Source of the DNA: Candidatus Staskawiczbacteria bacterium | Lineage (GTDB): Bacteria; Patescibacteriota; Minisyncoccia; Minisyncoccales; Staskawiczbacteraceae | Direction of reading: 5' to 3' | Length of the DNA stretch: 64,000 nucleotides | Assembly: GCA_023245195.1 (NCBI GenBank) | Contig: JAHFKU010000001.1 | Span: 27,662-91,661, forward strand | Part shown: in pieces, positions 1-64,000 of the stretch | How positions within the stretch are numbered: the stretch's first letter is position 1 | Layout: every line of letters begins with the position of its first letter | Translations under genes and position numbers: made by a program | The notes under the pieces: generated by a model | Seen by the model: the letters and a program-made list of their open reading frames with translations, nothing else | Database searches by the model: none | What the model was told of the DNA's origin: nothing

Positions 1-24
1 TTTTTAAAAAACTTTTATGTTGCT

Positions 25-489
25 TTGATAAAATCTCCGGTAAGTTTTTGCGTAGCGGCTAAAGAAAATAATCAAATAATAGGTTTTGTGGCGGGGGTTT
101 CTAATATGAACGCCTTTTACAAATATTTTCTTACGCACTATTTTTTTCAGTCGTTTCTTATATTACTGCCCAAAATATTTTCTTCGTTTAAAAAAATGCT
201 GGAAACGTTATTATATCCAACAAAAGAACAATCTTTGCCTCCTGCGGAGCTCTTAGTTATCGCTATAAAAAAAGAATTCCAAGGTCAGGGGTTGGGTAAA
301 TCCTTATTGAATGAATTTTTAGTCCAAATGCAAAAAAGAAATATTACTATTTTTAAAGTGGTGGTCGGCGAAGATTTAACTAATGCAATTAAATTTTACG
401 AAAAAAATAATTTTACATTTATAAAAAATATTAACATTCATGGCAGTGCCTCCTCAAGAGTTTACTGCTATGAAGCAATGCAATCATGA
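25..489 (+). CDS. GNAT-family N-acetyltransferase (TTG start)
   Basis: 154-aa ORF with acetyl-CoA binding motif QGQGLGKSLL; fold-level call only. Confidence 0.5.
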   Translation: MIKSPVSFCVAAKENNQIIGFVAGVSNMNAFYKYFLTHYFFQSFLILLPKIFSSFKKMLETLLYPTKEQSLPPAELLVIAIKKEFQGQGLGKSLLNEFLVQMQKRNITIFKVVVGEDLTNAIKFYEKNNFTFIKNINIHGSASSRVYCYEAMQS

Positions 490-1418
490 GCATTATTTTT
501 TATTTTTTAGTGCCCCTTTTTATAGGTATCGTTGCAACATTTCTTCTCATGAAATTTTCCCAAAAAACTAATTTTTTGGTTGACGTATCAGAGGGCGATG
601 CACTAAAAATCCACACAAAAAACATCTCGCTTTTGGGCGGGTCGGCCATGGTGTTTACCTGGCTGGTTGGAACTGTCTTATTGTGGCGTCCGGGTTTTCA
701 TTTGTATGTTATTGCAATTACCGTAGGAATTTTGATGGCATTTTTTCTTGGTTTTTACGATGACTTAAAATGGAAGCATGTTTCTAGGATAAAACCGATG
801 CAAAAATTTATCCTTTTGCTTTTGTGTACTATCGGTTCGTCGGCAGTATTATTGTTTACCGGAATTTCTTTTCGTTTTTTGCCGTATTCCGCTATTTCTT
901 TACTTTTAGGTTTTGCCTATATTTTTGTTTGCATTAATGCTGTTAACTACCAAGATGGGATGGATGGATTGGCTGGAGGTTTGGCGGCCATTTCATTTTT
1001 AGGGTTTAGTTTGTCGGGTATGGCTGCTTACAATGGTTTTACAACGATGATTTCCATTATTGCTCTTGGCGCAGTTACGGCACTTTTATGTTTCAATTTT
1101 CCGCCGGCGAAAATCTTTATGGGGGATTCGGGGGCCTATTTTTTAGGATTTATTTTAGCGGTTTTGGCAATGTTACTTTCAAAACCGTATAATATTTACA
1201 GTGTTTTGGGCCCAATATTTATTATTGGCTTGCCGATTTTTGACGGAGTATACACCAATATCAGAAGAGTGCTGACCGGCAAATCCATCTTTTTGGGCGA
1301 CCGAAGCCACTTTTACGATAAACTGTTACAAAAAGGTTTTTCTACGAAAAAAACTTTAGCCATCTGTTATGGGTTGCAAATCGTGCTTGTTATTCTTGGA
1401 TTAGTGATTATTGCTTAG
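486..1418 (+). CDS. Glycosyltransferase family 4 (MraY/WecA-like polyprenyl-phosphate sugar-1-phosphate transferase)
   Basis: Polytopic membrane protein with motifs NAVNYQDGMDGLAGG and DSGAYFLG typical of the MraY/WecA family. Confidence 0.75.
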   Translation: MSIIFYFLVPLFIGIVATFLLMKFSQKTNFLVDVSEGDALKIHTKNISLLGGSAMVFTWLVGTVLLWRPGFHLYVIAITVGILMAFFLGFYDDLKWKHVSRIKPMQKFILLLLCTIGSSAVLLFTGISFRFLPYSAISLLLGFAYIFVCINAVNYQDGMDGLAGGLAAISFLGFSLSGMAAYNGFTTMISIIALGAVTALLCFNFPPAKIFMGDSGAYFLGFILAVLAMLLSKPYNIYSVLGPIFIIGLPIFDGVYTNIRRVLTGKSIFLGDRSHFYDKLLQKGFSTKKTLAICYGLQIVLVILGLVIIA

Positions 1419-1519
1419 ATCGAACATTGATTTATAGGCAATGCTATGGTATTATTTTACCTAGTCCTGATTGTGGCTCGTTGCCTCAATCTTGAATCAC
1501 AAACACAAGGAGATTTCAA

Positions 1520-2422
1520 ATGAAGCTGATTTCTGCGTCGTCTTTTTATCGCCTGCCGTTTGACGAAAGGGCGCATATTGAAGACGGTTCTTTCCTTAAC
1601 GCGCGGGCAAAGCTCTTTGGGGTCGCCGATGGCGTCTCCGAGGCGTACAGTCCTAGTAATCCGCCACTGATGTATGAAGATCTCTACGATTCTCGCTTTC
1701 ATAAGAAAGGCATCACCAGCGGTCAGATGATTGCGTCTTTGTTTGCTGGTAACGGTGCATCGCTACTTCCAACGTACGATGCCGAGGAGTTTCTACTCGG
1801 TATTAATAACCGCATTCTCGCCACCCACAGGCAAATGAGGAAAGATCCTATCAAGGGTGACGATGTTGGCGGTGCAAGCTTCTGCGTTTGCAAGATTTGT
1901 GACAAGTTCATCACGCTGATCTTCGGCGGTGATTGTTTCGCTCTCGTTAAGACAGAAGAGGGATACCAGTTCTTCTCTGGGTTTGACGAAGCGGCCTTCA
2001 AAGTAGAGAAGGAGGATAACGAGGCCTACACCCGATATCTTCAAAAAGCAGAAGGCAATAGGGGACTGGCATGGGATCTATATTGGCCCGAATATAGAGC
2101 CAAGCGTCTTCGTATTTCCAACAAGAATCTGGGCAAGGGTGGATCCGCCACACTCAATGGTGATCCGGCTCTAAAAGAATGCTGGTCGGTCAGGCAGATT
2201 AGCCTGTCGTTAAATCCTCGGTTCGTACTGCTGGGTACTGACGGACTTCTACCATCACACAAAACTGATCCCGCAAACAAGGGACTGGCCGAAGAACTAG
2301 GACACCTGTATTCCTTAAGCGGATTATCAGGCGTCCTAAAATGGCGAGATGAAACCGAGCAGTCACTCGCTCACCTCACGGGCTGGCCCGAAGCTTCCGC
2401 GATTGAAATAAAATTCAGTTGA
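1520..2422 (+). CDS. PPM/PP2C-like phosphatase-domain protein on a GC-rich foreign island
   Basis: Motifs FGVADGVSEAY, GGASFCV, FGGDCFAL and LLGTDGL resemble PP2C motifs 1, 4, 5 and 8. GC is ~50% against a ~37% background, with CTG/GGC/GCG-rich codons. A strong SD (ACAAGGAGATTTCAAATG) sits at 1505-1519. Confidence 0.4.
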   Translation: MKLISASSFYRLPFDERAHIEDGSFLNARAKLFGVADGVSEAYSPSNPPLMYEDLYDSRFHKKGITSGQMIASLFAGNGASLLPTYDAEEFLLGINNRILATHRQMRKDPIKGDDVGGASFCVCKICDKFITLIFGGDCFALVKTEEGYQFFSGFDEAAFKVEKEDNEAYTRYLQKAEGNRGLAWDLYWPEYRAKRLRISNKNLGKGGSATLNGDPALKECWSVRQISLSLNPRFVLLGTDGLLPSHKTDPANKGLAEELGHLYSLSGLSGVLKWRDETEQSLAHLTGWPEASAIEIKFS

Positions 2423-2615
2423 AATTTCACCATACCGCAACCTGTCAAGGAAGCGGTTTTTTTATTTGATTTAAGTTATAAATCTGATAGTATTTAGGTA
2501 ATATGCAAAGCATATATTTTATCACTCGGTCGGCATCCAAAAATGCTCGCGCAAAAATTAAAACGAATTTTAATTTTTGCGCTTACAATTTCGTCTGCCT
2601 CCCTCCTTCATAAAT

Positions 2616-3755
2616 ATGAACATCCCCCTATTTAAAATTTACTGGGACCAAGATGATATTACTGCCGTAAATAAGGCCATAAAATCTGGCTGGGGCTGGG
2701 CGATTGGGCCCCAAGTGGAAAAATTTGAAGAAAAATTGGCAACATATGTCGGCACAAAGTATGCTATTACGTTTAACTCTGGCACATCAGCTCTTTATGC
2801 GCTTTTATTGGCTTGCGGGATAAAAGAAGGGGATGAGGTTATTGTGCCATCATTTACGTTTATTGCCACGGCCAATGTGTGCCTTATGGTAGGCGCTGTG
2901 CCGGTGTTTGCTGAAGTAGAAAATCAAACGTACGGCTTGGATCCTAAAGATGTAGAAAGGAAAATAACCAAAAAAACCAAGGCCATCATGCCGGTTCATT
3001 ACGCCGGGCTGGGTTGCAATATTAATGAAATTAAAAAAATCGCTGATGCGCATAATATCTTGTTACTGGAAGACGCAGCAGAATCATTAGGCGCTAAAAT
3101 TGGCAATAAAAAAGTGGGAACGTTTGGATTTGCTTCCATGGTAAGTTTTTGCAGCAATAAAGTGATAACGACCGGAGAAGGCGGGGCGATCGTCACCAAT
3201 TCAAAAGATCTTTATGAAAAATTAAAATTATTGCGGTCGCACGGACGGGCGGAAACTACAAATTATTTTTCTTCATCAGAATACATGGACTATGTAGAGC
3301 TTGGTTATAATTTCAGGATGTCAAACATTACGGCTTCTTTAGCAATTAGCCAGCTTAAAAAAATAGAAAAAATTATCGGCCTGCGGCGCGCCAATGGCGC
3401 TTATCTTTCTAAAAAGCTAGAAGGTGTGCGTCAAATAACATTGCCTCATGCCCCAAAAGATTATGTCCATATTTACCAGATGTTTACCATATATATAGAA
3501 GGCGGAAAAAAAGTGAGGGATGCCTTAAAAAATTATTTGAATAAAAATGGCATTATGGCCAAAGTGTATTTTCATCCTGTCCACCTAACTACGTTTTACC
3601 GTAAAAAATATGGGTATAAAAAAGGATTTTTGCCAAAAACCGAACAGATATCAGATAGTGTATTAACCCTGCCCATGTATCCAGAACTTTCCAAAAAAGA
3701 AATGGATATTATAGCAAGCAATATTAATACTTTTTTCGGGCAATCACATGATTGA
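2616..3755 (+). CDS. DegT/DnrJ/EryC1/StrS-family sugar aminotransferase (PLP-dependent)
   Basis: Strong family-level similarity (NIPLFKIYWD..., GDEVIVPSFTF, internal lysine region). The ORF track starts at 2577, but the ATG at 2616 is preferred because 2548-2582 is a perfect 15-bp-stem hairpin. Confidence 0.85.
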   Translation: MNIPLFKIYWDQDDITAVNKAIKSGWGWAIGPQVEKFEEKLATYVGTKYAITFNSGTSALYALLLACGIKEGDEVIVPSFTFIATANVCLMVGAVPVFAEVENQTYGLDPKDVERKITKKTKAIMPVHYAGLGCNINEIKKIADAHNILLLEDAAESLGAKIGNKKVGTFGFASMVSFCSNKVITTGEGGAIVTNSKDLYEKLKLLRSHGRAETTNYFSSSEYMDYVELGYNFRMSNITASLAISQLKKIEKIIGLRRANGAYLSKKLEGVRQITLPHAPKDYVHIYQMFTIYIEGGKKVRDALKNYLNKNGIMAKVYFHPVHLTTFYRKKYGYKKGFLPKTEQISDSVLTLPMYPELSKKEMDIIASNINTFFGQSHD

Positions 3756-5595
3756 TTTATTTAAAAAAACGGTGGCAAAAAGAATGCTGTTTTTCATTGC
3801 AGCTGATGTTTTTTTTATTGCCCTTTCCATTTGGCTGGCTTTTTTATTCAGATTTGACGGTAAAATTCCAGCCCAGTACGATCCTTTTATTTTGAGGATG
3901 ATAGTACTAGCCATTATTTTTATCATACCGATTTTTTATTTTCACAAATTGTATTCTTTTTCCTGGTCATACGTGAGCGCCAGCGAACTGGTATCGTTAT
4001 TTAATGCTACCACTATTTCTTTTATATTTTTAAGCATTGCTATTTTTATATCCCACTATTTTCCCCATTTTACGAATTTCCCAAGATCAACTATTTTTAT
4101 AAGTTATATATTGGTCTTTATTTTTACCAGTGCGATACGTTTTTCAAAACGGGTTTATTCCCACAGGTTAGAATTTAAAAGAATTCAGGGACAGGAAAGA
4201 ACGCTCATTGTAGGAGCCGGCGACGCGGGCGAGCAAATTTTAAGAAGTATCCTGTCTTCAAAGATTCACGCTTATTTTCCTATTGGATTTGTCGATGATA
4301 ATCCCATGAAAAAGGGAGTTAAAATCCACGGGCTTAATGTATTTGGGAAAATTTCTGATATACCGGCTATTGTAACAAGTCAGCAAATTAAGCAGTTGAT
4401 TATTGCGCTTCCTTCGGCTAGTTCTACCGCCATAAGAAATGCGGTTGAGCTTGGCAAAAGTGCTGGAGTGCGCAAGATTAAAATTGCCCCGCCTCTCAAT
4501 GAAATTATCCGAGGCCAGGTATCTTTGAAAAATTTACGAGATGTTGATGTGGAAGATTTGCTGGGGCGAGACGCCGTGGTACTGGATAAAAAACAGATAG
4601 AACAATTTATAAAAAATAAGATAGTATTAATTACAGGAGCTGCCGGTTCTATCGGTTCTGAACTTTCGCGCCAGGTGGCAAAGTTTAAGCCATCACTGTT
4701 AGTTTTATTGGATCAAGACGAAACTGGCATGTTTCATATTGCTGGTGAAATAAAAAGTAAGTTTGATACCGTGATTACCCAATCTTTAGTGGCAGATATA
4801 ACCGACAAAGAGAAAATGCACGAAGTATTTGGTCGCTATCATCCGGAAATAGTATTTCATGCCGCTGCTTATAAGCATGTTCCATTAATGGAAGACCAGC
4901 CCGATGAAGCTGTAAAAAATAATATTTTTGGCACCAAGGTTTTAATAGAAGCGAGCCTTAGTGCTCGCGTGCAGAAGTTTATTTTTATTTCAACTGACAA
5001 GGCGGTGAACCCTACATCAGTTATGGGTGGCAGTAAGCGAATTAGCGAGATGCTTTGCCAGGCTTATAACCAAAAAAACAGCACTAAATTTATTTCTGTA
5101 CGCTTTGGCAATGTGCTAAATAGCAGGGGTAGTGTTATTCCTATTTTTAAAGAACAAATCAGAAGAGGGGGGCCGGTGGAAGTTACACATCCCGAAATGC
5201 AGCGATATTTCATGTTAACCAGCGAAGCGTGTTTGCTCGTTATGCAGGCAGGAGCCATGGGCCAAGGGGGCGAAGTGTTTGTGTTGGACATGGGCAAACC
5301 CGTTAAAATTTTGGACTTAGCGCGGGAAATGATACGGTTGTCAGGATTTGAACCCGACAAAGATATCGCCATTATTTTTACCGGAATCCGGCCCGGAGAA
5401 AAATTATTTGAAGAAATTTTGACTGCCCAAGAAGGAGTTGCTGCCACTCAGCACCAGAAAATTTTTATCGCCAAGATGGCCGATGTGCATTTTTCTAATA
5501 TCAATGCCACGTTAGACGATTTAAAGAACAGTATCTATAAAAACAATAAAGAGATGATTGCCAGCAGTATTAAACATATAATTCAAAGTTCTTAA
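3748..5595 (+). CDS. CapD/PglF/WbpM-like membrane-anchored nucleotide-sugar 4,6-dehydratase
   Basis: N-terminal TM segments followed by a Rossmann fold (LITGAAGSIGSEL) and an SDR catalytic region; 4-nt overlap with the upstream aminotransferase. Confidence 0.85.
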   Translation: MIDLFKKTVAKRMLFFIAADVFFIALSIWLAFLFRFDGKIPAQYDPFILRMIVLAIIFIIPIFYFHKLYSFSWSYVSASELVSLFNATTISFIFLSIAIFISHYFPHFTNFPRSTIFISYILVFIFTSAIRFSKRVYSHRLEFKRIQGQERTLIVGAGDAGEQILRSILSSKIHAYFPIGFVDDNPMKKGVKIHGLNVFGKISDIPAIVTSQQIKQLIIALPSASSTAIRNAVELGKSAGVRKIKIAPPLNEIIRGQVSLKNLRDVDVEDLLGRDAVVLDKKQIEQFIKNKIVLITGAAGSIGSELSRQVAKFKPSLLVLLDQDETGMFHIAGEIKSKFDTVITQSLVADITDKEKMHEVFGRYHPEIVFHAAAYKHVPLMEDQPDEAVKNNIFGTKVLIEASLSARVQKFIFISTDKAVNPTSVMGGSKRISEMLCQAYNQKNSTKFISVRFGNVLNSRGSVIPIFKEQIRRGGPVEVTHPEMQRYFMLTSEACLLVMQAGAMGQGGEVFVLDMGKPVKILDLAREMIRLSGFEPDKDIAIIFTGIRPGEKLFEEILTAQEGVAATQHQKIFIAKMADVHFSNINATLDDLKNSIYKNNKEMIASSIKHIIQSS

Positions 5596-5597
5596 CT

Positions 5598-5963
5598 ATG
5601 GATCATTTTAAACGCGTTGCCAATGATGCTCGAAAAAAAGTGCTCGAAATGGTACACAGGGGTCAAACCAGCCATATCGGGTCTAATTTTTCTTCCATGG
5701 ACATTCTGGCCGTTTTGTTTTCTAAATTGAATTTAGATAAAGATTTAAAGCCGGATCGCGATCGATTTGTGCTTTCCAAGGGTTGGGTAGCCGCCGCTTT
5801 GTATTACTTCTTAGCCGAAAAAGGCATTATTCCCAAAGAAGACTTAGAGGAATTTGGCAAAGAAGGATCCCCATATATCGGTTTGGCTGAGGTGATGGAA
5901 AAAGAAGTACCATGTGATTCTTGCCATGGGACAGGGATTGACGATAAACCGATTAAAAACTAA
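5598..5963 (+). CDS. Transketolase N-terminal subunit, fragment a (split gene), with non-transketolase tail ending CDSCHGTG
   Basis: HIGSNFSSMDILAVLF and DRDRFVLSKG align to the transketolase thiamine-diphosphate domain up to about GSPYIG. It then diverges into EVPCDSCHGTGIDDKPIKN. Confidence 0.7.
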   Translation: MDHFKRVANDARKKVLEMVHRGQTSHIGSNFSSMDILAVLFSKLNLDKDLKPDRDRFVLSKGWVAAALYYFLAEKGIIPKEDLEEFGKEGSPYIGLAEVMEKEVPCDSCHGTGIDDKPIKN

Positions 5964-5972
5964 AATTAATAT

Positions 5973-6521
5973 GTGGTTAAAACTTGCCAAACTTGTAATA
6001 AAGAATTTATACCAAAGGATGACAGGCCATCAAGACCTGCTAAGTTTTGTTCGCGTAGATGCATTCGAAACAGTACTCAGTTTAAAATAGGTCACAAACT
6101 TACGCCGCTTGGAAATAGGCGATGGGATAATCCGGCCACAAAGATGACATGGTTTAAAAAAGGTGTTCATTCATATCCTTTTGCTACCAATTTTAAGAAA
6201 GGATTTACGCCATGGAACGCGGGAAAAGATTTCGGAGGGACGGAATATATAGCAAAAAGAATAACTTGGTTGCAACAATATAAGAAATGGAAAAAAGAAA
6301 TTAAAATTAGGGATAATTTAAAGTGTATTCAATGTGGTAGTATTAAAAATCTTAATGTTGATCATTATCCGATTTCTTTAGCTGCATTAATCAAAAAGTT
6401 CAACATAAAAAAACCACAAGAAGCAAAAGAGTTCAAAGATTTTTGGGATAAAGGTAATGGCAGGACTCTTTGTCTTTCCTGTCATAAACAAACAGACACT
6501 TATGGAAAAAACTTCGTGTAA
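5973..6521 (+). CDS. Free-standing HNH endonuclease inserted within the transketolase gene
   Basis: N-terminal CxxC...CxxC zinc ribbon; C-terminal CIQCGS...VDHYP...N...CLSCH HNH motif. Confidence 0.75.
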   Translation: MVKTCQTCNKEFIPKDDRPSRPAKFCSRRCIRNSTQFKIGHKLTPLGNRRWDNPATKMTWFKKGVHSYPFATNFKKGFTPWNAGKDFGGTEYIAKRITWLQQYKKWKKEIKIRDNLKCIQCGSIKNLNVDHYPISLAALIKKFNIKKPQEAKEFKDFWDKGNGRTLCLSCHKQTDTYGKNFV

Positions 6522-7044
6522 AAAATGTAACGGTACCGGAAAGATAAAAGAGAATTTCATACCAGTAAATTCTGGGGCCATGGGCCACGGGTTACCCATT
6601 GCTTTAGGTATGGCTCTGGCGGCAAAACGTGGCAATGAAGCATGGAAAACCTACGTTTTAATGTCCGATGGAGAACTGGATTGCGGCACCACTTGGGAAT
6701 GCGCTTTGTTGGCGGGTCACCAGAAATTAAACAATCTAGCAGTAATTATAGATTACAATGGCTTCCAAGCCATGGGCACTAAAAAGGAAGTATTAGACGT
6801 GGAACCGCTGGCTGATAAGTGGCGCGCTTTCAATTGGGAGGTCGTAGAAATTGATGGGCACGATTACCAACAGATAAGCGATGCTTTAGATAAAATTACT
6901 ACTGCCCAAAAACCATTGGTGATTATCGCCAAAACCACTAAAGGGAAAGGAGTCTCTTTTTTTGAAGGAAAGCTAGAATGGCACTACAAAACCATCGACC
7001 AAGAGCATTATCAAAAAGCCTTAGAAGAATTAACTAAAGATTAA
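6502..7044 (+). CDS. Transketolase N-terminal subunit, fragment b (split gene), with N-terminal CKKCNGTG
   Basis: GAMGHGLPIALGMALA, LMSDGELDCG and IIDYNG align to the second half of the transketolase thiamine-diphosphate domain. The track start is 6457; the internal ATG at 6502 is more likely and overlaps the HNH gene by 20 nt. Confidence 0.7.
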   Translation: MEKTSCKKCNGTGKIKENFIPVNSGAMGHGLPIALGMALAAKRGNEAWKTYVLMSDGELDCGTTWECALLAGHQKLNNLAVIIDYNGFQAMGTKKEVLDVEPLADKWRAFNWEVVEIDGHDYQQISDALDKITTAQKPLVIIAKTTKGKGVSFFEGKLEWHYKTIDQEHYQKALEELTKD

Positions 7045-7050
7045 CATCAT

Positions 7051-7614
7051 ATGATGGATGATAAGCAATCATCAATCCCTGGCTTTACCAAGGGATTGCC
7101 AAATGAGATACAAAAAGAAACAACGGCCCGCAACGCCCGCGGCGTTTTTATGGAAACTCTGGAAGAATTAGTTCAAAAAGATCCGCGCATTATATTAGTG
7201 GTGGGAGACGTCGGTTTTTCCTACATGCAGGAATTTCAAAAAAAATACCCAAATCAATACATCAACACCGGCGTCATGGAACAATCTTTTATGGGGATCG
7301 CAGCGGGACTAGCCCAAAGTGGATGGAAACCGTATGTGTATTCTATGGTTCCGTTTGTCATTATGCGAAACTACGAACAGCTACGAAACGATGTCTGTTA
7401 CGCCAATGCTAATGTGAAACTGATCGGCGCGGTTGGCAATGTGCACTATCGCTTTCAGGGCATGAGCCACAACTTACTGGGAACAGAAAACGAAGAAGAC
7501 TTATTAAAGAATCTTCCCAATATCCAGCGTTTTTATCCCAAAGATACCCAGGAAGTTAGAAAGATTGTGCTGGAAACATATCGCGATAGCAAACCGACCT
7601 ATATTAGGCTATGA
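7051..7614 (+). CDS. Transketolase C-terminal subunit, pyrimidine-binding domain only (lacks the C-terminal domain)
   Basis: MEQSFMGIAAGLAQSG, MRNYEQLRND and KLIGA match the transketolase Pyr domain. The ORF ends at PTYIRL, ~120 aa shorter than canonical C-subunits. Confidence 0.65.
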   Translation: MMDDKQSSIPGFTKGLPNEIQKETTARNARGVFMETLEELVQKDPRIILVVGDVGFSYMQEFQKKYPNQYINTGVMEQSFMGIAAGLAQSGWKPYVYSMVPFVIMRNYEQLRNDVCYANANVKLIGAVGNVHYRFQGMSHNLLGTENEEDLLKNLPNIQRFYPKDTQEVRKIVLETYRDSKPTYIRL

Positions 7615-7633
7615 TTAGGTCTAATCATAAAAA

Positions 7634-9325
7634 ATGAAAAAAATACTTTTTTTTGCCATTGTTTTTTTGGTGTTATTTCCGATAGCCAATGTAAAAGCCG
7701 CCAATGCCGGAGACATGGTGAATTTTAATGTAGATAAAAATTATGATGTAACTGCCAGGTCCCAAGTTACGGCATTGTTAGTTAAAACGGTTCCCAATCT
7801 CTATTTTTATATTGAAAAAAGTTGGTGGGATGCCCAGAGCTTGTCCCGGCAAAATGAAGTCTTGCATAATTTAGATGGTCTTTCTCAAGAATTTAATGAT
7901 AAGATATATCCCACGTTAACTTCATTCTACGGCTTTGAAGCAAGACCAGGGATTGATAGCGATAATAACATTACTATTTTATTTGAATCAGTTAATAATA
8001 ATCTTGGGGGATATTTTCGTTCGGCGGATGAATACAGTAAATTACAAGCTCCTGATTCCAGTGAACGGGAAATGCTTTACTTGCCAATTGCCCAAATTGA
8101 TAGCGCCCAGCTTAAGGTATTTTTAGCCCATGAGTTTGTTCATCTTATTGAGGCCAATCAAAAAGAACGGTTAAAAGGAGTCCAAGAAGAAGTTTGGTTA
8201 AGTGAAGCTAGGTCAGATTATGCATCGACTCTTTTGGGCTATGACGACACTTACGAAGGTAGTAATTTACAGCGGAGAGTGCAGGATTTTTTAAGCCAGC
8301 CGGGTGATTCTTTAACCGAGTGGCAGGGCACCAAATACGATTATGCGATTGAAAGCGTATTTATGCATTATCTGGTTGATCACTATGGGGTTGCCGTTTT
8401 GACTGATTCTTTGCATTCAAAATTAACTGGCATTCCAAGCCTTAACGAGGTGCTTGCCAAAAATGGGGCCCAAGAAACCTTTTCCCAGATTTTTGCCAAT
8501 TGGACAATATCAGTCGTTTTGAATAACTGCACCAATGGCGTAAAATACTGTTTTATCAATAAGAATTTAAGTAGTTTAAAAATAAATCCCAATTTAATTT
8601 TCTTGCCCTTGGTGGGCAGCAGTTCGCTTTCTATATCTAACGCTGTCAAAGATTGGGCAGGGAGTTGGCAAAAAATCATCGGTGGCAGCGGAGATTTAAC
8701 CTTAGAATTTTCGGGGCTTGGCGGCCTGGTTTTTAAGGTGCCCTATATTATCTACGATAAAAATAACACCTATACGGTCAATTTTTTAAATCTCGATAAA
8801 GATGGCAAAGGCCAAATTGATATTAAAAATTTTGGCAGCCGGTATAATTCTTTAGTTATCATGCCTTCGCTCCAATCAAAAATTTCTGGGTTTGGCGGGG
8901 CTGAAATCGCCCGTTCATATTCTTTTGTCGTTTCTATTACTGGCGATATCGTCCAAGAAAATCCCGCTTCAGTAAAGGATTTACTGGCGCAAATAGATGC
9001 CCTAAAAAAACAGATTGCTTTGTTGGAGCAAGGTAAAACACCGGCCGCATGCACCGCCATAACCGGCAATCTTGTTATCGGAATGGCGGGCAGCCAGGTA
9101 ACTTGCCTACAACAGTTTCTAAAAACGCAGGGGCCTGATATATATCCGGAGGGGCTGGTTACCGGGTTTTTTGGTAATTTGACAAAAATGGCCGTTATGC
9201 GTTTCCAGGAAAAATATAAGGCTGAAGTGTTGGCGCCTATTAACCTTTTGCAAGGCACGGGGTTTGTTGGAATATTAACCCGCCAGAAAATAAATCAATT
9301 ATTAAAATTTACCCCCACACCATAA
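7634..9325 (+). CDS. Secreted protein with a possible HExxH (HEFVH) motif and a C-terminal peptidoglycan-binding domain
   Basis: N-terminal signal peptide; HEFVHL motif; C-terminus CLQQFLKTQG...GFFGNLTKMAVMRFQEKY matches the PG_binding_1 pattern. Confidence 0.5.
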   Translation: MKKILFFAIVFLVLFPIANVKAANAGDMVNFNVDKNYDVTARSQVTALLVKTVPNLYFYIEKSWWDAQSLSRQNEVLHNLDGLSQEFNDKIYPTLTSFYGFEARPGIDSDNNITILFESVNNNLGGYFRSADEYSKLQAPDSSEREMLYLPIAQIDSAQLKVFLAHEFVHLIEANQKERLKGVQEEVWLSEARSDYASTLLGYDDTYEGSNLQRRVQDFLSQPGDSLTEWQGTKYDYAIESVFMHYLVDHYGVAVLTDSLHSKLTGIPSLNEVLAKNGAQETFSQIFANWTISVVLNNCTNGVKYCFINKNLSSLKINPNLIFLPLVGSSSLSISNAVKDWAGSWQKIIGGSGDLTLEFSGLGGLVFKVPYIIYDKNNTYTVNFLNLDKDGKGQIDIKNFGSRYNSLVIMPSLQSKISGFGGAEIARSYSFVVSITGDIVQENPASVKDLLAQIDALKKQIALLEQGKTPAACTAITGNLVIGMAGSQVTCLQQFLKTQGPDIYPEGLVTGFFGNLTKMAVMRFQEKYKAEVLAPINLLQGTGFVGILTRQKINQLLKFTPTP

Positions 9326-9404
9326 CGATAGCAAGAATACAAAATAATTTAAATTAAAAAATATAATTACCAGCGAATGAAAATTCACAATAACTTCGTT
9401 TGGT

Positions 9405-10379
9405 GTGGGGGTGAAAGATAATATTTTTGAAGCATTAAGAAAAGAGCTTCCTGGAGTAAAAAGAAATGTGTTGCTGAAATATCACACTACGTTTAAGATT
9501 GGCGGGCCGGCTAACTATTTTTTTATTGCCAAAGAAAGGGAATTGTTATTAAAAGGCATTAGGTTGGCTAAACAATATAAGTTGCCGGTGTTTGTTATGG
9601 GGGGCGGAAGCAATTTGTTAGTTTCTGATAAAGGATTTTCTGGATTGGTGATAAAAATCCAGTTTACCAAATGGGATTTGGCTCAAGATGATATTATCGT
9701 ATCCGAGGCCGGAGTCATGATGAAGGATTTAGTGAGTGCGTCAGTAAAACAAGGTTTGGCGGGCTTGGAATGGGCCGGGGGTTTGCCGGGAACTTTGGGC
9801 GGAGCGATCAGGGGAAACGCCGGAGCGTTTGGCGGTGAAATAAAAGATTCCGTAGTAGAAGTGTTGGCCTTAGATAATAAGCTAACTTTAAAAAAACTTT
9901 CAAATAAACAGTGCAAGTTTTCATACCGCTCTTCCATTTTTAAAGAAAAAAACTGGATGGTGCTTTTCGCCAAATTGCAAGGTAAAAAAGGCGACAAAAA
10001 AAATCTTGCAGCTATTGCCAGTTCCCACATTAATTACCGTAAAGAAAAACATCCTTTGGAATATCCCAATGCCGGATCGGTTTTTAAGAATGTCGATGTC
10101 AAAAAGCTTTCCCCTAAAGTCCAAATGTTATTTTTAGATAAAGTCAAAAAAGATCCATTTCCTATTGTGCCTTCGGCCTGGCTCATTATTGGCGCCGGCC
10201 TGACTGGCAAGAAAATAGGAAGGGCGCAAATTTCACAAAAGCACTCAAATTACATTGTTAACCTGGGCGGCGCAACCGCAAAAGAGGTATTGGCATTAAT
10301 AGATTTTGCTAAAAAAACCATCAAAAAAAAATACGGGGTGGTCTTAGAACAAGAAATACAATATCTAAATAACAATTAA
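9405..10379 (+). CDS. murB: UDP-N-acetylenolpyruvoylglucosamine reductase MurB (GTG start)
   Basis: FAD-binding domain (KIGGPANYF, GGGSNLL) and the MurB C-terminal domain. Confidence 0.85.
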   Translation: MGVKDNIFEALRKELPGVKRNVLLKYHTTFKIGGPANYFFIAKERELLLKGIRLAKQYKLPVFVMGGGSNLLVSDKGFSGLVIKIQFTKWDLAQDDIIVSEAGVMMKDLVSASVKQGLAGLEWAGGLPGTLGGAIRGNAGAFGGEIKDSVVEVLALDNKLTLKKLSNKQCKFSYRSSIFKEKNWMVLFAKLQGKKGDKKNLAAIASSHINYRKEKHPLEYPNAGSVFKNVDVKKLSPKVQMLFLDKVKKDPFPIVPSAWLIIGAGLTGKKIGRAQISQKHSNYIVNLGGATAKEVLALIDFAKKTIKKKYGVVLEQEIQYLNNN

Positions 10380-10453
10380 CCATTAACATTTGACCATTGA
10401 CAGGCGACGGTGACGTTGTCAATTGTTAATTGTCAAATGTCAATTGTTGCATT

Positions 10454-10801
10454 ATGCAAATTATTATTAAGACTAAAAATATCGAGCTTACGCCTTCGCT
10501 CGAAAATTTTATTAATGGTAAAATCGGCAAATTAGGAAAGTTTTTATTTGATGGCGCCGAATTGTTTGTTGAAATAGAACGGGAAACTTCGCACCATAAA
10601 AAAGGAGAGGTATTTTTTGCCGAGGCTATTGTTTCTTTGCCTGGTAAAAAATTAATATCCCAAGCCAAGGGCGACGACTTGGGCAAAGCTATTACCGAAG
10701 TTAAAGAAGAATTGGAAATAGAAATTAAAAAGTATAAACTCAAGAAAATTGAATTACCCAGGCGCAAAGCCAAAAAATCCCAGAACGAAGAAATTTTTTG
10801 A
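10454..10801 (+). CDS. hpf: Ribosome hibernation promoting factor / RaiA family
   Basis: MQIIIKTKNIELTPSLENFI...VEIERE...HKKGEVFFAEA is typical of HPF/YfiA. The track begins at a TTG at 10430. Confidence 0.8.
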   Translation: MQIIIKTKNIELTPSLENFINGKIGKLGKFLFDGAELFVEIERETSHHKKGEVFFAEAIVSLPGKKLISQAKGDDLGKAITEVKEELEIEIKKYKLKKIELPRRKAKKSQNEEIF

Positions 10802-10875
10802 CAAATTTTTAATTCTAGTCTAGGATTAGACTCAGTTCTTAGTTCGTTGGCAATCAAAGTTACAAGGAGGTTTCG

Positions 10876-11112
10876 ATGATCAAGAAAGTGAAGATGATTC
10901 AGATCGTCCAGGAAGCGTCGTCTTTTTTCATGCCGATGCTTTGTGCTTTGCTCTTTGGTTTTGGAACTTTTGTCATGACCATCACTTTGATTGACCAGAA
11001 AAGTTTAGGTACGGGACTTGTCATTTTTCTATGCGTTTTCGGGATTTTCTTGATCTTTTTTAGCATGGAAATGTTCATTCGTAGTTTAACCTGTGGTGTT
11101 GAGTGTGATTAA
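10876..11112 (+). CDS. Small two-TM membrane protein, hypothetical
   Basis: 78 aa and hydrophobic; preceded by a strong SD (ACAAGGAGGTTTCGATG) that is atypical for this genome; mildly GC-enriched. Confidence 0.35.
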   Translation: MIKKVKMIQIVQEASSFFMPMLCALLFGFGTFVMTITLIDQKSLGTGLVIFLCVFGIFLIFFSMEMFIRSLTCGVECD

Positions 11113-11222
11113 GCCATGATGCTAATTTTTCATAAAAAGAAGAATTACTATTGTTTGCCCCAACTCTTTAACAAGAGTTTTTTTATTGCTAAAAAGGTGA
11201 TTTTTGGGTAGAGTTACTGTAC

Positions 11223-13703
11223 ATGTCTATTTTTACTAAATTATTCGGAGATGCTAACGAAAAACAGATCAAAAATCTGGAGCCTTTGGTTTTGAAAATA
11301 AATTCTTTTGAGCCGGAATTACAAAAACTAACCAATGAGCAATTAAAAGAAAAAACCCAAGAATTTAAAGAGCGGCTGGCAGGGAGCCTGCCTGCCGGCA
11401 GGCAGGAAACGTTAGACGACTTACTGCCGGAAGCTTTTGCCGTGGTGCGCGAGGCCGGAAAAAGAACCCTCAATCAGCGTCATTTTGATGTCCAATTAAT
11501 CGGCGGAATCGTGTTGCACCAGGGAAAGGTGGCAGAAATGAGAACTGGTGAAGGCAAAACCCTGTCTGCCACTCTGCCAGCTTATCTTAATGCTTTAGAA
11601 GGCAAAGGGGTGCATATTGTGACCGTTAACGATTACCTGGCCAAGCGAGACATGATTTGGATGGGCCAAATTTACGGGGCTTTGGGCCTTACCACCGGAT
11701 GTGTTGCCGCCGAATCTGCCTATGTGTATGATGCGTTACATGTAGATACTCAAAAAGATCAGGAGCGTGATGTTGTTGGCGGATTTAAAGTAGTACAAAA
11801 TTTCTTAAAACCAGCGACAAAAAAAGAAGCCTACCAAGCTGACATAACTTATGGTACCAACAATGAATTCGGTTTTGATTATTTACGAGACAACATGGTC
11901 TATGATTTGGGCCAGCAAGTCCAGCGCGGTCATCATTTTGTTATTGTCGATGAAGTAGATTCAGTTTTAATTGACGAAGCGCGCGTGCCATTGATTATTT
12001 CGGGGCAGGCGGAAGATGCATCAGATAAATATTATCAATTTGCAAAAATCGTCAGCCGTTTGCAAAAAGAGGTAGATTACGTTTTGGATGAAAAATTAAA
12101 AGCGGTTAATTTTACTGAAGAAGGCCAAAACAAAGTGGTGAAAAGCTTGGGCCTGGATCCTTGGCAAGACAATGATATTACCGCAACCCATCAGTTGGAA
12201 TCCGCCCTAAAAGCCAAAACCCTCTTTTTAAAAGACCGGGATTATGTTACTAAGGGCGGCGAAATTATGATTATCGACGAATTTACGGGCAGGATGTTGC
12301 CGGGCCGCCGCTGGTCTGCCGGGCTTCACCAGGCCGTAGAAGCAAAAGAGGGCGTCAAAATTCAGGCCGAATCGGTAACTTTAGCAACCATTACCTTTCA
12401 AAATTATTTCAGGCTTTATAAAAAAATTTCCGGCATGACCGGAACCGCGATAACTTCGGCTGAAGAATTAGACAAAGTATACAAGTTAGATGTCGTAATT
12501 ATTCCTACCCACAAAGGGGTGGCGCGCCAGGATTTTGCTGACAAAATTTTTAAAACTGAAGAAGGAAAATTTAAAGCCGTGATAAATCAAATCAAAGAAT
12601 TGCACCAAAAAGGCCAGCCGGTGCTGGTGGGAACTCGATCGGTAGAACGGAATGAATTTTTAGGAAAGTTGCTACAGATGGAAGGAATACCCCATCAAAT
12701 GTTAAATGCCAAAAACCACGAACGTGAAGGAGAAATTATCGCTCAAGCCGGAAAAATGGGCGCCGTGACCATTGCTACCAATATGGCCGGGCGTGGAGTG
12801 GACATTATTTTAGGCGGTAATCCGCCAAGCCTTGAAGACGCCAAAAAAATTAAGGATTTGGGTGGATTGTATGTGCTGGGCACTGAAAGGCACGATGCCC
12901 GAAGAATTGATAACCAATTGCGGGGGCGGGCGGGGCGACAGGGGGATCAAGGAGCTTCACAATTTTTTGTTTCGCTGGAAGATGATTTAATGCGTATTTT
13001 TGGCGGCGATCGGATAAAGTCAATTATGACGGCCCTTAAGGTTCCTGACGACGAACCAATTCAGGCCAATATGATTTCAGGGGCGCTGGAATCCGCCCAG
13101 CAAAAGATTGAAGGGTTTAATTTTGATGCCCGCCACCATGTTTTGGAATATGATGATGTTATGAATAAGCACCGGGAAATAATATACAAAAAACGGATGG
13201 CGTTTCTTGAAAATCCGGTATCGTCATTGCGAGCCTTGGCAGAGGCGCGGCAATCTGCGCCAAATTTTATTGGTGAATTAGCAAAGAAAGAAAAAGAATT
13301 GGGCGAAGAAAATTTCAAGCAATTATCCAAGCTCGTTGGTTTAAGGGCCATAGATCTGCTTTGGCAAGAACATTTAAGTAACATGGAACACATGCGCGAG
13401 TCAGTAAAATTACGGGCGTATGGCGGTAAAGATCCTTTGGTAGAATATAAAAATGAGGGGCGAAAATTATTTACGCAACTGTTGGAAGAAATAGACGGAA
13501 CAATTGCAAATAATATTTTAACTGCAAGTTTGAATGTTAATGCAAATCAAAACGTCATTGCGAGCACCGCGCCTGCGGGCGCGGTGCGTGGCAATCCAGA
13601 AGAAGTCGGCCGAAACGAAGAATGTCCGTGCGGTTCGGGCAAAAAATGGAAGCGCTGCGGGATGATAAATAGCCAGGAACATCAAAAAAACATGCCACGC
13701 TAA
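11223..13703 (+). CDS. secA: Preprotein translocase ATPase SecA
   Basis: Full-length SecA with DEAD motor motifs and a C-terminal zinc-binding tail CPCGSGKKWKRCG. Confidence 0.95.
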   Translation: MSIFTKLFGDANEKQIKNLEPLVLKINSFEPELQKLTNEQLKEKTQEFKERLAGSLPAGRQETLDDLLPEAFAVVREAGKRTLNQRHFDVQLIGGIVLHQGKVAEMRTGEGKTLSATLPAYLNALEGKGVHIVTVNDYLAKRDMIWMGQIYGALGLTTGCVAAESAYVYDALHVDTQKDQERDVVGGFKVVQNFLKPATKKEAYQADITYGTNNEFGFDYLRDNMVYDLGQQVQRGHHFVIVDEVDSVLIDEARVPLIISGQAEDASDKYYQFAKIVSRLQKEVDYVLDEKLKAVNFTEEGQNKVVKSLGLDPWQDNDITATHQLESALKAKTLFLKDRDYVTKGGEIMIIDEFTGRMLPGRRWSAGLHQAVEAKEGVKIQAESVTLATITFQNYFRLYKKISGMTGTAITSAEELDKVYKLDVVIIPTHKGVARQDFADKIFKTEEGKFKAVINQIKELHQKGQPVLVGTRSVERNEFLGKLLQMEGIPHQMLNAKNHEREGEIIAQAGKMGAVTIATNMAGRGVDIILGGNPPSLEDAKKIKDLGGLYVLGTERHDARRIDNQLRGRAGRQGDQGASQFFVSLEDDLMRIFGGDRIKSIMTALKVPDDEPIQANMISGALESAQQKIEGFNFDARHHVLEYDDVMNKHREIIYKKRMAFLENPVSSLRALAEARQSAPNFIGELAKKEKELGEENFKQLSKLVGLRAIDLLWQEHLSNMEHMRESVKLRAYGGKDPLVEYKNEGRKLFTQLLEEIDGTIANNILTASLNVNANQNVIASTAPAGAVRGNPEEVGRNEECPCGSGKKWKRCGMINSQEHQKNMPR

Positions 13704-13729
13704 GCGTGGCTAAACCCCGCTAAGCGGGG
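13694..13729 (+). terminator. Twin hairpins after secA with the stop codon in the first loop (GCCACGCTAAGCGTGGC ... CCCCGCTAAGCGGGG)
   Basis: Two perfect GC stems sharing a CGCTAAGCG core; the TAA stop is at 13701-13703. Confidence 0.55.
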
Positions 13730-13742
13730 TGGCAAAAATAAT

Positions 13743-14189
13743 ATGGAAAAGAAATTTACTATCGGTGTCTTTGGTTTTATTTTCAACGTAAAAAGAGAAG
13801 TCTTGCTATGCCATCGCCGTGATTATGATTTATGGAATCCGCCTGGGGGTCAGTTGGAAAACGGGGAATCCCCTTGGCAAGGAGTGGTAAGAGAATTAAA
13901 AGAAGAAACAGGCTTGGATGTTATTGTTGAAAGGTTGACAGGAGTTTATTCGAAATTAGAAAAAAATGATATTGTTTTTGCTTTTCTTTGTAAAGAAGTA
14001 GGTGGTAAAATCACGTTAAATGATGAAGCTGATGAAATTAAATATTTTCCGGTTGATAAATTACCCTACCATATTTCACCAAAACAGGTAGAAAGGTTAA
14101 CCGATTTATTAGAAAACAAAGAAATTACTTTAAGGGTTCAAGATAGTGTCTCGTCGGTTGAGTTATTTAAATTAAAGAAATTGAAGTAG
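13743..14189 (+). CDS. NUDIX hydrolase
   Basis: Nudix box GGQLENGESPWQGVVRELKEETGL. Confidence 0.8.
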   Translation: MEKKFTIGVFGFIFNVKREVLLCHRRDYDLWNPPGGQLENGESPWQGVVRELKEETGLDVIVERLTGVYSKLEKNDIVFAFLCKEVGGKITLNDEADEIKYFPVDKLPYHISPKQVERLTDLLENKEITLRVQDSVSSVELFKLKKLK

Positions 14190-14200
14190 ATTTTTCTGAT

Positions 14201-14638
14201 ATGAAAACTGTTAGAGAATTAATAAAAGAAGTTTTGGAAAAAGGATATTTGATGAGCTTGGGAACAATAGACGACGGGGGAATTTGGGTTTCTGACGTGA
14301 TCTATATTTTTGATGATGATTTTACTATTTTTTGGATGTCAGACCCCGATTGCCGGCACTCAAAAGCCATTTTAAAAAATCCAAAAGTGGCAGGAACCAT
14401 TACCGTGAATTTACCAAAAGAAAATAATTTGGGAATCCAGTTTGAAGGTGTGGCGGAAAAAATTGATGGCGCAAGATTTGATCTGGCAAAAAAGCATTAT
14501 GCAAAAAGAAAAAAACCAGAACCAAAAGAAACAGACAATGTATTGCAGGGGGATTCTTGGTATCTGCTTAAACCAAAAAAGATTGAACTAATTTGCGAAG
14601 AATTTTTTGGTTTTGAAAAGCAGAGGTTAAAATTATAA
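14201..14638 (+). CDS. Pyridoxamine 5'-phosphate oxidase-like FMN-binding split-barrel protein
   Basis: Size and pattern fit general stress protein 26 / PNPOx-like proteins; weak. Confidence 0.4.
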   Translation: MKTVRELIKEVLEKGYLMSLGTIDDGGIWVSDVIYIFDDDFTIFWMSDPDCRHSKAILKNPKVAGTITVNLPKENNLGIQFEGVAEKIDGARFDLAKKHYAKRKKPEPKETDNVLQGDSWYLLKPKKIELICEEFFGFEKQRLKL

Positions 14639-14642
14639 TGTT

Positions 14643-15062
14643 ATGGAAAAGAAAAGAAATGTATCAATTTTAATTCCATATAAAATAGAAAACCAAAGTC
14701 TTTTTGTATTTTTACAAAAACGAGAAAAAAATAGAAAAGTGTTACCAGGATATTTCGCTTTTTTTGGCGGTAAAATAGAAGAAGGTGAAACTTCCGAGCA
14801 GGCCTTAGAACGTGAAATACAGGAAGAGTTATGTTTTATGCCAAAAGGATATGAGTTTTTCGGTAAATATGATTTCACTGATTGGGCCGCAAATGTATAT
14901 TTTTTGAAAGTTAGCAATAATTTTGAAAAAGAAATAAGTGTTGTGGAGGGCGAATACGGCAATTTTTTTTCAGAGGATGAAATAAAAAATGAATCAATGA
15001 TTGCTAGCCACGATAAGGATATTCTGGGGGATTTTTATAGATTATTAAATACCAAAAAATAA
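14643..15062 (+). CDS. NUDIX hydrolase
   Basis: Nudix box FFGGKIEEGETSEQALEREIQEEL. Confidence 0.7.
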   Translation: MEKKRNVSILIPYKIENQSLFVFLQKREKNRKVLPGYFAFFGGKIEEGETSEQALEREIQEELCFMPKGYEFFGKYDFTDWAANVYFLKVSNNFEKEISVVEGEYGNFFSEDEIKNESMIASHDKDILGDFYRLLNTKK

Positions 15063-15943
15063 TGGACAAAAAAATATTGTATATCTCATTTTTAATCTTA
15101 ATTTTGGCCGGGTTTTGGGTCGGCTTTATCTATAGGGAAAACATTTTGGGATTATATCATAATGCTGCCAAAAATGTGGAACAATTTAAAAAAACGGATT
15201 TAGGAAACACTATTAATGAATTTACCAAAGAAATTTTTGCCCCGGGCCCGCTAAAAATCGGGGGACAAGAAAATAGTGTTGTTTTAACCAAGGCTAAAAT
15301 CATCGCTCAAACTAATATCCAGCGCTACGATAATGGTTCATTGCCGCCACTAATTGAAAATGCAAAACTTAACGCAGCAGCCCTGGCAAAGGCCAACGAT
15401 ATTTTCAAACGCCAATATTTTGAGCACGTTTCGCCTTCAGGAGTCGGGCCGGGAGATTTAGTTCTGAGTTTTGGCTACGAATACATTGTTTCAGGGGAAA
15501 ACTTAATATTGGGAAATTTTAAAGATGAAGCGGAAGTAGTGGGAAAATGGATGGCCAGCCCCGGGCACCGGGCTAATATTTTAAATAACCGATTTACTGA
15601 AATCGGCGTGGCAATTATAAAAGGGACTTACCAGAATCAAACGGTTTGGGTAGGGGTGCAGGAATTTGGTTTGCCATTGTCTAGCTGCGCCCAGCCCAGC
15701 GAAACCGAAAAAGCTGAAATTGAAAATAACAAAATCCAACTAGATGCCATGGCTCTGCAAATAGATGCCAAAAGGGCTGAAATTAATAATACCAATCCAA
15801 GATCCCAAGAATACAACCAAAAAGTTGATGAATATAATGCACTGGTAAATCAATATAACCAGTTAAACCAGATCACCAAAAATCTGATTATCCACTTTAA
15901 CAACCAGGTAAATGATTTCAATAATTGTGTAGCGGGACGCTAA
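15062..15943 (+). CDS. CAP/SCP (PR-1-like) domain secreted protein with C-terminal coiled-coil
   Basis: N-terminal TM/signal; GENLILGNF...WMASPGHRANILNNRFTEIGVAI CAP-domain signature; Q/N-rich tail. Confidence 0.7.
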   Translation: MDKKILYISFLILILAGFWVGFIYRENILGLYHNAAKNVEQFKKTDLGNTINEFTKEIFAPGPLKIGGQENSVVLTKAKIIAQTNIQRYDNGSLPPLIENAKLNAAALAKANDIFKRQYFEHVSPSGVGPGDLVLSFGYEYIVSGENLILGNFKDEAEVVGKWMASPGHRANILNNRFTEIGVAIIKGTYQNQTVWVGVQEFGLPLSSCAQPSETEKAEIENNKIQLDAMALQIDAKRAEINNTNPRSQEYNQKVDEYNALVNQYNQLNQITKNLIIHFNNQVNDFNNCVAGR

Positions 15944-15970
15944 GCGTCCCAGTTGCCCCGCTTAGCGGGG
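15934..15970 (+). terminator. Twin hairpins after the CAP-domain gene with the stop codon in the first loop (GGGACGCTAAGCGTCCC ... CCCCGCTTAGCGGGG)
   Basis: Same architecture and core as the secA 3' module; the TAA stop is at 15941-15943. Confidence 0.55.
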
Positions 15971-15999
15971 CGGGGAAGTAATAGTTTGAAATTAATAAC

Positions 16000-16317
16000 A
16001 TGGAATTAATTGAATTTAAAAAATTTATTAAAGCGCTTGATGAAAAATTAAAGGATGCTAGTTATGATAAAGAAAAAAGAATTTTAGCTAGGACCGTAAA
16101 ATTAAGCGAAGAATTAGGGGAATTAGCTAATGATGTATTGAGTTTTAATGCTGATCAGCGTGATGAGAAACTTGATGCGTATGATGCTAGCAATCTGCCT
16201 CAAGAATTTGCTGATGTTATTATTACAACTCTTTTATTGGCGGAATCTATGGGTGTCGATGTTGAAAAGGGGATAGAAAGTAAAATAGAAAAAATTAAAA
16301 AAAGGTATGAAATATAA
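16000..16317 (+). CDS. MazG-like nucleotide pyrophosphohydrolase
   Basis: [10 protein letters not shown]...[14 protein letters not shown] helical EExxE/D motifs of the all-alpha NTP-PPase family. Confidence 0.55.
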
Positions 16318-16609
16318 TAAGTTAGCCAGAGATAAAATTCCGGAATATATCAAAAGCAAAGGCGAGAAGGTGGTTTTTCATGCGGCTGATGAAAAAGAGT
16401 ATTGGATCAAATTAAAAGAAAAATTTGGTGAAGAAGTGGCCGAATTTTTACAGGCAGAATCTATTAATGAAATGGCAGATGTGTTTGAAGTAATTACCGC
16501 GATTTTAGAAACTAAAAAGTGGAAGCTCGAAGAAGTAATTGAAGTGCAAAAGGAAAAACGCGAAGAAAAGGAAGCTTTCAAAAATAAAATCATTTTAGAC
16601 GAATCATAG
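16307..16609 (+). CDS. MazG/HisE-like nucleotide pyrophosphohydrolase
   Basis: [11 protein letters not shown]...EEVAEFL...EMADVFEVI pattern of MazG-type pyrophosphohydrolases. Confidence 0.5.
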
Positions 16610-16645
16610 ATTAATTCAGCTACTTTATAGTACAATAGTTACATG

Positions 16646-16667
16646 CTCACATTCTCGAGAATGTGAG
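16646..16667. promoter_or_regulatory. Perfect 22-bp palindrome CTCACATTCTCGAGAATGTGAG upstream of the ArsR-like gene (candidate operator)
   Basis: Perfect dyad 13 nt before the ATG at 16680. Confidence 0.55.
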
Positions 16668-16679
16668 AATTTAAATCAT

Positions 16680-16955
16680 ATGAAAAATTCCAAACAAATA
16701 GAGAGGCACGTAAAAGGAATTGCCAATCATAGAAGAATTGATATTTTGCTTTTGATTTCTCAAGGCAAGGGGATTACTTTAGATAATATTTCAAAAATTT
16801 TAGACTGTAATTTCAAAACTATTTCAGGACACACATTAAAGTTAGTAAATGCGGGTTTGGTAGATAAAAATTATAACGGAAGATATATTTTACATTCAGT
16901 ATCGCCCTACGGAAAAATTTTTGTAAAATTTATTTTGGATTTTAAAAAACTTTAA
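16680..16955 (+). CDS. ArsR/SmtB-like winged-helix transcriptional regulator
   Basis: HRRIDILLLISQGKGITLDNISKILDCNFKTISGHTLKLVNAGLV helix-turn-helix pattern; perfect palindromes flank the gene. Confidence 0.6.
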   Translation: MKNSKQIERHVKGIANHRRIDILLLISQGKGITLDNISKILDCNFKTISGHTLKLVNAGLVDKNYNGRYILHSVSPYGKIFVKFILDFKKL

Positions 16956-16964
16956 TGATACATG

Positions 16965-16984
16965 CTTATATTCTCGAGAATGTG
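16965..16984. promoter_or_regulatory. Second copy of the operator-like palindrome (ATATTCTCGAGAATGTGGGC) upstream of the MutT-like NUDIX gene
   Basis: Shares CATGCT.A.ATTCTCGAGAATGTG.G with the first site; 15 nt before the ATG at 16999. Confidence 0.5.
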
Positions 16985-16998
16985 GGCATATTAGTAAG

Positions 16999-17466
16999 AT
17001 GAAAAAGAAGATTTTAACTCTTTTAATAATTCATAAAGATAATAAGGTGTTGCTTGGCATGAAAAAGCGCGGGTTTGGAATGGGTAAATGGAACGGTTTT
17101 GGCGGGAAGGTTGAAAAAGAAGAGAGCATAGAAGATGCGACAAAACGGGAATTATTCGAAGAAGCGGGAATCACGGTAAATGATATGGAAAAAATGGGGG
17201 TATTGGATTTTTCATGGCAAAGCCAGGTGCCGCCTGGTACCTGGGAGGTAAATATTTTTAAAGCCACAGATTTTTCCGGCCAGCCGCAAGAAACCGAAGA
17301 AATGAAACCACAGTGGTTTGGCGTAGATGAAATTCCCTTTGAGAAAATGTGGCCGGATGACAAATATTGGTTTCCTCTATTTTTAGAAAACAAAAAGTTT
17401 GAAGGAAAGTTTATGTTTGATGATAAAAATAATATTATTGAATACGATTTACATCAACAATTATAG
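16999..17466 (+). CDS. NUDIX hydrolase, MutT/NUDT1-like (8-oxo-dGTP diphosphatase-like)
   Basis: Nudix box NGFGGKVEKEESIEDATKRELFEEAGI. Confidence 0.75.
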   Translation: MKKKILTLLIIHKDNKVLLGMKKRGFGMGKWNGFGGKVEKEESIEDATKRELFEEAGITVNDMEKMGVLDFSWQSQVPPGTWEVNIFKATDFSGQPQETEEMKPQWFGVDEIPFEKMWPDDKYWFPLFLENKKFEGKFMFDDKNNIIEYDLHQQL

Positions 17467-17468
17467 CT

Positions 17469-17930
17469 ATGAAATTTGCTATTGTTTCAGATACCCACGA
17501 TAATCTGGCCAATTTTAATAAGGTCATTCACTGGCTTAATAATGAAAATATTGAAGTCATTTTGCATTGCGGAGATATTTGTAATCAAGATACTATAAAT
17601 GAAGCCGCGAGAAATTTTAACGGTAAAATATATTTTGTCAGGGGAAATGGGGACTTTCATTTAGATCAGATCTCGGAGAAAATGGAATTAGAATTAGATA
17701 ATAAAAAAATATTTTTCAACCACTATCCGGAAATTTCCAAACAAGCCGCGGAATCCGGAAAATACGAATTAGTATTTTATGGCCACACTCACAGGCCGTG
17801 GGAAGAAACCATAGGGAAGTGCCGACTGGTAAACCCCGGCGAACTAGCCGGCCAGCGATACAAACCCTGTTTTGCGATTTACGATACCCAAATCGATAAA
17901 CTGGAACTCAAAATTTTAGAAAAGTTATGA
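17469..17930 (+). CDS. YfcE-like metallophosphoesterase
   Basis: SDTHDN, HCGDI, GNGD and GHTH phosphoesterase motifs. Confidence 0.75.
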   Translation: MKFAIVSDTHDNLANFNKVIHWLNNENIEVILHCGDICNQDTINEAARNFNGKIYFVRGNGDFHLDQISEKMELELDNKKIFFNHYPEISKQAAESGKYELVFYGHTHRPWEETIGKCRLVNPGELAGQRYKPCFAIYDTQIDKLELKILEKL

Positions 17931-17973
17931 CCCTTGATTATTTTTGCAAGTTAGTTATAATGACTAATTAAAA

Positions 17974-19395
17974 ATGTCTCAAAAATACATCATTTTTATC
18001 GGAGTTTTAATTTTGGCCTTGTTGGCCGGGAATTTTGCTTACCCTGATTATCTTAACAAAGGCATTGATGCGTTAAATGGCAAATTCCACTGGACTCTGC
18101 CCCATTTTTGGCAAAAACCCTATAGTTTGGGGCTTGATTTGCAGGGCGGGGTCAATTTAATTTATCAGGCTGATTTAAGCACGGTGCAAGACAAATCAAC
18201 CTCTATGGCCGGCCTTCGAGATGTAATAGAAAGGCGGGTTAATTTATTTGGCGTTTCAGAACCGGTGGTGCAAATCCAAGGCCAAGATAGGCTGGTGGTT
18301 CAGTTGCCGGGCGTTAAAGATGTCAAGCAAGCTATCGATACTATCGGCCAAACTCCGTATTTAGAATTTGATGAAGTCAGAACGGAAGCCGAAAGCAAGC
18401 CGATTTTAGATAAAATAAAAGAAGTGCAAGAAGCCCAGCAAAAAAACCAGGATATTTCAAAAATAAAAGATTGGCAGCTAGCGTTGCAAAATCCTTACAT
18501 CAAGCCCACGGAATTAACCGGAAAATATTTATCAAAAGCTACCGTCAATTTTGACCAAACTACCTTTAAGCCGCAAATTGATTTGCAATTTAACAGCGAA
18601 GGAGCGAAATTATTTGAAAATATTACCGCTCGGAACATTAAAAAGCCGCTGGCTATTTTGCTAGACGGAGCTTCTATTATAGATACCACGGGAGACGGCG
18701 TTATTGATGGCAGTGATTTGTATGCTCCGATTGTGCAAGATAAAATAACCGGCGGAAAAGCGGTTTTAACTGGAGATATGTCAACCAAAACGGCTAATGA
18801 TATTGCCCGCAGATTGAATTCAGGAGCTTTGCCGGTAAAAATCGGCAGTCCGATTTCACAGGAAACCGTGGGTCCCACGCTAGGCGCCGTTTCATTGCAA
18901 AAATCACTGTGGGCTGGAATTTATGGGCTTTTGGCAGTGGTAATATTTATGATCGTTTTTTACCGCTTGCCCGGATTTTTGGCTTCTTTGGCTTTGATAG
19001 TCTATGTAGCTTTAAACCTTGCTCTATTTAAGTTGGTGCCGGTTACGTTAACCCTGGCGGGAATCGGAGGGTTTATTTTATCTATCGGAATGGCGGTTGA
19101 TGCCAATATTTTGATTTTTGCTAGAATGAAAGAAGAAATCCGCCAAGGCAAAAATTTATCACTGGCCATTAGCGAAGGTTTTAAAAGAGCTTGGCCTTCC
19201 ATCAGGGATAGCAACATTAATTCTTTGATTGTCTGCGCCATTTTGTTCATCTTTACAACGTCGTTTATTAAAGGATTTGCCTTAACGCTTTCGCTGGGTA
19301 TTATTGTCAGTTTGTTTTCGGCCATTTTTATTACCAGGATTTTATTGCTCGTTTTTATCGGCCAGCGCATGGAAAAATTCAAGTGGCTACTTTAA
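17974..19395 (+). CDS. secD: Protein-export membrane protein SecD
   Basis: Periplasmic domain plus C-terminal 6-TM RND-like bundle; conserved SecD motifs. Confidence 0.9.
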   Translation: MSQKYIIFIGVLILALLAGNFAYPDYLNKGIDALNGKFHWTLPHFWQKPYSLGLDLQGGVNLIYQADLSTVQDKSTSMAGLRDVIERRVNLFGVSEPVVQIQGQDRLVVQLPGVKDVKQAIDTIGQTPYLEFDEVRTEAESKPILDKIKEVQEAQQKNQDISKIKDWQLALQNPYIKPTELTGKYLSKATVNFDQTTFKPQIDLQFNSEGAKLFENITARNIKKPLAILLDGASIIDTTGDGVIDGSDLYAPIVQDKITGGKAVLTGDMSTKTANDIARRLNSGALPVKIGSPISQETVGPTLGAVSLQKSLWAGIYGLLAVVIFMIVFYRLPGFLASLALIVYVALNLALFKLVPVTLTLAGIGGFILSIGMAVDANILIFARMKEEIRQGKNLSLAISEGFKRAWPSIRDSNINSLIVCAILFIFTTSFIKGFALTLSLGIIVSLFSAIFITRILLLVFIGQRMEKFKWLL

Positions 19396-19439
19396 CGGTT
19401 TTAATGTTTTAACTGTTGTAATGTTTTAATGAAAAGAAG

Positions 19440-20384
19440 ATGTGCGAACGGCATTATAACAACTATAACAATTACAACAATTACAACATGCATTTTTCTT
19501 TCACCAAATATTCAAAACTTTACTACGCTTTTTCTGGAATCTTAATTGCGGGTGCGATTGTTTCTTTGGTTGTTTTTGGCTTGAAATTCGGCATTGAATT
19601 TACCGGAGGCAGCAACATGGAAGTGGATTTTACCCAAAATCGGCCTGCCAATGAAGACATTTCCAAAGCCTTAACCAGTTTTGATTTGGGTGAAATTATT
19701 ATCCAGCCGACCAGCGAAAAAGGGGCGGTTCTTAAATTTAAAGGGGTTGATGAAGCAACCCATCAGCAGATACTTTCAAAACTCAATGAATTGTCGCCAG
19801 TCCAGGAAAAAGCTTTTCAATATATCGGCCCTTCAATCGGGCAAGAACTTAAAAATAAGACCGAAATCGCTATTGGTTTGGCCTTGATATCTATAACTTT
19901 GTATATTGCTTTTGCTTTCCGCAAGGTTTCGCGCCCGGTGGCTTCTTGGAAATACGGCTTGGCTTCATTGGTAGCGCTGTTTCACGACATTTTAATTCCT
20001 CTTGGAGTGTTTTCTATTTTAGGAAAGTTTTATAGCGTAGAAATTACCATTCCCATTGTGGCAGCGCTGCTGACTATTTTGGGTTTTTCAATTCATGACA
20101 CCATTGTTATTTTTGATAGGATTAGGGAAAACATTTTACGAAAGGGAATGGGGGAATTTAGCCAAACGGTTGACTTGAGTTTAAACCAAACCATCGGCAG
20201 GTCTATTTCTACGGTTGCTACCGTGTTATTAGTTATGTTTTCACTATTCATGTTTGGGGGAGAAACGCTAAAATATTTTTCACTAGCTTTAATTGTTGGA
20301 ATAACCTGCGGAGCCTATTCTTCTATTTTCATTGCCAGTCCATTATTGGTGAGTTGGTCCCGATGGGGAAAATCTAAAAGCTAG
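19440..20384 (+). CDS. secF: Protein-export membrane protein SecF
   Basis: SecF topology and motifs. The N-terminal NNYNNYNNYN comes from a short AAC-AAC-TAT repeat; the true start may be the ATG at 19488. Confidence 0.85.
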   Translation: MCERHYNNYNNYNNYNMHFSFTKYSKLYYAFSGILIAGAIVSLVVFGLKFGIEFTGGSNMEVDFTQNRPANEDISKALTSFDLGEIIIQPTSEKGAVLKFKGVDEATHQQILSKLNELSPVQEKAFQYIGPSIGQELKNKTEIAIGLALISITLYIAFAFRKVSRPVASWKYGLASLVALFHDILIPLGVFSILGKFYSVEITIPIVAALLTILGFSIHDTIVIFDRIRENILRKGMGEFSQTVDLSLNQTIGRSISTVATVLLVMFSLFMFGGETLKYFSLALIVGITCGAYSSIFIASPLLVSWSRWGKSKS

Positions 20385-20388
20385 ATTT

Positions 20389-20408
20389 TCCCATACGGGA
20401 TCCCGTAT
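20389..20408 (+). terminator. Hairpin ATACGGGATCCCGTAT after secF
   Basis: Perfect palindrome followed by an A/T-rich tract. Confidence 0.45.
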
Positions 20409-20558
20409 CAAAATTTGTAATATCAAATTTTTATCGGGACAGCGCTGGAGCGAGAAAAGGGCAAAATAACCATTGACCATTGACATGTGACAGTTGACAA
20501 AAAAGACGTTGGCGGGAGGTCAATTGTTAATTGTTAAAGGTCAAATGTTGCGGGAGGG

Positions 20559-20587
20559 TTGACATACGCCCTGCCATATGGTAGACT
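20559..20587 (+). promoter_or_regulatory. Sigma-70-like promoter (TTGACA-17-TAGACT) upstream of the sigma-region-4 HTH gene
   Basis: Perfect -35 hexamer, 17-nt spacer, 4/6 -10 match; embedded in a TTGACA/TGTCAA-rich repeat also found upstream of hpf. Confidence 0.4.
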
Positions 20588-20606
20588 CTAATAACAGTAT
20601 CAAACT

Positions 20607-21626
20607 ATGAACTATTCACAAATATACGCAAAATTAACTCGCGGTCTTTCTCCAAAAACCAAAGACATCTTTGACCGGCGTTTTGGCGTAAAAACTGGCA
20701 AGGTTGAAACCTTAGAATCTATTGGCAAAAGGCTTGGAATTACCCGCGAAAGAGTCCGCCAAATCGAGGAGGTGGGTTTTAATTTTATCAAAAAAAACCA
20801 TCAGGCAACACTGACCGAAGTCTATAAGCAGTTTGAAGATTATTTCCAAAAAAATGGCGGGTTTAAAAAAGAAGAAGCCGTGCTGGCCGATTTGGGTGGA
20901 AAAAACCATAAGCCGCAGGTGTTATTTTTTCTTACCATCGGGGATCAATTTAAAAAAGTATGCGAGAAAAAGGATTATATGTATTTTTGGTCAACCATGC
21001 AAAATCCTGAAAAAGAAGTGAAAGATATGTTAAATTCCCTGGCTTCGGATTTAAAAACCCACGCTAGCCCATTAGTAAAAGAAGAATTATTGGCTAAGTT
21101 TGCTTCTAATTATAATATTGGTGCTAGTGCGCTGGATTCATATTTGGAAGTTTCTAAAAGAATCCAGGCAAATAAAGAAGGCAAACTTGGGTTGATTGAT
21201 TGGCCCGAAATAAATCCAAAGAGCGTTAAAGATAAAGCGTTTTTGGTGTTTAAAAAGCATCAAAAGCCTTTGCATTTCAGGGAAATTACTTCGTTGATAG
21301 ATCGGTTAGATACCGGATCAGGTGATGAAAAAACTAACGTGCAAACCGTGCATAACGAATTAATTAAAGATTCAAGGTTTGTATTGGTTGGCCGGGGCAT
21401 TTATGCCTTGGGCGAATGGGGGTATAAGCCAGGAACTATTCAAGATGTTATTTCTGATGTATTGAAAGTGAAGCCTCAATTAGCAAGCAAAGATGAAATT
21501 GTCAAAGAAGTGTTAAACCAAAGATTGGTTGAAAAAAATACCATTTTAATAAAACTCAACAATAAAAAGTATTTCCAAAGAGGTGCTGATGGGAAATATT
21601 TTACGGTAGGAAATCAGACAGCATAG
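20607..21626 (+). CDS. Sigma-70 region-4-like HTH domain protein (putative transcription regulator)
   Basis: The N-terminus TLESIGKRLGITRERVRQIEE matches sigma-70 region 4.2; the remaining ~250 aa are uncharacterised. Confidence 0.5.
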   Translation: MNYSQIYAKLTRGLSPKTKDIFDRRFGVKTGKVETLESIGKRLGITRERVRQIEEVGFNFIKKNHQATLTEVYKQFEDYFQKNGGFKKEEAVLADLGGKNHKPQVLFFLTIGDQFKKVCEKKDYMYFWSTMQNPEKEVKDMLNSLASDLKTHASPLVKEELLAKFASNYNIGASALDSYLEVSKRIQANKEGKLGLIDWPEINPKSVKDKAFLVFKKHQKPLHFREITSLIDRLDTGSGDEKTNVQTVHNELIKDSRFVLVGRGIYALGEWGYKPGTIQDVISDVLKVKPQLASKDEIVKEVLNQRLVEKNTILIKLNNKKYFQRGADGKYFTVGNQTA

Positions 21627-21671
21627 ATGTTGAATTATACTAATTATTCTAATTAACCTAATTATACTAAC

Positions 21672-21704
21672 AAAAAAATCCCGCTTCTGCGGGATTTTTT
21701 GTTG
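21672..21704 (+). terminator. Rho-independent terminator after the 20607-21626 gene
   Basis: AAAAAAATCCCGC-TTCT-GCGGGATTTTTTG. Confidence 0.75.
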
Positions 21705-21734
21705 TGGATTATTGCTTGGATTTTTTTCTATTGA

Positions 21735-21995
21735 GTGTGTTACAATTGCATAAAGGTCGTTTTTTTATTTAATCTGAATTTAGAGGAAATGCAAAAATTA
21801 AATACGTTAGATATGGTGTCTTTCGTTTTGACGATTATTGGCGGTTTGAATTGGGGATTGGTCGGATTGTCGGATTTTAATGTTGTGGATACGGTTTTTG
21901 GCCCAATGTCAGTGCTTTCCCGGGTGATATATATTTTGGTCGGATTAGCTGCGGTTTATTTGGCGATTAATGTTATGAAATTTGAGAAGAAGTAA
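21735..21995 (+). CDS. DUF378-family small membrane protein
   Basis: Two TM helices with the conserved GGLNWGLVGL motif. Confidence 0.55.
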   Translation: MCYNCIKVVFLFNLNLEEMQKLNTLDMVSFVLTIIGGLNWGLVGLSDFNVVDTVFGPMSVLSRVIYILVGLAAVYLAINVMKFEKK

Positions 21996-22042
21996 CATCG
22001 TGAATGAATGCAGAAATTAGCGCGGAAAAACGCAGAATTTTT

Positions 22043-22077
22043 ACAACAAAAAATCGCCTAAGGCGATTTTTTGTTGT
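22043..22077. terminator. Bidirectional terminator between convergent genes 21735-21995 (+) and 22090-22278 (-)
   Basis: ACAACAAAAAATCGCC-TAAG-GCGATTTTTTGTTGT, with A/T runs on both sides. Confidence 0.75.
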
Positions 22078-22089
22078 AAATAATCGTAA

Positions 22090-22278
22090 TTAGCGATTAA
22101 ATCGTGGTGGTTTCTTTTTTGACCAGCATTCTCGGCAATAGATTGGTCGATCAGGAGCTGGTTCAAAAGGCAATTGGGTGATTTCTACACCGCATTCACT
22201 GCACTTCCAGTTTCCTTGCACCATTTCTCTTGGGCCAAAGCTGCCTCCACCTTTGTTGTTATCAAATTTATTGAACAT
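22090..22278 (-). CDS. Small CxxC...CxxC zinc-ribbon protein
   Basis: 62 aa with the pair CSECG ... CRECW. Confidence 0.4.
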   Translation of the reverse strand: MFNKFDNNKGGGSFGPREMVQGNWKCSECGVEITQLPFEPAPDRPIYCRECWSKKKPPRFNR

Positions 22279-22525
22279 GAAAATTTTATTTATAAAAATT
22301 TTTACCGAGTACTCAACACATTGAGTGCTTGGTTTTGAATTCTTACATAATATAAACGACCTTTGACTAAAGCCGTTTTATTATTTTGTTGAGTTTTTAA
22401 GATTAGTTAAAAACTTACTAATATACCTACGACTTATTGTCTGGCTTAATAGTACCTTTTTATCCGTAGCATGTCAAAGGTTTTTGAGCACCCTTGAAAT
22501 ATTACCGGGAAATATTTTTTGTAAA

Positions 22526-22572
22526 AGAAAAAACCTGCTACCTTTGAAGGTAAAACAGGCTTTGCAGGTTTT
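22526..22572 (-). terminator. Rho-independent terminator downstream of the cupin gene (minus strand)
   Basis: Minus strand reads AACCTGC...loop with inner stem TACCTTTGAAGGTA...GCAGGTT followed by TTTTTT. Confidence 0.6.
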
Positions 22573-22598
22573 AGCTTTTCAGCTGATTTCTGCTTAAG

Positions 22599-23078
22599 TT
22601 ACAATAGAAAAGCAGGGGGTTCTTTCAGTAGCGCCAGATTTGGCAGGGCGACTGCGCGCTCCTTTTTTCTGCAAAAGAGCATGTCCCAGGGTTTTGCGCC
22701 GACAGGATAGAAACCGAAGACCTGGAAGTTCTCGGTTCGCTCCACGGCTTGGTGAGCTACACCTGCCGGAATGAGAATTGCATCGCCCTGGCCGACTTCC
22801 ACGAGTGTGCCAAGGCGATGACCACCCAGTCGCAGAGTAGCAAAGCCCCGATAAACGACCAGCGCTTCATGTGTGGTTGAATGATAATGCGGTCTCTTGT
22901 AGACCTTCCATAGCCATTCAAGATTCCAGCCCGTTTCCAGGCCGCGCCTCTTAAGATCAGCCATGGCTTCGTCGGCTTTCATGTTGCCGAGATTTACCAT
23001 CTTTTTAGTCAAAATAGTCAAAAAACGGGAATTGGGAATGAAGCCATCATCTTTGAAACCGATGCTTAATCTTTTCAT
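22599..23078 (-). CDS. Cupin-domain protein on a GC-rich island
   Basis: HYHSTTHEALVV...G...IPAGVAHQ cupin motifs; GC ~55% over 22560-23100; strong terminator downstream. Confidence 0.6.
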   Translation of the reverse strand: MKRLSIGFKDDGFIPNSRFLTILTKKMVNLGNMKADEAMADLKRRGLETGWNLEWLWKVYKRPHYHSTTHEALVVYRGFATLRLGGHRLGTLVEVGQGDAILIPAGVAHQAVERTENFQVFGFYPVGAKPWDMLFCRKKERAVALPNLALLKEPPAFLL

Positions 23079-23294
23079 GTCACGCCTTCTCTAAAGAGCT
23101 TACGTAATTTCCCCATCGAGAAATTCGATAGAGAGATTACGTATAAGTTTCTTCTATCACCTTATAACAGAATTGTCAAGTAATTTTTTGTATCGCTGTC
23201 ATTGTAAAGCTATTTTTAATTATGTCATACTTTGGAATAGCTACGGATCCAATTTTTGTTAATTGAGTAAAAAATGATATTATAAAAAAACATT

Positions 23295-25136
23295 ATGAAA
23301 AAATTACAAAAAAATATTATTTATCCTAAAGTCACATTTTGGGATATATCAAAAGCCTTTTGGAAGGGAATTAGACCTCAAAAATGGTCGCTATTTTTGA
23401 TGGTCTTTTTGGTGGTAATTATTCATATTACTAGTATTGTCATTCCGCTTTTTTATAAACATTTTTTTGACGTCATTACCACTAATTACGATAAAAATAC
23501 GATTTATTATGTATTGGTGGGTATTATCATTAATATCGCACTATTGAACGGTATTATTTGGATAAGTTATCGTTTTGCGGCTTTTTTTAATAACGCTTTT
23601 CAGTCAGGCGTGATGGCAAGATTGAGGCAACAAGCTTACGATTATTTAATGCAGCATTCGTACGGATTTTTTACCAATCATTTTACTGGTTCTTTGGTGC
23701 AAAAAGTCAATCGATTTGGCCGGTCGTTTGAAAGATTGTCAGACAATTTAGTCTGGAATTTACTTCCTTTATTGGTAAGGGTAATTGTCATCTGCGTTGT
23801 TGTTTTCTTTATTAATAGATGGATCGCACTGGTTATTTTAATTTGGGCTTTAATATTTGTATTATTTAACGTACTGTTTTCTATATGGAAAATAAAATAC
23901 GATCTTCAAGTTGCACAAGTAGATTCAAGAGCCACCGCCTATTTGGCCGATACGGTAACTAATCAAAACACAGTATCGCTTTTTTCTAGATTTGCTTTTG
24001 AATCGAAAGGTTACAAAAAGGTTACCGACGAGCAGGCTAAAATAACCAGATTCAATTGGAATTTAACTAATTTTGTGGAAGCAGGACAAAGTCTTTTGGG
24101 TTTTGCGATAGAATTTTTGTTATTTTATTTTACTATTAAATATTGGCAGCAAGGATTAGTAACAGTTGGCTTTTTTGTCTTATTACAAGCGTATTTAATC
24201 AATTTAATGGATCAATTATGGGGTTTTACTAGAATAGTAAGAGATATGTATCAAGCCTACGCTGATGCCAAGGAGATGGTGGAAATTATGAAGTTGCCTC
24301 ATGAAATTGTGGATATTCCAAAAGCAAAAGAACTTACCATAAAAAATGGCGGCATTGAGTTTAGAAATTTACAATTTAGCTTTAACGAAACTCGAAAAGT
24401 GTTGCGCGATATACATTTGGTGGTAAAACCTGGCGAACGCGTGGCGTTAATTGGTCCTAGTGGCGCCGGAAAAACTACCTTTGTAAAACTGTTATTAAGG
24501 TTATATGCTCCAACTTCCGGCCATATTTTCATTGACGGACAGGATATTCAAATGGTGACTCAAGACAGTTTGCGCAAAAACATTTCCATGGTGCCCCAGG
24601 ATCCGATTTTATTTCACCGGACTTTGGCTGAAAATATAGCGTATGGCAAGCCGAGCGCATCCAAAAAAGAAATTAAAAAAGCGGCCAAACTGGCACACTG
24701 CGATGAATTTATTAAAAATCTGCCTTATGGATTAGAAACGTTTGTCGGTGAAAGGGGAATTAAATTATCGGGCGGCGAACGCCAGCGGGTGGCCATTGCC
24801 CGGGCTATTTTAAAAAATGCGCCGATACTAATTTTAGACGAGGCGACCAGCAGCCTGGATTCGCATTCTGAAATGTTAATTCAAGATGCGCTGGCAACTT
24901 TAATGCAGGGCAGAACCACGATTGTGATAGCTCACCGGTTGTCTACCATTCAAAAAATGGATAGAATTATTGTAGTGGATAATGGTAAGATAATTGAAGA
25001 GGGAAGTCATGCTGATTTATTGGCTCGTGAAGATAGTTTGTATCGGAAGTTATGGACATTGCAAGCCGGCGGATTTTTAACGGAAGATAATGATGAAGAG
25101 GACGATCAAAAAGAAGAAAATATAGAAGAAGAATAA
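23295..25136 (+). CDS. ABC exporter, fused permease and ATPase (MsbA-like), with acidic C-terminal tail
   Basis: 6-TM domain followed by Walker A GPSGAGKTT, signature LSGGERQRVAIARA and Walker B ILILDEATS. Confidence 0.9.
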   Translation: MKKLQKNIIYPKVTFWDISKAFWKGIRPQKWSLFLMVFLVVIIHITSIVIPLFYKHFFDVITTNYDKNTIYYVLVGIIINIALLNGIIWISYRFAAFFNNAFQSGVMARLRQQAYDYLMQHSYGFFTNHFTGSLVQKVNRFGRSFERLSDNLVWNLLPLLVRVIVICVVVFFINRWIALVILIWALIFVLFNVLFSIWKIKYDLQVAQVDSRATAYLADTVTNQNTVSLFSRFAFESKGYKKVTDEQAKITRFNWNLTNFVEAGQSLLGFAIEFLLFYFTIKYWQQGLVTVGFFVLLQAYLINLMDQLWGFTRIVRDMYQAYADAKEMVEIMKLPHEIVDIPKAKELTIKNGGIEFRNLQFSFNETRKVLRDIHLVVKPGERVALIGPSGAGKTTFVKLLLRLYAPTSGHIFIDGQDIQMVTQDSLRKNISMVPQDPILFHRTLAENIAYGKPSASKKEIKKAAKLAHCDEFIKNLPYGLETFVGERGIKLSGGERQRVAIARAILKNAPILILDEATSSLDSHSEMLIQDALATLMQGRTTIVIAHRLSTIQKMDRIIVVDNGKIIEEGSHADLLAREDSLYRKLWTLQAGGFLTEDNDEEDDQKEENIEEE

Positions 25137-25150
25137 AGGTCGAAAACGAA

Positions 25151-25269
25151 ATTTTTAATTTTCAATTTCTAATTTTTATTAAATTTTCAATTCAGTGAAT
25201 TTTAAAAAACGTTTAGAAATTACGTTATTATAAATTCAATAAAAATTTAAAATTAGGAATTAGAAATTC
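25151..25269. repeat. Family-4 AT-rich palindromic element (TTAGAAATT / AATTTCTAA arms)
   Basis: ATTTTCAATTTCTAATTTTTATTAAATT...CGTTTAGAAATT...AATTAGGAATTAGAAATTC; ends 6 nt before the ATG at 25276. Confidence 0.55.
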
Positions 25270-25275
25270 ACAAAT

Positions 25276-26043
25276 ATGGATACAAAAAAATATATTGTTA
25301 GCGCAGGCGTTGTTGTGGCATTATTGGCCGGAGTTTCTTCTTTGGCTTTTGCTGAAAATATGACTGGGAATGTTTCGGAAATGATGAAGGTAAAAGAATC
25401 TCGGGAAATGGCGGTTCGGGCTGGCACTGAAATGGTGTTAAATATCAATCACCAGGGAAAGGTGCTGATGCGCGGAACCATTGAATCGGTTGGTACCAAT
25501 TCTATTATGGTTAAAAGTTGGGGCGGATCTTGGACGGTAAATATCGGTACTGATGCAAAGTTGCTGCCTGGAACCGATATGTCCCAATTTAAGGCTGGAG
25601 ATTTTGTGGGAGTGCAAGGGTCTATCAATGAAAGTCTTGCTTGGACAGTAGACGCCACGATCATCCGTAATTGGACTGCTAAAAAAGCAATGGTAGAAAC
25701 CAGGATGATGGAACACAAAGAGCGGCACAATAACGAACAAGAAATTAAAGATGTTATTAAAAATGAGAGTCCGAAAAATTGGCAGGGGGTCGCAACCGGC
25801 ATTAATGTGGACGCTAAAACATTTACCCTAACGATGGAGGGCAAGGCTTATACCGTTAATATAGTTACTGATGCCAAAATTGTTGAAAAGAATTTTGCCA
25901 GCACCGATCTTGCTAAGGTGAAAGAAGGGGATACGGTGAGGGTGTGGGGTCCGGTAACCGACACTACCATTAGCGCCTATGTATTGCGCGACATTTCTCT
26001 TGCAATGACACAGACCCACGATGTTATGGAAGGTAATCGATAA
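25276..26043 (+). CDS. Secreted DUF5666-like repeat protein
   Basis: Signal peptide; two tandem ~100-aa repeats (GTIESVGTNSIMVKSWGG... / ...FTLTMEGKAYTVNI). Confidence 0.45.
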   Translation: MDTKKYIVSAGVVVALLAGVSSLAFAENMTGNVSEMMKVKESREMAVRAGTEMVLNINHQGKVLMRGTIESVGTNSIMVKSWGGSWTVNIGTDAKLLPGTDMSQFKAGDFVGVQGSINESLAWTVDATIIRNWTAKKAMVETRMMEHKERHNNEQEIKDVIKNESPKNWQGVATGINVDAKTFTLTMEGKAYTVNIVTDAKIVEKNFASTDLAKVKEGDTVRVWGPVTDTTISAYVLRDISLAMTQTHDVMEGNR

Positions 26044-26057
26044 AATTTTAACTAAAA

Positions 26058-26091
26058 AACAGCTCTGAGTTTATTAAAGGGCTGTTTTTTT
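26058..26091 (+). terminator. Terminator after the DUF5666-like gene
   Basis: AACAGC-loop-GCTGTTTTTTT. Confidence 0.6.
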
Positions 26092-26149
26092 GTAATACTA
26101 AATTACTAAATTTGTTGATACTATCATTTTTGCAATTGCGTAAATTACT

Positions 26150-26320
26150 TTGAATTGCGAAATGCCTTCGTGGTATTTTCTCCAAATTTGGAAGGTGAAA
26201 ATTCGATAGAATTTTGAGCCATAGCCGGAGGCTTCTGGCTCAAAATTATTGCGGATTTTCGACCCAAATTTGGAGAAAAGACCCGAAGAGCGGTTTAAGA
26301 CGGGCATTTCGGGATTCAAA
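26150..26320. mobile_element. MITE-A copy (~171 bp)
   Basis: TIRs TTGAATTGCGAAATGCC / GGCATTTCGGGATTCAA; internal sub-palindromes; homologous to the other MITE-A copies. Confidence 0.7.
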
Positions 26321-26325
26321 GTAAA

Positions 26326-26784
26326 TTAGAGTATCGATATTTTTTTGAAATCCTTTTTTATTTTTTTATATTGGGGTATGGTTTTTGCGACTAGATTCCA
26401 AAATGCCGGCGAGTGGTTTAATTGTTCTAGGTGGCACAGTTCGTGGACAATCACGTAATCTGATAAATGTGGAGGAAGCAAAGCAATTTTATAATTAAAA
26501 TTCAAGTTGCCCTTTTTTGAACAACTGCCCCAGCGGGTCTTTTGGTTTTTAATGGTTACGCGATTTACTTTAAATTTGTAAAAGGCATTAAAGTGCGCGA
26601 TTTTATTTTGTGCCGTTGCCAGGGCCTGGTTTTTGTACTGTATAAATTCCAATGAATTGGGTTTTCGCCTTTTTTTGCGACGCTTTTTTTGCCACCGTGC
26701 TTTGCGCCGAATCAATCTTAAGCTTTTGATGGAAAATCCATTTTTATAGTTAGTTTTTTTAAATACGAAAAACATATGAATCAA
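26326..26784 (-). CDS. YgjP-like (DUF45 / WLM-type) metal-dependent hydrolase
   Basis: RWGSCS...HELCHLEQLNHSPAFW zinc-binding motif of the DUF45/SprT-like M48 superfamily; highly basic N-terminus. Confidence 0.7.
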   Translation of the reverse strand: MIHMFFVFKKTNYKNGFSIKSLRLIRRKARWQKKRRKKRRKPNSLEFIQYKNQALATAQNKIAHFNAFYKFKVNRVTIKNQKTRWGSCSKKGNLNFNYKIALLPPHLSDYVIVHELCHLEQLNHSPAFWNLVAKTIPQYKKIKKDFKKISIL

Positions 26785-26830
26785 TTATACAGCAAGTTGG
26801 TTGTGCCTGGTATACAGATGGAGCCTTTTT

Positions 26831-27007
26831 GCTCTGAATCACGAAACTCCCGTTTTAAAAGTTACTTTTCGGGTCTTTTCTCCAAATCTGGGCTGGAAAT
26901 TCGCAAGAATTTCCAGGCGGAGCCTTTGGCTAAGCCTGAAAATTCTATCAAATTTCCAACCGCCAGATTTGGAGAAAATCCCGCGAAAGAGTTTCGTAAT
27001 TCAGAGC
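26831..27007. mobile_element. MITE-A copy (~177 bp)
   Basis: TIRs GCTCTGAATCACGAAACTC / GAGTTTCGTAATTCAGAGC; central GGCGGAGCCTTTGGCTAAGCC palindrome. Confidence 0.7.
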
Positions 27008-27092
27008 TTTTTGGGAGATTCTGAAATTTACGGTATAATGCGTATAGTTTCTCTTCACAGAAAATTAATAAACTTGAAGGCAAAATCCCTCT

Positions 27093-28391
27093 ATGATGCC
27101 ACTTAGTCAAAAATTTGAAAATGCAGCCAGGTGGTTTTTTGCTGTTGTCCAAAATAAAAAATTGATGGCTTTGGTCTTAGCGGGATTTCTGATTTCCGGC
27201 GGTATTGGGGCATACGTTGCCAAAGATTATATTGCGGGAGTGCTGTCTTCCCAAGAACAATTTTTGGGTGCCATGTTGGGCGCCAAAACTTCAACATCAG
27301 CCGGCGAATTTGATAATAAAAATGCTATCGCTAAAAAACCGGCCAAAGATTGTTTATTTGAAACTTCACAAGCGCCCCAAAAAAGCCCTCTTATTTTAAA
27401 TGAAATCGCCTGGATGGGGAATAAAGAAAGCGCCAATAATGAATGGATAGAACTTAAAAATATTTCTTCAGAACTGATGCATATAGCGGGCTGGAGCTTA
27501 ATAAACCAAAGTGAAAAAATAAAGGCGGTTTTTAAAAGCGATATCGATATTCCAGCCGGTGGCTTTTATATTTTGGAGCGGGGCGGCCTCGATTTTTTAC
27601 CTAACGTAGAAGCGGATGATTTTTTTACCGGGTCTCTTAAAAATAGCGGGGATAGCTTAAGGCTTTTTGACCAGGATTGCAATGTAATTGACCAGGTTCT
27701 TGCCGAAAGCGCCTGGCCGGCGGGAGACAATAAAACCAAAAAAACCATGGAGCGGGATTCTAACACTCTGGCTTGGCACACTTCTGGCATCGTGCAAGGA
27801 ACGCCAAGAAAAGAAAATACCCCTTTGTTAAAAGTGGTTATGAGCCCGCCCAAAGAAGCGGCCAGCCAACCCCAGATTACATTAACGCCACCGCCAACCC
27901 CAACTGTAGATTCTTTTCAAAAATTAACACAACCGCCGGTATCACAAGCCAATAATCACTTATTAATTAGTGAAATTATGGCCGGAAGCGAGACTAGCAG
28001 CACCGATGCATTTATAGAATTTTATAATCCGACATCTGGCGCTATTGATCTTACCGGCTGGACTATTAAGAAAAAAACTTCAACCGGAAGCGAATCTTCG
28101 CTGATTGTTCCTTCGCGCCTTAAGGGAAAGTTGGTTTTACCGGGAACTTATTTTTTGGCCGTAAATGAAAAAGGCCAGATAGGCGTGGCATTAGCCGATG
28201 TCATGTGGCCGGCTTCTTATCTATTGGCGCGCGCTAAAAATTCTGTTGTGATATATGATAGCTTTGGCAAAAAAGTTGAGGAAGTTGGCTGGGAAACCAT
28301 TCCCAAAGGACAAAGCTATGAACGTAATTCCTGGTTTGATAGCGCCTTTCATGTGCAAGTAAATCCTAATCCTAATAGTAAAACCCCATAA
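27093..28391 (+). CDS. Membrane-anchored protein with two lamin-tail domains
   Basis: ILNEIAWMGN...NEWIELKN and LISEIMAG...EFYNPT lamin-tail-domain signatures; PT-rich linker. Confidence 0.65.
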   Translation: MMPLSQKFENAARWFFAVVQNKKLMALVLAGFLISGGIGAYVAKDYIAGVLSSQEQFLGAMLGAKTSTSAGEFDNKNAIAKKPAKDCLFETSQAPQKSPLILNEIAWMGNKESANNEWIELKNISSELMHIAGWSLINQSEKIKAVFKSDIDIPAGGFYILERGGLDFLPNVEADDFFTGSLKNSGDSLRLFDQDCNVIDQVLAESAWPAGDNKTKKTMERDSNTLAWHTSGIVQGTPRKENTPLLKVVMSPPKEAASQPQITLTPPPTPTVDSFQKLTQPPVSQANNHLLISEIMAGSETSSTDAFIEFYNPTSGAIDLTGWTIKKKTSTGSESSLIVPSRLKGKLVLPGTYFLAVNEKGQIGVALADVMWPASYLLARAKNSVVIYDSFGKKVEEVGWETIPKGQSYERNSWFDSAFHVQVNPNPNSKTP

Positions 28392-28396
28392 ATATC

Positions 28397-29026
28397 ATGG
28401 ATAACAAGAAAATTGCAAAACATATTTTTTTTGGCCTCTTGATTATTATCGGTTGGATGGTAATGTATGGAGTATATTACCAGGCTCATAAAGGGGAAAT
28501 TGCGCAAAAAGCCAAATTAGCAGGATTGATGCAAGAGAGCCAGGTTTTGCCTGAAATTCAAAGACCCGTTAAATTTTCTGATTGCCAGATTCGGGGCGCC
28601 CTGCCAGACCCAGAATGCACTCCCGGAGATATCTTTAATAGTATTCCCTTAGAAACCATCTGCACTCATGGCTATACTAAAACGGTCAGAAATGTTTCCT
28701 TGGCCACCAAAAAGAAGGTGTATGCTATGTATGGCATCGCTTATCCGCCGAGCCGCGGGTCTTACGAAATGGACCACTTAATTCCATTGGCGCTGGGAGG
28801 AAATAATAACATTGCTAATTTATTTCCGGAAGCGGCCCAGCCAAAGCCCGGATTTAAAGAAAAAGATGTGGTTGAAATGTATTTATACCAAGAAGTGTGT
28901 GCCGGCCATATTAATCTTGGGTATGCGCAGGCAACCATAGCAAAAGACTGGCTGGCTGTTTATACCACGCTTGACCAAGCAACCATAACTGCGATAAAAA
29001 ATAAATATAAAAGTTGGGCAAATTAA
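28397..29026 (+). CDS. Membrane-anchored HNH-like nuclease
   Basis: N-terminal TM; YEMDHLIPLALGGNN...NLFP HNH His-Me-finger-like motif. Confidence 0.45.
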   Translation: MDNKKIAKHIFFGLLIIIGWMVMYGVYYQAHKGEIAQKAKLAGLMQESQVLPEIQRPVKFSDCQIRGALPDPECTPGDIFNSIPLETICTHGYTKTVRNVSLATKKKVYAMYGIAYPPSRGSYEMDHLIPLALGGNNNIANLFPEAAQPKPGFKEKDVVEMYLYQEVCAGHINLGYAQATIAKDWLAVYTTLDQATITAIKNKYKSWAN

Positions 29027-29044
29027 ATTTTTAAGAAAAAAACT

Positions 29045-29494
29045 ATGGAAAATAAAAAAATATATTTGGTGGTGATTATTGTCATTATGGCCGTGGCGCT
29101 TTTGGGGGCTGTTTTTGTGCTGGTAAAAAATAAAAAAGCATTTACTCCGGTTTCTGTTGTTGAAGATACAGCTGATATCCAGGTTTTCAGTCCCAAAGAA
29201 AACGAGGCAATTTCTTCACCTCTTGATATTACGGGAGTCGTGCGCGGAAACGGCTGGGCGGGCTTTGAGGGCCAAGTGGGAACCGTTCATGTGTTGGATA
29301 ATAATGGCAAAGAATTAGCAGCCACCTTTTTGCCGGCCACCAGCGAATGGACAAAATTACCCGTTAATTTTAGGGCTCGCGTAGAATTTACGGCCGTTGC
29401 CGGCACGCCCGGGTTTTTAGTGTTTAAAAATGAGAATCCTAGCGGCGATCCCAAGAAAGAGAAAACCTTTGTCGTAGCGATCAAATTCAAATAA
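29045..29494 (+). CDS. Secreted Ig-like (Gmad2/GerM-like) domain protein
   Basis: Signal anchor plus beta-rich ~110-aa domain; weak family assignment. Confidence 0.35.
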   Translation: MENKKIYLVVIIVIMAVALLGAVFVLVKNKKAFTPVSVVEDTADIQVFSPKENEAISSPLDITGVVRGNGWAGFEGQVGTVHVLDNNGKELAATFLPATSEWTKLPVNFRARVEFTAVAGTPGFLVFKNENPSGDPKKEKTFVVAIKFK

Positions 29495-29518
29495 ATTACA
29501 GTTTTACAATAGTGTTAT

Positions 29519-29604
29519 GGCTACGAAATACGAATGTCATACGAATATACGAATGCAAACGCTGTTGTTAATTCGTATATTCGTAACTATTCGTATTTCG
29601 TAGC
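29519..29604. repeat. Family-5 TACGAAT/ATTCGTA palindrome upstream of tgt
   Basis: GGCTACGAAATACGAATGTCATACGAATATACGAAT...ATTCGTATATTCGTAACTATTCGTATTTCGTAGC. Confidence 0.55.
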
Positions 29605-29610
29605 TAAATT

Positions 29611-30783
29611 ATGAACTTTCACATCTCAAGAAAATCTAAATTAAGCAATGCCAGAATTGGTTTTTTAGAAACAAGCCACGGAGTTATTGAAACTCCGTGT
29701 TTAGTTCCCGTTGCTACGCAAGCAGTGGTTAAAACGCTGACCAGCGAAGAAGTGGCAGAAACTAAATCCCAAATATTAATTTCCAATACATTTCATTTGC
29801 ATTTAAAGCCGGGCGAAAAAATTGTCCAAAAAGCCGGCGGTTTGCATGACTTTATGAATTGGAAAAAACCACTCATGACTGATTCGGGCGGTTTTCAGGT
29901 TTTTTCTTTGGGTTTTGGCCGGGATTTACATATTGGAAAAATGATTAAATCTGATGCTAAAGATGCAGGCCAGCAAGTAATTTTAGGATCCCGCCCAAAA
30001 CATATTAAGATCATGCAAGACGGGGTATATTTTAAATCTCCGATTGACGGGGCAGAATTATTTATCGGGCCGAAAGAATCAATTGCCATACAAGAAAAAT
30101 TGGGGGCCGATATTATTTTTGCTTTTGACGAGTGTACCCCGCCCTTGGCTGATTATGAATATACTAAAAATTCCTTATTAAAAACCCACGCCTGGGCGAA
30201 GATATGTTTGAAGGCAAAATCCAAGGTCGCCTCTGCTAAGGGCTTGGGCGGACCAAAGCAGGCATTGTATGGCATTGTGCAGGGAGGAAAATATAAAGAT
30301 TTAAGGATTGAAAGTGCCAAGTATATTGCTTCGCTGGACTTTGATGGCTTTGGCATTGGCGGCGAGTTTGGCGACAATAAAAAAATAATGTCAGAAATGT
30401 TGCATTGGGTTGTGGCTGAATTGCCGGAAAAAAAGCCGCGTCATTTGTTGGGGATCGGCCAGTTAGAAGATATGGAAAATATTATAAAAGCCGGAGTTGA
30501 TACGTTTGATTGCACCATACCAACGCATTATGCGCGCCGCGGCATCGCTTTTACTTCAGAGGGAAAACTAAATTTAAACCAAACCAAATTTTTAAAAAAG
30601 CGCGAACCGCTGGATAAAGGCTGCGTTTGCAACGTGTGCCTTAATTACAAAAAAGATTACATCTGCCATTTATTGAGAGCCAAAGAAATAACGGCATTAA
30701 AACTGATAACCTTCCATAATTTGTGCTATTTTAATAATTATGTAGAAGAGATCAGAGGAAAAATAAAAAAAGGTGAAATATAA
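29611..30783 (+). CDS. tgt: Queuine tRNA-ribosyltransferase
   Basis: TIM-barrel Tgt motifs (MTDSGGFQV, LGIGQ) and a CxCxxC...H zinc site (CVCNVCLNY...CHL). Confidence 0.9.
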   Translation: MNFHISRKSKLSNARIGFLETSHGVIETPCLVPVATQAVVKTLTSEEVAETKSQILISNTFHLHLKPGEKIVQKAGGLHDFMNWKKPLMTDSGGFQVFSLGFGRDLHIGKMIKSDAKDAGQQVILGSRPKHIKIMQDGVYFKSPIDGAELFIGPKESIAIQEKLGADIIFAFDECTPPLADYEYTKNSLLKTHAWAKICLKAKSKVASAKGLGGPKQALYGIVQGGKYKDLRIESAKYIASLDFDGFGIGGEFGDNKKIMSEMLHWVVAELPEKKPRHLLGIGQLEDMENIIKAGVDTFDCTIPTHYARRGIAFTSEGKLNLNQTKFLKKREPLDKGCVCNVCLNYKKDYICHLLRAKEITALKLITFHNLCYFNNYVEEIRGKIKKGEI

Positions 30784-30807
30784 TTAACATTTTGTTATAA
30801 TTTATAT

Positions 30808-31446
30808 ATGAACACAAAAAAACACGAATTGCCAAATTTGCCATACGCATATAATGCATTGGAGCCTTATATTTCAGAAGAAATTATGATGTTGCATCAT
30901 GACAAGCATCATGCGGCCTATGTTAAAAATCTTAACGACGCTCTTGAAAAGCATCCTGAATTATTTTCAAAAAGTGCCGAAGAATTAGTTATGAATTTAA
31001 ATAATATTCCAGAAGATATTAAAATGGCAGTAAGAAATAATGGGGGAGGGCATGTGAATCATTCTATGTTTTGGGAAAGCATGATGCCGGCCGTCTCCGC
31101 TAAGGCTTCGGCGGCTGAAAGAGGAGAGCCAAGTGGAAAATTAGCCGAAGAAATTAAAAAAACATTTGGCAGTTTTGCTGATTTTCAAACCAAATTTAAC
31201 GATACGGGTGCTAAGCGTTTTGGCAGTGGCTGGGTGTGGTTGGTAAAAAATAAAGAAGGAGCATTGGAAATTATGTCTACCGCAAATCAAGATAATCCTA
31301 TGACGGATGGCCATATGCCTATTTTGGGAAATGATGTCTGGGAACACGCCTATTATCTGCAATATAAAAATGTGAGGGCGGATTATTTGAAGGCCTGGTG
31401 GAATGTGGTAAATTGGCAGGAGGTAGAGCGTAGATTTAATTTTTAA
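30808..31446 (+). CDS. sodA: Fe/Mn superoxide dismutase
   Basis: Canonical motifs [14 protein letters not shown] and DVWEHAYY. Confidence 0.9.
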
Positions 31447-31483
31447 ATCTGAATCTAGTATCTTGTATCTTGAAGCTAGAATA

Positions 31484-31503
31484 CCTGCCTGCCGGTAGGC
31501 AGG
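31484..31503 (+). terminator. Hairpin CCTGCC-TGCCGGTA-GGCAGG after sodA
   Basis: GC stem 35 nt after the sodA stop. Confidence 0.45.
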
Positions 31504-31527
31504 GAATACAGAATAATGAATACATAA

Positions 31528-32253
31528 GTGATTCCAAATTCATTTATTCCATTCAAGATGCTAGATACTAAATTCCAGATTCTAGTCAACATGGTAACCT
31601 TGGACGACGTTAAAAATAATCCCCAGATATTAGAATTTATCAACCAAACCGAAGAGGCTATGGAAGCTTTGTCTTATACTAATCACGGGCTTCGCCATTC
31701 CAATATTGTAGCACAAAGGGCTATGGAAATTGCCAAGAATATCGGATTAAATAATCGGGAAGCGGAATTGGCGGCCATGGCCGGATTTTGCCACGATATG
31801 GGCAACTTTTTAACCCGCACCTTTCATCACTTTTTTGGCGCCCAGCTTTTTGGCCAAGTGTTTATGGGAAAGTTTGACCCTAAGGAACTGGCTATGATTA
31901 TGCAGGCTATTTCAAACCATGATAAAGATGAAATGAATTTTGTGCATGCGGTATCAGCAGTGTTAGTGTTGGCGGATAAATCTGATGTTGATCGATCTCG
32001 CGTGGCCAAACAAAGCCTAGAAGAAACCAAAGCCGATATTCATGATCGGGTAAATTATGCTACCACTGAAAGTGATATAAAAGTAGAAAAAGGGAAAAAA
32101 CGAATTACCCTGAAGTTAAAAATCGATACCAAATTTTGCCCGGTTATGGAATACTTTGAAATTTTTACCGAAAGAATGGTCTTTTGCCGAAAGGCGGCGC
32201 AGTTTTTGGGATATGATTTTGGGTTGGTTATTAATGATTTTGAATTACTTTAG
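31528..32253 (+). CDS. HD-domain phosphohydrolase
   Basis: H...HD metal-binding motif (HGLRHS...CHDMGN). Confidence 0.7.
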   Translation: MIPNSFIPFKMLDTKFQILVNMVTLDDVKNNPQILEFINQTEEAMEALSYTNHGLRHSNIVAQRAMEIAKNIGLNNREAELAAMAGFCHDMGNFLTRTFHHFFGAQLFGQVFMGKFDPKELAMIMQAISNHDKDEMNFVHAVSAVLVLADKSDVDRSRVAKQSLEETKADIHDRVNYATTESDIKVEKGKKRITLKLKIDTKFCPVMEYFEIFTERMVFCRKAAQFLGYDFGLVINDFELL

Positions 32254-32310
32254 GAGTAATCACGAATATACAAATTTCCACAAATATACGAATTTTACAA
32301 ATATACAAAT
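32252..32310. repeat. Family-5 half-element (left arm only) starting at the stop codon of the HD-domain gene
   Basis: AGGAGTAATCACGAATATACAAATTTCCACAAATATACGAATTTTACAAATATACAAAT, same arm as at 57376. Confidence 0.5.
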
Positions 32311-32367
32311 ATGTCTACTCTCATTACAAAGAGAGCGCAGTAATCTATTGAGCTAATTTTAAAATTT

Positions 32368-33150
32368 ATGGCAGAAAATTTACCATCACAAGAACAACCA
32401 GAAGAAATTTCACTGGAGGAAGATGAGAAAAGAAGACTTGAACAAGAATGGCTTAATTTTTCAGAAGCTAATAAAATGTTGCGGTTTTTGGAAAATCAAG
32501 AAATCGTTGTAAGTGATCGCCAAGCTCGCCTTCTTGCCATAAGTTGTTGTAACCGTCTTAATGATTTGCTGGATGATCGTAGCAAGAAAGCCTTGGAGGT
32601 TGCAGAACTTTATGCAGATGGTAATGCAAATATTGAAGATTTAAATGAAGCGCGCAGGATTGCTAGAGAGGTCTTATCCAATCTCCCTTTTGACGAAAAT
32701 GGTAGTATTGATTTGGGGTCAATCGAGTTAACAGCAACCCAACAAGCCTTGGAAGCTATCAATTGTAGTTTAGACGCCTCAGCACGTCTTTTTTTAGGAT
32801 CGGCTATAATTAGATCTAATACAGCTTTTGCTTATGCTTACGATAAAAATCAATCTAAGGATAAAGCAAATTCATATTCTGTAAATTTATTGCGCGACAT
32901 TGTAGGCAACCCCTTTGCCAAAGAACCAATCGTATTTGATGAAAATTGGCGTACGTCAGATGTTCTTGCAATCGCCAAAGGCATTTATGAAGAAAAAGCT
33001 TTTGAGCGAATGCCCATTTTAGCTGATGCTCTCCAAGATGCTGGATGTGATAACGAGGAAATTCTCAATCATTGTCGTAAAGATTTAAATACTTCAGAAT
33101 GTTCGCATGTCAGAGGTTGCTGGGTTATAGACCTAATACTTGGTAAATAA
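32368..33150 (+). CDS. Hypothetical protein; last 7 codons and stop lie inside the left arm of a MITE-B copy
   Basis: 260 aa with no confident family. The C-terminal ...LADALQDAGCDNEEIL...HVRGCWVIDLILGK resembles repeat-companion cores but is unassigned. The TAA stop at 33148-33150 is inside the MITE-B left TIR. Confidence 0.4.
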   Translation: MAENLPSQEQPEEISLEEDEKRRLEQEWLNFSEANKMLRFLENQEIVVSDRQARLLAISCCNRLNDLLDDRSKKALEVAELYADGNANIEDLNEARRIAREVLSNLPFDENGSIDLGSIELTATQQALEAINCSLDASARLFLGSAIIRSNTAFAYAYDKNQSKDKANSYSVNLLRDIVGNPFAKEPIVFDENWRTSDVLAIAKGIYEEKAFERMPILADALQDAGCDNEEILNHCRKDLNTSECSHVRGCWVIDLILGK

Positions 33151-33293
33151 TTTACTGCAAATTAAATCTTTTGGCTATAAATTTCCAAAAGCTCCGCGGC
33201 TTATCGACCTTGCTGATAAGCCTTGTCGCTTTTTGAAATTTCTATCTCAAGATCTTTAATTTTCGTAACAATTATTTACCAATTATTAGGTCT
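33129..33293. mobile_element. MITE-B copy (~165 bp)
   Basis: TIRs AGACCTAATACTTGGTAAATAAT / ATTATTTACCAATTATTAGGTCT; core ...AAATCTTTTGG..AAATTTCCAAAAGCTC.GCGGCTTATCGA...TGATAAGCC... shared with the 40434 copy. Confidence 0.65.
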
Positions 33294-33353
33294 TAGATCT
33301 AATTCTAGGAAAAAACTAATTCCAGCTCCAGAATACAAGATACAGAATACATT

Positions 33354-33821
33354 ATGGAAAAGAAAAAGTTATTTTATATAATCGTTGATAATATAAGAAG
33401 CTTGGAAAATATCGGATCAATTTTTAGGACAGCAGATGCCTTGGGAGTTGCGAAAATATTTTTATGCGGGATTTCGGGCGTGCCACCAAACCATAAAATT
33501 GCCAAAACTGCGCTTGGCGCCGAAACAACGATTCCTTTTGAATATCACAAGCAAACATGGCGGTTGATAGAAAAATTACAGGCTCAAGGAATACAGATTG
33601 TTGCTTTAGAACAAGACAAAAAAGCCGTTTTATATACAAAATTCAAGCCTAAATTTCCCTTGGCGTTAATTGTTGGCAACGAAGTAAAGGGAATTTCTAA
33701 AAAAACGTTATCTCTCGCAGATAGGATTATTTATTTGCCAATGAAGGGCAAAAAAGAGTCGTTGAATGTATCGGTGGCGTTTGGGGTAGCGGGATACCAG
33801 ATAAGAAAATTTGAAATTTGA
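33354..33821 (+). CDS. SpoU/TrmH-family RNA 2'-O-methyltransferase (TrmL-like)
   Basis: 155-aa SPOUT fold (LENIGSIFRTADALG, ALIVGNE..G). The 3' end, including the stop, overlaps a family-3 palindromic repeat. Confidence 0.75.
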   Translation: MEKKKLFYIIVDNIRSLENIGSIFRTADALGVAKIFLCGISGVPPNHKIAKTALGAETTIPFEYHKQTWRLIEKLQAQGIQIVALEQDKKAVLYTKFKPKFPLALIVGNEVKGISKKTLSLADRIIYLPMKGKKESLNVSVAFGVAGYQIRKFEI

Positions 33822-33970
33822 AATTTACAATTTGAAATCAAGCCGCGCACCACGGTGCGCGGCCGAATGTTAAAATGTGTAAATTTTAAAACCCGACGTC
33901 GTGTTTCAATCATTTCAAATTAAATCATTTCAAATTGATTTCAAATTTCAAATTGTAAATTTCAAATTAA
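33807..33970. repeat. Family-3 palindromic element (TTTGAAATTTACAATTTGAAAT termini with an internal GC-rich hairpin)
   Basis: Termini AAATTTGAAATTTACAATTTGAAATC / ATTTCAAATTGTAAATTTCAAATT; inner hairpin GCCGCGCACCACGGTGCGCGGC (33842-33863); GACGTCGTGTTT box. Confidence 0.6.
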
Positions 33971-33974
33971 AACT

Positions 33975-34226
33975 ATGCTTGATCCACAAACCATAAAATT
34001 TATAGAACTGCTATCTAATCCCTCATACGCTTTATTATTTTTGGCGTTGGCGGTTTGGGGACTGGCTTGGAAGGGAATTGCGCTATGGCGAGCTTCGCGT
34101 AACAACCAAAGAAATTGGTTTATTGTAATGTTGATTTGCAACACGTTTGGCATTTTAGAAATTATCTATATTTTTTACTTTTCTCATCCAAAACAAGCAA
34201 AAAAGGAACAAAACATTGACACATGA
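33975..34226 (+). CDS. Small two-TM membrane protein
   Basis: 83 aa with two hydrophobic helices; the start codon immediately follows a family-3 repeat. Confidence 0.4.
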   Translation: MLDPQTIKFIELLSNPSYALLFLALAVWGLAWKGIALWRASRNNQRNWFIVMLICNTFGILEIIYIFYFSHPKQAKKEQNIDT

Positions 34227-34274
34227 TTGACCTCGAGACTATTATAAGCTAAAATGAGCTTAAAGTTATTGTAA

Positions 34275-34447
34275 CCTTGAATCACGAAATGCCCTTTGGA
34301 AAGCAAGTTTCGGGTCTTTTCTCCAAATCTGGGCTGGAAATTCGCTATAATTTCTATGCGTAGCCTTTGGCTACGCCTATAAATTCTATCACATTTCCAT
34401 CTTCCAGATTTGGGGAAAATCCCGCGAAAGCATTTCGTGATTCAAGG
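34275..34447. mobile_element. MITE-A copy (~173 bp) with perfect 18-bp TIRs
   Basis: CCTTGAATCACGAAATGC ... GCATTTCGTGATTCAAGG; the whole element is a long imperfect palindrome. Confidence 0.8.
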
Positions 34448-34575
34448 TGGTAATTAAATAACAAGGTCGATTTTTTAAAGTTATAAACGTTATAGACGTT
34501 ATATCACTTCGCTCGTTTTAAACGATTAAAACGAAATTGCAAAGTAATTGATATGACGATTAGAACAACTAAACT

Positions 34576-34833
34576 ATGCCAGGAAAATCAAATTCGGCTT
34601 TCATGAAGCCAATGAAACTTACTGCTGAATTAGAAGCAGTGGTTGGAAAGGGGCCTATGCCAAGAAGCCAAGTGGTAAAAAAATTGTGGGAATACATCAA
34701 GAAAAATAATTTGCAAGATGCTACCAATAAAAGAAATATTAATGCCGACGCAGCATTAAAAGCGGTCTTTGGCGGAAAGGGAATGGTAAATATGTTTGAG
34801 ATGACAAAATTAGTTTCAAAGCATCTCTCGTAA
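34576..34833 (+). CDS. SWIB/MDM2-domain protein
   Basis: TAELEAVVGKGPMPRSQVVKKLWEYIKKNNLQD...NADAALKAVFG is the SWIB domain signature. Confidence 0.7.
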   Translation: MPGKSNSAFMKPMKLTAELEAVVGKGPMPRSQVVKKLWEYIKKNNLQDATNKRNINADAALKAVFGGKGMVNMFEMTKLVSKHLS

Positions 34834-34835
34834 AT

Positions 34836-34940
34836 AATACGAATTCACACGAATTGCAAGGCGAATGAACACGAATCACAAATTCGTGCTTTCGTGAAAA
34901 TTCGTGGCGCAACAGCGCCTGATTCGTGTTTATTCGTCAC
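34836..34940. repeat. Family-5-like ACGAAT/ATTCGT-rich palindromic region upstream of the small zinc-ribbon gene
   Basis: AATACGAATTCACACGAATTGCAAGGCGAATGAACACGAATCACAAATTCGTGCTTTCGTGAAAATTCGTGGCGC..GATTCGTGTTTATTCGTCAC. Confidence 0.45.
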
Positions 34941-34944
34941 AAAT

Positions 34945-35109
34945 ATGACAACAGCTTATTGCGTAAAATGCAAAGAAAAGGATGTAGAAATGAAAGATGC
35001 CAAAGAAGTCCCATTTAAAAGAAAAGGTGGAAAGATGGGCAAGGCCATGACCGGCATCCATGAAAAATGCGGAACCAAGATGTTTAGGATTATGGGAGCA
35101 GCGAAATAG
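34945..35109 (+). CDS. Small zinc-ribbon protein (CxxC...C), hypothetical
   Basis: The track ORF starts at 34894, but its first 17 codons translate a TACGAAT-family repeat; the ATG at 34945 gives a 54-aa CVKC...EKCG protein. Confidence 0.35.
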   Translation: MTTAYCVKCKEKDVEMKDAKEVPFKRKGGKMGKAMTGIHEKCGTKMFRIMGAAK

Positions 35110-35118
35110 TCCATTTTC

Positions 35119-35150
35119 AAAACGCCGAGCCTGTAAGGGCTCGGCGTTTT
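35119..35150 (+). terminator. Rho-independent terminator after the small zinc-ribbon gene
   Basis: AAAACGCCGAGCC-TGTAAGG-GCTCGGCGTTTT, a perfect 13-bp stem. Confidence 0.75.
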
Positions 35151-35173
35151 GCAAAACTAATAACTAAAAATAT

Positions 35174-35343
35174 AATTTGAAATTTACAATTTGAAATTTG
35201 AAATCAATTTGAAAAAAACGTGAATTTGAAATAATTAAAACATGACGTCGTGTTTTCAAATTTAAACATTGAAACATTCGGCCACGCGCCCCGCGGGGCG
35301 CGTGGCTTAATTTCAAATTGTAAATTTCAAATTTCAAATTCAA
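35174..35343. repeat. Family-3 palindromic element, inverted relative to the 33807 copy
   Basis: The same termini, the GACGTCGTGTTTT box and the GC hairpin GGCCACGCGCCCCGCGGGGCGCGTGGC (35280-35306); ends 3 nt before the ndk ATG. Confidence 0.6.
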
Positions 35344-35346
35344 AAT

Positions 35347-35856
35347 ATGTCAGATAAATTACAGCGAACTTTAGTGCTTTTAAAGCCCGATGCCCTGCAT
35401 CGGGGGATTGTGGGCGAAGTCATGCACCGATTTGAAAGGGTGGGAGCTAAAATGGCGGGTCTTAAAATGCTGGTTTCCGATAAAGACGCGGCTGGCAGGC
35501 ACTACACCGACGATCTTGCCAAAAGGAGGGGGGAAAAAGTAAGAAATATGATGATACAAATGATAACTTCGGGGCCCATTATTGCTATTGTCTATGAAGG
35601 GGTTGAGATTGTTGAAATTGTTAGAAAACTGGTTGGCGCTACCGAACCAAAGGCTTCAGCTCCGGGAACGATCCGCGGAGATTTTTCCCATGTTTCTTTT
35701 GGGTATGCCGATGCCAAAGAAATGCCGATTATGAATTTAATTCACGCTTCCGCTTCGCCAGAAGAAGCCCAATCGGAAATAGCGGTTTGGTTCAAGCCTG
35801 AAGAATTGGTAAGCCATAAGCCAAGTTATACTAAATACACGCTTGGCGAAGAATAG
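35347..35856 (+). CDS. ndk: Nucleoside diphosphate kinase (long variant with insertion)
   Basis: TLVLLKPDA, NxxHASAS and the active-site His region (NLIHAS); good terminator downstream. Confidence 0.85.
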   Translation: MSDKLQRTLVLLKPDALHRGIVGEVMHRFERVGAKMAGLKMLVSDKDAAGRHYTDDLAKRRGEKVRNMMIQMITSGPIIAIVYEGVEIVEIVRKLVGATEPKASAPGTIRGDFSHVSFGYADAKEMPIMNLIHASASPEEAQSEIAVWFKPEELVSHKPSYTKYTLGEE

Positions 35857-35871
35857 AAAGAAAATATTACA

Positions 35872-35897
35872 AAAACGTACCTCGTACCGTTTTTTGT
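35872..35897 (+). terminator. Terminator after ndk
   Basis: AAAACG.TAC-CTC-GTACCGTTTTTT. Confidence 0.6.
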
Positions 35898-35952
35898 GTT
35901 AATTTATTCACAACTTCTTGTTTTTTAGCAATTAAAAATATGCTAAAATAAA

Positions 35953-35984
35953 GAAATGCCGTGAAAGCATTTCGTGATTCAAAG
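35953..35984. repeat. MITE-A solo-end remnant immediately upstream of giant gene 1
   Basis: GAAATGCC joined directly to GCGAAAGCATTTCGTGATTCAAAG (the right-end sequence). Confidence 0.55.
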
Positions 35985-36008
35985 AGTGTATCATTTTTAA
36001 TTTACCAC

Positions 36009-39000
36009 ATGGCTTTTAAAAAAATTTCAACGTCAGTTATTTTTGCCGGAATATTTACTTGCACGGTGGTGTTTTTTTATTTGCCCGCAACGCCATTAAA
36101 AATCCAAGAAGCCAGAGCTTATGCCTGCTATGACGATGGAACCAATGACAGTAATTTTAACTGGACCGACACCAGTATTTGGGCTGGCTGCAATGGCAGT
36201 TATCCCGGCTCTCCCGCAAATGGAAATAGCGATACGGTAACTATTGGTAATACTAATCAAAGTGGTAACACATTTACGCTTAATACGAGTTCCATTACCA
36301 TAGCTAGTTTAATTATAGGTCCTATCAGCCACGGCGGTACACTAAAATTAAACGGAAATACACTTAATGTAAACGGTGCTGTAACCATAAAAACTGCTGC
36401 CAACTGCAGCTTCGCAAGTGATTTGCAGGTTGGAACAGGAACTTTAAATGCGACAGGTCTTATTACCATCGAAAATACTGCTGCCGATTCTAGTAATTGC
36501 GATGCAGATCTTGACGCAAGTACCGGAACCATTACCGCCAGCGGTGGCATTACCTTTTTATTTACCGCCGGAGCCAGTGCAGACTTAAGGCTCACCACCA
36601 CCGGAGCCACTACGATTAACCTTACCGGAGCTGTAACGGGCGCAGGGGATTTGTCTATTAATTCTGCGACCACGTTAGTTTCAACCGGTACCAGTAGTCT
36701 TGGACAAACTGCAACTTGGGGTAAATTATCTATCCCGAGTGGAACACTTACGATGGGGGCATTTGCTATATCGTTTGCTGGCACTACCAGTCTTACCGGC
36801 GGCACGCTCGCTGTCTCCAGCGCCACTGGAACCAAAACCTTCACCGGCGCCGTCACCTGCACCACCGGTAGTTTTGATTTGTCAGGGTTTGCTACCGTCA
36901 CCAGCTTTGCTGCCGGTATCACCGCCAACTGTACTACGTTTAATACGGGTACGGGCACTGCTGCTTTTTCAGCCGACCAATCTCTTGCTGGTTCGACCAA
37001 TATCACTTTCGGTGGTACTGTCACCCCCGCTTCAACTAAAACGATTACTAACAATAACACTGGAACGGTCACCGTTTCAGGAGCATTGACTCTGACGGGA
37101 AACTGGACGCAGGGCGCCAACTCAACCTTGAGCCTGGGCGCAACTCCGACGGGATCAGGCACTTTTGATACGAGTACGAATACGCCAAACACGGTAAAAT
37201 ATACCGCCACATCAACGCTGAAAGCTCCCAGTAGTTCTTACTACAATTTAACGATTACGGGAGGAACGGTAACAACGATAGCGGTAACGGTAACCAATAA
37301 TCTCGTAGTGAGCGGAGGCACTCTTTCTGGCACTTCTAATATTACCGTCAATGGCGGGGGAGTCACCGGTGATGGCACGATCACCATGAGCGCCCCCAGT
37401 GTCTTTTTAGTAGACGGCACTGGTAACTTCGGTGGTGCTACCGGCTGGACATTTTATGATTTAACCTTTGGAGATGGCAGTGGAGCTACGACAACCACGG
37501 CTACCGGAGCAGGAAGTATTACCGTCACCAACACTCAAACGGTTGCCGCTAATCAAACATTAAATGCTGGAAGTAAAACGTGGAATTTAACCGGTGTAGC
37601 AGTGAGCACTTCTTCTACCTATGTTCAAGGATGCGTCAATACTAATGCTAGTAATTCAGTCACTTGTACGATGAGTTCAAATATAACTGCGGGAAATTTA
37701 TTGGTGGTAAGCGGTTCAACTGCCGCAAATTTAACGGCTACTTTTTCCAGTTCTTCTGGAGTCAGTTGCACCTGGAATACGATTACCAGTGGCATAGCTA
37801 ATAGCGGTGTTCCTTTCAACTACGCTTTGGCTTATTGTCTTGTTCCTTCAACCGGAGCCGAAACAATCCAAATAAGTTGGAGCGGTAGCAGTTCTTTTAG
37901 CGATATTACGATTGCTGAATATAGTAATACGAGCGGCGGGTTTGCTCCCGGATTTGATAAATCGAGCAATGCGGTTGTTACGGGAGACTCCACTACCTGC
38001 AGTACCGGAACGACAGCTACGTTATCGCAGGCCAATGAATTGGTTATTGCCCTTTGCCATGGCTGGAACGGTAATGCTACCATTGGGACCGTATCGGGAT
38101 ATACCAAAAGAACCACTTCTGAAAGATCTAGTAACAATAATGGCTGGTATGACAAAGATGTAACCAGTACGACTGGTGTTTCGTGGTCCGCAACGATTGG
38201 GAGCGATAAAAGCATCGGCTTGATAGCTACGTTTATGAAATCCGGAATTACTGGAAGCCAATCATTAACCGTTAACGGCACTTTCACGGCCAGTACCTCA
38301 ACGTTCGCTTTTCAAAATGATATGGCTTTAACCATTCCCGCATTAACGTATTATAATTTAACCCTCTCTCCCACCATCACCGCCGCCCGCACCTACACCT
38401 TCGCCGGAGTCACCACCGTCAGCAACAACTTTGATATCAACCCCACTGCTTCTTCTGCCTTGGCTCTTACTACTAACCTTGGCGGAACGCTCACCGTCAC
38501 CGGTTCCACCACCATTGAGCGTACCACCTCTGCCACTTCCACCCTCGACACCCTTTCAGCTAGTAACTACGCTCTTTCATCAGGCTCTATTACGATTTCC
38601 ACCGGAGGAACCTTCACTTCCAATAATTCCGTTATCACCCTCACCGGCACCTCCGGCACGTTGTTTACCAAAACCGGAACTCTCACCGCCGTTGGCACCA
38701 CTTCTGAATGGGATGTCACTTCTGCAAGCGGAAGCCCCACCTTATTATCCGCCTCTACAACCCTCCACATCCTCAAGATCAACGCCGCCGCCACCGTCAT
38801 TAACCTCGGAGCGGCTTTCACCACCGACAATAATTCAGGCAACAAACTCTATGTAGCTTCCGGCGTCTTAAACCAGGAAAACCGCACCATCACCGCCGGA
38901 ACCAGCGGCACCTTGCAACTTGATTCCGGAGGCACCCTCTGCTTAGGGGGAACCACTTCTGCCACCACCGCCACCTGTGACTCGGGAGCCACCCAAACCA

Positions 39001-40364
39001 CTTCCTACACCCTTCCTTCATTTACCACTAACACGATTAATGCCTCTTCTACCGTTATCTATCTCTCAAATGCGACTACGACCGTAACCTCGTTAACCTA
39101 CGGCAACCTCAGCCTGATGCCAAAGATGACCACCGGAGTCGGAAGTCTTACTTACACCATGCCATCGAGCACCGTCAGCATCACCGGCAACTTTAACATC
39201 AAACCCACCGCTTCCAACGCGAGTCTGGCTCTCACCGTCAACTTGGCCACTTCCTCAAACACCGTCACCGGCACCACCACCATCCAACCCGATTCCACCA
39301 ATAGTCCCACGGCCAAGTTAGCTTCCACCTCTTCCAACTACAACCTAACCACCGGCAAGGTAGACATCGAATCCAACGGAACCTTGGATATTAATAATTC
39401 CACCCTCACCATTACCGGAACCTCGGGAACGTTATTCACGAGAGTGGGAACCTTCACCATCGGAGGTACCAGTACCACCACCTTTTCGGGCAATGGAGAC
39501 GCCACCTTAAATTCCGGATCGATAACATTCGATGCCATGACTAATTCTGGAACCGGAACCAAAACCCTCGGAGCCGCCATCACCACCGGGGGAGCGTTGA
39601 CGATTAGCGCGGGGACAATCGATGTTTCAGCCAGCGGCTGCTCTTCCGCTTCTTGTGCTGTTAATGTTGCGGGAAATTTTGCAAATTCCGGAACTTTTAC
39701 TGCCCGCACCGGTACAGTCACTTTTAATGGAACTAGTCAGACGATTTTTGGATCTACTTCTTTTTATAATTTTACCAAATCCGTCAGTTCTGCCGACACC
39801 TTAACTTTTACGGCCTCGTCTACCCAGACTATTGCCGGAACTCTTACGCTCCAGGGCGCTTCCGGTCAGCTGCTTTCATTGGTTTCAAGTTCGAGCCCGA
39901 CCCAATGGAATATTGATCCCCAAGGAACTCGGACCATCGGTTATCTAGATGTTAAAGATTCCAACAACACCAATGCTACGGCAATTACGACATCGGGGTT
40001 TACTATTACTGATTCCGGCCACAATACTAATTGGACATTTAGCACCTCGGGAACGACTCAACAATATGCCGGCGGACGAGTAATATATCTGCCAAAATCT
40101 GAAAAACCAAAAAATCCTATTTTGGTAAATCCTCAATATTTCTTCATTCGTTATTTGGGGCCCGGCGATAGGGGAGAGGATGTACTAATGCTTCAAACAT
40201 TACTTTTGCAACAAGGATTTTTTCCCGCCACTGTAATTATGAATGGTTATTTCGGATCGATAACCAAATTGTCAGTTAAAAAATTTCAGGCCAAATATGG
40301 TATTCGCCAAACGGGAAATGTCGGACCGCTCACCAAAAATGTTTTGAATACTTTAGAAAAATAG
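36009..40364 (+). CDS. Giant S/T/G-rich beta-helix surface protein 1 (~1450 aa) with C-terminal peptidoglycan-binding domain
   Basis: Signal anchor; N-terminal C..DDGTNDSNFNWTD..W..CNGSYPG..NGNSDTVTI module; T/S/G-rich beta-solenoid repeats; C-terminal PG_binding_1 (LMLQTLLLQQG...GYFGSITKLSVKKFQ). The track GTG at 35961 would translate a MITE remnant, so the ATG at 36009 is preferred. Confidence 0.7.
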   Translation: MAFKKISTSVIFAGIFTCTVVFFYLPATPLKIQEARAYACYDDGTNDSNFNWTDTSIWAGCNGSYPGSPANGNSDTVTIGNTNQSGNTFTLNTSSITIASLIIGPISHGGTLKLNGNTLNVNGAVTIKTAANCSFASDLQVGTGTLNATGLITIENTAADSSNCDADLDASTGTITASGGITFLFTAGASADLRLTTTGATTINLTGAVTGAGDLSINSATTLVSTGTSSLGQTATWGKLSIPSGTLTMGAFAISFAGTTSLTGGTLAVSSATGTKTFTGAVTCTTGSFDLSGFATVTSFAAGITANCTTFNTGTGTAAFSADQSLAGSTNITFGGTVTPASTKTITNNNTGTVTVSGALTLTGNWTQGANSTLSLGATPTGSGTFDTSTNTPNTVKYTATSTLKAPSSSYYNLTITGGTVTTIAVTVTNNLVVSGGTLSGTSNITVNGGGVTGDGTITMSAPSVFLVDGTGNFGGATGWTFYDLTFGDGSGATTTTATGAGSITVTNTQTVAANQTLNAGSKTWNLTGVAVSTSSTYVQGCVNTNASNSVTCTMSSNITAGNLLVVSGSTAANLTATFSSSSGVSCTWNTITSGIANSGVPFNYALAYCLVPSTGAETIQISWSGSSSFSDITIAEYSNTSGGFAPGFDKSSNAVVTGDSTTCSTGTTATLSQANELVIALCHGWNGNATIGTVSGYTKRTTSERSSNNNGWYDKDVTSTTGVSWSATIGSDKSIGLIATFMKSGITGSQSLTVNGTFTASTSTFAFQNDMALTIPALTYYNLTLSPTITAARTYTFAGVTTVSNNFDINPTASSALALTTNLGGTLTVTGSTTIERTTSATSTLDTLSASNYALSSGSITISTGGTFTSNNSVITLTGTSGTLFTKTGTLTAVGTTSEWDVTSASGSPTLLSASTTLHILKINAAATVINLGAAFTTDNNSGNKLYVASGVLNQENRTITAGTSGTLQLDSGGTLCLGGTTSATTATCDSGATQTTSYTLPSFTTNTINASSTVIYLSNATTTVTSLTYGNLSLMPKMTTGVGSLTYTMPSSTVSITGNFNIKPTASNASLALTVNLATSSNTVTGTTTIQPDSTNSPTAKLASTSSNYNLTTGKVDIESNGTLDINNSTLTITGTSGTLFTRVGTFTIGGTSTTTFSGNGDATLNSGSITFDAMTNSGTGTKTLGAAITTGGALTISAGTIDVSASGCSSASCAVNVAGNFANSGTFTARTGTVTFNGTSQTIFGSTSFYNFTKSVSSADTLTFTASSTQTIAGTLTLQGASGQLLSLVSSSSPTQWNIDPQGTRTIGYLDVKDSNNTNATAITTSGFTITDSGHNTNWTFSTSGTTQQYAGGRVIYLPKSEKPKNPILVNPQYFFIRYLGPGDRGEDVLMLQTLLLQQGFFPATVIMNGYFGSITKLSVKKFQAKYGIRQTGNVGPLTKNVLNTLEK

Positions 40365-40433
40365 TTTTCCACAATTTTCATCTTGACTCGTTTTTTTGAA
40401 AAGTTATAATGAAAGTAGCTCTGAAGTTCCGAA

Positions 40434-40600
40434 AGGCTCACCAATTAAGTATTGTTCTACTGCACATTAAATCTTTTGGTTAAAAATTTCCAAAAGCTCG
40501 GCGGCTTATCGATTCTCACTGATAAGCTTTCTCGCTTTTGATAATTTTCAACTTCAAAACTTTTAATTTTCGTCACGAAAAATACTTAATTGGTGAGCCT
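40434..40600. mobile_element. MITE-B copy (~167 bp) between giant gene 1 and the RAYT
   Basis: Perfect 20-bp TIRs AGGCTCACCAATTAAGTATT / AATACTTAATTGGTGAGCCT; core ~85% identical to the 33129 copy. Confidence 0.65.
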
Positions 40601-40705
40601 CATAATATTCTATATTAATTTTCTTAAGGGAGTTCAATATCTGTTCCGGCTGTGGCCGCGACTTGAGAACACCCACTTATATTTTTCATAGAAATATAAT
40701 AAGGG

Positions 40706-40768
40706 CATCAGAGCAACAAAAAGGTCGCATCCGTGCGATTTTTTTGTTGCTCTGATGCGATGTTTAAT
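40706..40768. repeat. Large perfect hairpin (17-bp stem) upstream of the RAYT; candidate IS left-end structure
   Basis: CATCAGAGCAACAAAAA-GGTCGCATCCGTGCGATT-TTTTTGTTGCTCTGATG. Confidence 0.5.
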
Positions 40769-40789
40769 GATAAAATACCTATATAATAT

Positions 40790-40812
40790 CTTGCGAGGTC
40801 ATACCTCGCAAG
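40790..40812. repeat. REP hairpin copy 1 (CTTGCGAGGTCATACCTCGCAAG), 14 bp upstream of the RAYT ATG
   Basis: Perfect 10-bp stem with ATG/CAT in the loop, which is shared by copies 2 and 3. Confidence 0.7.
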
Positions 40813-40825
40813 ATTTATAAAATTT

Positions 40826-41578
40826 ATGTCTTCAAAAAGACCACAATTAGTTAACGATGAATTTTATCATGTTGTCCTAAGAACTGTGGGTGATAGCGTT
40901 GTTTTCGAAAAAGAAGATGATTTTTATCGTGGCATTTTTTCTATTTATGAATTTAATAATGTCAACCCTGTAAATATATGGTTGAGAAGACAGCAACGTA
41001 AAAAGGAAAAGGCAATGGAAGATCTTGTAAAATCAGATTCTGTAAATTTGCGAGGTATGACCTCGCAATACTCTGAACAACTAGACAGAAGAGATAAGAT
41101 GGTGGAGATTTTATGTTTTTCTTTTATGCCGAATCACTTGCATCTTTTACTGCGCCAATTAAAAGATGATGGAATTACTCATTTTATGCAAAAAGTTGGT
41201 ACTGGCTATGCAAGATATTTTAATCAAAAATACAATCGCAAGGGGCATCTTTTCAGCCGTTTTCGAGCAGTTCATATTAAAACTGATGAACAGTTGAAAA
41301 ATACATTTACCTATATCCACACTAATTTAATCGCTTTAATCGAGCCAGGGTTTAAGGAAAAAGGATTAAAAAATCCCAAGAAGGTAATAGAATTTTTAGA
41401 AAATAGTAAACGCCACAGTTATCTTGATTATCTTAATAAAAAGAATTTTCCTTCGGTCACAGAAAGAGAATTTCTTCTAAACATATTAGGAGGTCCGGAT
41501 GGTTGCCGGGAAGAAGTAAATAATTGGGTAAATCATAAAAAAGAGTTGAAAGATTTTAGTAATGTTTTTTTAGAATAA
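40826..41578 (+). CDS. IS200/IS605-family HUH tyrosine transposase, REP-associated (RAYT-like)
   Basis: N-terminal YHVVLRT, HUH motif NHLHLLL, and catalytic-Tyr region TYIHTNLIALIEPG. Identical REP hairpins lie upstream, inside and downstream. Confidence 0.8.
   Translation: MSSKRPQLVNDEFYHVVLRTVGDSVVFEKEDDFYRGIFSIYEFNNVNPVNIWLRRQQRKKEKAMEDLVKSDSVNLRGMTSQYSEQLDRRDKMVEILCFSFMPNHLHLLLRQLKDDGITHFMQKVGTGYARYFNQKYNRKGHLFSRFRAVHIKTDEQLKNTFTYIHTNLIALIEPGFKEKGLKNPKKVIEFLENSKRHSYLDYLNKKNFPSVTEREFLLNILGGPDGCREEVNNWVNHKKELKDFSNVFLE
41048..41068. repeat. REP hairpin copy 2, inside the RAYT coding sequence
   Basis: TTGCGAGGTATGACCTCGCAA, translated in frame as NLRGMTSQY. Confidence 0.7.
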
Positions 41579-41592
41579 CTATTCTAAATTGC

Positions 41593-41635
41593 AAACAAAA
41601 ACTTTGCGAGGTATGACCTCGCAAAGTTTTTGTTT
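41593..41635. repeat. REP hairpin copy 3 with extended 20-bp stem, downstream of the RAYT
   Basis: AAACAAAAACTTTGCGAGGTATGACCTCGCAAAGTTTTTGTTT. Confidence 0.7.
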
Positions 41636-41886
41636 CTTCTGGGAAGTTATCCACAGTTTTACGGTGGTTTTTAGTATATTTCACATCATTAAAATATGGT
41701 AAAATGAACGAATAATTTTATATTTTTTCCAGCTTTTTTAAATGCCTCCCAAAAAACGCAAGCATAATATTATAACCATAAAAATAAAAGATAAAAATAC
41801 GGTTGCAAAAGCTCCGGCAAGTCTTTATGTGCGCATTGTTTCTCCTGCGCCGGCGCATAAATTATGGTTGCTTAATCTTTTTAGTT

Positions 41887-41957
41887 CTCAATTGCAAAAC
41901 TTCCGTTTTAAAAGTTACTTTTTTGGTCTTTTTCCCACAAAAGATTTTCGTGATTCA
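41887..41957. repeat. Internally deleted MITE-A remnant in the 5' leader of giant gene 2
   Basis: Matches the left 45 bp (…CCGTTTTAAAAGTTACTTTT…GGTCTTTTTC) and right end (AAAGATTTTCGTGATTCAG) of the 26831 copy. Confidence 0.6.
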
Positions 41958-41975
41958 GTGTTTTTTAAAGTTTTT

Positions 41976-44900
41976 GTGGCGGAATTTTGGCATCTTAAAA
42001 ATACCGCCCGCACCAATATTAAATCTATTGCCCTGGTTTCTTCCCTTTTTATTTTTTCTTTAACACTAACAACCGGCAATTCATTTATTTCAACCTACCA
42101 AATACATCAGCGGGATTACCGCACCATTAAAGATGTTGTCATCAAACAACTGTCGCCGGCGGTTATAAATCAGCCTACCCAATACACCGTTTTAGTCAAG
42201 CAAAGTTTAATTACCAAAGGCAAGAAGGGACAGTATTTGGTAAAGCTTCCAAAAGGCGCCACTAATATCAGTGTTAAAACCATCTTAGCCGATCAAGCCA
42301 AACAAATTCTTTCAAAAGAAACTCCAAAAATCACCAGCCTCTTTTCTAATCTTAAAAATCCTTTATCTTTTACAAAACCTTCCCATTCGGTTTCTGTCAA
42401 ACCCAAAAACGGCCAATTTCTTTTAGCTTCACTTGATGAGTCGGGCTTGCCAGAAACTCCACCAGCGCTAGAACCCGTAGCAGTTGAGTCTCTGCCAGTT
42501 GAACTTCCACCGGCCGCAGAACACGCAGCTGATCCCGTAAAAACCCAAGAAGAATCCGCCGTTTCTGAATCTGCGCCAATTCAGGAAGAGCCCGTAACTT
42601 CCGATGTTCGCGTTATTAAAACTAAGGATGCTACCTTTGTAGATGTTTCTTCTCAAGCGCCGCCAGCGCCAGAATCTGTTACAGAAAATAATAGTGAAGC
42701 TTCTGATGCGCCTGTTGTTCCCGATGCGCCCGCTGCAAATGATGCTAACCAAGATTCTACAAATCAAGATATTGCTGATTCTCCTGAAATTGTTTCCGGA
42801 GAAGTTCCCGCCTCCGATAAATCTTCGGCAGACAAGCCAGCAGACAAAGAAAATAAGGAAAATTCTGGCCAGAATAATCCTGACAACAAACTCAAAAAAG
42901 AAGAGTATATTAAAATTGATTATCAAATCCAGGCAGCCGTAATTACCGAACAAAAAACTAACCATGGGAAAAATGTTACCGTTTCCGCTCCCAATGAAGA
43001 TCCAGAACATCCTCTTACCAACGTGTTGGCTTTTACTGCGATTCCCGAAATTTTTAATATTGGCCAGGAAGATAACATTCAAATTAAGTGGACCAACAAT
43101 CAAGATCAGCCAATGCCCTTTACGGCCCACGATACTAATGGCAATGGAAAGCTTGATTACCTAGAATGGGTAGTTCCGCATTTATCCGAACAAGAATTTA
43201 ACATTATTTATATTTCTAAAGCTTTTTTGCTTGACCAGGATAAAAATGTTCTTGAAGATATTTATCCTATTGTTAAAGAACAGGATGGCACTTTTCAGGC
43301 TGTTACCCAAGGCCAGTATGTCCGTGTGACGTTCATAAAAAATCTTACCCAAAATAACGATATTACGTTGTATGCCCGGCCCACTGACCCAAACCAGCCA
43401 GTTACCATAAAAGTTTACTCTGCTTTGACTGATCAACTTATTACTACCTTTGATGTAATTGATCACGAAGATACCTATCGGGTTTTACTGACAAACTTAG
43501 AACAAGACACCGACGTCTTTGACCTAAAAATCACCAACGCTAACGCTGACATTGATTTTATTGTAGATCCGGGTAACGCTTGTGCAACTAATACTACTGG
43601 CACAGTCAATTGGAGTGCCGCGGGAACTTGGACAAGCTGTGGCGGTGGCTATCCTGGCCAAAGTGGAAACAGCGATACGGTCACTATAGCTAATGCAGCG
43701 GTTGCAGTAACCGGCGATGTTACGGTTACCGTCGATACGATTACGTTTACGGGTGGTAATGCATCCGCATCTATTAATATTAGCAACGGTATAACTATTA
43801 CAGCAACGGGTGCTGCTACGATCAATGCCCCGACCTCGGCTTCTATAACGAAAGAAATTGCAGTAGGTGGTGGTGCTTTGAGTGTTGGTGGACTCTTTAC
43901 CCTGGCTTCTGGTAGCTCTTCTACTAGAATTTCTAAACTTTCAGTTGGTACAGGAACTGCTACTCTTTCTGCGGGTTTGACCTGCACCGGATCAGCAGAA
44001 ACTTTTACCGTTGCCAGTGGCGGAACTTTTAATTTCACTGGTACCATGAGTGCTGGTTGTCTAACCGTTACTATAAATTCTGGATCCACTACTAATTTTA
44101 GTGGTACCGTTCAGCTTGATGGGGCTTATACTTTTGGAATTGTAACCGTTAATAGCGGAACAACAACTATGGGAGCTGTTGCTATTACGTTTGCCGGTAC
44201 CACTACTCTGGGTGGCGGCACCCTGGCGGTTTCCAGTGCCACGGGAACTAAAACATTCACCGGTGCCGTCACTTGCACCACCGGCAGTTTTGATTTATCT
44301 GCTGCCGCTGCCGTCACCAGCTTTGCCGCCGGTATCACCGCCAACTGTACTACGTTTAACACCGGATCAGGTACTGCAACGCTAAGTGCAACTCAATCCC
44401 TGGCTGGTTCTACTAATATTACTTTTGGTGGAGCTTTAACGGTTTCTGCGGGAACTACCACCAATAACAATAGTGGAACCGTTTTATCTACGGGAGTTTT
44501 AACTCTTACTGGTAACTGGGCTCAGGGAGCAAATTCCACTTTGTCTATGAATAGTACTAATAGTGGTTCGGGGACCCTAGATGCTTCTACTAACACTCCA
44601 AACACCGTAAAATATAATGCCACCGCTACCTTAAAAGCCCCAACAAGTTCTTATCATAATCTTACTATCACAGCCGGTACCGTTACTTCTGTGGCAGTTA
44701 CGATTAGCAACGACTTAGTTGTTAGCGGGGGCACGTTTTCTGGTACCGCTAGCATTACGGTAAATGGAGGAGATGTTACTGGTGATGGAACTATTACCAT
44801 GACCGGAGGAACGTTTTTACTAGACGGCACCGGAAATTTCGGAGGCGCTACTGCTTGGACATTTAATAATTTAACCTTTGGGGATGGTAGTGGAACTACG

Positions 44901-47900
44901 ACTACCACCGCCACGGGAGCCGGAGGAATCACTGTTACTGGTGCAACAACCGTAGCCGCAAATCAAACACTAGATGCCGGATCTAAAACATGGAATTTAA
45001 CCGGATCTGTATCTACTATTACCTTTCGCGCAGAAGCCCAGGATATTAATACTGGTACTAATTGTAATCCCGGTGAACCAGCGGGTACCGTTGCCAATGA
45101 TTTATTGGTAGGAATGGTTTGGGTTGGTTCTGCCGCAGGTACCACGCCAAGTATGCCCACGGGATGGACTTCTTTATATAGCGGTATTTCTTCTAATAAT
45201 GATTGGAGATATAACGTTGGCTATATAGTGCGTGGCAGTTCAGCTGCTGCTACCACATTTACTAATACTAATCACTATCGTGAATGTTTTATTATTGGTT
45301 TCTCTGGCGTTAGTACTACAGGTACCATCGATGCCCAATCTTCTAGTGGCACTTTGAGTAATGCGAGTGCTCATAACCCGGATCCGCCAGCTGTAACTGC
45401 GGTATCATCTGCTGCAATGGCGATTGCATTGGGATGGAATGAAGCTGGTAACGCAGGGCCGGGAACTACCAACTGGACCGCACCGACAAACTATACTATG
45501 AGGTCAACTGATCCAAGTAATGGAAATGGAGTTGCTATAGCAAGTCGTCTTTTGACTAGTTCAGGTAGCGAAAATCCCTCTGCTTTTGGAAACGTAGGTT
45601 CGGGTACCACTGATTATTGGGATGGGGCAACATTTACCCTTACTCCCGCAACACTTACTCCACTAACCGTTAACGGCACTTTCACGGCCAGCACCTCAAC
45701 GGTCGCTTTTCAAAATGATATGGCTTTAACCATTCCCGCATTAACGTATTATAATCTCACCCTCACCCCCACCATCACCGCCGCCCGCACCTACACCTTC
45801 GCCGGCGCCACCACCGTCAGTAACAACCTAGATATCAACCCCACCGCTTCTTCCGCCCTGGCTCTGACCGCGAACCTTGGAGGAACCACTACGGTTACTG
45901 GCAGTATTACTATTGAAGGCACGACATCAGGAACCTCAAAGCTGGATACGGTATCGGGCTCTAATTATTCTCTTACCGCTGCTTCTATTAATATTACTTC
46001 CGCCGGCACGTTTACTCCCCAGGCTTCCACGGTTACTCTAACCGGAACCTCGGGAACCCTTTTTACTAAGGCTGGCACGTTCACCGTTGCCACTTCTACG
46101 TTCGTTGTCACCTCTTCTTCTGGCCAGCCATCGCTGTTATCAGCTGCTACCACGTTCCACATTTTAAAAATTAATACCACCGGAGGTTCCACGGTTATTA
46201 ACGCCAATCAAACCATTACCATTGATGATGCTAGTGGAGCCAAGCTCTGGATTGCCGGAGGCGTGCTTAACGACTCAGGTTATGGCATTTCCACGTCTGC
46301 TTCCACAACCAATACCCTTCAAATAGATTCGGGAACTACACTGTGCCTTGGCGGAGCTTCCACGAATACTTCCACTACTTGTGATAGCAACGCCACTTCA
46401 ACTACCTCTCGCACCCTTCCTACGTTTCAAACCTATACCCTCGACTCCGCCTCCACCGTCATCTATCTTTCCAACGCCGCCACCACCGTCACTTCCAAAA
46501 CCTACGGCAACCTCAGCCTGATGCCAAAGATGACCACCGGAGTCGGAAGTCTTACTTACACCATGCCATCGAGCACCGTCAGCATCGCCGGGAACTTTAA
46601 CATTAAGCCCACCGCTTCCAACGCGAGTCTGGCTCTCACGGTCAACTTGGCCACCGCAAGTAACACCGTCACCGGCACCACCACCATCCAACCCGATTCC
46701 ACCAACAGTCCCACCGCCAAACTCGCTTCTACCTCTTCTAACTACAACCTAACCACCGGCAAGGTAGATATTGAATCCAACGGAACCTTGGATATTAATA
46801 ATTCCACTCTCACCGTCACCGGAACCTCGGGAACTCTTTTTACCAGAGTTGGCACCTTCACCATCGGAGGCACCAGTACCACCACCTTTTCGGGCAACGG
46901 AGACGCCACGTTAAATTCAGGTACGATTACCTTTGACGCGATGACCAGTTCCGGGACGGGAACAAAGACGTTGGGTAATGATATTACTACGGGAGGTGCT
47001 TTGACTATTTCAGCCGGTACGTTACAACTTTCCACATTAAGTCTTACTGCCAATTCAACCACCTCCCTCACCGGCACTCTCAACGACAACTCCGCTACCG
47101 GAACAAATCTCTTTGTCGGCGCCGTCACTATTAATAGCGGCGGAGTCTGGACCGAAACCAACAACCCCGCTTTTGAATTCAGGGGAGGATTAACCGAAAA
47201 TAGTTCTTCTGGATTTACTTCAGGAACTGGAACTTATACTTTTAGCACTAACGCTCAAACGATTTCGGGATCCCAATCTTTTACGATTACCAACCTTACT
47301 AACAGTGTTACCAGCTCAACCGGATTAACATTTTCTGGTGCTCAACCGACGGTTACCACGTTGACGCAAGGATCAAGTGCCCAATTAACTTTCAGCGGCA
47401 CCGTGCCAACCATTACCACTCTAACCGCAACGGCTTCTTCAAATACCGTTTCATATACTTCCACGAGTTCCCAGACCACCGTTGCCGCTACTTACGTTAA
47501 CTTTATAAAATCCGGCGCTGGAGGTACTGCTACTTTGGGGGGCAATACCACGTTAAATGGAACTCTTACTATTTCTTCCGGTACACTGCAGTTATCTACC
47601 GCCAACCTTTCTGTTACGGGTGCTTCGTCTATCACTGGAACTCTCAATGACAATTCTGCTACTGGAACTAATACCTTTACCGGAGCTGTTACTATTAATA
47701 GTGGCGGAGTCTGGACCGAAACTAACAACCCAGGATTTACGTTTCAAGGTGGACTGACCAATGACAGTTCATCGGGCTTTACTTCTGGTACCGGAACTTA
47801 CACGTTTGATACTAATGCGCAAACGATATCTGGTTCCCAATCCTTCACCATTACCAATCTTACCAATAATGTTACTTCTTCAACTGGACTAACTTTTTCT

Positions 47901-50900
47901 GGCGCCCAGCCGACGGTTACCACGTTGACGCAGGGATCAAGTGCTCAACTTACGTTTAGCGGCACGGTTCCAACGATTACTACTCTAACCGCAACAGCTT
48001 CGTCAAATACCGTTAGCTACACTTCCACGAGTTCCCAAACTACCATTGCCGCCACCTATGTCAACTTTGTAAAATCTGGCTCCGGCGGTACTGCCACGTT
48101 GGGAGGTGATACCGTTTTAAACGGTACTTTAACAATATCTTCGGGTAGCCTTCAGCTTTCTACTGCTAGTTTTACTGCCACCGGAGCATCGTCTATTACC
48201 GGAACTTTAAACGACAACAGTGCCACGGGAACTAACATTTTCATTGGCGCCGTCACGATTAACAGTGGCGGAGTCTGGACCGAAACTAACAATCCTGCTT
48301 TTGAATTTAGGGGAGGACTGACTAATGATAGTTCTTCTGGTTTTACTTCCGGCACCGGAACCTACACCTTCAGTACCAACGCCCAAACGATATCTGGTTC
48401 CCAATCTTTCACGATTACTAATTTGACTAACAGTGTTACCAGTTCCACCGGACTTACCTTTTCTGGTGCCCAGCCGACCGTGACCACATTAACCCAGGGA
48501 AGTAGCGCGTACCTTACTTTTTCTGGTAACACGGTTCCAACTATTACTACGCTAACAGCCACGGCTAGCGGGAATACGGTTGAATATAGTGCTGCCTCCC
48601 AAGCCATTAAAGTTGTTTCGTATGTTAATTTGACGCTAAGCGGCAGCGGTACTGCCACCGGTGCGGTTACTACCGTTACCGGAGCTTTAAATATTTCGGG
48701 AACCGTGTCTTGGTCCGCCGATGCTATTACCAGCACCATGACTAGTGTTACCGTAAATACCACTGGGACTTTAACCCTGGGAGCGAACATGGCTACCAGC
48801 GGTGCCCTTACCGTAACGAAAGGAACTTTTAGCGCATCGGGTAGCAACTATACGGTTACCGCCGCTTCGGTATCTTCAGCAAATACCAACACCCGCACGA
48901 TTACGATGGGGTCGGGCCTTTGGACATTAAATGGAACGGGAACTGTTTGGGATACTTCAACAACGACCAATCTTACCTTAACTTCTTCGGGAACGATAAA
49001 AATAACCGATACCAGCAGTACCGCAAATACTTTTTCCGGAGGAGGAGTGACATCCTTTAATAATATTTATTTTTCGCGCGGGTCAAGTACGGCTTCAAAT
49101 ACGATCGCAGGAAGCAACACCTTTGCTGATTTTAAAGATGATGGAAGCGCCGCTCATTCCATATTATTTACCACGGGCACTACTCAAACCGTAACCACGT
49201 TCACGGTTTCCGGTACTTCCGGCAATTTGATTACTATTAACAGCACCACTACCGGAACCCACACTCTTTCCAAAGCATCGGGAACGGTTTTTTCTGATTA
49301 CTTAAGTGTTCAACATTCAATTGCTACTGGCGGCGCATCTTGGTATGCAGGGTCACATAGCACCGATAATAATTCCGTAACAACTGCCGGAAGCGGTTGG
49401 ATATTTGCTAATGCCCCTTGCACCTCTTTGGCGACTGGTAATTGGAATACCGCCGGCACTTGGGATTGCGGGCATGTACCAACGACGTCAGATCCAGTCA
49501 TCGTTGCAGCAAGCCACGTGGTTACCATGGATGTAAATTCGGCTTCTTTGGGTACCATTACGATTAATGGCACGCTAAATACCAGCGATGGTACGAGCCG
49601 ATCGTTGAGCGGAACCACGTTGGCCATTGGTGCTGTTGGAACGCTTACTGCCAACGCCTCTGTCATTACTCTTTCTGGTACTTCTGGGACACTTTTTGCC
49701 ATTACATCCGGCGGTACTTTTACCAATGGTACGTCGGAAGTGGTGATAACCAGTGCCGCCGATCTTACCCTTAATTCAACCGCTACTTCTTTTTACAAAC
49801 TAACCTTCAATAATTCTGGAAATACCACAACATTGGGCGCGGCAACTACGGTAGATAATAATTTGACGATCACGGCCGGAACTTTGCAATTAAGTACTTT
49901 GGGCCTAACTGTTACCGGCACCACCTCCCTCACCGGCACCTTAAACGACAACTCCGCCACCGGAACAAATCTCTTTGTCGGCGCCGTCACTATTAATAGC
50001 GGCGGAGTCTGGACCGAAACCAACAACCCCGCTTTTGAATTCAGGGGAGGATTAACCGAAAATAGTTCTTCTGGATTTACTTCAGGAACTGGAACTTATA
50101 CTTTTAGCACTAACGCTCAAACGATTTCGGGATCCCAATCTTTTACGATTACCAACCTTACTAACAGTGTTACCAGCTCAACCGGATTAACATTTTCTGG
50201 TGCTCAACCGACGGTTACCACGTTGACGCAAGGATCAAGTGCTCAACTTACGTTTTCTGGAAGTATGCCGACGATCACCACCTTAACAGCTACCGCCAGT
50301 GGTAATACCGTCAGTTACACTTCTACCGGATCACAAACGGTTAAAGGGACGACGTATGTCAACTTAACCATTGATAAATCTGGCCAGACAGCAACCTTGG
50401 GCGGTGATACCACGGCTAATAATAATGTAACTATCACGGCTGGCACCTTAGATGCCGATAATACCAATAATTATAATCTTACGGTTGGTGGCACGTGGTC
50501 AAATTCCGGCACTTTCACTCCACGACAGGGAACATTTACTCTTACTGGCACTTCCACATTTTCTGATACCACTTCATTTTATAATTTTGCCATTAATGGT
50601 TCCGGAAAAACGGTCACCCTTGGCGGAGCTTTAACTGCTTCAAATAACTTAACTATCACCGCCGGCACCTTAGATGTTTCAGCTTCTGGTTGTTCTTCAG
50701 CTTCTTGTGCAGTTTCTGTTGGCGGCACGTGGTCAAATAGCGGTACCTTTACTGCTCGAACAGGAACCGTTACCCTCACCGGAACTTCCACATTTTCTGA
50801 TACTACTTCGTTTTATAATCTGACAATCAACGGAAGCGGAAAAACGGTCACGCTTGGAGGAGCTTTAACTGCTTCAAATAATCTAACCATCACCGCTGGA

Positions 50901-53900
50901 ATCCTGGATGTTTCAGCTTCTGGTTGTTCTTCCGCCTCTTGTGCAGTTTCTGTTGGCGGTAACTGGTCTAATTCCGGAACCTTCACCGCAAGATCCGGCA
51001 CCGTTACGTTAACTTCAACTTCAAGCAGTGCTACCTTAGATTCGGGTGGCAGCAGCTTTTACAATCTCACCCAAAATGGAACGGGTGGTACTTACACTCT
51101 GCAAGGTGGTCTTGGAACGAGCAACAATTTAACTATCACCGCCGGAACGCTGGATACCAAATCAACATTTAATTACGGAGTTTCTGTTGGCGGCACGTGG
51201 TCGCGAAGCGGTACTTTTACCGTAAGAAATGCTAATTTCACCCTTACCGGAACTTCTACGTTTTCTGACACGATGAGTTTTTATAATTTCATTATTAATG
51301 CTAGTGGCAATACGGTTACCCTCGGTGCGGCTTTAACCGCCACCAACAACTTGACTATCACTGCTGGAACCCTGGATGTCTCGGCTTCTGGCTGTTCTTC
51401 CGCTTCTTGCGCAGTTTCTGTTGGAGGAAATTGGTCAAACTCCGGAACATTTACTAAGCGCACGGGAACGGTTACCTTAACTTCCACTTCTTCGGGCGCC
51501 ACCCTAACTTCCGGCGGCAGTAGTTTTTACAACTTAACCCAAAATGGAACCGGTGGTACTTACACTCTGCAAGATGCTTTATCGGCAACTAATAACTTAA
51601 CGATTACCGCCGGAACGCTAGATACCAAAGCCAGTTCTAACTACGGCGTCACGGTTGGTGGCACCTGGTCTAATTCTGGTACCTTTACGCCACAGCAAGG
51701 AACGGTCACCTTAACCGGAACTTCTACGTTTTCTGATACCACTTCTTTTTACAATATTACTATTAATGCCAGCGGCAATACCGTCACGCTTGGCGGAGCT
51801 TTAACTGCCACCAACAACTTAACCATCACCGCCGGAACTCTGGATGCTTCCGCTAGTGGTTGTTCGTCGGCTTCATGCGCTATTTCAGTTGGAGCTAACT
51901 TTTCAAACTCTGGAACCTTTACGGCAAGAACCGGTACGGTCACCATTACTTCCACTTCTTCAGGAGCCACACTAACTTCTGGCGGCAGCAGTTTTTACAA
52001 CTTAACCCAAAATGGTTCTGGTGGAACTTATACCCTGCAAGATGCTTTAGCTACTACTAATAACTTAACCATCACAAATGGAACTTTAGATGTATCGGCT
52101 TCTAACTGTTCTTCTGCTTCTTGTTCCGTCAGTGTTGGAGGCAACTTCTCAAATGCTGGTACCTTTACCGCCCGAAGCGGAACCGTAACATTAACTTCAA
52201 CGTCAGGAAGCGCTACGCTAAGTCCCGGAGGAACTTCATTTTATAACCTCACTCAAAATGGAAGTGGTGGAACTTATACTTTACAGGGAGGCTTAGGAGT
52301 TACCAATAATTTAACCATCACTGCCGGAACATTGGATACCAAAGCCAGCTCAAACTATGGTGTTACCGTTGGCGGCACCTGGTCTCGATCAGGAACCTTT
52401 ACGGTAAGGCAATCTAACTTTACTCTTACCGGCAACAATACGTTTGCCGACACGATGAGTTTTTACAATTTCATTATTAATGGCTCGGGTAAAACCACAA
52501 CTCTTGGTGCTGCCTTAACTGCTTCAAATAACTTAACCATCACCGCTGGCACCCTGGATGTTTCAGCCAGTGGTTGTTCCTCGGCTTCGTGCTCGGTCAC
52601 GGTTGCTGGAAACTTCTCCAATTCAGGAACCTTTACCGCCCGAACTGGCACGGTTACACTTAATGGCACGAGCCAGAAAGTATTTGGTTCCACCACCTTT
52701 TATAATTTCACAAAAAATATTGCCTCGGCTTCCGCTGACACCTTAATGTTTGAAAACACCAAAACCCAAACCGGCGCTTCCGGCGGAACCTTCAGCTTAG
52801 TGGGCGCTTCCGGAAAAGTGCTTACCCTCCGATCTATGGATTCTTCTGGAACTCAGTCAGATGGTACAGAGTGGAATCTTACGGTAAACGGCAGCCAAAA
52901 TGTTACCTATGTTGACGTTAAAGATTCCAATGCCTCCGGCGGAACGGCTATCGCTCAAACCAATTCCACGAATTCGGGCAACAATACTAACTGGACATTT
53001 AACACTGCCCCGACATTTTCTTCTATTTCTAATACCTCTGGTTATATTAAATCCGGAGGCACCGTAACTTTTACTACCACCGCCAGCGACCCTGATTCTG
53101 GCGATACTGTCACTCTGTACGTCTGCAAGGCCAACGATTTTACTGGCAGTGCTTGCGGATCGGGGGGCACGTGGTGTTCTTCTTCAGCTTCCACCACCAA
53201 TCCTTCGTGTAGTTACACGGTCCAATCTTCTGATACTGACGGCTCGCACACTTATTATGGAAATATTATAGATAATAATAGTTCTCAATCTTCGTCTAAT
53301 CCAAGATCAGGTACGTTTACCACTGATTCTACCGCTCCCACGGTTGATGCGGGAACTGATCAGTCAAAATCTGCCAGCTTCACCCAAGACGCTACGGTTT
53401 CTGATGCTACAAGCGGTATCGCTAGCTACCAGTGGAGCAAGCAATCGGGAGGCGGGACAATTACCTTTGGAACCGATACGGCCGAAGATACCACTATTTC
53501 TGCCAGTGCTGCCGGCACTTATGTAATTAGGCTGACCGCAACTGATAACGCTGGCAATTCCAATTACGACGAATTTACTCTTACCTGGACAGTTACATCT
53601 TCAAGCAGTGGCGGCAGTGGTGGCGGAGGCGGATCTCATTTTAGCGCTTTAGACAAGCCTCAAGGAAACTTTTCTCTTACTATTAATAATGGGAGCAGCA
53701 TAACTGCCAGTCAGGATGTTACCTTAAATATGATCGGGGTAGGCAGTGATGTAAAAAGCATGTCAGTTTCCAATGATCAGAATTTTGCCGGCGCGATTCA
53801 AGAAGCTTATCAAACAACAAAATCTTGGAGGCTTACTGATGGAGAGGGTCTAAAAACGGTCTATGTTAAGTTTTTCACTGCCTATGGGGTGGCTTCTGAT

Positions 53901-55331
53901 GTGATTACCTCAACCATCAATTATACGACCCAGCCTCAAAATCCTATTAGCCAAATTATTGACCAGATTGGGCAAGGTGTTACGGAAATTAAAGATAATA
54001 TTGGTAAGATATTTACTCTAAAACCGCCGGCTCCGCCAGCTTTGCCGCCAGTAGAAGAAACCGTAAAGAAGGCCGCGCCTCTTTCATTAAAAGGCAAATG
54101 GAATCTTTTGGCTTTTGATTCAATCTGGGAATTCCTTTTCGCTCCTTTGCCAACCGAAACAAAATCGTTGGCCAAAAAATTACCCGAAGTTAATGAATTG
54201 TTCAAGCAAACTGGAATTGTAACGGTTAATTCAACGGTTCAAAAATTACAAGGGGTTGAATTGACGGTTCCGGGATTAAATAAAAGAACGATTGTGCAAA
54301 AAATCGGTGGCGGCGGAACTATTCCCAAAGCAGAGCCTATTGAAGGTGGTAATTTAACGGCTCCAAAATTACAAGGCGGGGGATTAGCAAAAACGGAATT
54401 AGCGCCAGTTCAATTTGCGTTGCCAAAAAATATTCCCTTGGCCCAAATCGGGGCGAATATCAAAAAGGTTATTCCAACTGAAATTGTCTTTGCTAGAACC
54501 GCTAACGAGCTGATTGATTTTAATATTATTTTGTCTATCAATGACCAGGGAAAACTGCAACAACGAATTAATACCATTTCTGGCCAAGAAATTAAGCTGG
54601 CCGTAAAACCCGATGGGCCGGTCAGCAGTGTAAAAGGATATTTGGTTTTAAAATCAAAACAGCCAGCGCCAACCGCCTTTGAATTACCACGCAACATTTT
54701 CTCGGCATCATTGCTTTTTTCAAATCCTGATTTAGTGGCTTCTTCACAGGGCGCGCCAAAAGTTGAAACTCAATTATTATTAGATGAATTTGATTATCAA
54801 GACGAAGACAAAGATGGAATTTGGACTGCCAACATTAAAGCTCCAGCAGTTGATGGCGAATACGAAGTCACCACGATTATGAAGTACAAAGATATCAAGG
54901 TTGGAGATAAAGAAATAAGATTGGTCGTGGTGGTGGACCCGGAAGGCTATGTTTACAGCAGTGTGATGGGCGGGGAATTGCGTATTAATGGAGCGATCGT
55001 TTCTTTGTACTGGCTAAATCCCGAAAGCAAACAATACGAAATTTGGCCGGCGGCCGATTTCCAACAGGAAAATCCCCAAATTACCAACAAAACCGGTAAG
55101 TACGCATTTTTGGTGCCCGAGGGATTGTACTATATAGAAGTGGCGGCGCCCAACTATGCTACGTTCCAGTCTGAAGTTTTGACCGTCAAGCAAGGTAACG
55201 GCATCCACATGAATATTGAATTGAAAAGCAAGAATTGGTGGCTGGCCTATTTTGACTGGAAAACTATCTTATTGGCTTTGATATTTTTATTATTGTGTTA
55301 TTTAATCATTCGCGGTAAAATTAGAAAATAA
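41976..55331 (+). CDS. Giant S/T/G-rich beta-helix surface protein 2 (~4450 aa) with C-terminal TM anchor; paralog of protein 1
   Basis: Signal anchor; acidic P-rich linker; a module with the same N-terminal motif as protein 1 at ~aa 610; long near-identical tandem repeat arrays; Ig/PKD-like domains near the C-terminus; C-terminal TM helix. The track start at 41742 reads through a hairpin leader and a MITE-A remnant, so the in-frame GTG at 41976 is preferred. Confidence 0.7.
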   Translation: MAEFWHLKNTARTNIKSIALVSSLFIFSLTLTTGNSFISTYQIHQRDYRTIKDVVIKQLSPAVINQPTQYTVLVKQSLITKGKKGQYLVKLPKGATNISVKTILADQAKQILSKETPKITSLFSNLKNPLSFTKPSHSVSVKPKNGQFLLASLDESGLPETPPALEPVAVESLPVELPPAAEHAADPVKTQEESAVSESAPIQEEPVTSDVRVIKTKDATFVDVSSQAPPAPESVTENNSEASDAPVVPDAPAANDANQDSTNQDIADSPEIVSGEVPASDKSSADKPADKENKENSGQNNPDNKLKKEEYIKIDYQIQAAVITEQKTNHGKNVTVSAPNEDPEHPLTNVLAFTAIPEIFNIGQEDNIQIKWTNNQDQPMPFTAHDTNGNGKLDYLEWVVPHLSEQEFNIIYISKAFLLDQDKNVLEDIYPIVKEQDGTFQAVTQGQYVRVTFIKNLTQNNDITLYARPTDPNQPVTIKVYSALTDQLITTFDVIDHEDTYRVLLTNLEQDTDVFDLKITNANADIDFIVDPGNACATNTTGTVNWSAAGTWTSCGGGYPGQSGNSDTVTIANAAVAVTGDVTVTVDTITFTGGNASASINISNGITITATGAATINAPTSASITKEIAVGGGALSVGGLFTLASGSSSTRISKLSVGTGTATLSAGLTCTGSAETFTVASGGTFNFTGTMSAGCLTVTINSGSTTNFSGTVQLDGAYTFGIVTVNSGTTTMGAVAITFAGTTTLGGGTLAVSSATGTKTFTGAVTCTTGSFDLSAAAAVTSFAAGITANCTTFNTGSGTATLSATQSLAGSTNITFGGALTVSAGTTTNNNSGTVLSTGVLTLTGNWAQGANSTLSMNSTNSGSGTLDASTNTPNTVKYNATATLKAPTSSYHNLTITAGTVTSVAVTISNDLVVSGGTFSGTASITVNGGDVTGDGTITMTGGTFLLDGTGNFGGATAWTFNNLTFGDGSGTTTTTATGAGGITVTGATTVAANQTLDAGSKTWNLTGSVSTITFRAEAQDINTGTNCNPGEPAGTVANDLLVGMVWVGSAAGTTPSMPTGWTSLYSGISSNNDWRYNVGYIVRGSSAAATTFTNTNHYRECFIIGFSGVSTTGTIDAQSSSGTLSNASAHNPDPPAVTAVSSAAMAIALGWNEAGNAGPGTTNWTAPTNYTMRSTDPSNGNGVAIASRLLTSSGSENPSAFGNVGSGTTDYWDGATFTLTPATLTPLTVNGTFTASTSTVAFQNDMALTIPALTYYNLTLTPTITAARTYTFAGATTVSNNLDINPTASSALALTANLGGTTTVTGSITIEGTTSGTSKLDTVSGSNYSLTAASINITSAGTFTPQASTVTLTGTSGTLFTKAGTFTVATSTFVVTSSSGQPSLLSAATTFHILKINTTGGSTVINANQTITIDDASGAKLWIAGGVLNDSGYGISTSASTTNTLQIDSGTTLCLGGASTNTSTTCDSNATSTTSRTLPTFQTYTLDSASTVIYLSNAATTVTSKTYGNLSLMPKMTTGVGSLTYTMPSSTVSIAGNFNIKPTASNASLALTVNLATASNTVTGTTTIQPDSTNSPTAKLASTSSNYNLTTGKVDIESNGTLDINNSTLTVTGTSGTLFTRVGTFTIGGTSTTTFSGNGDATLNSGTITFDAMTSSGTGTKTLGNDITTGGALTISAGTLQLSTLSLTANSTTSLTGTLNDNSATGTNLFVGAVTINSGGVWTETNNPAFEFRGGLTENSSSGFTSGTGTYTFSTNAQTISGSQSFTITNLTNSVTSSTGLTFSGAQPTVTTLTQGSSAQLTFSGTVPTITTLTATASSNTVSYTSTSSQTTVAATYVNFIKSGAGGTATLGGNTTLNGTLTISSGTLQLSTANLSVTGASSITGTLNDNSATGTNTFTGAVTINSGGVWTETNNPGFTFQGGLTNDSSSGFTSGTGTYTFDTNAQTISGSQSFTITNLTNNVTSSTGLTFSGAQPTVTTLTQGSSAQLTFSGTVPTITTLTATASSNTVSYTSTSSQTTIAATYVNFVKSGSGGTATLGGDTVLNGTLTISSGSLQLSTASFTATGASSITGTLNDNSATGTNIFIGAVTINSGGVWTETNNPAFEFRGGLTNDSSSGFTSGTGTYTFSTNAQTISGSQSFTITNLTNSVTSSTGLTFSGAQPTVTTLTQGSSAYLTFSGNTVPTITTLTATASGNTVEYSAASQAIKVVSYVNLTLSGSGTATGAVTTVTGALNISGTVSWSADAITSTMTSVTVNTTGTLTLGANMATSGALTVTKGTFSASGSNYTVTAASVSSANTNTRTITMGSGLWTLNGTGTVWDTSTTTNLTLTSSGTIKITDTSSTANTFSGGGVTSFNNIYFSRGSSTASNTIAGSNTFADFKDDGSAAHSILFTTGTTQTVTTFTVSGTSGNLITINSTTTGTHTLSKASGTVFSDYLSVQHSIATGGASWYAGSHSTDNNSVTTAGSGWIFANAPCTSLATGNWNTAGTWDCGHVPTTSDPVIVAASHVVTMDVNSASLGTITINGTLNTSDGTSRSLSGTTLAIGAVGTLTANASVITLSGTSGTLFAITSGGTFTNGTSEVVITSAADLTLNSTATSFYKLTFNNSGNTTTLGAATTVDNNLTITAGTLQLSTLGLTVTGTTSLTGTLNDNSATGTNLFVGAVTINSGGVWTETNNPAFEFRGGLTENSSSGFTSGTGTYTFSTNAQTISGSQSFTITNLTNSVTSSTGLTFSGAQPTVTTLTQGSSAQLTFSGSMPTITTLTATASGNTVSYTSTGSQTVKGTTYVNLTIDKSGQTATLGGDTTANNNVTITAGTLDADNTNNYNLTVGGTWSNSGTFTPRQGTFTLTGTSTFSDTTSFYNFAINGSGKTVTLGGALTASNNLTITAGTLDVSASGCSSASCAVSVGGTWSNSGTFTARTGTVTLTGTSTFSDTTSFYNLTINGSGKTVTLGGALTASNNLTITAGILDVSASGCSSASCAVSVGGNWSNSGTFTARSGTVTLTSTSSSATLDSGGSSFYNLTQNGTGGTYTLQGGLGTSNNLTITAGTLDTKSTFNYGVSVGGTWSRSGTFTVRNANFTLTGTSTFSDTMSFYNFIINASGNTVTLGAALTATNNLTITAGTLDVSASGCSSASCAVSVGGNWSNSGTFTKRTGTVTLTSTSSGATLTSGGSSFYNLTQNGTGGTYTLQDALSATNNLTITAGTLDTKASSNYGVTVGGTWSNSGTFTPQQGTVTLTGTSTFSDTTSFYNITINASGNTVTLGGALTATNNLTITAGTLDASASGCSSASCAISVGANFSNSGTFTARTGTVTITSTSSGATLTSGGSSFYNLTQNGSGGTYTLQDALATTNNLTITNGTLDVSASNCSSASCSVSVGGNFSNAGTFTARSGTVTLTSTSGSATLSPGGTSFYNLTQNGSGGTYTLQGGLGVTNNLTITAGTLDTKASSNYGVTVGGTWSRSGTFTVRQSNFTLTGNNTFADTMSFYNFIINGSGKTTTLGAALTASNNLTITAGTLDVSASGCSSASCSVTVAGNFSNSGTFTARTGTVTLNGTSQKVFGSTTFYNFTKNIASASADTLMFENTKTQTGASGGTFSLVGASGKVLTLRSMDSSGTQSDGTEWNLTVNGSQNVTYVDVKDSNASGGTAIAQTNSTNSGNNTNWTFNTAPTFSSISNTSGYIKSGGTVTFTTTASDPDSGDTVTLYVCKANDFTGSACGSGGTWCSSSASTTNPSCSYTVQSSDTDGSHTYYGNIIDNNSSQSSSNPRSGTFTTDSTAPTVDAGTDQSKSASFTQDATVSDATSGIASYQWSKQSGGGTITFGTDTAEDTTISASAAGTYVIRLTATDNAGNSNYDEFTLTWTVTSSSSGGSGGGGGSHFSALDKPQGNFSLTINNGSSITASQDVTLNMIGVGSDVKSMSVSNDQNFAGAIQEAYQTTKSWRLTDGEGLKTVYVKFFTAYGVASDVITSTINYTTQPQNPISQIIDQIGQGVTEIKDNIGKIFTLKPPAPPALPPVEETVKKAAPLSLKGKWNLLAFDSIWEFLFAPLPTETKSLAKKLPEVNELFKQTGIVTVNSTVQKLQGVELTVPGLNKRTIVQKIGGGGTIPKAEPIEGGNLTAPKLQGGGLAKTELAPVQFALPKNIPLAQIGANIKKVIPTEIVFARTANELIDFNIILSINDQGKLQQRINTISGQEIKLAVKPDGPVSSVKGYLVLKSKQPAPTAFELPRNIFSASLLFSNPDLVASSQGAPKVETQLLLDEFDYQDEDKDGIWTANIKAPAVDGEYEVTTIMKYKDIKVGDKEIRLVVVVDPEGYVYSSVMGGELRINGAIVSLYWLNPESKQYEIWPAADFQQENPQITNKTGKYAFLVPEGLYYIEVAAPNYATFQSEVLTVKQGNGIHMNIELKSKNWWLAYFDWKTILLALIFLLLCYLIIRGKIRK
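47040..48560 (+). repeat. Intragenic tandem repeat: about 2.7 units of ~570 bp in giant gene 2
   Basis: Repeated protein unit TLNDNSATGTN.F.GAVTINSGGVWTETNNP.FEFRGGLTENSSSGFTSGTGTYTF.TNAQTISGSQSFTITNLTN.VTSSTGLTFSGAQPTVTTLTQGSSAQLTFSG; >90% nt identity between units. Confidence 0.8.
49920..50345 (+). repeat. Fourth dispersed copy of the 570-bp unit, ~300 bp identical to 47041-47340
   Basis: The run CCTCACCGGCAC...GACGCAAGGATCAAGTGC is nucleotide-identical in both places. Confidence 0.8.
50400..52760 (+). repeat. Intragenic tandem array of alternating ~222/~246-bp units (~468-bp dimer, about 5 copies) in giant gene 2
   Basis: The LTITAGTLD anchor recurs at 50428, 50650, 50883, 51130, 51351, 51598, 51819, 52066, 52311 and 52536. 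Units encode ...DVSASGCSSASCAVSVGGNWSNSGTFTARTGTVTLT... alternating with ...DTKASSNYGVTVGGTWS.SGTFT..QG..TLTG... Confidence 0.8.
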
Positions 55332-55340
55332 TTAGCCTGC

Positions 55341-55397
55341 AAATTACGAATTTACGAATACGGTATTCGTAATTCGATAAAATTCGTAATTCGTAGG
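55341..55397. repeat. Family-5 palindrome downstream of giant gene 2
   Basis: AAATTACGAATTTACGAATACGGTATTCGTAATTCGATAAAATTCGTAATTCGTAGG. Confidence 0.5.
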
Positions 55398-55418
55398 AAA
55401 TTTTTTCGAAAAAAAATT

Positions 55419-55781
55419 ATGGACAGATTCAAATTAGCCATTGTCATCATTGTTGCCGTTTTAGCTCTATCATTGCTTGCGAATTTTTTCCTGGGCATGG
55501 AGCTTTTTTTGCAAAAGAAAAAGACCCAAGAGCTTGCTCAATCAATCCATGTGCGGGCCAAGGTTTTGGATTTTGCTAATCTGTTTATTAATAAAGTATT
55601 GCGGGCCACGGGAGAAATTTCGTTTGAAGACCGGTTGAAAATTGAAAATGCGGTGCGAGACACGCAAGACAAAGAAATTTACGATGAATGGCAAAAATTC
55701 GTTGGGGTAAAAACCGAAGAAGAGGGGAGGGAAGAAATTAAAAATCTGTTGCAGCTGATTCTCAATAAAATATCAGCGTAA
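55419..55781 (+). CDS. Membrane-anchored hypothetical protein
   Basis: N-terminal TM helix; charged helical C-terminus; terminator downstream. Confidence 0.4.
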   Translation: MDRFKLAIVIIVAVLALSLLANFFLGMELFLQKKKTQELAQSIHVRAKVLDFANLFINKVLRATGEISFEDRLKIENAVRDTQDKEIYDEWQKFVGVKTEEEGREEIKNLLQLILNKISA

Positions 55782-55804
55782 TTCAAAGTAAATTAAACGG
55801 CTAA

Positions 55805-55849
55805 TTTGAAACAAAAAAAGCGGGATCTTGCCGCTTTTTTTGTTTCAAA
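55805..55849. terminator. Terminator after the 55419-55781 gene (symmetric, possibly bidirectional)
   Basis: TTTGAAACAAAAAAAGCGG-GATCTTG-CCGCTTTTTTTGTTTCAAA. Confidence 0.75.
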
Positions 55850-55884
55850 TTTTAATGATGATTCTAAGTATTAGGTCCTTGTCA

Positions 55885-56060
55885 CACTTTAAATCCCGAA
55901 ATGCCTTCGAGGTATTTTTCCAGAATTTGGAGATAGAAATTTGATAGAATTTTCAGGCTTACGCAACGCGTCCGGCTGAAAATTATAGCAAATTTATAGC
56001 CCAAATTCTGGTAAAAGACCCGAAGAGCGGTTTAAAACGGGCATTTCGGGATTTAAAGTG
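55885..56060. mobile_element. MITE-A copy (~176 bp) with perfect 21-bp TIRs
   Basis: CACTTTAAATCCCGAAATGCC ... GGCATTTCGGGATTTAAAGTG. Confidence 0.8.
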
Positions 56061-56130
56061 TCATCGCCTTCATACATTTTGTGCAGGCTAGTACCCGTTC
56101 TTTTTTACCCGTCATTAACCTGACCCATTG
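56053..56130 (-). pseudogene. Partial divergent duplicate of the rpmB 3' half, truncated by a MITE-A insertion
   Basis: Minus-strand translation QWVRLMTGKKERVLACTKCMKAMTL* matches L28 QWVRLITSGKRVLACTKCMKAMAK*. There is a stop immediately upstream of QW, and the ORF's own stop lies inside the MITE-A right TIR (56039-56060). Confidence 0.6.
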
Positions 56131-56272
56131 CGTCGCTTCGCTCCTTCAAAACCCTGAGACGGGAATTCGGGTCAAGCCCGCAATTCTCGCGTCTTGCCGG
56201 TTTTGAATAATTTCCTACACGGGGAAATACCCAATTTCCCCGACCCCCTTTGTGACAATGGGTCCTATAATG

Positions 56273-56461
56273 CTATTTTGCCATAGCCTTCATACACTTT
56301 GTGCAAGCCAACACCCGCTTGCCGCTGGTAATCAAACGGACCCATTGTAAATTTGGGTATTTTCTTATCTTTTGAGTCGGATTGTACTTGCCCCTTAGTT
56401 TAACTAAAGACCAAGACATTCCGGATTTTTTAGCGCAAATAGCGCATATTTTGCTTGCCAT
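56273..56461 (-). CDS. rpmB: 50S ribosomal protein L28
   Basis: 62 aa, basic, CAIC...CTKC zinc-ribbon pairs, and PNLQWVRL conserved L28 motif. Confidence 0.75.
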   Translation of the reverse strand: MASKICAICAKKSGMSWSLVKLRGKYNPTQKIRKYPNLQWVRLITSGKRVLACTKCMKAMAK

Positions 56462-56466
56462 ATTAT

Positions 56467-56586
56467 GAATTTCTAATTCTTAATTTCTAATTTCTATTAA
56501 ATTTTCAATGACCTAATTCCTAAACCTGTTTGAAAATTCACCAAGTTATAAATTTAATAGAAATTAGAAATTAGAAATTGAAAATT
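56467..56586. repeat. Family-4 element directly upstream of rpmB (minus strand)
   Basis: GAATTTCTAATTCTTAATTTCTAATTTCTATTAAATT ... AATTTAATAGAAATTAGAAATTAGAAATTGAAAATT. Confidence 0.6.
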
Positions 56587-56665
56587 AACTTAGCTGTATT
56601 CTATCCTAACTTTCTATTTTTTGCAATATCTGGTATTATGAGCTTGAAATTTGAATTAATAAGTT

Positions 56666-57298
56666 ATGTTCGACCCTATTATTATTTTTTATTTAATTAT
56701 CCTCCTTTTTTCGGTTATCATCCATGAATTATCTCATGGTTATGTGGCTAATTCCCTGGGAGACCCAACGGCCAAATATGCAGGCCGTCTTACCTTAAAC
56801 CCTTTGCCTCACCTTGATATATTTGGGTCGGTTTTGTTGCCCATATTACTTTTTATATCAACCGGAGGGTCGTTTGTTTTTGGCTGGGCAAAGCCGGTTC
56901 CGGTCAACCCCTATAATTTTAGGGATCAAACATGGGGAGAATTAAAAGTATCAATTGCCGGCCCTTTATCAAACCTATTATTAGCAGTCTTTTTTGGTTT
57001 GTTAATAAGATTCATTCCGCAAGAATTTTTTGCCACGTTATCGGGCTCCAAACTAGGTGAAATATTCCTGTTAGTCGTAAGGCTCAATATTATGCTGGCT
57101 GTATTTAATTTAATCCCCATTCCTCCGCTTGACGGTTCGTGGATATTTTTTAAATTTTTGCCTGATAGTTTTCAAAAAGCCAGAGCGTTTATTTCGCAGT
57201 ACGGAATTATCATTTTAATGTTCCTTCTTTTTTCGGGATTATTGGATTGGGTAAATTACCTGGTGGCCTATTTAGTGCGCTTAATTACGGGAATATAA
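56666..57298 (+). CDS. Site-2 protease family (M50) membrane metalloprotease
   Basis: HELSHG zinc-binding motif in TM1, multiple TMs, and a downstream LDG motif. Confidence 0.8.
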   Translation: MFDPIIIFYLIILLFSVIIHELSHGYVANSLGDPTAKYAGRLTLNPLPHLDIFGSVLLPILLFISTGGSFVFGWAKPVPVNPYNFRDQTWGELKVSIAGPLSNLLLAVFFGLLIRFIPQEFFATLSGSKLGEIFLLVVRLNIMLAVFNLIPIPPLDGSWIFFKFLPDSFQKARAFISQYGIIILMFLLFSGLLDWVNYLVAYLVRLITGI

Positions 57299-57375
57299 TA
57301 TCGTAAATATTGACTCTATTTTTATTTTCTGATACACTAGTGAGTATTGAGCGCAGTGCGCTTCTTATTTTTAAA

Positions 57376-57517
57376 GGAGTAATCACGAATATACAAATCT
57401 AAAGTAATATACGAATTTTACCAATATACAAATCACGTTCACGTCACGGCACGGCACACATTTGTATATTTGTAACATTTGTATATTTGAACGTATTAGT
57501 ATATTCGTGACTACTCC
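57376..57517. repeat. Family-5 long palindrome upstream of rpsL
   Basis: GGAGTAATCACGAATATACAAAT...central CACGTTCACGTCACGGCACGGCACACA...ATATTCGTGACTACTCC. Confidence 0.55.
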
Positions 57518-57523
57518 AAAAGA

Positions 57524-57934
57524 ATGCCTACTATCCATCAACTCATTAAAAAACCTAGAAAGCCGATTAAAGCCAAAAAGAAGGGCGTGGCTTTGCATTA
57601 CGGTTTTAATGCCTTGCAAAACAAGCCATCAACCTATCCGTCTCCATTTAAACGAGGAGTATGTGTGAAAGTGTTTACCCAAACTCCAAGAAAACCAAAC
57701 TCAGCTTTGCGAAAAGTAGCCAGGGTTAAATTATCCAATGGCATGGAAGTAACCGCTTATATCCCCGGAGAAGGACACAATTTACAAGAACACTCGGTGG
57801 TATTAATTCGTGGTGGAAGAGTTAAGGACTTGGGAGGAGTTAGGTATCACATTGTGCGGGGAGTGTTAGACACCGCCGGAGTTGAAAATAGAAAGCAGGG
57901 ACGAAGTCGTTACGGTACAAAATTGAAGAAATAA
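57524..57934 (+). CDS. rpsL: 30S ribosomal protein S12
   Basis: [13 protein letters not shown]...[11 protein letters not shown] canonical S12. Confidence 0.95.
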
Positions 57935-58050
57935 TTTTCAATTTCTAATTTCTAATTTTCATTAAATTATTAATACGTGAATTTTCAATCACGTTTAGAA
58001 ATTAAATGATTAGAAATTTAATAGAAATTAGAAATTAATAATTAGAAATT
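57935..58050. repeat. Family-4 element filling the whole rpsL-rpsG intergenic spacer
   Basis: TTTTCAATTTCTAATTTCTAATTTTCATTAAATT..CGTGAATTTTCAATCACG..AATTTAATAGAAATTAGAAATTAATAATTAGAAATTCC. Confidence 0.6.
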
Positions 58051-58053
58051 CCA

Positions 58054-58518
58054 ATGCGCAGAGCCTATAAAAAACACAAATTATCACCAGACTCGGTCTA
58101 TAATGACCTCGTGGTTTCTCAGTTTATCAATAAAGTCATGAAGTCTGGCAAAAAAACCATTGCACAACGAATTGTGTACGATTCTTTTAATATGATCAAA
58201 GAAAAAACCCAAAAAGAGCCTCTGGAAGTTTTTAATAAAGCGATTGAAAATGTTTCTCCGGTTTTAGAAGTTAAGCCAAAACGGGTTGGGGGAGCGACGT
58301 ATCAAGTTCCTATGGAAGTCCGGCAAGAGCGGAAGTTAGATTTGGCGATTAAATGGATTTTAGACGCCGCCCGCGCCAAAAAGGGCAAGGGTATGGCGAT
58401 AAAATTAAGCGAAGAATTAATTGCTTGCTCAAATAACGAAGGCAACGCCATGAAAAAGAAAAACGACACCCACCGAATGGCCGAGGCCAACAAAGCTTTC
58501 GCGCATTTTGCAAGATAA
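58054..58518 (+). CDS. rpsG: 30S ribosomal protein S7
   Basis: Canonical S7 motifs (NKVMKSGKK...[16 protein letters not shown]). Confidence 0.95.
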
Positions 58519-58552
58519 CTACGAAATACGAATATACGAATAAAAGTATTCG
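58519..58552. repeat. Family-5 motif immediately after the rpsG stop
   Basis: CTACGAAATACGAATATACGAATAAAAGTATTCG. Confidence 0.45.
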
Positions 58553-58603
58553 TCATCGCGACTTGCCGTGGCGAAGCAATCTGATTTTACAAAAAAAGGG
58601 CAC

Positions 58604-58870
58604 CTAGTTGATTTCGGTGTCCTGTTGCGAAACAGCCATGGCAAAAGATTCAGTGCGCTCCTTTGGCGATTCGCTTGATAACAAAGCTATTTCAGCTTTC
58701 TCGAATTTGTCCTCACTTCTTTGCGAGCCCAATATAAGCGAGTAGCTTGATAAAATACCTTCGTCGAGCAATTTTACAAGATCTTTTTGGTCTTGTTCAT
58801 TTTGAGGAATCAAGATAATCATGAAAGAATCTGTATCTTGCACCCTTAAATGATCCACGCTTTGTATCAT
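58604..58870 (-). CDS. Hypothetical protein (inserted between rpsG and fusA)
   Basis: 88-aa ORF in a GC-enriched patch with a palindrome at its 5' end; no family recognised. Confidence 0.3.
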   Translation of the reverse strand: MIQSVDHLRVQDTDSFMIILIPQNEQDQKDLVKLLDEGILSSYSLILGSQRSEDKFEKAEIALLSSESPKERTESFAMAVSQQDTEIN

Positions 58871-58995
58871 GGCCTCCCCCTAAATACGAGGCATCGTATT
58901 TAGTAAAAATTACTCATACTGCCTCTTGGATTGATTATATCATATTGTAAAATCTTGTTAAGTGGTCAATAGTATTTTTGCTAAAAATCCAAAAA

Positions 58996-59023
58996 TTGAC
59001 TTTGATTAAAAATAGGCTAAAAT
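58996..59023 (+). promoter_or_regulatory. Near-consensus sigma-70 promoter (TTGACT-16-TAAAAT) for hicB
   Basis: -35 at 58996-59001 and -10 at 59018-59023, which is 7 nt upstream of the hicB ATG (near-leaderless). Confidence 0.55.
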
Positions 59024-59029
59024 AAACCT

Positions 59030-59248
59030 ATGTCATATAAGTTTACCGCTATTATTAATAAGGAATCAAAATGGTATGTAGCTCACTGTGTTGAATTAGG
59101 AGTGGTTAGCCAAGGAAAAACCATTGAAGGTGCGCAAAAAAATTTAAAAGAAGCAGTAGAGCTTTATTTAGAAGATAATCCAAAGGTTAAAACGTATCTT
59201 TCAAAAGTACCTTCTTTAATCACCACCTTTGAATTGCAGTATCGTTAG
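59030..59248 (+). CDS. hicB: HicB-family antitoxin
   Basis: YKFTAIINKESKWYVAHCVELGVVSQGKTIEGAQKNLKEAVELYLE matches the HicB/UPF0150 fold. A near-consensus sigma-70 promoter lies directly upstream. Confidence 0.7.
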   Translation: MSYKFTAIINKESKWYVAHCVELGVVSQGKTIEGAQKNLKEAVELYLEDNPKVKTYLSKVPSLITTFELQYR

Positions 59249-59251
59249 AAT

Positions 59252-59439
59252 ATGGCTAAGCCACTTTCTGCTAAAATAGTAATTAAAGTTTTATGCAAGG
59301 AGTTTGGCTTTTTCTTTGTTTCACAAAGGGGTAGCCAAACTCCTTGCATAAAGAATTATCACCCGGAACATTAAAAGGAATTTTGGATTTAGCCCAAGTA
59401 GATGAAAAGGAATTTAGAGAAAAATTAATAGAATTTTGA
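59252..59439 (+). pseudogene. hicA: hicA toxin gene, frameshifted and internally shortened
   Basis: Frame 0 encodes ...IKVLCKEFGFFFVSQRGSQ... and stops at 59372-59374. The +2 frame continues NSLHKELSPGTLKGILDLAQ..., which is the HicA C-terminal motif. The GSH...TVP.H core is missing. Confidence 0.5.
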
Positions 59440-59522
59440 AAATTTTGTAAAAAAAAGACCCCGTTCCAGTTCTGGTGTGGGGTATGCGCCTACTTAATTC
59501 GGCACCTCTTTAACAATTTTGT

Positions 59523-59717
59523 TTATTTTTTTTCCATCTCGGTAACCGCTTTGGTGACCAAGCAAAGCCCTATTCCGGTCACCATGATATAGATTGCATC
59601 GATACGATTTTTTTCTCTGTCTGTTGATTCAGAAGTACCCATAAAAACTCCCGCCAGAAATATAAAAGATCCAACAGTCATGAATAATAGCGTACAGAAG
59701 CGAAAAAAGAGATTCAT
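59523..59717 (-). CDS. Small two-TM membrane protein, hypothetical
   Basis: 64 aa with two hydrophobic helices. Confidence 0.3.
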   Translation of the reverse strand: MNLFFRFCTLLFMTVGSFIFLAGVFMGTSESTDREKNRIDAIYIMVTGIGLCLVTKAVTEMEKK

Positions 59718-59796
59718 GCGGATTCTCCTTGAGAGATAGAAATCGCCAAGTTAGAGAGCTATATACATACTATATTACTAATAATATTTTGTCAAT

Positions 59797-59845
59797 TAAT
59801 TGATTAGAAATTATTTAAAAATTCAAAATTAGAAATTAAAAATTC
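59797..59845. repeat. Family-4 half-element immediately upstream of the fusA ATG
   Basis: AATTGATTAGAAATTATTTAAAAATTCAAAATTAGAAATTAAAAATTC. Confidence 0.5.
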
Positions 59846-61921
59846 ATGAGTAGACAATATCCTATCGAAAAAATGCGAAACTTCGGAATCATCGCCCACA
59901 TTGATGCCGGTAAAACAACGGTATCCGAGCGCCTTTTGTTTTATACCGGCGTGTCCCACAAAATCGGAGAAGTGCACGAAGGCGACACCGTAATGGACTG
60001 GATGCCTCAAGAACGAGAACGGGGAATTACCATTACCGCTGCTGCGATCACCATGCACTGGAAGGGGATTCAAATGAACTTAATTGATACTCCTGGTCAC
60101 ATTGACTTTACGGCTGAAGTACAAAGATCATTAAGGGTTTTAGATGGAGCCGTAGTTGTCTTTGACGGCGTGGCCGGAGTTGAGCCCCAGTCTGAAACCG
60201 TTTGGCGCCAAGCTGATAAATACGGCACGCCGCGGGTTTGCTTTATTAATAAATTAGACCGCATGGGCGGCAGTTTTGAAAAATCTTTTCAGTCTATTTT
60301 AGATAAATTGACCAAAAATGCGGTGGCCATGACATTGCCCATTGGAGAAGAAGAAAATTTATCTGCGGTTATTGATTTGCTTAAGATGAAAGCCATTCAC
60401 TTTGAAGGTGAAAAAGGAGAGAAAGTAGTTGAAAAAGAAATTCCAGCTGAAATGATGGAAAAAGCCAAGGCTTGGCGCGAAAAAATGGTAGATAGGATCG
60501 CCGGCGAAGACGACACATTAACAAATAAATTATTGGGCGGAGAAGAGATTTCACAAGAAGAATTAATGGCAACCATGCGAAAAGCTTGTTTGGCTTTTAA
60601 ATTAGTGCCGGTATTTTGCGGCAGTGCTTTAAAAAATAAAGGCACCCAGTTTATTTTAGACGCCGTGATTGATTACTTGCCCGGCCCTATGGATATTGGA
60701 ATGGTTAAGGGAACCGATCCTAAAACCGGTGCCGAAATAGAAAGGAAATTTTCTGATACTGAACCATTTGCGGCTTTGGTGTTTAAAGTTGCCACGGATC
60801 CCTTTGTGGGCCAGCTGACGTTTTTTAGAGTCTATTCTGGAACCCTAAATAAAGGAACCTATGTCTTAAATTCAGTAACGGGCGAGCAAGAAAGAATTGC
60901 CCGGATTTTACGGATGAAATCAAATTCACGGGAAGAATTAGATGTGCTTTATGCCGGCGAAATCGGCGCTACGGTTGGATTGAAAGATACTTCAACTGGC
61001 CATACATTGTGCGACAAAGACAAGCCAGTGATTTTGGAAAAGATTTCTTTCCCAGAACCGGTTATTTCTATGCGGGTTGAGCCAAAAACCAAAGCTGACC
61101 AAGAAAAATTAATCATGTCGATTAGAAAACTTACTCAAGAAGATCCGACTTTTAGAATTAAGGAAGATATAGAAACCGGTGAAACCATTATTTCTGGCAT
61201 GGGAGAGTTGCACTTAGATATTATTCAAGATCGATTGCGCCGTGAATTTAATGTCGATGCTAACTTTGGCCGGCCTCAAGTGGCTTATAAAGAAACGATT
61301 ACCGGCGAAGCCGAAGCCGAAGAAAAATATGTCAGGCAGTCTGGCGGAAAAGGGCAGTATGGCCATGTGTGCATTAGGTTAAAGCCGTTGGAACGGGGCG
61401 CTGGATTTTCGTTTATTGATGAAATTAAGGGAGGCGCCATTCCAAAAGAATTTATTAAGCCAACCGAAAAAGGTATTATTGAGGCTTTAGATAAGGGAAT
61501 TGTGGCTGGTTATCCGATGGTAGACGTAGAAGTTACCTTGTTTGATGGAAGTTTCCATGATGTTGACTCTTCAGAATTTGCCTTTAAGATTGCCGGATCT
61601 ATTGCCCTGCAAGCCGGTGCCAAGCGCGCCAAACCGGTGATTTTGGAACCGATTATGAAAACCGAAGTTATCACTCCGGAAGCATTTTTTGGCCCAGTTA
61701 TTTCTGACTTAAATTCTCGCCGAGGAAAAATTGAACAAACCTATGAACGGGCTGGCATGAAAGTGATGGATGCCATGGTACCATTATCCGAAATGTTTGG
61801 GTATGCGACCGCCCTTCGTTCTCTAACAGAAGGCCGCGCATCGTTTACGATGGAGTTTAATTCCTACGAGCAAGTGCCTTCAAATGTGGCACAACAGATT
61901 ATTGAGGGGAAGACGAAATAG
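59846..61921 (+). CDS. fusA: Elongation factor G
   Basis: Full-length EF-G with GTPase motifs AHIDAGKTT, DTPGH and NKLD, plus domains II-V. Confidence 0.95.
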   Translation: MSRQYPIEKMRNFGIIAHIDAGKTTVSERLLFYTGVSHKIGEVHEGDTVMDWMPQERERGITITAAAITMHWKGIQMNLIDTPGHIDFTAEVQRSLRVLDGAVVVFDGVAGVEPQSETVWRQADKYGTPRVCFINKLDRMGGSFEKSFQSILDKLTKNAVAMTLPIGEEENLSAVIDLLKMKAIHFEGEKGEKVVEKEIPAEMMEKAKAWREKMVDRIAGEDDTLTNKLLGGEEISQEELMATMRKACLAFKLVPVFCGSALKNKGTQFILDAVIDYLPGPMDIGMVKGTDPKTGAEIERKFSDTEPFAALVFKVATDPFVGQLTFFRVYSGTLNKGTYVLNSVTGEQERIARILRMKSNSREELDVLYAGEIGATVGLKDTSTGHTLCDKDKPVILEKISFPEPVISMRVEPKTKADQEKLIMSIRKLTQEDPTFRIKEDIETGETIISGMGELHLDIIQDRLRREFNVDANFGRPQVAYKETITGEAEAEEKYVRQSGGKGQYGHVCIRLKPLERGAGFSFIDEIKGGAIPKEFIKPTEKGIIEALDKGIVAGYPMVDVEVTLFDGSFHDVDSSEFAFKIAGSIALQAGAKRAKPVILEPIMKTEVITPEAFFGPVISDLNSRRGKIEQTYERAGMKVMDAMVPLSEMFGYATALRSLTEGRASFTMEFNSYEQVPSNVAQQIIEGKTK

Positions 61922-61988
61922 TAAAATTTTACAAGAAAAAACCCCGCAACACGAAGTTGGGGGTGGGTTGATTAATTAAAAGAGCGGT

Positions 61989-62372
61989 TCAAGAAAGAGC
62001 TTTTAGCAGATCATCAAGCAGTTCGTCTTGTATTGGGGTTGCAATTGATGCCGCTTTCACACCGCCAAGCTCATTGAGTTTGCCGCGATACGCCAGAAGA
62101 ATAGCATTGAGCGCCACGAGGGGAATCTTCTCTTCCCACGAGCATTTCGCCAGGAACTCGCGCGTCGGTGCCTCTCCGTGTTGCTCGATGCAAACTTTGC
62201 CATTCTTGGTGATAGTGATAACCATTGTTTCGGGTCGATCTTTTTCTGGTTTTTGTATCACGAAACCAAAGAGTCGGCTTGCGTTCAATTTAGGAGCTGA
62301 AAGTAAAAATTCTCCCGCAACCTGCGTATTTGTTTCTTCGAATGTCTCCAAATAGATTTCTGTTCGGATCAT
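61989..62372 (-). CDS. Hypothetical protein on a GC-rich insertion between fusA and tuf
   Basis: 127 aa, GC ~48-50%, with a strong SD (TTGAGGAGGACTATTCGATG on the minus strand); no family recognised. Confidence 0.35.
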   Translation of the reverse strand: MIRTEIYLETFEETNTQVAGEFLLSAPKLNASRLFGFVIQKPEKDRPETMVITITKNGKVCIEQHGEAPTREFLAKCSWEEKIPLVALNAILLAYRGKLNELGGVKAASIATPIQDELLDDLLKALS

Positions 62373-62510
62373 CGAATAGTCCTCCTCAATACGGTTGAAG
62401 TTGGAAATGAGCGATTTTTAACGTTAATCTTTTTTTCAGGATTTGTCAAATTTGACACGCTTTTCTGGAGGATTATAATGAGAGCATAATATAAAATAGA
62501 TTTTAAAAGT

Positions 62511-62786
62511 ATGAGCGAAGGTTACGCAGAGTTAATTCAGTATTTAGATGAAAAATTCAATAAAATTGGATTGGATTTAGTTGAAGTAAAAACAGATAAA
62601 GCTGATAAGGTAGATATTGCTTCTTTAAAAAAATCTTTTAATGATCTGCAAACTTCTGTTGATACATATGCCCAAAAAGCAGATACGTATTTTCAGGAAA
62701 TGGCCATGCTAACTCACAAAGTAAATAGACTCGAAAAATTTTTGGAAAAGGTGGCCGAAAAACTGGATATGAAATTTGAATATTAG
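62511..62786 (+). CDS. Hypothetical coiled-coil protein
   Basis: 91 aa with heptad-like charged helices. Confidence 0.3.
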   Translation: MSEGYAELIQYLDEKFNKIGLDLVEVKTDKADKVDIASLKKSFNDLQTSVDTYAQKADTYFQEMAMLTHKVNRLEKFLEKVAEKLDMKFEY

Positions 62787-62904
62787 CCTGTTTTAAGAAA
62801 AAGGGCGCAGAAAGGGGCGTTTTTTTTCAATAGGTCTTATTTATTCGTTTAAAAATTTGTAAAAAAAGAGCGCCAGTTTCTATATTTGGCGCACATGAGC
62901 ATTG

Positions 62905-63102
62905 TTACACAGTTTTGCGCGTGGCGGGTTTCTTTTTACGCTTTACCATATGCACATTGATTTCGTCGCTCCGAGGGTTTGACCTTAAGCGGGCTATTTT
63001 CCACCCGCCTGCAAGAAGCTTATTAAGATTTCTCATCCTTTTTTCGCCCTCTTTTGAATAATCGTTTTCTTTGATCTTTCTTAAGAGGATTTTCTTGCCC
63101 AT
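62905..63102 (-). CDS. Small basic hypothetical protein
   Basis: 65 aa and K/R-rich. Confidence 0.3.
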   Translation of the reverse strand: MGKKILLRKIKENDYSKEGEKRMRNLNKLLAGGWKIARLRSNPRSDEINVHMVKRKKKPATRKTV

Positions 63103-63336
63103 GATTTCTCCTTATAAGTGCGGGCGAGCCTGTTAATGACCTGCATGCAATGTATTACAATAATCGGCATTTGTCAATAAAAATGTAAAACCGGCCACAT
63201 TGTATTGACTTATTAAAAATAGTATAATAGTATTAATAGAGTAAATAAATTTCACATAACACGTAACACATAACACGTAACAAAAAACGATTTCGTTGTT
63301 TTGTTCCATGTTTCATGTTATGTGTTTCATGATAAA

Positions 63337-64000
63337 ATGGCAGCAGAAAAATTTGAGAGGTCAAAACCTCACGTAAACATTGGTACCATCGGCCACGTTG
63401 ACCATGGAAAAACTACCACGTCAGCCGCAATTATGCACGTAACCAAATTACGTGGCTTAAAGTCGTCCGGACAAGGTGTTGATGAAATTGATAAGTCTCC
63501 GGAAGAAAAAGCTCGAGGGGTCACGATTTCTATCACTCACTTGGAAATGGAAACTCCAAAAAGGCACTATGCCTTAATTGACTGCCCGGGACACGCTGAC
63601 TACATTAAAAACATGATTACCGGAGCCGCTCAAATGGACGGCGGAATTTTAGTGGTATCAGCTCCAGACGGACCGATGCCTCAAACCAAAGAACATATTT
63701 TATTGGCCAAGCAAGTTGGTTTGCCAAGCCTTTTGGTATGGATGAACAAATGCGATATGGTAGATGATCCAGAAATTTTGGATTTGGTTGAATCTGAAAT
63801 CCGTGAATTATTGAAAAAATACGGGTTTCCAGGAGATACTACGCCAATTATCAGGGGTTCAGCCGTTAAAGCTTTAGCTGCAACTTCTCTTGATGATGCC
63901 GCTGCCAAGCCAATCGTTGAATTATTGGATGCTTGCGATAATTATATTCCAGAACCTACCCGCGAATTAGACAAGCCTTTTGCGATGGCTATTGAAGACG
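63337..64000 (+). CDS. tuf: Elongation factor Tu, 5' partial (continues beyond the window)
   Basis: [27 protein letters not shown]... with G1-G3 motifs; no stop within the window. Confidence 0.95.

Follow-up and report, generated by a model that had tools for sequence, protein, structure and literature searches.

The window analysed here is a 64,000-nucleotide stretch of a Candidatus Staskawiczbacteria genome that carries, on its forward strand, an envelope-glycan gene cluster. This cluster includes genes for a WecA-like phosphoglycosyl transferase (Glycos_transf_4 by Pfam; positions 486-1418), a DegT aminotransferase (2616-3755) and a CapD/PglF-like dehydratase (3748-5595), as given in the gene table of a second assembly of the locus (L001; L-numbers denote the other loci compared). 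Between the first two genes lies a 300-residue open reading frame on the same strand (1520-2422), termed X, which by fold and motifs appears to encode a divergent phosphatase of the PPM/PP2C type. The initial annotation had described a GC-rich (~50%) foreign island at 1440-2430; such a segment is indeed present, but homology with other copies places its true extent slightly wider, at 1424-2470. ORF X has a GC content of 0.498 (GC1 0.55, GC2 0.43, GC3 0.52), against means of 0.39 (sd 0.05) for GC and 0.38 (sd 0.07) for GC3 among the ORFs of the window, and the flanking WecA-like and DegT genes stand at 0.38 and 0.39, respectively. Codon analysis gave X the lowest synonymous codon likelihood of the ~60 window ORFs (z = -2.50, leave-one-out), and its composition and codon usage are thus atypical of this genome. 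As causes of the high GC content, dual coding and a conserved antisense ORF were considered and rejected; open runs in the alternative frames were short and inconsistent across 14 copies.

An abrupt change in composition could also arise from a chimeric contig into which DNA of a GC-richer organism had been joined, and this change is the only feature in favor of such an artefact. Two assemblies from other runs or samples (L001, from SRR14366769, and L002, ERZ27280176) are 100% identical to the window across both junctions of X, the X-DegT junction recurs in a variant strain, L026 (99.1% identity), and similar islands are present in relatives. Because independent assemblies reproduce both junctions, the X segment is not chimeric, and we regard misassembly as refuted, with a vanishingly small residual probability.

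Judged from its predicted elements, the ~1.05-kb segment at 1424-2470 is a complete, autonomous single-gene transcription unit, consisting of a promoter, a leader of ~60 nt with a hairpin, an AAGGAG ribosome-binding motif, the ORF and a terminator. A promoter scan predicted a sigma-70-like element on the forward strand at 1427-1455 (TTGATT-17 nt-TATTAT, with TG upstream of the -10 hexamer). Its position and both hexamers are kept in the closest copies, L009, L010 and L025 (TTGACT-17-TATGGT/TAGTAT), and TTGAC(A/T/G)-17-TAnnAT was found upstream of every other copy examined, suggesting that the element functions as a promoter. The leader contains a hairpin at 1469-1491, with a 9-bp stem (GATTGTGGC/GCCTCAATC) and the loop TCGTT, followed by a conserved single-stranded block, CTTGAATCACAA, at 1491-1502. 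The hairpin appears in the minimum free energy fold. In an alignment of only four sequences, 97% of cells pair and three of the nine pairs change on both sides. The paired share falls to 19-72% in slid alignments, and the observed score is matched by 17 of 500 shuffles. Together these results lend modest support to conservation of the hairpin with compensatory changes. The leader does not belong to a known RNA family, since the whole window gave no Rfam match at the gathering score, and by the same search no RNA gene that might provide a tRNA target lies near X.

Downstream of the ORF, a predicted intrinsic terminator occupies 2434-2463 on the forward strand (stem ACCGC..GCGGT, an inner CCT/AGG stem and a T-run; RNAfold -11.3 kcal/mol). 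A hairpin and T-run directly 3' of the stop codon were present in all 13 intact copies examined. DNA homology with L009, L010 and L025 is confined to the stretch between the -35 box and the T-run of the terminator, at which it stops in L009 and L010, and the flanks beyond are unrelated. The spacer that separates the cassette from DegT (2464-2615, forward strand) is absent from other copies and includes a perfect 15-bp AT-rich palindrome (2549-2582) and a weak promoter-like TTGATT-16-TAGTAT (2466-2493), an element from which transcription of DegT and CapD may resume downstream of the X terminator.

The AAGGAG motif (1507-1512, forward strand) lies 7 nt before the ATG and forms a duplex of -8.3 kcal/mol with the anti-Shine-Dalgarno (anti-SD) core. 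Such signals are atypical for this genome, in which ~90% of ORFs lack an SD. Only about six ORFs besides X have one at or near -8 kcal/mol or lower, those at 10876, 58604(-), 59523(-), 61989(-) and 62905(-), with a weaker one at 13743, and the anti-SD duplex scan found none upstream of secA, fusA, rpsL, rpsG, DegT, CapD or MurB. The contrast drawn earlier between X and the native secA, fusA and rpsL genes is therefore borne out, as are two further details of that description: the context of the gene at 10876, ACAAGGAGGTTTC, is identical to that of X at 12 of 13 positions, and GAGGAGG precedes the gene at 61989-62372 on the reverse strand. The idea that SD-less native genes are leaderless found no support, in that no peak of -10-like hexamers was seen 5-9 nt from the start codons.

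The AlphaFold2 model of X (pLDDT 94.4, pTM 0.92) has the central beta-sandwich flanked by helices that characterizes the PPM fold. Its best 50 Foldseek matches in the PDB were without exception PPM phosphatases (probability 1.0, best E 2.6e-10), among them Stp1, PstP, PppA and tPphA (E 2.6e-10 to 1e-9), and a Foldseek search of a viral library returned only PP2Cs. By contrast, curated sequence models miss the protein. It has no Pfam or NCBIfam match even at E = 10 and none in PHROGs, PADLOC or, by phmmer, PDB sequences, and together with 29 close relatives it scores below every Pfam threshold. More distant members of the family (P0060, P0080, P0100 and P0160) do pass the gathering score of Pfam PP2C_2, and hhalign gave a probability of 99.7% between the X family and a PP2C_2-positive paralog that has the same insert (see below). 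The family profile matches a PP2C structure, PDB 6ae9 (E 5.5e-4), at the ED, DGVS and GDC motifs and aligns with 2i44 at TDG, so that the first four acidic motifs align in their canonical order. Across 74 diverse family members, conservation reaches at least 90% for E21, D22, D37, D138 and D241, and E291 never varies; motif order and position, rather than structural superposition, suggest that E291 would be the last metal ligand. At the flap position the model places an insert of ~65 residues (157-222) that forms two helices, and the insert loop carries the family-wide pattern N..N.G.GG.A.LNGD, with N201, N213 and G214 invariant and close to the active-site motifs. The sequence shows no evident signal peptide, transmembrane segment or secretion signal, and X is accordingly predicted to be cytoplasmic and soluble. 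The assignment as PP2C-like in the initial annotation thus agrees with both fold and catalytic motifs, and X is confidently a PPM-fold protein that would act as a divergent, metal-dependent phosphatase.

X separates two genes that are neighbors elsewhere. In the syntenic L006 locus, the WecA-like gene (45% identical to that of the window) ends at 3706 and DegT starts at 3709, only 2 nt away, so that this related genome provides an empty site, and its own copy of X lies in a different slot. An insertion into the glycan locus, as first described, is therefore supported, but the gene does not sit there at random. Of the 10 genomes whose X locus comes with 10 kb or more of context, 9 have X in or beside the same neighborhood, which comprises the DegT/CapD glycan genes, MurB, hpf and SecA, and these include members only ~30% identical. 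Gene gain is frequent at glycan loci in general, and this could exaggerate the association. Around the neighborhood X occupies at least seven different slots: WecA/X/DegT in the window, epimerase/X/RmlD-like in L011-13, WbqC/X/PIG-L in L019, DegT/103 aa/X in L022, DegT/X/epimerase in L023, CapD/X/PP2C_2/DegT in L024, and hpf/X/SecA, immediately downstream of the glycan cluster, in L006, L015 and L021. The sole locus outside the neighborhood is L003, where X stands after a PAP2 gene. Two copies are degraded, one being split (L020) and the other reduced to a fragment of 72 aa (L016). SecA of the window genome is 70-74% identical to those of relatives (74% to that of L015, a named Patescibacteria MAG), which together with synteny assigns the genome to Patescibacteria. 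Its DegT is an outlier, only 33-38% identical to the DegT proteins of relatives that share 61-70% identity among themselves; this therefore points to remodelling at the X-DegT junction.

The hpf/SecA slot that holds X in L006, L015 and L021 is filled in the window by the SD-led ORF of 78 aa mentioned above (10876-11112, forward strand). Its SD and first ~15 codons resemble the 5' end of X with a gapped local alignment score of 59.5, reached by 0 of 2,000 dinucleotide shuffles and by 1 of 1,972 genomic windows. The remainder of this ORF has no similarity to X (41 of 300 shuffles reach the score), and tblastn found no X remnant in the slot. Extended homology of the two leaders was rejected, as the match is limited to the 13-nt SD block and 28 of 1,000 shuffles equal the score. 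These sequence comparisons make the ORF at 10876 a possible footprint of X, although they are suggestive only.

No hallmark of mobility accompanies the cassette: a search for a flanking integrase or transposase, direct or inverted repeats and target-site duplications found none that was convincing. One inverted repeat (24 nt, 79%) covers both the start codon of X (1510-1533) and its stop codon (2405-2428), and the 8-nt TTGATTTA occurs at both ends of the unit; both are AT-rich. The neighbors of X are glycan enzymes, and an IS200-like gene (40826) is 38 kb away.

High GC content, deviant codon usage and a strong SD had been taken to indicate that the gene arrived recently from outside the lineage, from a donor of higher GC content that uses SDs and is possibly the host of the symbiont, with amelioration still to come. 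In favor of this reading, X is the most atypical gene of the window in composition and codon usage, its SD is unusual for the genome, the gene is missing from the WecA/DegT junction of L006, and the 1-kb GC island is sharply bounded. However, the anomaly is not specific to this copy. Across 11 genomes, X exceeds its neighbors in GC3 by a mean of 0.125 (Wilcoxon p = 0.003; excess in 10 of 11) and in GC1+2 by 0.086 (p = 0.002), and an SD precedes 12 of 14 copies of X but 7 of 137 neighboring genes (p = 2e-11). The same signature accompanies copies only 30-48% identical, in at least 10 other Patescibacteria. Because these traits are carried in nearly every host, the GC excess and the SD can neither date nor source the copy in the window. 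Nor does the PPM fold demand the excess, since one paralog with the same architecture is AT-rich (GC 0.27) and has no SD.

Protein homology searches likewise brought up no donor lineage. All homologs with an organism name belong to Patescibacteria/Parcubacteria, with one further record named only "bacterium", and the three matches among 185,579 species genomes are all Patescibacteria MAGs; the closest relatives thus do not come from a lineage different from that of the host genome. The closest copies are 72-79% identical in amino acids and, because they are ~75% identical in DNA, are not recent relatives. A phage or plasmid origin of X was rejected, with no relatives found by tblastn against phages and plasmids or in a scan of IMG/VR. 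Moreover, the insertion is shared with the strain at 99.1% identity. A literature search on SD use in Patescibacteria, PP2C, bacillosamine, and horizontal transfer or codon usage returned nothing pertinent. We consider recent import largely refuted and give it only a slim chance.

Together, these observations favor a different reading, to which we assign a probability of roughly 60%: X would be an autonomous, divergent PP2C cassette that is a long-standing, slot-changing accessory of the Patescibacteria envelope-glycan neighborhood, with a signature that belongs to the family rather than to an import event. In this scheme, a lineage-specific accessory gene would have long resided with genes for a phosphoglycosyl transferase, DegT, CapD, a peptidoglycan (PG)-binding protein, MurB, hpf and SecA, and would be expressed independently of the surrounding operon. 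Over evolutionary time it would shift slot within or beside this neighborhood, by relocation, by exchange between Patescibacteria, or by both, and in the window genome would have landed between the WecA-like gene and DegT. GC-rich coding and the SD would be family traits, carried along in almost every host.

Several of the same observations could also reflect continual traffic of cassettes among Patescibacteria from a GC-richer reservoir, fast enough to outpace amelioration, with the glycan locus serving as a permissive region for integration and not as a sign of function. The bounds of homology coincide with the cassette inside unrelated flanks, slots vary within conserved synteny, copies decay in L020 and L016 with a possible footprint at 10876, and a second GC-rich single-gene island adjoins X in L010. 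The GC3 of X partly tracks that of the host, as amelioration in progress would predict. Distances between X copies are also decoupled from those of CapD, MurB and the PG-binding protein (rho ~0.2, against 0.65-0.83 among the latter), a comparison of descent and transfer that has little power because the hosts are about equally distant from one another (star-like). Against such traffic, the searches brought up no integrase, transposase, att-like repeats or target-site duplications, and no GC-rich genome in which X is compositionally native; even in L009, L010 and L025 the flanks are AT-rich. In addition, members ~30% identical still lie in the same cluster, as does an AT-rich, in-operon paralog, and this speaks for an ancient presence there and a link in function. 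We therefore hold steady traffic to be possible but unlikely, and continue with the reading of a long-standing accessory.

With respect to function, X is most likely a regulatory Ser/Thr phosphatase that would dephosphorylate a protein of glycan or cell-wall assembly. Phosphatases of this kind are paired with a Hanks-type kinase gene in the Stk1/Stp1, PknB/PstP and StkP/PhpP modules. Neither the genes beside X in the locus tables nor the window ORFs scanned include a cognate Hanks kinase (Pkinase), FHA or STAS gene, a result that counts against the proposed role. The failure to find a partner kinase would suit an enzyme of the pathway itself, in which the PPM fold hydrolyses a phosphorylated small molecule or lipid-linked glycan intermediate, for example a sugar phosphate or a species linked to polyprenyl diphosphate. 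X persistently adjoins DegT, CapD and phosphoglycosyl transferase genes, in L003 it follows the gene for a PAP2 lipid-phosphate phosphatase, and the helical insert with N201, N213 and G214, which replaces the flap, could form a different substrate pocket. To our knowledge, however, characterized PPM enzymes act on phosphoproteins, and the bacillosamine-type route through DegT, CapD and an acetyltransferase needs no phosphatase step. A protein that is predicted to be cytoplasmic, soluble and separately transcribed, often from the opposite strand, is also more typical of a regulator, and we consider a role as a pathway enzyme improbable.

An autonomously expressed gene of atypical composition, variable position and patchy presence, with decay among relatives, might alternatively be a moron-like passenger of a variable surface-antigen locus, acting as an accessory defence component or a host-directed effector. 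X has no PADLOC or PHROG match, no secretion signal was seen in its sequence, no partner genes recur beside it across loci, and it has been retained over deep divergence in one housekeeping-type neighborhood. A part in conflict is thus highly unlikely, and a regulatory phosphatase remains our preferred role.

These data illustrate that marks commonly read as horizontal transfer (GC content, codon usage and SD) can persist as constant traits of a gene family, and because of this such marks alone do not date or source an acquisition, a point relevant to screens for host-derived genes in reduced symbiont genomes. They also define a Patescibacteria-restricted PP2C branch, missed by curated models and comprising ~500 cluster representatives at 50% identity. 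Its consistent link to envelope-glycan and cell-wall genes makes it a concrete candidate for regulating the synthesis of surface glycans in bacteria that attach to hosts through their surfaces. Cassettes led by an SD, set against core genes that lack one, offer a handle on translation initiation in these bacteria. More speculatively, AT-rich Patescibacteria may harbor GC-rich, SD-led single-gene cassettes that move between slots and genomes without a recognizable recombinase, an idea we think doubtful. If true, "foreign" composition and an SD would mark a separate expression regime of leadered, SD-dependent and stable mRNA, alongside core genes whose initiation does not use an SD, and X, with its leader hairpin, at least seven slots, decaying copies and possible footprint, would be the first traceable example. 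Candidates for such cassettes are X, a cupin gene (22599-23078), the gene at 61989-62372 and the 286-aa island in L010.

In comparison with known systems, X shares its fold with the bacterial PPM/PP2C phosphatases Stp1 of S. aureus (5f1m), PstP of M. tuberculosis (1txo), PppA (6jkv), tPphA (2j86) and PrpC (Foldseek E ~1e-10, TM normalized to target ~0.64), as well as the order of the acidic ligand motifs, ED, DG, GD[S/C] and TDG. Stp1, PstP and PhpP are regulators of cell-wall synthesis. X differs from the bacterial PPMs in its low identity (only 11-16%, and Pfam gives no match for X), in the two-helix insert of ~65 residues where these have a flap, in a last ligand that appears to be Glu (E291) instead of the usual Asp, and in having neither an adjacent Hanks kinase nor a membrane anchor. 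The best link at the sequence level is to PP2C_2 (PF13672) and PTC7/PBCP-type proteins, such as the "Probable protein phosphatase 2C 1" of 6ae9, with which the family shares the motif variants GV(A/L)DGVS and GDC; unlike PP2C_2, the X family seems to occur only in Patescibacteria and to be linked to a glycan gene cluster. Autonomous single-gene cassettes such as phage morons resemble X in bringing their own promoter and terminator, in lying inside a conserved cluster and in their deviant composition. However, X lies outside any prophage, gave no homologs in searches of phages and plasmids and has kept to one chromosomal neighborhood over deep divergence. The phosphatases of capsule and exopolysaccharide loci, CpsB (PHP-type) and Wzb (LMW-PTP), are likewise encoded within surface-polysaccharide loci; the X cluster of L023 includes a PHP-domain gene and that of L024 a Wzz gene. 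Given that X is a predicted PPM Ser/Thr phosphatase without an identified BY-kinase partner, and that CpsB and Wzb are PHP or LMW Tyr phosphatases of different fold and chemistry, this likeness would be one of functional analogy only.

The ORF at 1520-2422 on the forward strand (300 aa; here called X) has a GC content of 0.498 (GC1 0.55, GC2 0.43, GC3 0.52), compared with 0.38 and 0.39 for its two flanking genes and window ORF averages of 0.39 (sd 0.05) for GC and 0.38 (sd 0.07) for GC3. The codon adaptation analysis proposed in the initial annotation was performed by leave-one-out, and X showed the lowest synonymous-codon likelihood among approximately 60 window ORFs (z = -2.5). A Shine-Dalgarno (SD) sequence, AAGGAG, is located 7 nt 5' of the ATG, with an anti-SD duplex of -8.3 kcal/mol. 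Comparable SDs precede only about six other ORFs across the 64 kb, which also tend to be codon-atypical, and an anti-SD scan of the window found none at secA, fusA, rpsL, rpsG, DegT, CapD or MurB. The previously described contrast between X and native genes, in both composition and SD, was therefore borne out, as were the similar SD context of the gene at 10876, which carries ACAAGGAGGTTTC, and the GAGGAGG of the reverse-strand gene at 61989-62372.

The latter is one of four small reverse-strand ORFs with strong SDs (58604-58870, 59523-59717, 61989-62372 and 62905-63102) scattered among rpsL, rpsG and fusA. All four lack a Pfam match, 61989-62372 is codon-atypical (z = -2.1), and part of this set could be spurious antisense ORFs. 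A cupin-domain gene (22599-23078, reverse strand; GC 0.50, GC3 0.53, z = -2.2) is, after X, the second single gene that is both GC-rich and codon-atypical; it lies in a 1.3-kb gap between genes of the opposite, forward strand. Directly 5' of the SD-less starts at 25276, 56273 (reverse strand), 58054 and 59846, including those of rpsG and fusA, the motif ATTAGAAATT(C) recurs, and AAATTTCAAATT is repeated upstream of 33975 and 35347; both may be native promoter or non-SD initiation signals. When window starts were examined for leaderless initiation, no clear -10 spacing peak emerged.

The X segment parts a WecA-like gene from DegT, and these two genes are 2 nt apart in a syntenic relative (L006), which supports the initial reading of X as an insertion. 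Misassembly, which had been named as the refuting outcome, is ruled out: both junctions are 100% identical in contigs L001 and L002, which derive from different runs and samples, and the X-DegT junction is the same in L026, a strain variant 99.1% identical. Identity of the window DegT (2616-3755) to its counterparts in syntenic relatives is only 33-38%, against 61-70% among those counterparts, and the X/DegT junction has therefore been remodelled; hpf (10430-10801) is likewise an outlier (22-30% versus 37-52%). Judged by these identities, both outliers indicate gene replacement inside otherwise conserved synteny. Between the X terminator and DegT, a 145-nt spacer absent from other X copies contains a perfect 15-bp AT-rich palindrome, GCGCAAAAATTAAAA cgaa TTTTAATTTTTGCGC, at 2549-2582. 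Elsewhere in the glycan cluster, a transketolase-like gene looks split around an endonuclease-like insertion (5598-7614): a Cys-rich, HNH-like ORF of 182 aa without a Pfam match (5973-6521) has a 121-aa Transketolase_N fragment (5598-5963) on one side and ORFs at 6457-7044 and 7051-7614 on the other.

Comparison with the closest X copies (L009, L010 and L025, contigs of relatives; 72-79% at the amino-acid level, approximately 75% at the nucleotide level) revealed DNA similarity running from the -35 box (window ~1424) to the terminator T-run (~2470), with unrelated flanks outside, and the conserved unit is therefore the whole transcription unit. It comprises, all on the forward strand, a predicted promoter (TTGATT-17-TATTAT, 1427-1455, from promoter scan and homology), a leader of approximately 60 nt with a 9-bp hairpin at 1469-1491, a conserved block, CTTGAATCACAA, between hairpin and SD, the SD itself, the ORF, and an intrinsic terminator (hairpin and T-run, 2434-2463). 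The leader hairpin is supported by compensatory changes, with 97% of cells paired and three pairs changed on both sides, against 19-72% in slid controls, in four sequences only; the leader has no match in Rfam. An own TTGAC-type promoter and a post-stop hairpin with T-run were present in all 13 intact X copies examined. Neither side of the X unit shows a target-site duplication, terminal inverted repeats or a mobility gene. In L010, a separate GC-rich single-gene island (2001-3000; 286 aa, GC 0.59, GC3 0.76, no Pfam match) adjoins the X cassette across an AT-rich spacer on an otherwise AT-rich contig. An IS200-like Y1 transposase domain does occur in the window (40826-41578; Y1_Tnp, E 2.5e-7), between two giant ORFs that are probably surface proteins: 35961-40364 (1467 aa, carrying PG_binding_1 at its C terminus) and 41742-55331 (4529 aa), both with unusually high second-codon-position GC (0.56-0.58).

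X typically resides near a glycan cluster (GT4, acetyltransferase, phosphoglycosyl transferase, DegT, CapD) that leads into genes for a PG-binding protein, MurB, hpf and SecA. Of the 10 genomes whose loci offer enough context, 9 have X in or beside this neighbourhood; at least seven different slots are used, at times on the opposite strand. Instead of the WecA/DegT slot of the window copy, relatives carry X between an epimerase and an RmlD-like gene (L011-13; 44-46% identity to window X), WbqC and PIG-L (L019; 52%), hpf and SecA (L006, L015, L021; 44-48%), DegT plus a 103-aa ORF and E1-beta (L022; 32%), DegT and an epimerase (L023; 37%), or CapD and a PP2C_2 paralog followed by DegT (L024; 30%); in L003 (55%) it follows a PAP2 gene elsewhere. 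A split copy in L020 (5932-6753; ORFs of 156 and 98 aa) is probably decaying, and L016 retains a 72-aa fragment near a contig end (191-409). Given this recurrence, these slots and the broken copies, X is a regular member of the glycan locus, though one whose position is unstable. The earlier description of an island interrupting that locus thus holds insofar as X separates the WecA-like gene from DegT, but a stray insertion does not fit.

The window genome may itself once have carried an X cassette between hpf and SecA. In L012 this slot is empty; here it holds the ORF at 10876-11112 (78 aa, two TM, SD-led, own terminator), whose SD and first ~15 codons can be aligned to the 5' end of X in three blocks: ACAAGGAG.TTTC, (A/G)TGAAG.TGATT and in-frame GCGTCGTCTTTTT. 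Not one dinucleotide shuffle out of 2000, and a single genomic window out of 1972, reached the score of 59.5, a suggestive similarity; the rest of the slot contains no further X-like sequence.

A recent import from an SD-using, high-GC donor or host is not supported. The proposed homologue search for a donor lineage returned only "Patescibacteria group bacterium", "Candidatus Parcubacteria bacterium" and "bacterium", a scan of 185,579 species genomes gave three loci, all in Patescibacteria MAGs, and no relatives were found in phage records, plasmids or IMG/VR; as far as can be seen, the family is restricted to Patescibacteria. Moreover, the signature is family-wide. In 11 genomes with at least three neighbouring genes, the GC3 of X was higher than that of its neighbours by 0.125 (Wilcoxon p = 0.003) and its GC1+2 by 0.086 (p = 0.002), an SD preceded X at 12 of 14 loci versus 7 of 137 neighbour genes (Fisher p = 2e-11), and the 1-kb GC island amid AT-rich flanks recurs at X in L010 and L025. 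The X copies at the loci listed above share 30-55% identity with that of the window, a distance at which synonymous sites were saturated long ago, and the signature therefore can neither date nor source the window copy. Two causes of the high GC were rejected: protein constraint, since the in-operon paralog of L024 combines this architecture with GC 0.27 and no SD, and an overlapping ORF, since none is conserved. The cassette may circulate continually among Patescibacteria from a GC-richer pool; X distances fail to follow those of CapD, MurB and the PG-binding protein (rho ~0.2), compared with rho 0.65-0.83 among those genes, a weak test because the hosts are nearly equidistant. Alternatively, selection may be tied to a special expression regime, with a leadered, SD-dependent mRNA stabilised by hairpins at both ends. 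The persistence of a GC-rich, SD-led, self-contained format in the X family and a few other single window genes, in genomes where core genes have neither feature, and the slot changes of X with no visible recombination machinery are the more interesting remainder of the case.

The X protein matched nothing in any curated library searched. None of 29 close relatives (280-314 aa) has a Pfam domain, and an exhaustive profile search yielded 494 representatives at 50% identity, all single-domain and of ~280-300 aa. The suggestion that X is PP2C-like is nevertheless supported, because fold, profiles and conserved residues agree. An AlphaFold model (pLDDT 94.4, pTM 0.92) found as best PDB matches only PPM/PP2C phosphatases, including Stp1, PstP, PppA and tPphA (E from 2.6e-10 up, probability 1.0). 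A 74-sequence profile matches 6ae9, a PP2C (E 5.5e-4), through ED...GVxDGVS and GDC, and 2i44 through TDG; distant members exceed the PP2C_2 gathering score. E21, D22, D37, D138, D241 and E291, each kept in at least 90% of the family, align with the PPM metal-ligand positions, E291 being by motif order the likely counterpart of the usual C-terminal Asp. The usual flap is replaced by a two-helix insert of ~65 residues with an invariant N..N.G.GG.A.LNGD loop, and hhalign joins the family profile to a PP2C_2-positive paralog sharing this insert (99.7% probability). That paralog belongs to L024, where CapD and DegT enclose two back-to-back PP2C-type genes (8001-9796): the X-type copy has GC 0.42, an SD-like block and its own promoter on the opposite strand, and the second is native-style, in operon, at GC 0.27 with no SD. 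X is thus a new PP2C-superfamily member invisible to Pfam; its active site looks intact, and phosphatase activity would be expected.

The most likely role, to which we assign a probability of about 0.4, is that of a regulatory Ser/Thr phosphatase for envelope-glycan or cell-wall assembly. This assignment draws on a PPM site that is intact, a location in the cytoplasm, transcription of its own and a neighbourhood that stays constant. Neither the neighbours of X at any locus nor the scanned window ORFs include a Hanks kinase, FHA or STAS gene. As a weaker alternative, which we consider improbable, X would serve the pathway itself as a phosphatase of a sugar-phosphate or lipid-linked intermediate. 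Stp1, PstP and PhpP regulate the cell wall, and the regulatory role proposed for X would be analogous to theirs.

Follow-up and report, generated by a model that had tools for sequence, protein, structure and literature searches.

A transketolase-like gene split by an HNH endonuclease gene between the two halves of a putative zinc ribbon in a CPR bacterium

A gene for a transketolase-like subunit in the window (the whole 64-kb stretch of DNA analysed here) is interrupted by a free-standing HNH-type endonuclease gene, and a CxxCxGxG knuckle lies at each of the two broken ends. We consider it fairly probable that a mobile cassette of zinc ribbon and homing endonuclease fractured the gene and that the split ribbon re-associates the two halves of the enzyme. 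The fractured gene belongs to a cluster for sugar/glycan biosynthesis in a CPR bacterium of the Parcubacteria type. A search of the full-text literature found no published precedent for this arrangement, the nearest systems being the tails of Aeh1 nrdA/mobE and the split-intein 'fractured genes'.

An enzyme gene in two pieces

The layout of fragment a, HNH ORF and fragment b described in the first-pass annotation was reproduced at the coordinates given in Table 1. Fragment a matched the Transketolase_N profile (PF00456) from position 3 to 104 with 35.2 bits and fragment b from 104 to 270 with 77.1 bits (Pfam; cutoff 22), so the fragments are exactly contiguous and make up one Transketolase_N domain with neither gap nor overlap; the annotation had likewise let fragment b resume at the expected place. 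The host-derived body of fragment a stops at about ..GLAEVMEKEV (~5909); the remainder is a cassette-derived tail that extends to 5960 and is closed by a TAA at 5961-5963. Fragment b contains the GxMGxG and SDGE..N ThDP-binding motifs and retains 49 of 49 family-invariant columns. The relatives L008 and L016 lack a second in-frame ATG for fragment b that the window has at 6457, so the start common to these loci is the ATG at 6502. Among P0001-P0019, the nearest intact homologues at 81-91% identity, the same region reads through as ..GLSEPEVRGVEVAGGAMGHG.. and has no Cys motif; together with the contiguity of the fragments, these alleles bear out the proposal that a free-standing HNH gene has made this a genes-in-pieces enzyme.

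Table 1. Features of the fractured locus in the window
Feature	Position	Strand	Remarks
Fragment a, transketolase-like ThDP (PP-domain) subunit	5598..5963	+	121 aa; ends ..GSPYIGLAEVMEKEVPCDSCHGTGIDDKPIKN, then stop
Cassette as delimited against insert-less alleles, class I site	~5910..6561	+	boundaries uncertain by ~2 codons
Knuckle 1, CDSCHGTG (CxxCxGxG), C-terminal tail of fragment a	5913..5936	+	
Free-standing HNH-type homing endonuclease gene	5973..6521	+	GTG start, 182 aa
Overlap of the HNH 3' end with the start of fragment b	6502..6521	+	20 nt
Fragment b, same transketolase-like subunit	6502..7044	+	180 aa; begins MEKTSCKKCNGTGKIKENFIPVNSGAMGHGLPIALGMALA
Knuckle 2, CKKCNGTG (CxxCxGxG), N-terminal head of fragment b	6517..6540	+	
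Partner subunit, pyrimidine-binding (Pyr) domain only	7051..7614	+	187 aa; C-terminus ..YIRL

The downstream partner matched the Transket_pyr profile over positions 5-167 of 174, and no Transketolase_C domain was found in it with Pfam. A short Pyr-only partner follows the gene in all related loci, including those of intact family members. The intact homologue P0001 scored 224 bits against the 488-bit cutoff of the NCBIfam transketolase equivalog. The name 'transketolase N subunit' given in the first-pass annotation is thus correct for the Transketolase_N domain and does not extend to a canonical transketolase, since the partner has no Transketolase_C and the NCBIfam cutoff was missed; judging from these profiles, the enzyme is transketolase-like rather than a split transketolase of the canonical kind. 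In structure, the modelled subunit came closest to the split-gene transketolase alpha2beta2 of PDB 6YAK (E 3e-20, 34% identity). As in 6YAK, the fold of these ThDP enzymes tolerates separate PP and Pyr/C subunits. Unlike 6YAK, which is split between domains, the PP domain itself is cut here, in a loop, and the partner is without the C-terminal domain.

Comparison with L001 and L007 gave a dN of 0.06-0.11 against a dS of at least 1.5 for fragment a, and a dN of 0.12-0.16 against a dS of more than 2 for fragment b, with dS reaching saturation in places. Among the window locus (W), L001 and L007 the dN/dS was ~0.1 for the HNH gene and ~0.2 for the tail. These substitution rates indicate that purifying selection acts on both fragments and on the HNH gene. 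A decaying pseudogene, in which the insertion killed the enzyme gene and left the fragments to drift, would agree with the interruption of the gene and with a partner that has no Transketolase_C domain. However, dN lies far below dS in both fragments across lineages, all family-invariant residues are kept, the arrangement is maintained across hosts that are only ~50% identical, and a Pyr-only partner is normal for the intact family members as well, which makes decay very improbable.

Introns and inteins commonly carry nuclease genes, and an intact protein might be restored by a group I/II intron, an intein, a split intein or ribosomal bypass. The known 'fractured genes', with split inteins around a free-standing nuclease gene, give this explanation a precedent (PMC2677866). 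Fragment a and the HNH ORF share one reading frame, with two stop codons between them. Fragment b lies in a different frame from fragment a, which speaks against splicing or recoding. With 18-22 aa in the tail and ~17 aa in the head, the peptides fall far short of the length of intein halves. No intein blocks (A, B, F or G) were found by reading the tail and head sequences and no Hint/intein domain by Pfam, and an intein or split intein was rejected on the absence of a Pfam match and on the shortness of the peptides. No Rfam intron family was found in 5300-7800 at E <=10, or window-wide at the gathering score, and a group I/II intron was rejected on this null result. The gap of 540 nt, with a translated ORF in it, differs from the T4 gene 60 bypass, which spans 50 nt. 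We therefore regard any of these routes to an intact protein as highly unlikely.

The nuclease gene and the mobile cassette

The middle ORF had been called an HNH endonuclease, and an HNH-like identity was upheld by matches to six PHROG HNH families (E 3.8e-7 to 1e-4) and by the residues of the beta-beta-alpha-metal motif and its flanking CxxC pairs, C118, C121, D130, H131, N162, C167, C170 and H171, which are invariant in 14 HNH family members; the Pfam HNH profile (PF01844) gave 13.7 bits (E 0.07), below its 21.4-bit cutoff. The ORF carries a zinc module (CxxC..CxxxC) in its N-terminal part and a nuclease motif (CxxC..DH..N..CxxCH) in its C-terminal part, and it was the only HNH-like ORF in a six-frame scan of all 64 kb. 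The ATG of fragment b is embedded in the invariant T-Y-G codons of the HNH family (ACT TAT GGA), so the 3' end of the nuclease gene provides the start codon of fragment b. HNH relatives of at least 53% identity lay between two TK_N fragments at all 14 loci with readable surroundings. A relative at 47-49% identity (L113) lies just upstream of an intact TK_N gene whose start is the same ATG, and another at 41% (L114) has a phage-like context. Distant relatives (<=46% identity, ~90 loci from genome and metagenome scans) were outside transketolase genes and without flanking C..C.G.G, which ruled out the knuckles as a general trait of the wider HNH family. The HNH gene of L018 is degraded in appearance only, the region being masked with Ns.

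The extent of the cassette was defined by aligning W, L001, L007 and L008 with the insert-less alleles P0019, P0018, P0001, P0011 and P0199. The cassette contains knuckle 1 and a stop codon, the HNH gene, and a start codon with knuckle 2 and a linker (..KIKENFI). The order of fragment a, nuclease gene, fragment b and Pyr-only subunit was found in at least 12 distinct metagenomic lineages (W, L001-6, L007, L008-11, L012, L013-15, L016, L017, L018, L028, L116 and L115). The last of these, L115, differs in that a NUMOD3 + Endonuclease_7 gene, and not an HNH gene, separates the same two ribbon halves; the first knuckle of L115 is imperfect (KCNCH). Homologous cassettes occupy two sites ~13 codons apart, class I (that of the window) and class II, and both sites are represented in the window-like enzyme clade; ribbon-bearing uninterrupted alleles exist at the class II site. 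The search for an uninterrupted allele that had been recommended earlier thus recovered both insert-less and ribbon-only alleles.

Cassettes are distributed patchily on the enzyme tree, and the nearest neighbour of each insert-bearing allele is insert-less. For example, L001 is 91% identical to the insert-less P0019, with C-terminal halves that are nearly identical. The allele L108 is 90-95% identical to the insert-less P0152 on either side but only 45-50% identical in the ~25 residues after the insert; in these same residues L108 shares 85-95% identity with L012, an allele that matches it by only 55-75% at the N-terminus. Between close pairs the HNH protein has a lower identity (74-79%) than the enzyme (84%), whereas between distant pairs its identity is the higher one (60-68% against 49-52%). 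Presence/absence polymorphism, mosaic flanks indicative of co-conversion and incongruent divergence of HNH and host, as expected of a mobile homing gene, were all found. No flanking direct repeat was found around the insertion, and the tail and head agree in 26 of 54 bases (48%) and 8 of 18 residues; a target-site duplication was rejected on both counts. These values agree with the first-pass observation of boundary peptides that resemble each other as protein and are ~50% identical as DNA, and with its argument against a recent target duplication as the source of the two CxxCxGxG peptides.

Two knuckles and the ribbon module

A six-frame scan of ORFs of at least 50 aa found C..C.G.G only twice in the whole 64 kb, at 5913 and 6517, confirming that the motif stands at each broken end; by chance one would expect very roughly 0.05 motifs per window, given the usual frequencies of Cys and Gly. 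The C..C.G.G of knuckle 1 is invariant in nine of nine HNH-type split loci with a visible tail, and that of knuckle 2 in all 14 b heads seen. Every HNH-type split locus keeps all four Cys, and both Gly in each knuckle, and the remaining tail residues are 38-47% identical. The apparent lack of a head knuckle in L013 was a gene-calling artefact, the stop-to-stop ORF being MGKTTCQRCNGEGKAQSPFIGL.

Part of the conservation of knuckle 2 could come from the nuclease, because its DNA partly overlaps the HNH C-terminus in another frame. More broadly, the knuckle DNA may serve the nuclease as a homing or recognition site or as HNH expression signals, with the peptide motif as a by-product. The overlap of knuckle 2 with the HNH 3' end is consistent with this, as is the stretch TGCAATGGGACAGGG.T.GAC, which is kept in W, L001, L007 and L008, synonymous sites included, and overlaps a promoter-like TTGACG-17-TAAAAT just 5' of the HNH start. 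However, the knuckle DNA differs between class I and class II while C..C.G.G is invariant, promoter-like sites are no commoner than in shuffles, and the motif is kept in uninterrupted ribbons that have no nuclease gene. Internal terminators, promoters and an RNA hairpin at the HNH start were also sought, and none stood above shuffled expectation. A role of the knuckle DNA for the nuclease is, on this evidence, an improbable source of the motif.

One continuous insert with both knuckles is present in the relatives P0135/L108, P0174, P0210 and P0229. In P0135/L108 this insert reads ..SYCQRVICDRCRGTGKKLMGKTLCKKCNGSGKVWSKWIGL.. within a single ORF that lacks any nuclease gene; the uninterrupted ribbons of P0210 and P0229, at the site shared with P0135/L108, are divergent. 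Because uninterrupted homologues carry such a CxxCxGxG insert, the two knuckles can be read as the halves of one module. The ribbon is a separate module, which occurs both with and without the nuclease gene and travels with it. A search of 1.84 billion representatives with a 51-aa query of head and TK motif added the new b fragments P0263-P0265, and none of its seven matches was an uninterrupted ribbon at the class I site of the window. The 'split zinc ribbon' of the first-pass annotation thus gained strong comparative support from the uninterrupted double-knuckle inserts. The knuckles did not arise through this insertion event, as the ribbon also occurs without the nuclease gene. Intact homologues with a CxxCxGxG insert had been named as a finding that would count against the split ribbon. 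They occur in some relatives, are absent from the closest homologues, and strengthen that reading because they reveal the two knuckles as halves of one module.

AlphaFold modelled the P0210 insert (residues 88-120) with a pLDDT of 71-74, as strands 88-91, 100-103, 106-109 and 115-119 forming two beta-hairpins, with C91/C94 and C109/C112 at the hairpin tips. The model of the fused a and b of the window was confident for the body but uninformative for the insert, which came out disordered at a pLDDT of 39-46. Sequence searches matched the ribbon to the DnaJ zinc domain alone (NCBIfam PRK14278, E 2e-4; PDB 1EXK, E 0.017), and the PRK14278 match, at 20 bits, lies far under the 502-bit cutoff. Like the cysteine-rich domain of DnaJ (PDB 1EXK), the ribbon is predicted to hold its CxxCxGxG knuckles on beta-hairpins; the four repeats with two Zn centres and the family-level profile match of a DnaJ-type finger were not found. 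It differs from DnaJ in having two knuckles rather than four, in the lack of a J domain or chaperone context, in matches that fall below curated cutoffs and in a zinc site that is predicted.

The ribbon may instead be a passenger, a pre-existing loop insert with a role of its own in stability or in substrate or partner binding and not a staple; the nuclease would then have landed in a dispensable linker, and the halves would re-associate by the native PP-domain interface. This explanation draws on the uninterrupted ribbons of P0210/L111, P0229 and P0230, which have different linkers and no nuclease relic, on the imperfect first knuckle tolerated in L115, and on the Aeh1 NrdA fragments, which heterodimerise without their tails (PMC3045599). 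Against it, the ribbon is absent from most family members, and is therefore not needed for catalysis, and also from the closest relatives of every split allele. No HNH-type split allele departs from the perfect knuckle motifs, whereas two of the five uninterrupted ribbons (P0229 and P0230) have degraded ones, and ribbon and nuclease gene move jointly to new allele backgrounds and to a second site. We judge a passenger ribbon unlikely, although it deserves serious consideration.

Proposed mechanism, precedents and significance

In DnaJ one Zn is bound jointly by two knuckles, and in the Rad50 zinc hook one Zn is common to two CxxC pairs of separate chains. In the cassette mechanism that we favour, a small, putative DnaJ-type zinc ribbon with two CxxCxGxG knuckles sits in a surface loop of the PP domain, with the HNH gene lodged in the inter-knuckle linker. 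The cassette brings a stop codon after knuckle 1 and, inside the last codons of the nuclease gene, a start codon before knuckle 2, so that the enzyme is made as two polypeptides with one knuckle on each. The two knuckles would most likely bind one Zn2+ jointly via four Cys, rebuilding the ribbon between the chains, and this inter-chain ribbon would keep a and b in register, so that the PP domain could fold and pair with the Pyr subunit. Such a non-covalent, metal-mediated stand-in for intron or intein splicing would make the nuclease insertion harmless. Break-induced recombination, set off by the nuclease, would carry the complete cassette from one transketolase-like allele to another, together with a short flanking tract. 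We infer zinc binding, zinc-dependent assembly, and the activity and target of the nuclease.

The Aeh1 nrdA-a/mobE/nrdA-b system has unique C- and N-terminal tails that arose from the insertion and are essential for activity; they are dispensable for the a-b heterodimer and needed for higher-order assembly (Crona et al. 2011, PMC3045599). As the heterodimer forms without tails, split domains can associate without a staple. Our locus resembles Aeh1 in that the downstream ORF overlaps the nuclease gene, that both fragments have insertion-derived tails, here absent from the closest uninterrupted homologues, and that the same nuclease family occurs elsewhere in an intergenic position beside an intact gene (here L113). 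The Aeh1 tails, however, are oppositely charged, have no database matches and no metal motif, and act in dimerising heterodimers (PMC3045599), whereas the tails of the window are halves of a recognisable zinc ribbon that is also found uninterrupted. Complementary charges of the Aeh1 kind were considered and rejected: the window has an acidic tail and a basic head, but such complementarity is not general because the class II peptides, tail and head alike, are basic. Unlike Aeh1, which is one phage, the present arrangement occurs in no fewer than 12 lineages of bacteria, at two sites and in a CPR host.

The 'fractured genes' described by Dassa et al. (2009, PMC2677866) have split intein halves on the two sides of a free-standing homing endonuclease gene. 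The likeness lies in the order of host N-part with half-module, nuclease gene, and half-module with host C-part, in a module that is also found continuous and nuclease-free, and in the different nuclease families that occupy it. Our module differs from an intein in being a zinc ribbon of ~30 aa that remains in the mature enzyme; having no splicing blocks, it could at most hold the halves together and never ligate them. We tentatively raise the possibility of an unrecognised class of mobile element, in which a ~30-residue zinc ribbon acts as a non-splicing intein and cycles among empty site, ribbon plus nuclease, and ribbon only. Such a ribbon would enter a surface loop in frame and serve as a landing pad for the HNH and Endonuclease VII families; the nuclease gene would break the host ORF and the polypeptides would be re-joined by sharing one Zn2+. 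This proposed cycle resembles the life cycle of inteins and homing endonucleases.

Selfish nuclease genes inside essential genes are thought to persist hidden in self-splicing introns or inteins. To our knowledge, the sole studied exception is the charged tails of the ribonucleotide reductase of phage Aeh1. The halved zinc ribbon, if our reading is true, would be a third and very simple solution, metal-mediated re-association. The findings also carry a warning for annotation, as the fragments are now called separate hypothetical or partial transketolase proteins. With ~15-20 residues per side, the ribbon halves could provide a compact natural 'zinc staple' tag for the assembly of split proteins. 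The arrangement recurs and is under selection in cellular (CPR) genomes, where the no-insert, ribbon-only and ribbon-plus-nuclease states can all be compared, and the system lets one test how gene fission becomes neutral and how split modules originate.

Layout of the split gene

The first-pass annotation had described a transketolase N-subunit gene interrupted by an HNH endonuclease ORF, and our analysis reproduced this layout, coordinates included. Pfam assigned Transketolase_N (TK_N) positions 3-104 to fragment a and positions 104-270 to fragment b, so the two halves of this transketolase-like ThDP (PP-domain) subunit gene are exactly contiguous. The fused a+b query recovered hundreds of homologues of 260-270 aa. 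The closest intact ones (81-91% identical over shared columns) read ..GKEGSKYIGLSEPEVRGVEVAGGAMGHGLPIALG.. and lack a Cys motif, indicating that the gene is split in a loop by extra DNA. A six-frame scan of ORFs of at least 50 aa found just two CxxCxGxG motifs (knuckles) in the 64-kb window, one in the C-terminal end of fragment a (the tail) and one in the N-terminal start of fragment b (the head). At the DNA level, tail and head share 48% identity, in line with the earlier estimate of about 50%, and a search for a direct repeat flanking the insertion in the window found none. An upstream in-frame ATG for fragment b is present in most relatives and absent from L008 and L016; this ATG results incidentally from the conserved NGRTLC..CH codons of the nuclease when these are read in another frame.

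Features of the split TK_N gene in the window and at related loci
Feature	Position	Size	Remarks
Fragment a	5598-5963	121 aa	C-terminal end ..EEFGKEGSPYIGLAEVMEKEVPCDSCHGTGIDDKPIKN*
Extra DNA relative to intact homologues	roughly 5910-6561	~650 nt	
Promoter-like TTGACG-17-TAAAAT	5923-5966		10/12 matches; within the a tail, immediately 5' of the HNH GTG
Middle ORF (HNH-like)	5973-6521	182 aa	GTG start; 9-nt spacer after fragment a
Upstream in-frame ATG for fragment b	6457-6501		MAGLFVFPVINKQTL..
Fragment b	6502-7044		ATG 6502, 20 nt within middle ORF, different frame; reads MEKTSCKKCNGTGKIKENFIPVNSGAMGHGLPIALGMALA..
Pyrimidine-binding (Pyr)-only partner	7051-7614		Pfam
HNH upstream of intact TK_N	L113:47-928		
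Long HNH genes	L012:5001-5816; L017:3929-4744; L028:101-919	271-279 aa	
Additional HNH genes upstream of fragment a	L017:3195-3620; L007:578-1270		
Endonuclease_7 gene between TK_N fragments	L115:2440-3000		
Nuclease-free ribbon allele	L108:3142-3285		
Allele with GSGGQTKCDIFENK	L001:6001-6558		
Class I insertion site	after ..GLAE.xxxEV		window, L001-11, L115
Class II insertion site	after ..SYCQx		L012, L013, L016-18, L028, L116

We estimated Nei-Gojobori dN and dS among the window locus, L001 and L007. The body of fragment a gave dN of 0.06-0.11 with dS from 1.5 to saturated, the body of b 0.12-0.16 with dS > 2, the HNH gene ~0.11 with 0.8-1.1, and the tail ~0.1 with 0.5-1.0. These estimates and the retention of 49/49 family-invariant columns in the window fragments indicate that both halves and the nuclease are functional genes; a pseudogene reading was rejected on the same grounds. 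The 64-kb window yielded no tRNA gene, nor any Rfam family at gathering score. Splicing or recoding is contradicted by the Pfam and Rfam results.

Recurrence and mobility of the insert

By way of fragment-b-like proteins and the HNH family we reached many other contigs that repeat the order fragment a, nuclease gene, fragment b, Pyr-only subunit (L001-L006, L007, L008-L011, L012, L013-L015, L016, L017 from Parcubacteria Gr01-1014_30, L018 from Wildermuthbacteria, L028 and L116). The middle ORF matched six PHROG HNH families (best E 3.8e-7) and carries the invariant CxxC..DH..N..CxxCH pattern; its Pfam HNH score fell under the cutoff. The family is small (14 clusters), and members of at least 53% identity sit between two TK_N fragments at 14/14 readable loci, a count that leaves out four further close HNH clusters on other contigs. 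In L113, an HNH gene of 47-49% identity lies directly upstream of an intact TK_N without ribbon or nuclease (insert-less), whose ATG falls within the nuclease's T-Y-G codons as in the split loci; the HNH family is therefore TK_N-associated even where it is not intragenic. This arrangement parallels that of mobE, found between genes in most phages and within a gene in Aeh1 (PMC3045599). About 90 more distant HNH relatives from genome and metagenome scans were located elsewhere, without flanking knuckles. The HNH proteins of L012, L017 and L028 form one sub-clade and are long because an N-terminal CxxC..FCSRxC..FxKG..PWNKG module is duplicated. L017 and L007 have further unrelated HNH genes (Pfam HNH; NUMOD3 + HNH) immediately before fragment a, whose start they overlap. 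The TK_N locus resembles a homing endonuclease hotspot.

Several comparisons argue that the two knuckles (the ribbon) and the nuclease gene form a mobile cassette. Insert-bearing alleles are scattered on the enzyme tree, their nearest neighbour usually being insert-less; L001 and insert-less P0019, for example, are 91% identical and have an odd C-terminal insertion in common. Homologous cassettes occupy two sites about 13 codons apart, both found within the window-like enzyme clade. In close pairs the HNH has diverged more rapidly than the enzyme (74-79% vs 84% identity), and between distant hosts it is better conserved (60-68% vs 49-52%). L108 and insert-less P0152 are 90-95% identical on both sides of the insert, and only 45-50% in the ~25 residues after it, which are 85-95% identical to L012; the N-terminal part of L012 is 55-75% like L108. 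Such a mosaic is the pattern expected of co-conversion during homing. In L115, NUMOD3 + Endonuclease_7 (PF02945, E 5e-16, in a frame different from the public gene call) replaces the HNH family between an imperfect tail knuckle (KCNCHAEKG) and a perfect head knuckle (CKKCHGTG), so nucleases unrelated to each other occupy the ribbon linker. The L001 allele, P0019 and P0265/L116 carry an unusual GSGGQTKCDIFENK in place of the family's GKGVSFFEGK segment, which marks a sub-lineage containing insert-less, class I and class II alleles.

The knuckles as halves of one ribbon

With the fused class II pair as query we recovered proteins in which the ribbon is uninterrupted. P0135/L108 and P0174 hold both knuckles in a single protein (..SYCQRVICDRCRGTGKKLMGKTLCKKCNGSGKVWSKWIGL..), equivalent to an in-frame fusion of the L012 tail with the L012 head, and the L108 locus has no nuclease gene. 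More divergent ribbons with different linkers occupy the same position in P0210, P0229 and P0230, the last two with one knuckle degraded in each. AlphaFold predicted the P0210 insert (pLDDT 71-74; mean for the protein 86.5) as four strands in two hairpins whose tips carry C91/C94 and C109/C112; the model of the window's fused a+b was uninformative for the insert. The sole sequence matches of the ribbon were to the DnaJ zinc domain (NCBIfam E 2e-4; PDB 1EXK E 0.017). These comparisons point to the two knuckles as halves of one ribbon. The split alleles are broken within the linker that joins the hairpins, leaving one complete knuckle per polypeptide, the geometry required for the predicted inter-chain four-Cys site. 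Read in an alternative frame, the L108 ribbon allele retains ..QKTYGKNFVQKM*, the C-terminus of the HNH, and at its junction a CAAAA microhomology is shared with the two ends of the L012 insert, suggesting that this allele arose through deletion of the nuclease gene. No such HNH relic was found in the P0210 ribbon. Overall, the earlier interpretation holds in part: the sequence comparisons strengthen the idea of a split ribbon and revise the origin proposed with it.

In the main rival reading, conservation of the ribbon serves the enzyme itself, and fragments a and b come together unaided by it, just as Aeh1 NrdA-a and NrdA-b heterodimerise without their tails (PMC3045599). We consider this less likely, since the ribbon moves together with the nuclease and is missing from most of the family, the closest relatives of each split allele among them. 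The HNH-type split loci have a perfect knuckle in 9/9 visible tails and 14/14 heads, while identity of the other tail residues falls to 38-47%; among the five uninterrupted ribbons, a small sample, two have a relaxed motif. Within class I, further constraint may come from a DNA-level role of the knuckle sequence, either as a recognition site or as a promoter. Conservation of TGCAATGGGACAGGG.T.GAC extends to synonymous sites in the window locus, L001, L007 and L008, and this or the promoter-like stretch could be an expression signal or nuclease recognition sequence. Such a role leaves motif invariance across cassettes with differing DNA unexplained, and promoter-like sites show no excess over shuffled expectation.

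Proposed mechanism and the enzyme family

We propose that the cassette brings a stop, a nuclease gene and a start, so that a and b would be translated separately, probably with coupling, as only 9 nt separate the stop of fragment a from the start of the HNH gene, and b starts within the HNH end. The nuclease would cut cassette-free alleles, whose repair would bring in the cassette along with a short flank. Of this scheme, the sequence data demonstrate the architecture, its conservation, the selection on its parts, the uninterrupted homologue, the polymorphism and the mosaicism; zinc binding, a need for zinc in assembly, and the activity and target of the nuclease are inferred. Among known systems, the nearest are the Aeh1 nrdA-a/mobE/nrdA-b tails (PMC3045599) and the split-intein "fractured genes" (PMC2677866), with which the window case has architecture and logic in common; unlike these, its module is a two-knuckle zinc ribbon, unable to splice and retained in the enzyme. 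The full-text literature searched, which is incomplete in coverage, gave no description of zinc-ribbon halves around a homing endonuclease, an absence of evidence only.

The window locus is a glycan or sugar-modification cluster, its Pfam-assigned neighbours being a DegT aminotransferase, a CapD/Polysacc_synt_2 dehydratase and the Pyr-only partner. In the window and all related loci the partner consists of the pyrimidine-binding domain alone (161-187 aa, always ending ..YIRL), and Transketolase_C is absent from it and its equivalents. Named relatives come from Staskawiczbacteria and other Parcubacteria. The whole CPR family is a shortened transketolase-like enzyme within DegT / CapD / Bac_transf sugar clusters. 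In its split members, one Zn2+ bound between chains by both knuckles would rebuild the ribbon, which would position the two PP-domain parts before they pair with the Pyr subunit.

Follow-up and report, generated by a model that had tools for sequence, protein, structure and literature searches.

The locus at 34275-34447 raises the question of what kind of element recurs here as a long hairpin, by what means it has spread and why its two arms have stayed complementary. MITE-A, as the element is called here, is an imperfect palindrome of 169-175 bp. A profile built from the four copies apparent in the 64-kb window (the whole stretch of DNA that was analysed, 64,000 nucleotides) was used to seek full copies and returned exactly four full-length matches there, with E values of 1e-51 to 1e-55. 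The same profile picked out a remnant at 35954-35982 and a weaker match at about 41889-41957, the latter supported by blastn (83-92% identity to the copy at 26832, E ~3e-8). The 15-nt core of the terminal inverted repeat (TIR) occurs eight times in the window with at most two mismatches, where 0.14 occurrences are expected by chance. Profile search and blastn therefore agree with the original prediction of four intact and two internally deleted copies in 64 kb. Its coordinates were exact for 34275-34447 on the plus strand, while the ends of the other three copies had to be revised to 26148-26321 (minus), 26832-27006 (plus) and 55887-56058 (minus). The perfect TIRs that it described are found in the copies at 34275 (18/18) and 55887 (19/19); the copy at 26832 has one mismatch and that at 26148 has two.

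The 173-bp copy at 34275-34447 (+) has the 18-bp TIR CCTTGAATCACGAAATGC / GCATTTCGTGATTCAAGG, with a DUF5652 gene on one side and a SWIB gene on the other, and is flanked by a decayed repeat, TTGTAA / TGGTAA, in which five of six positions agree. The copy at 26832-27006 (175 bp, +) belongs to a TIR subfamily with ACTC/GAGT ends and occupies a divergent spacer, with a YgjP-like gene on the minus strand on one side and an LTD-domain gene on the plus strand on the other; its 7-bp target-site duplication, CTTTTTG, can be read directly at 26825-26831 on the left and 27007-27013 on the right. The same holds for the 174-bp copy at 26148-26321 (-), which lies between convergent genes and is bracketed by TAAATTA at 26141-26147 and 26322-26328. 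The right-hand TAAATTA contains the TAA stop codon (26326-26328, minus strand) of the YgjP-like ORF at 26326-26784, so that this stop codon was duplicated by the insertion and hence preserved. The fourth full copy, 172 bp at 55887-56058 (-), carries the perfect 19-bp TIR variant CTTTAAATCCCGAAATGCC between the flanks TGTCACA / TGTCATC, which agree at five of seven positions, and matches a copy in a Staskawiczbacteria MAG (L010) with 95% identity over 139 bp. The remnant at 35953-35984 (32 bp, +) has the form GAAATGCC-GTGAAA-GCATTTCGTGATTCAAAG, in which the inner left TIR is fused to a complete right TIR; the likely ATG (36009) of a 1467-aa ORF follows 24 nt downstream. The second, an internally deleted element of 74 bp at 41887-41960 (+), joins 50 nt from the left side of an ACTC-subfamily element to a right end. 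The 5' end of a 4529-aa ORF falls at this remnant or just downstream of it, and the likely start codon of the ORF, GTG 41976, lies about 15 nt downstream.

The orientation of MITE-A is set by a conserved side bulge of 13-17 nt in one arm, and by this measure two window copies point one way and two the other; several internal mismatched blocks are identical in all of them. Every window copy is intergenic, with unique flanks and away from assembly joins, and the genes nearby encode DUF5666, YgjP-like, LTD, DUF5652, SWIB, NDK and M50 peptidase proteins. A tRNA scan found none, and hence no tRNA-linked integration. The copies are 74-88% identical among themselves, and the duplications have decayed in two of the four; a divergence of 12-26% combined with two eroded duplications indicates old insertions. 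Present-day activity of MITE-A in this genome is doubtful; near-identical young copies are hard to assemble in any case, and contig ends account for many of the TIR hits.

Evidence that MITE-A transposes comes from a set of 55 insertions, comprising all full-length copies with flanks, after removal of duplicates, from the window, seven CPR MAGs and groundwater metagenomes. An exact 7-bp direct repeat flanks 16 of these insertions, against 0.44 expected from mismatched left and right flanks, and agreement at six or more of the seven positions is seen in 29 of the 55 (53%), compared with 5% in the mismatched-flank controls. Repeats of any other length occur near expectation. The 7-bp targets are almost free of G+C, 78% of them starting with T and 80% ending in A, giving a consensus of roughly T-A-T-W-W-W-A; TAAATTA and CTTTTTG are the two perfect duplications in the window. 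The filled and the precisely empty state of a site can be compared in one pair: a locus with MITE-A (L011) and a related locus (L072), with flanks 81-90% identical, that lacks both the element and one copy of the duplication, which is itself partly eroded in L011. For the window's own copies, empty sites were not recovered in its closest relatives (L141 and L144), where the spacers are unalignable or the DNA is specific to the window.

A metagenome scan with the right TIR yielded at least 120 stretches. Among the matches listed, one (L054) makes up an entire 1022-bp contig with 98x coverage; it runs from CTTTGAATTACGAAATGC to GCATTTCGTAATTCAAAG and encodes a protein of 269 aa. The best of all IS models for this protein is NCBIfam IS982 (NF033520; E 1.1e-37, 129.9 bits, just short of its cut-off of 130 bits), and there is a further match to Pfam DDE_Tnp_1_3 (PF13612; E 2e-30, 106 bits vs a cut-off of 27). 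At least 11 further loci have the same ends, full or frameshifted and spanning 898-1024 bp, with transposases 50-89% identical to that of L054. The loci that combine MITE-A TIRs with an IS982-type ORF in 0.9-1.02 kb are L054, L035, L032, L100, L023, L048, L105/L128, L088 and L147-L150. These partner ISs have one ORF of 266-269 aa, TIRs of 16-18 bp and 7-bp duplications, which are exact in L100 (TTACTTT), L105/L128 (TTTTATA) and L149 (TATATAT); L128 carries the IS and two MITE-A copies on a single contig. By ISfinder figures, members of the IS982 family measure about 1 kb, have one transposase ORF between TIRs of about 18-35 bp and duplicate 3-9 bp of target.

Homologues of the L054 transposase number 1979 at E<=1e-20, mostly on contigs of about 1 kb, which are typical of collapsed repeats. 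Those with names come from Patescibacteria, Yanofskybacteria and Jorgensenbacteria MAGs, and two of them, 68-73% identical, carry the NCBI annotation 'IS982 family transposase'. The Yanofskybacteria-named transposase sits in a 1023-bp IS with ends CCTTGAATTACGAAAC, for which L149 has the TATATAT duplication. Within the 64-kb window itself no IS982-type transposase was found, and a search for a full-length element by way of solitary or widely spaced TIRs found none in the window or in the 19 genome loci described below.

The TIRs of MITE-A are 16-19 bp long and of the form C(T/C)TTGAATTACGAAATGC, and it is only in the terminal 16-21 nt that the element and the sampled ISs have sequence in common. 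The exception is the ACTC subfamily, which has 24 nt in common with the left end of the IS in L022. As homology between MITE and IS is confined to the termini, an origin by internal deletion from the IS lacks support. The MITEs with ACTC/GAGT ends (26832-27006 in the window, L003, L009 3312-3484, L012 5914-6086 and L017) match the left end GAAACTCC of some ISs (L022 11643-12540 and L147-L150 2906-3928), the right end of which is non-complementary. Symmetry between the two ends is therefore greater in these MITEs than in the parent, as though both MITE ends had come from one IS end or been symmetrised later. We also observed that L147 agrees with L148 to the left of the IS at 2906-3928 and with L149 to the right of it, a pattern that points either to chimeric assembly or to recombination across identical copies of the IS; of these three loci, L149 is the only one with a matching 7-bp duplication (TATATAT). 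A 113-bp element at about 9041-9153 of L061 has the same TIRs (CCTTAAATTATGAAATGC ... GCATTTCGTAATTCAAGG) around a different, shorter body, which implies that IS982-type ends serve more than one MITE lineage.

A pattern of 20 specified bases from the body of MITE-A was used to find related loci in genomes, and led to 19 of them in seven CPR MAGs: three of Staskawiczbacteria, three labelled as uncultured Saccharibacteria and one Patescibacteria bin. Between the window and these loci the element alone is common, with 82-95% identity over 124-182 bp, and the flanks are unalignable. By its NDK homologues the window groups with Staskawiczbacteria- and Yanofskybacteria-named proteins at 78-80% identity, and the closest relative (91%) is MAG CAZREI01. 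For the YgjP-like neighbour, a look-up of the exact protein found no entry. Orthologous filled/filled pairs were also sought, and neither L015/L127 nor L136/L061 proved to be orthologous copies: the spacer in L127 is an unrelated one, and L061 carries the different 113-bp element. A scan of viral contigs for phage carriage gave chance 18-mer matches only, with no MITE and no transposase. Several MITE-A copies have themselves received insertions. A second small element of about 70-110 nt, with the motif ..TGCGTCGCT..CTTCGCTATCCTCGG.., is nested in MITE-A at L007 1948-2227, L012 6441-6676 and L019 2081-2320, in each case at a conserved (T/A)ATAAT block near the centre, and the MITE-A copy at L016 6201-6435 contains two other short insertions.

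On this evidence MITE-A is very probably a non-autonomous MITE that has only the 16-18-bp TIRs of an IS982-family IS common in the CPR. The reading of the element as a MITE in the original prediction is thus upheld by the 7-bp duplications, the empty site, the IS982-type partner with matching TIRs and the lack of a conserved frame, and copies are numerous in related CPR genomes and metagenomes. In size, too, at 169-175 bp, the element falls below the limit of about 300-500 bp for MITEs. The remark of the original prediction that no coding capacity is evident also stands, since no single frame is open in more than five of 46 copies and differences in length are not multiples of three.

Whichever strand is folded, the copy at 34275-34447 forms a single long hairpin (-81.4 and -83.1 kcal/mol, z -10.5 and -11.8). 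Covariation was assessed in the 46 copies of standard length, which have pairwise identities of 62-91% (median 75%) and between 0 and 11 broken pairs each out of 59. RNAalifold gives three helices, with compensated double changes at 43 of the 59 pairs. Paired cells make up 95.9% of the total, compared with 85.1% in shuffles, and compensated cells number 278, compared with 66 +/- 6, a value as high being reached in none of 500 shuffles; when partners are slid by 1-3 columns, pairing falls to 30-57%. Helix 1, which is formed by the TIRs, is 96% paired over the 46 copies, and the internal helices show covariation too. The original prediction had noted that TIR variants stay complementary within each copy and had seen in this either selection on structure or intramolecular repair. 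At the level of the family both points find strong support in the covariation, which runs the whole length of the hairpin. In the parent ISs complementarity ends after 16-18 nt, so that recognition of the ends by the transposase cannot explain the longer pairing in MITE-A.

The nature of the constraint can be approached through the pairs that are broken. These comprise 40 G-T, 53-56 A-C and 48-55 other mismatches; G-T is no commoner than A-C, and the broken pairs are thus as expected from unselected single mutations. Of 151 broken cells, 47 are private to one copy, compared with 24 of 277 compensated cells, and in 199 of these 277 the compensated state is common to at least five copies, that is, to subfamilies. 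Among the 55 insertions at all loci, nine lie in divergent spacers and one, 26148-26321, between convergent genes; in tandem contexts MITE-A is sense to its neighbouring genes in 13 cases and antisense in 17, without orientation bias. Since G-T pairs do not exceed A-C and gene orientation shows no bias, the constraint appears to bear on DNA or on mobility rather than on the RNA of one strand. Most likely it sits on the DNA itself, at the copy-making step or in the repair of snap-back duplexes, and probably not on an RNA product. We infer that it is strand-symmetric and acts on those lineages that make new copies, via DNA folding or snap-back repair. To go further and suppose that folded DNA (a snap-back strand or cruciform with its TIRs paired) is the substrate or intermediate of IS982-family mobilisation, or else that snap-back duplexes have a dedicated repair, is a tentative suggestion and, in so specific a form, an unlikely one.

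These observations also weigh on the other ways in which such a family could be explained. Were the copies genes for a structured non-coding RNA, regulatory or catalytic, RNA folding would account for the strong covariation over three helices and for the extreme folding z-scores, and a sigma-70-like site (11/12) at 34216-34245 does lie just upstream of the copy at 34275. Neither strand behaves like a selected RNA, however, given the ratio of G-U to A-C and the balance of orientations noted above; Rfam has no match at gathering thresholds in the window, and a permissive scan of the element gave chance hits only (E=0.4). The 7-bp duplications and the TIRs held in common with a transposase-bearing IS would also be left unexplained, and we consider such RNA genes very unlikely. 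A co-opted role as a portable regulatory module, as a two-way promoter or, on read-through, as an RNase III or terminator hairpin, would be compatible with mobility. The best-conserved internal block, ATTCTATCA (at least 95% of copies), reads TGATAGAAT on the opposite strand, resembling an extended -10 element; its mirror-image site is occupied by GC(T/A)ATAAT, and where the two blocks fail to pair the mismatches are themselves conserved, which suggests a possible two-way promoter. The candidate -10-like boxes, TGATAGAAT in the minus sense and GCTATAAT in the plus sense, read towards and past the apex. In the alignment the two blocks fall at columns ~71-78 and 113-122, corresponding to 34343-34350 and 34381-34391 of the window in the copy at 34275. 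The excess of divergent over convergent spacers, the location of 26832-27006 between divergent genes and the two remnants that precede the likely starts of the giant genes by 15-24 nt would fit such a role. Strings of the -10 type are, however, common in AT-rich DNA, the divergent bias would follow equally from a preference for AT-rich targets together with the greater length of promoter-containing spacers, and the within-copy mismatches resemble neutral decay, which speaks against host-level selection in place. Co-option of this kind accordingly seems to us quite improbable, if less so than an RNA gene.

A different mobile origin is offered by the REPINs, which are long, imperfect hairpins, intergenic and multi-copy, with stem-keeping compensatory changes and a Y1 tyrosine transposase; Bertels and Rainey are said to have described them in 2011 as long hairpins with compensated changes. 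On this view MITE-A would be a REP doublet, and the RAYT-type Y1 tyrosine transposase encoded at 40826-41578 would move it. The window does have a gene for a RAYT-like protein there (NCBIfam REP_Tyr_transpos, E 1.4e-8, short of the cut-off; Pfam Y1_Tnp, E 2.5e-7), with a MITE-A remnant 300 bp away, and REPINs resemble the element in shape. To our knowledge, however, REPINs have neither a target duplication nor DDE-type TIRs, and we know of no target duplication made by Y1 enzymes of the IS200/IS605 type, whereas MITE-A has 7-bp duplications and TIRs of the IS982 type. The RAYT gene has its own, different hairpins (GCGAGGT..ACCTCGC at 40790-40812 and 41603-41627), and no RAYT homologue is found near the element in the 19 genome loci. 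A RAYT/REPIN link was rejected for MITE-A on the strength of the duplications, the separate hairpins and the absence of RAYT genes near copies in those 19 loci, and we hold it to be extremely unlikely. The gene at 40826-41578 (+) encodes a 250-aa RAYT-like Y1 (IS200-like) transposase between REP-like hairpins, CTTGCGAGGT-CATA-CCTCGCAAG and an inverted counterpart, and forms with them a separate REP/RAYT unit that is unrelated to MITE-A. Least credible of all is an assembly artefact, or a duplicated gene of which the copies would be fragments. It is true that these assemblies are broken by identical repeats, with many TIR hits at contig ends, and L147 looks chimeric across an IS, but the window copies are internal to the contig and mutually diverged, with unique flanks; an independent contig of another assembly (L140) repeats 32636-37713 at 99.98% identity, copy included, and any coding signal is absent. 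The copies are thus neither coding fragments nor restricted to assembly joins, the two findings that would have told against a MITE.

For MITE-A as a MITE of the IS982 family, the following course of events may be envisaged. A DDE transposase of about 269 aa would be supplied by a full-length IS of 0.9-1.02 kb elsewhere in the genome or population and would recognise both ends of the element, C(T/C)TTGAATTACGAAA(T/C). Insertion takes place into AT-rich intergenic DNA, with duplication of 7 bp of the target. The 130-bp body of MITE-A, an imperfect palindrome from end to end with a conserved one-sided bulge, derives from none of the sampled ISs. Folding as a single strand or as a cruciform might favour mobilisation, or a snap-back duplex might be repaired. 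The part given here to an IS982-family transposase acting in trans is an inference from sequence, as are the role of the hairpin and any regulatory effect that MITE-A may have.

The closest precedent for MITE-A is the IS982-derived MITE of Cardinium. In the endosymbiont cOegib this element is about 240 bp long, has ISCca4 as its parent and is present in many transposase-less copies, which intact copies of the parent presumably mobilise in trans (PMC9769881). The two elements are alike in being short, non-coding and bounded by IS982-family inverted repeats. Whereas the Cardinium MITE shows traces of its parent IS beyond the repeats, MITE-A retains just the terminal 16-21 nt (24 nt in one subfamily) and, unlike its counterpart, is 169-175 bp long and palindromic end to end with compensated changes. 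MITE-A is also found in several CPR lineages, the Cardinium MITE in one endosymbiont lineage. The Correia elements of Neisseria (CREE/NEMIS) are intergenic and present in many copies of 100-160 bp, with TIRs of about 26 bp and a TA duplication; their transcripts fold into a long hairpin, and promoter elements may be present in them. We know of no cognate transposase for them, and MITE-A differs in its 7-bp duplication and IS982-type partner. Although shaped like REPINs, MITE-A has 7-bp duplications and no RAYT near its copies in the 19 genome loci. RUP of Streptococcus pneumoniae and the IS630-related MITEs are likewise non-autonomous, with the TIRs of a resident IS family around an unrelated or reduced body, but they belong to another IS family and have a TA duplication in place of the 7 bp of MITE-A. 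A search of the literature at hand found no paper linking MITEs with CPR/Patescibacteria; IS982-derived MITEs are already known, and none was found described for the CPR group.

The window copies also lie close to differences in gene order. From the NDK gene to the M50 peptidase gene the window contains two GC-rich blocks, at 35857-40381 and 40723-56210 (GC content 0.47-0.51 against about 0.39), that the close relatives L141, L144 and L145 lack. These blocks contain the two giant ORFs, at 35961-40364 (1467 aa) and 41742-55331 (4529 aa, internally repetitive), which are partly paralogous. Just inside the outer borders of the blocks lie MITE-A remnants or copies, with a full copy near the right border. 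A third block, specific to the window (22278-29184, 6.9 kb) and with two MITE-A copies, takes the place of an L141 spacer (2400-2935) that has one. MITE-A copies thus coincide with breaks in gene order between close relatives; MITEs may promote rearrangements, or they may simply accumulate in variable spacers.

MITE-A does not stand alone, as at least four further palindromic, MITE-like intergenic families of 90-170 bp, with termini unlike those of MITE-A, are present in the window. Family B1 lies at 33129-33293 and 40434-40600, B2 at 33808-33969 and 35173-35340, C at 25150-25279, 56458-56589 and 57932-58051, and D at 57376-57517 with a half copy at 32248-32314; a further MITE-like palindromic repeat lies at 29520-29604. 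B1 is also found in L141 (10561-10727), and L144 and L145 are precisely empty at the site of the copy at 40433-40600. In all, some 15 hairpin repeats occupy the 64 kb, six of MITE-A and about ten of other families.

Genomes of the CPR/Patescibacteria, of about 1 Mb, are usually called streamlined, yet this window is rich in hairpin repeats. MITE-A and its IS982-type partner provide a marker for strain-level variation and account for numerous contig breaks, and for possible chimeras, in metagenome assemblies of the CPR. If the folded-substrate or snap-back repair reading is true, it would represent a mechanistic feature not described for IS982 or for DDE elements of the IS4-IS5 type, and it would also account for the fact that each of several unrelated MITE families here is a long palindrome. 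The strand-symmetric covariation of MITE-A is in itself a clean natural data set on why MITEs are palindromic. Finally, the transposase together with minimal ends is a candidate genetic tool for the CPR, a group with almost no genetics.
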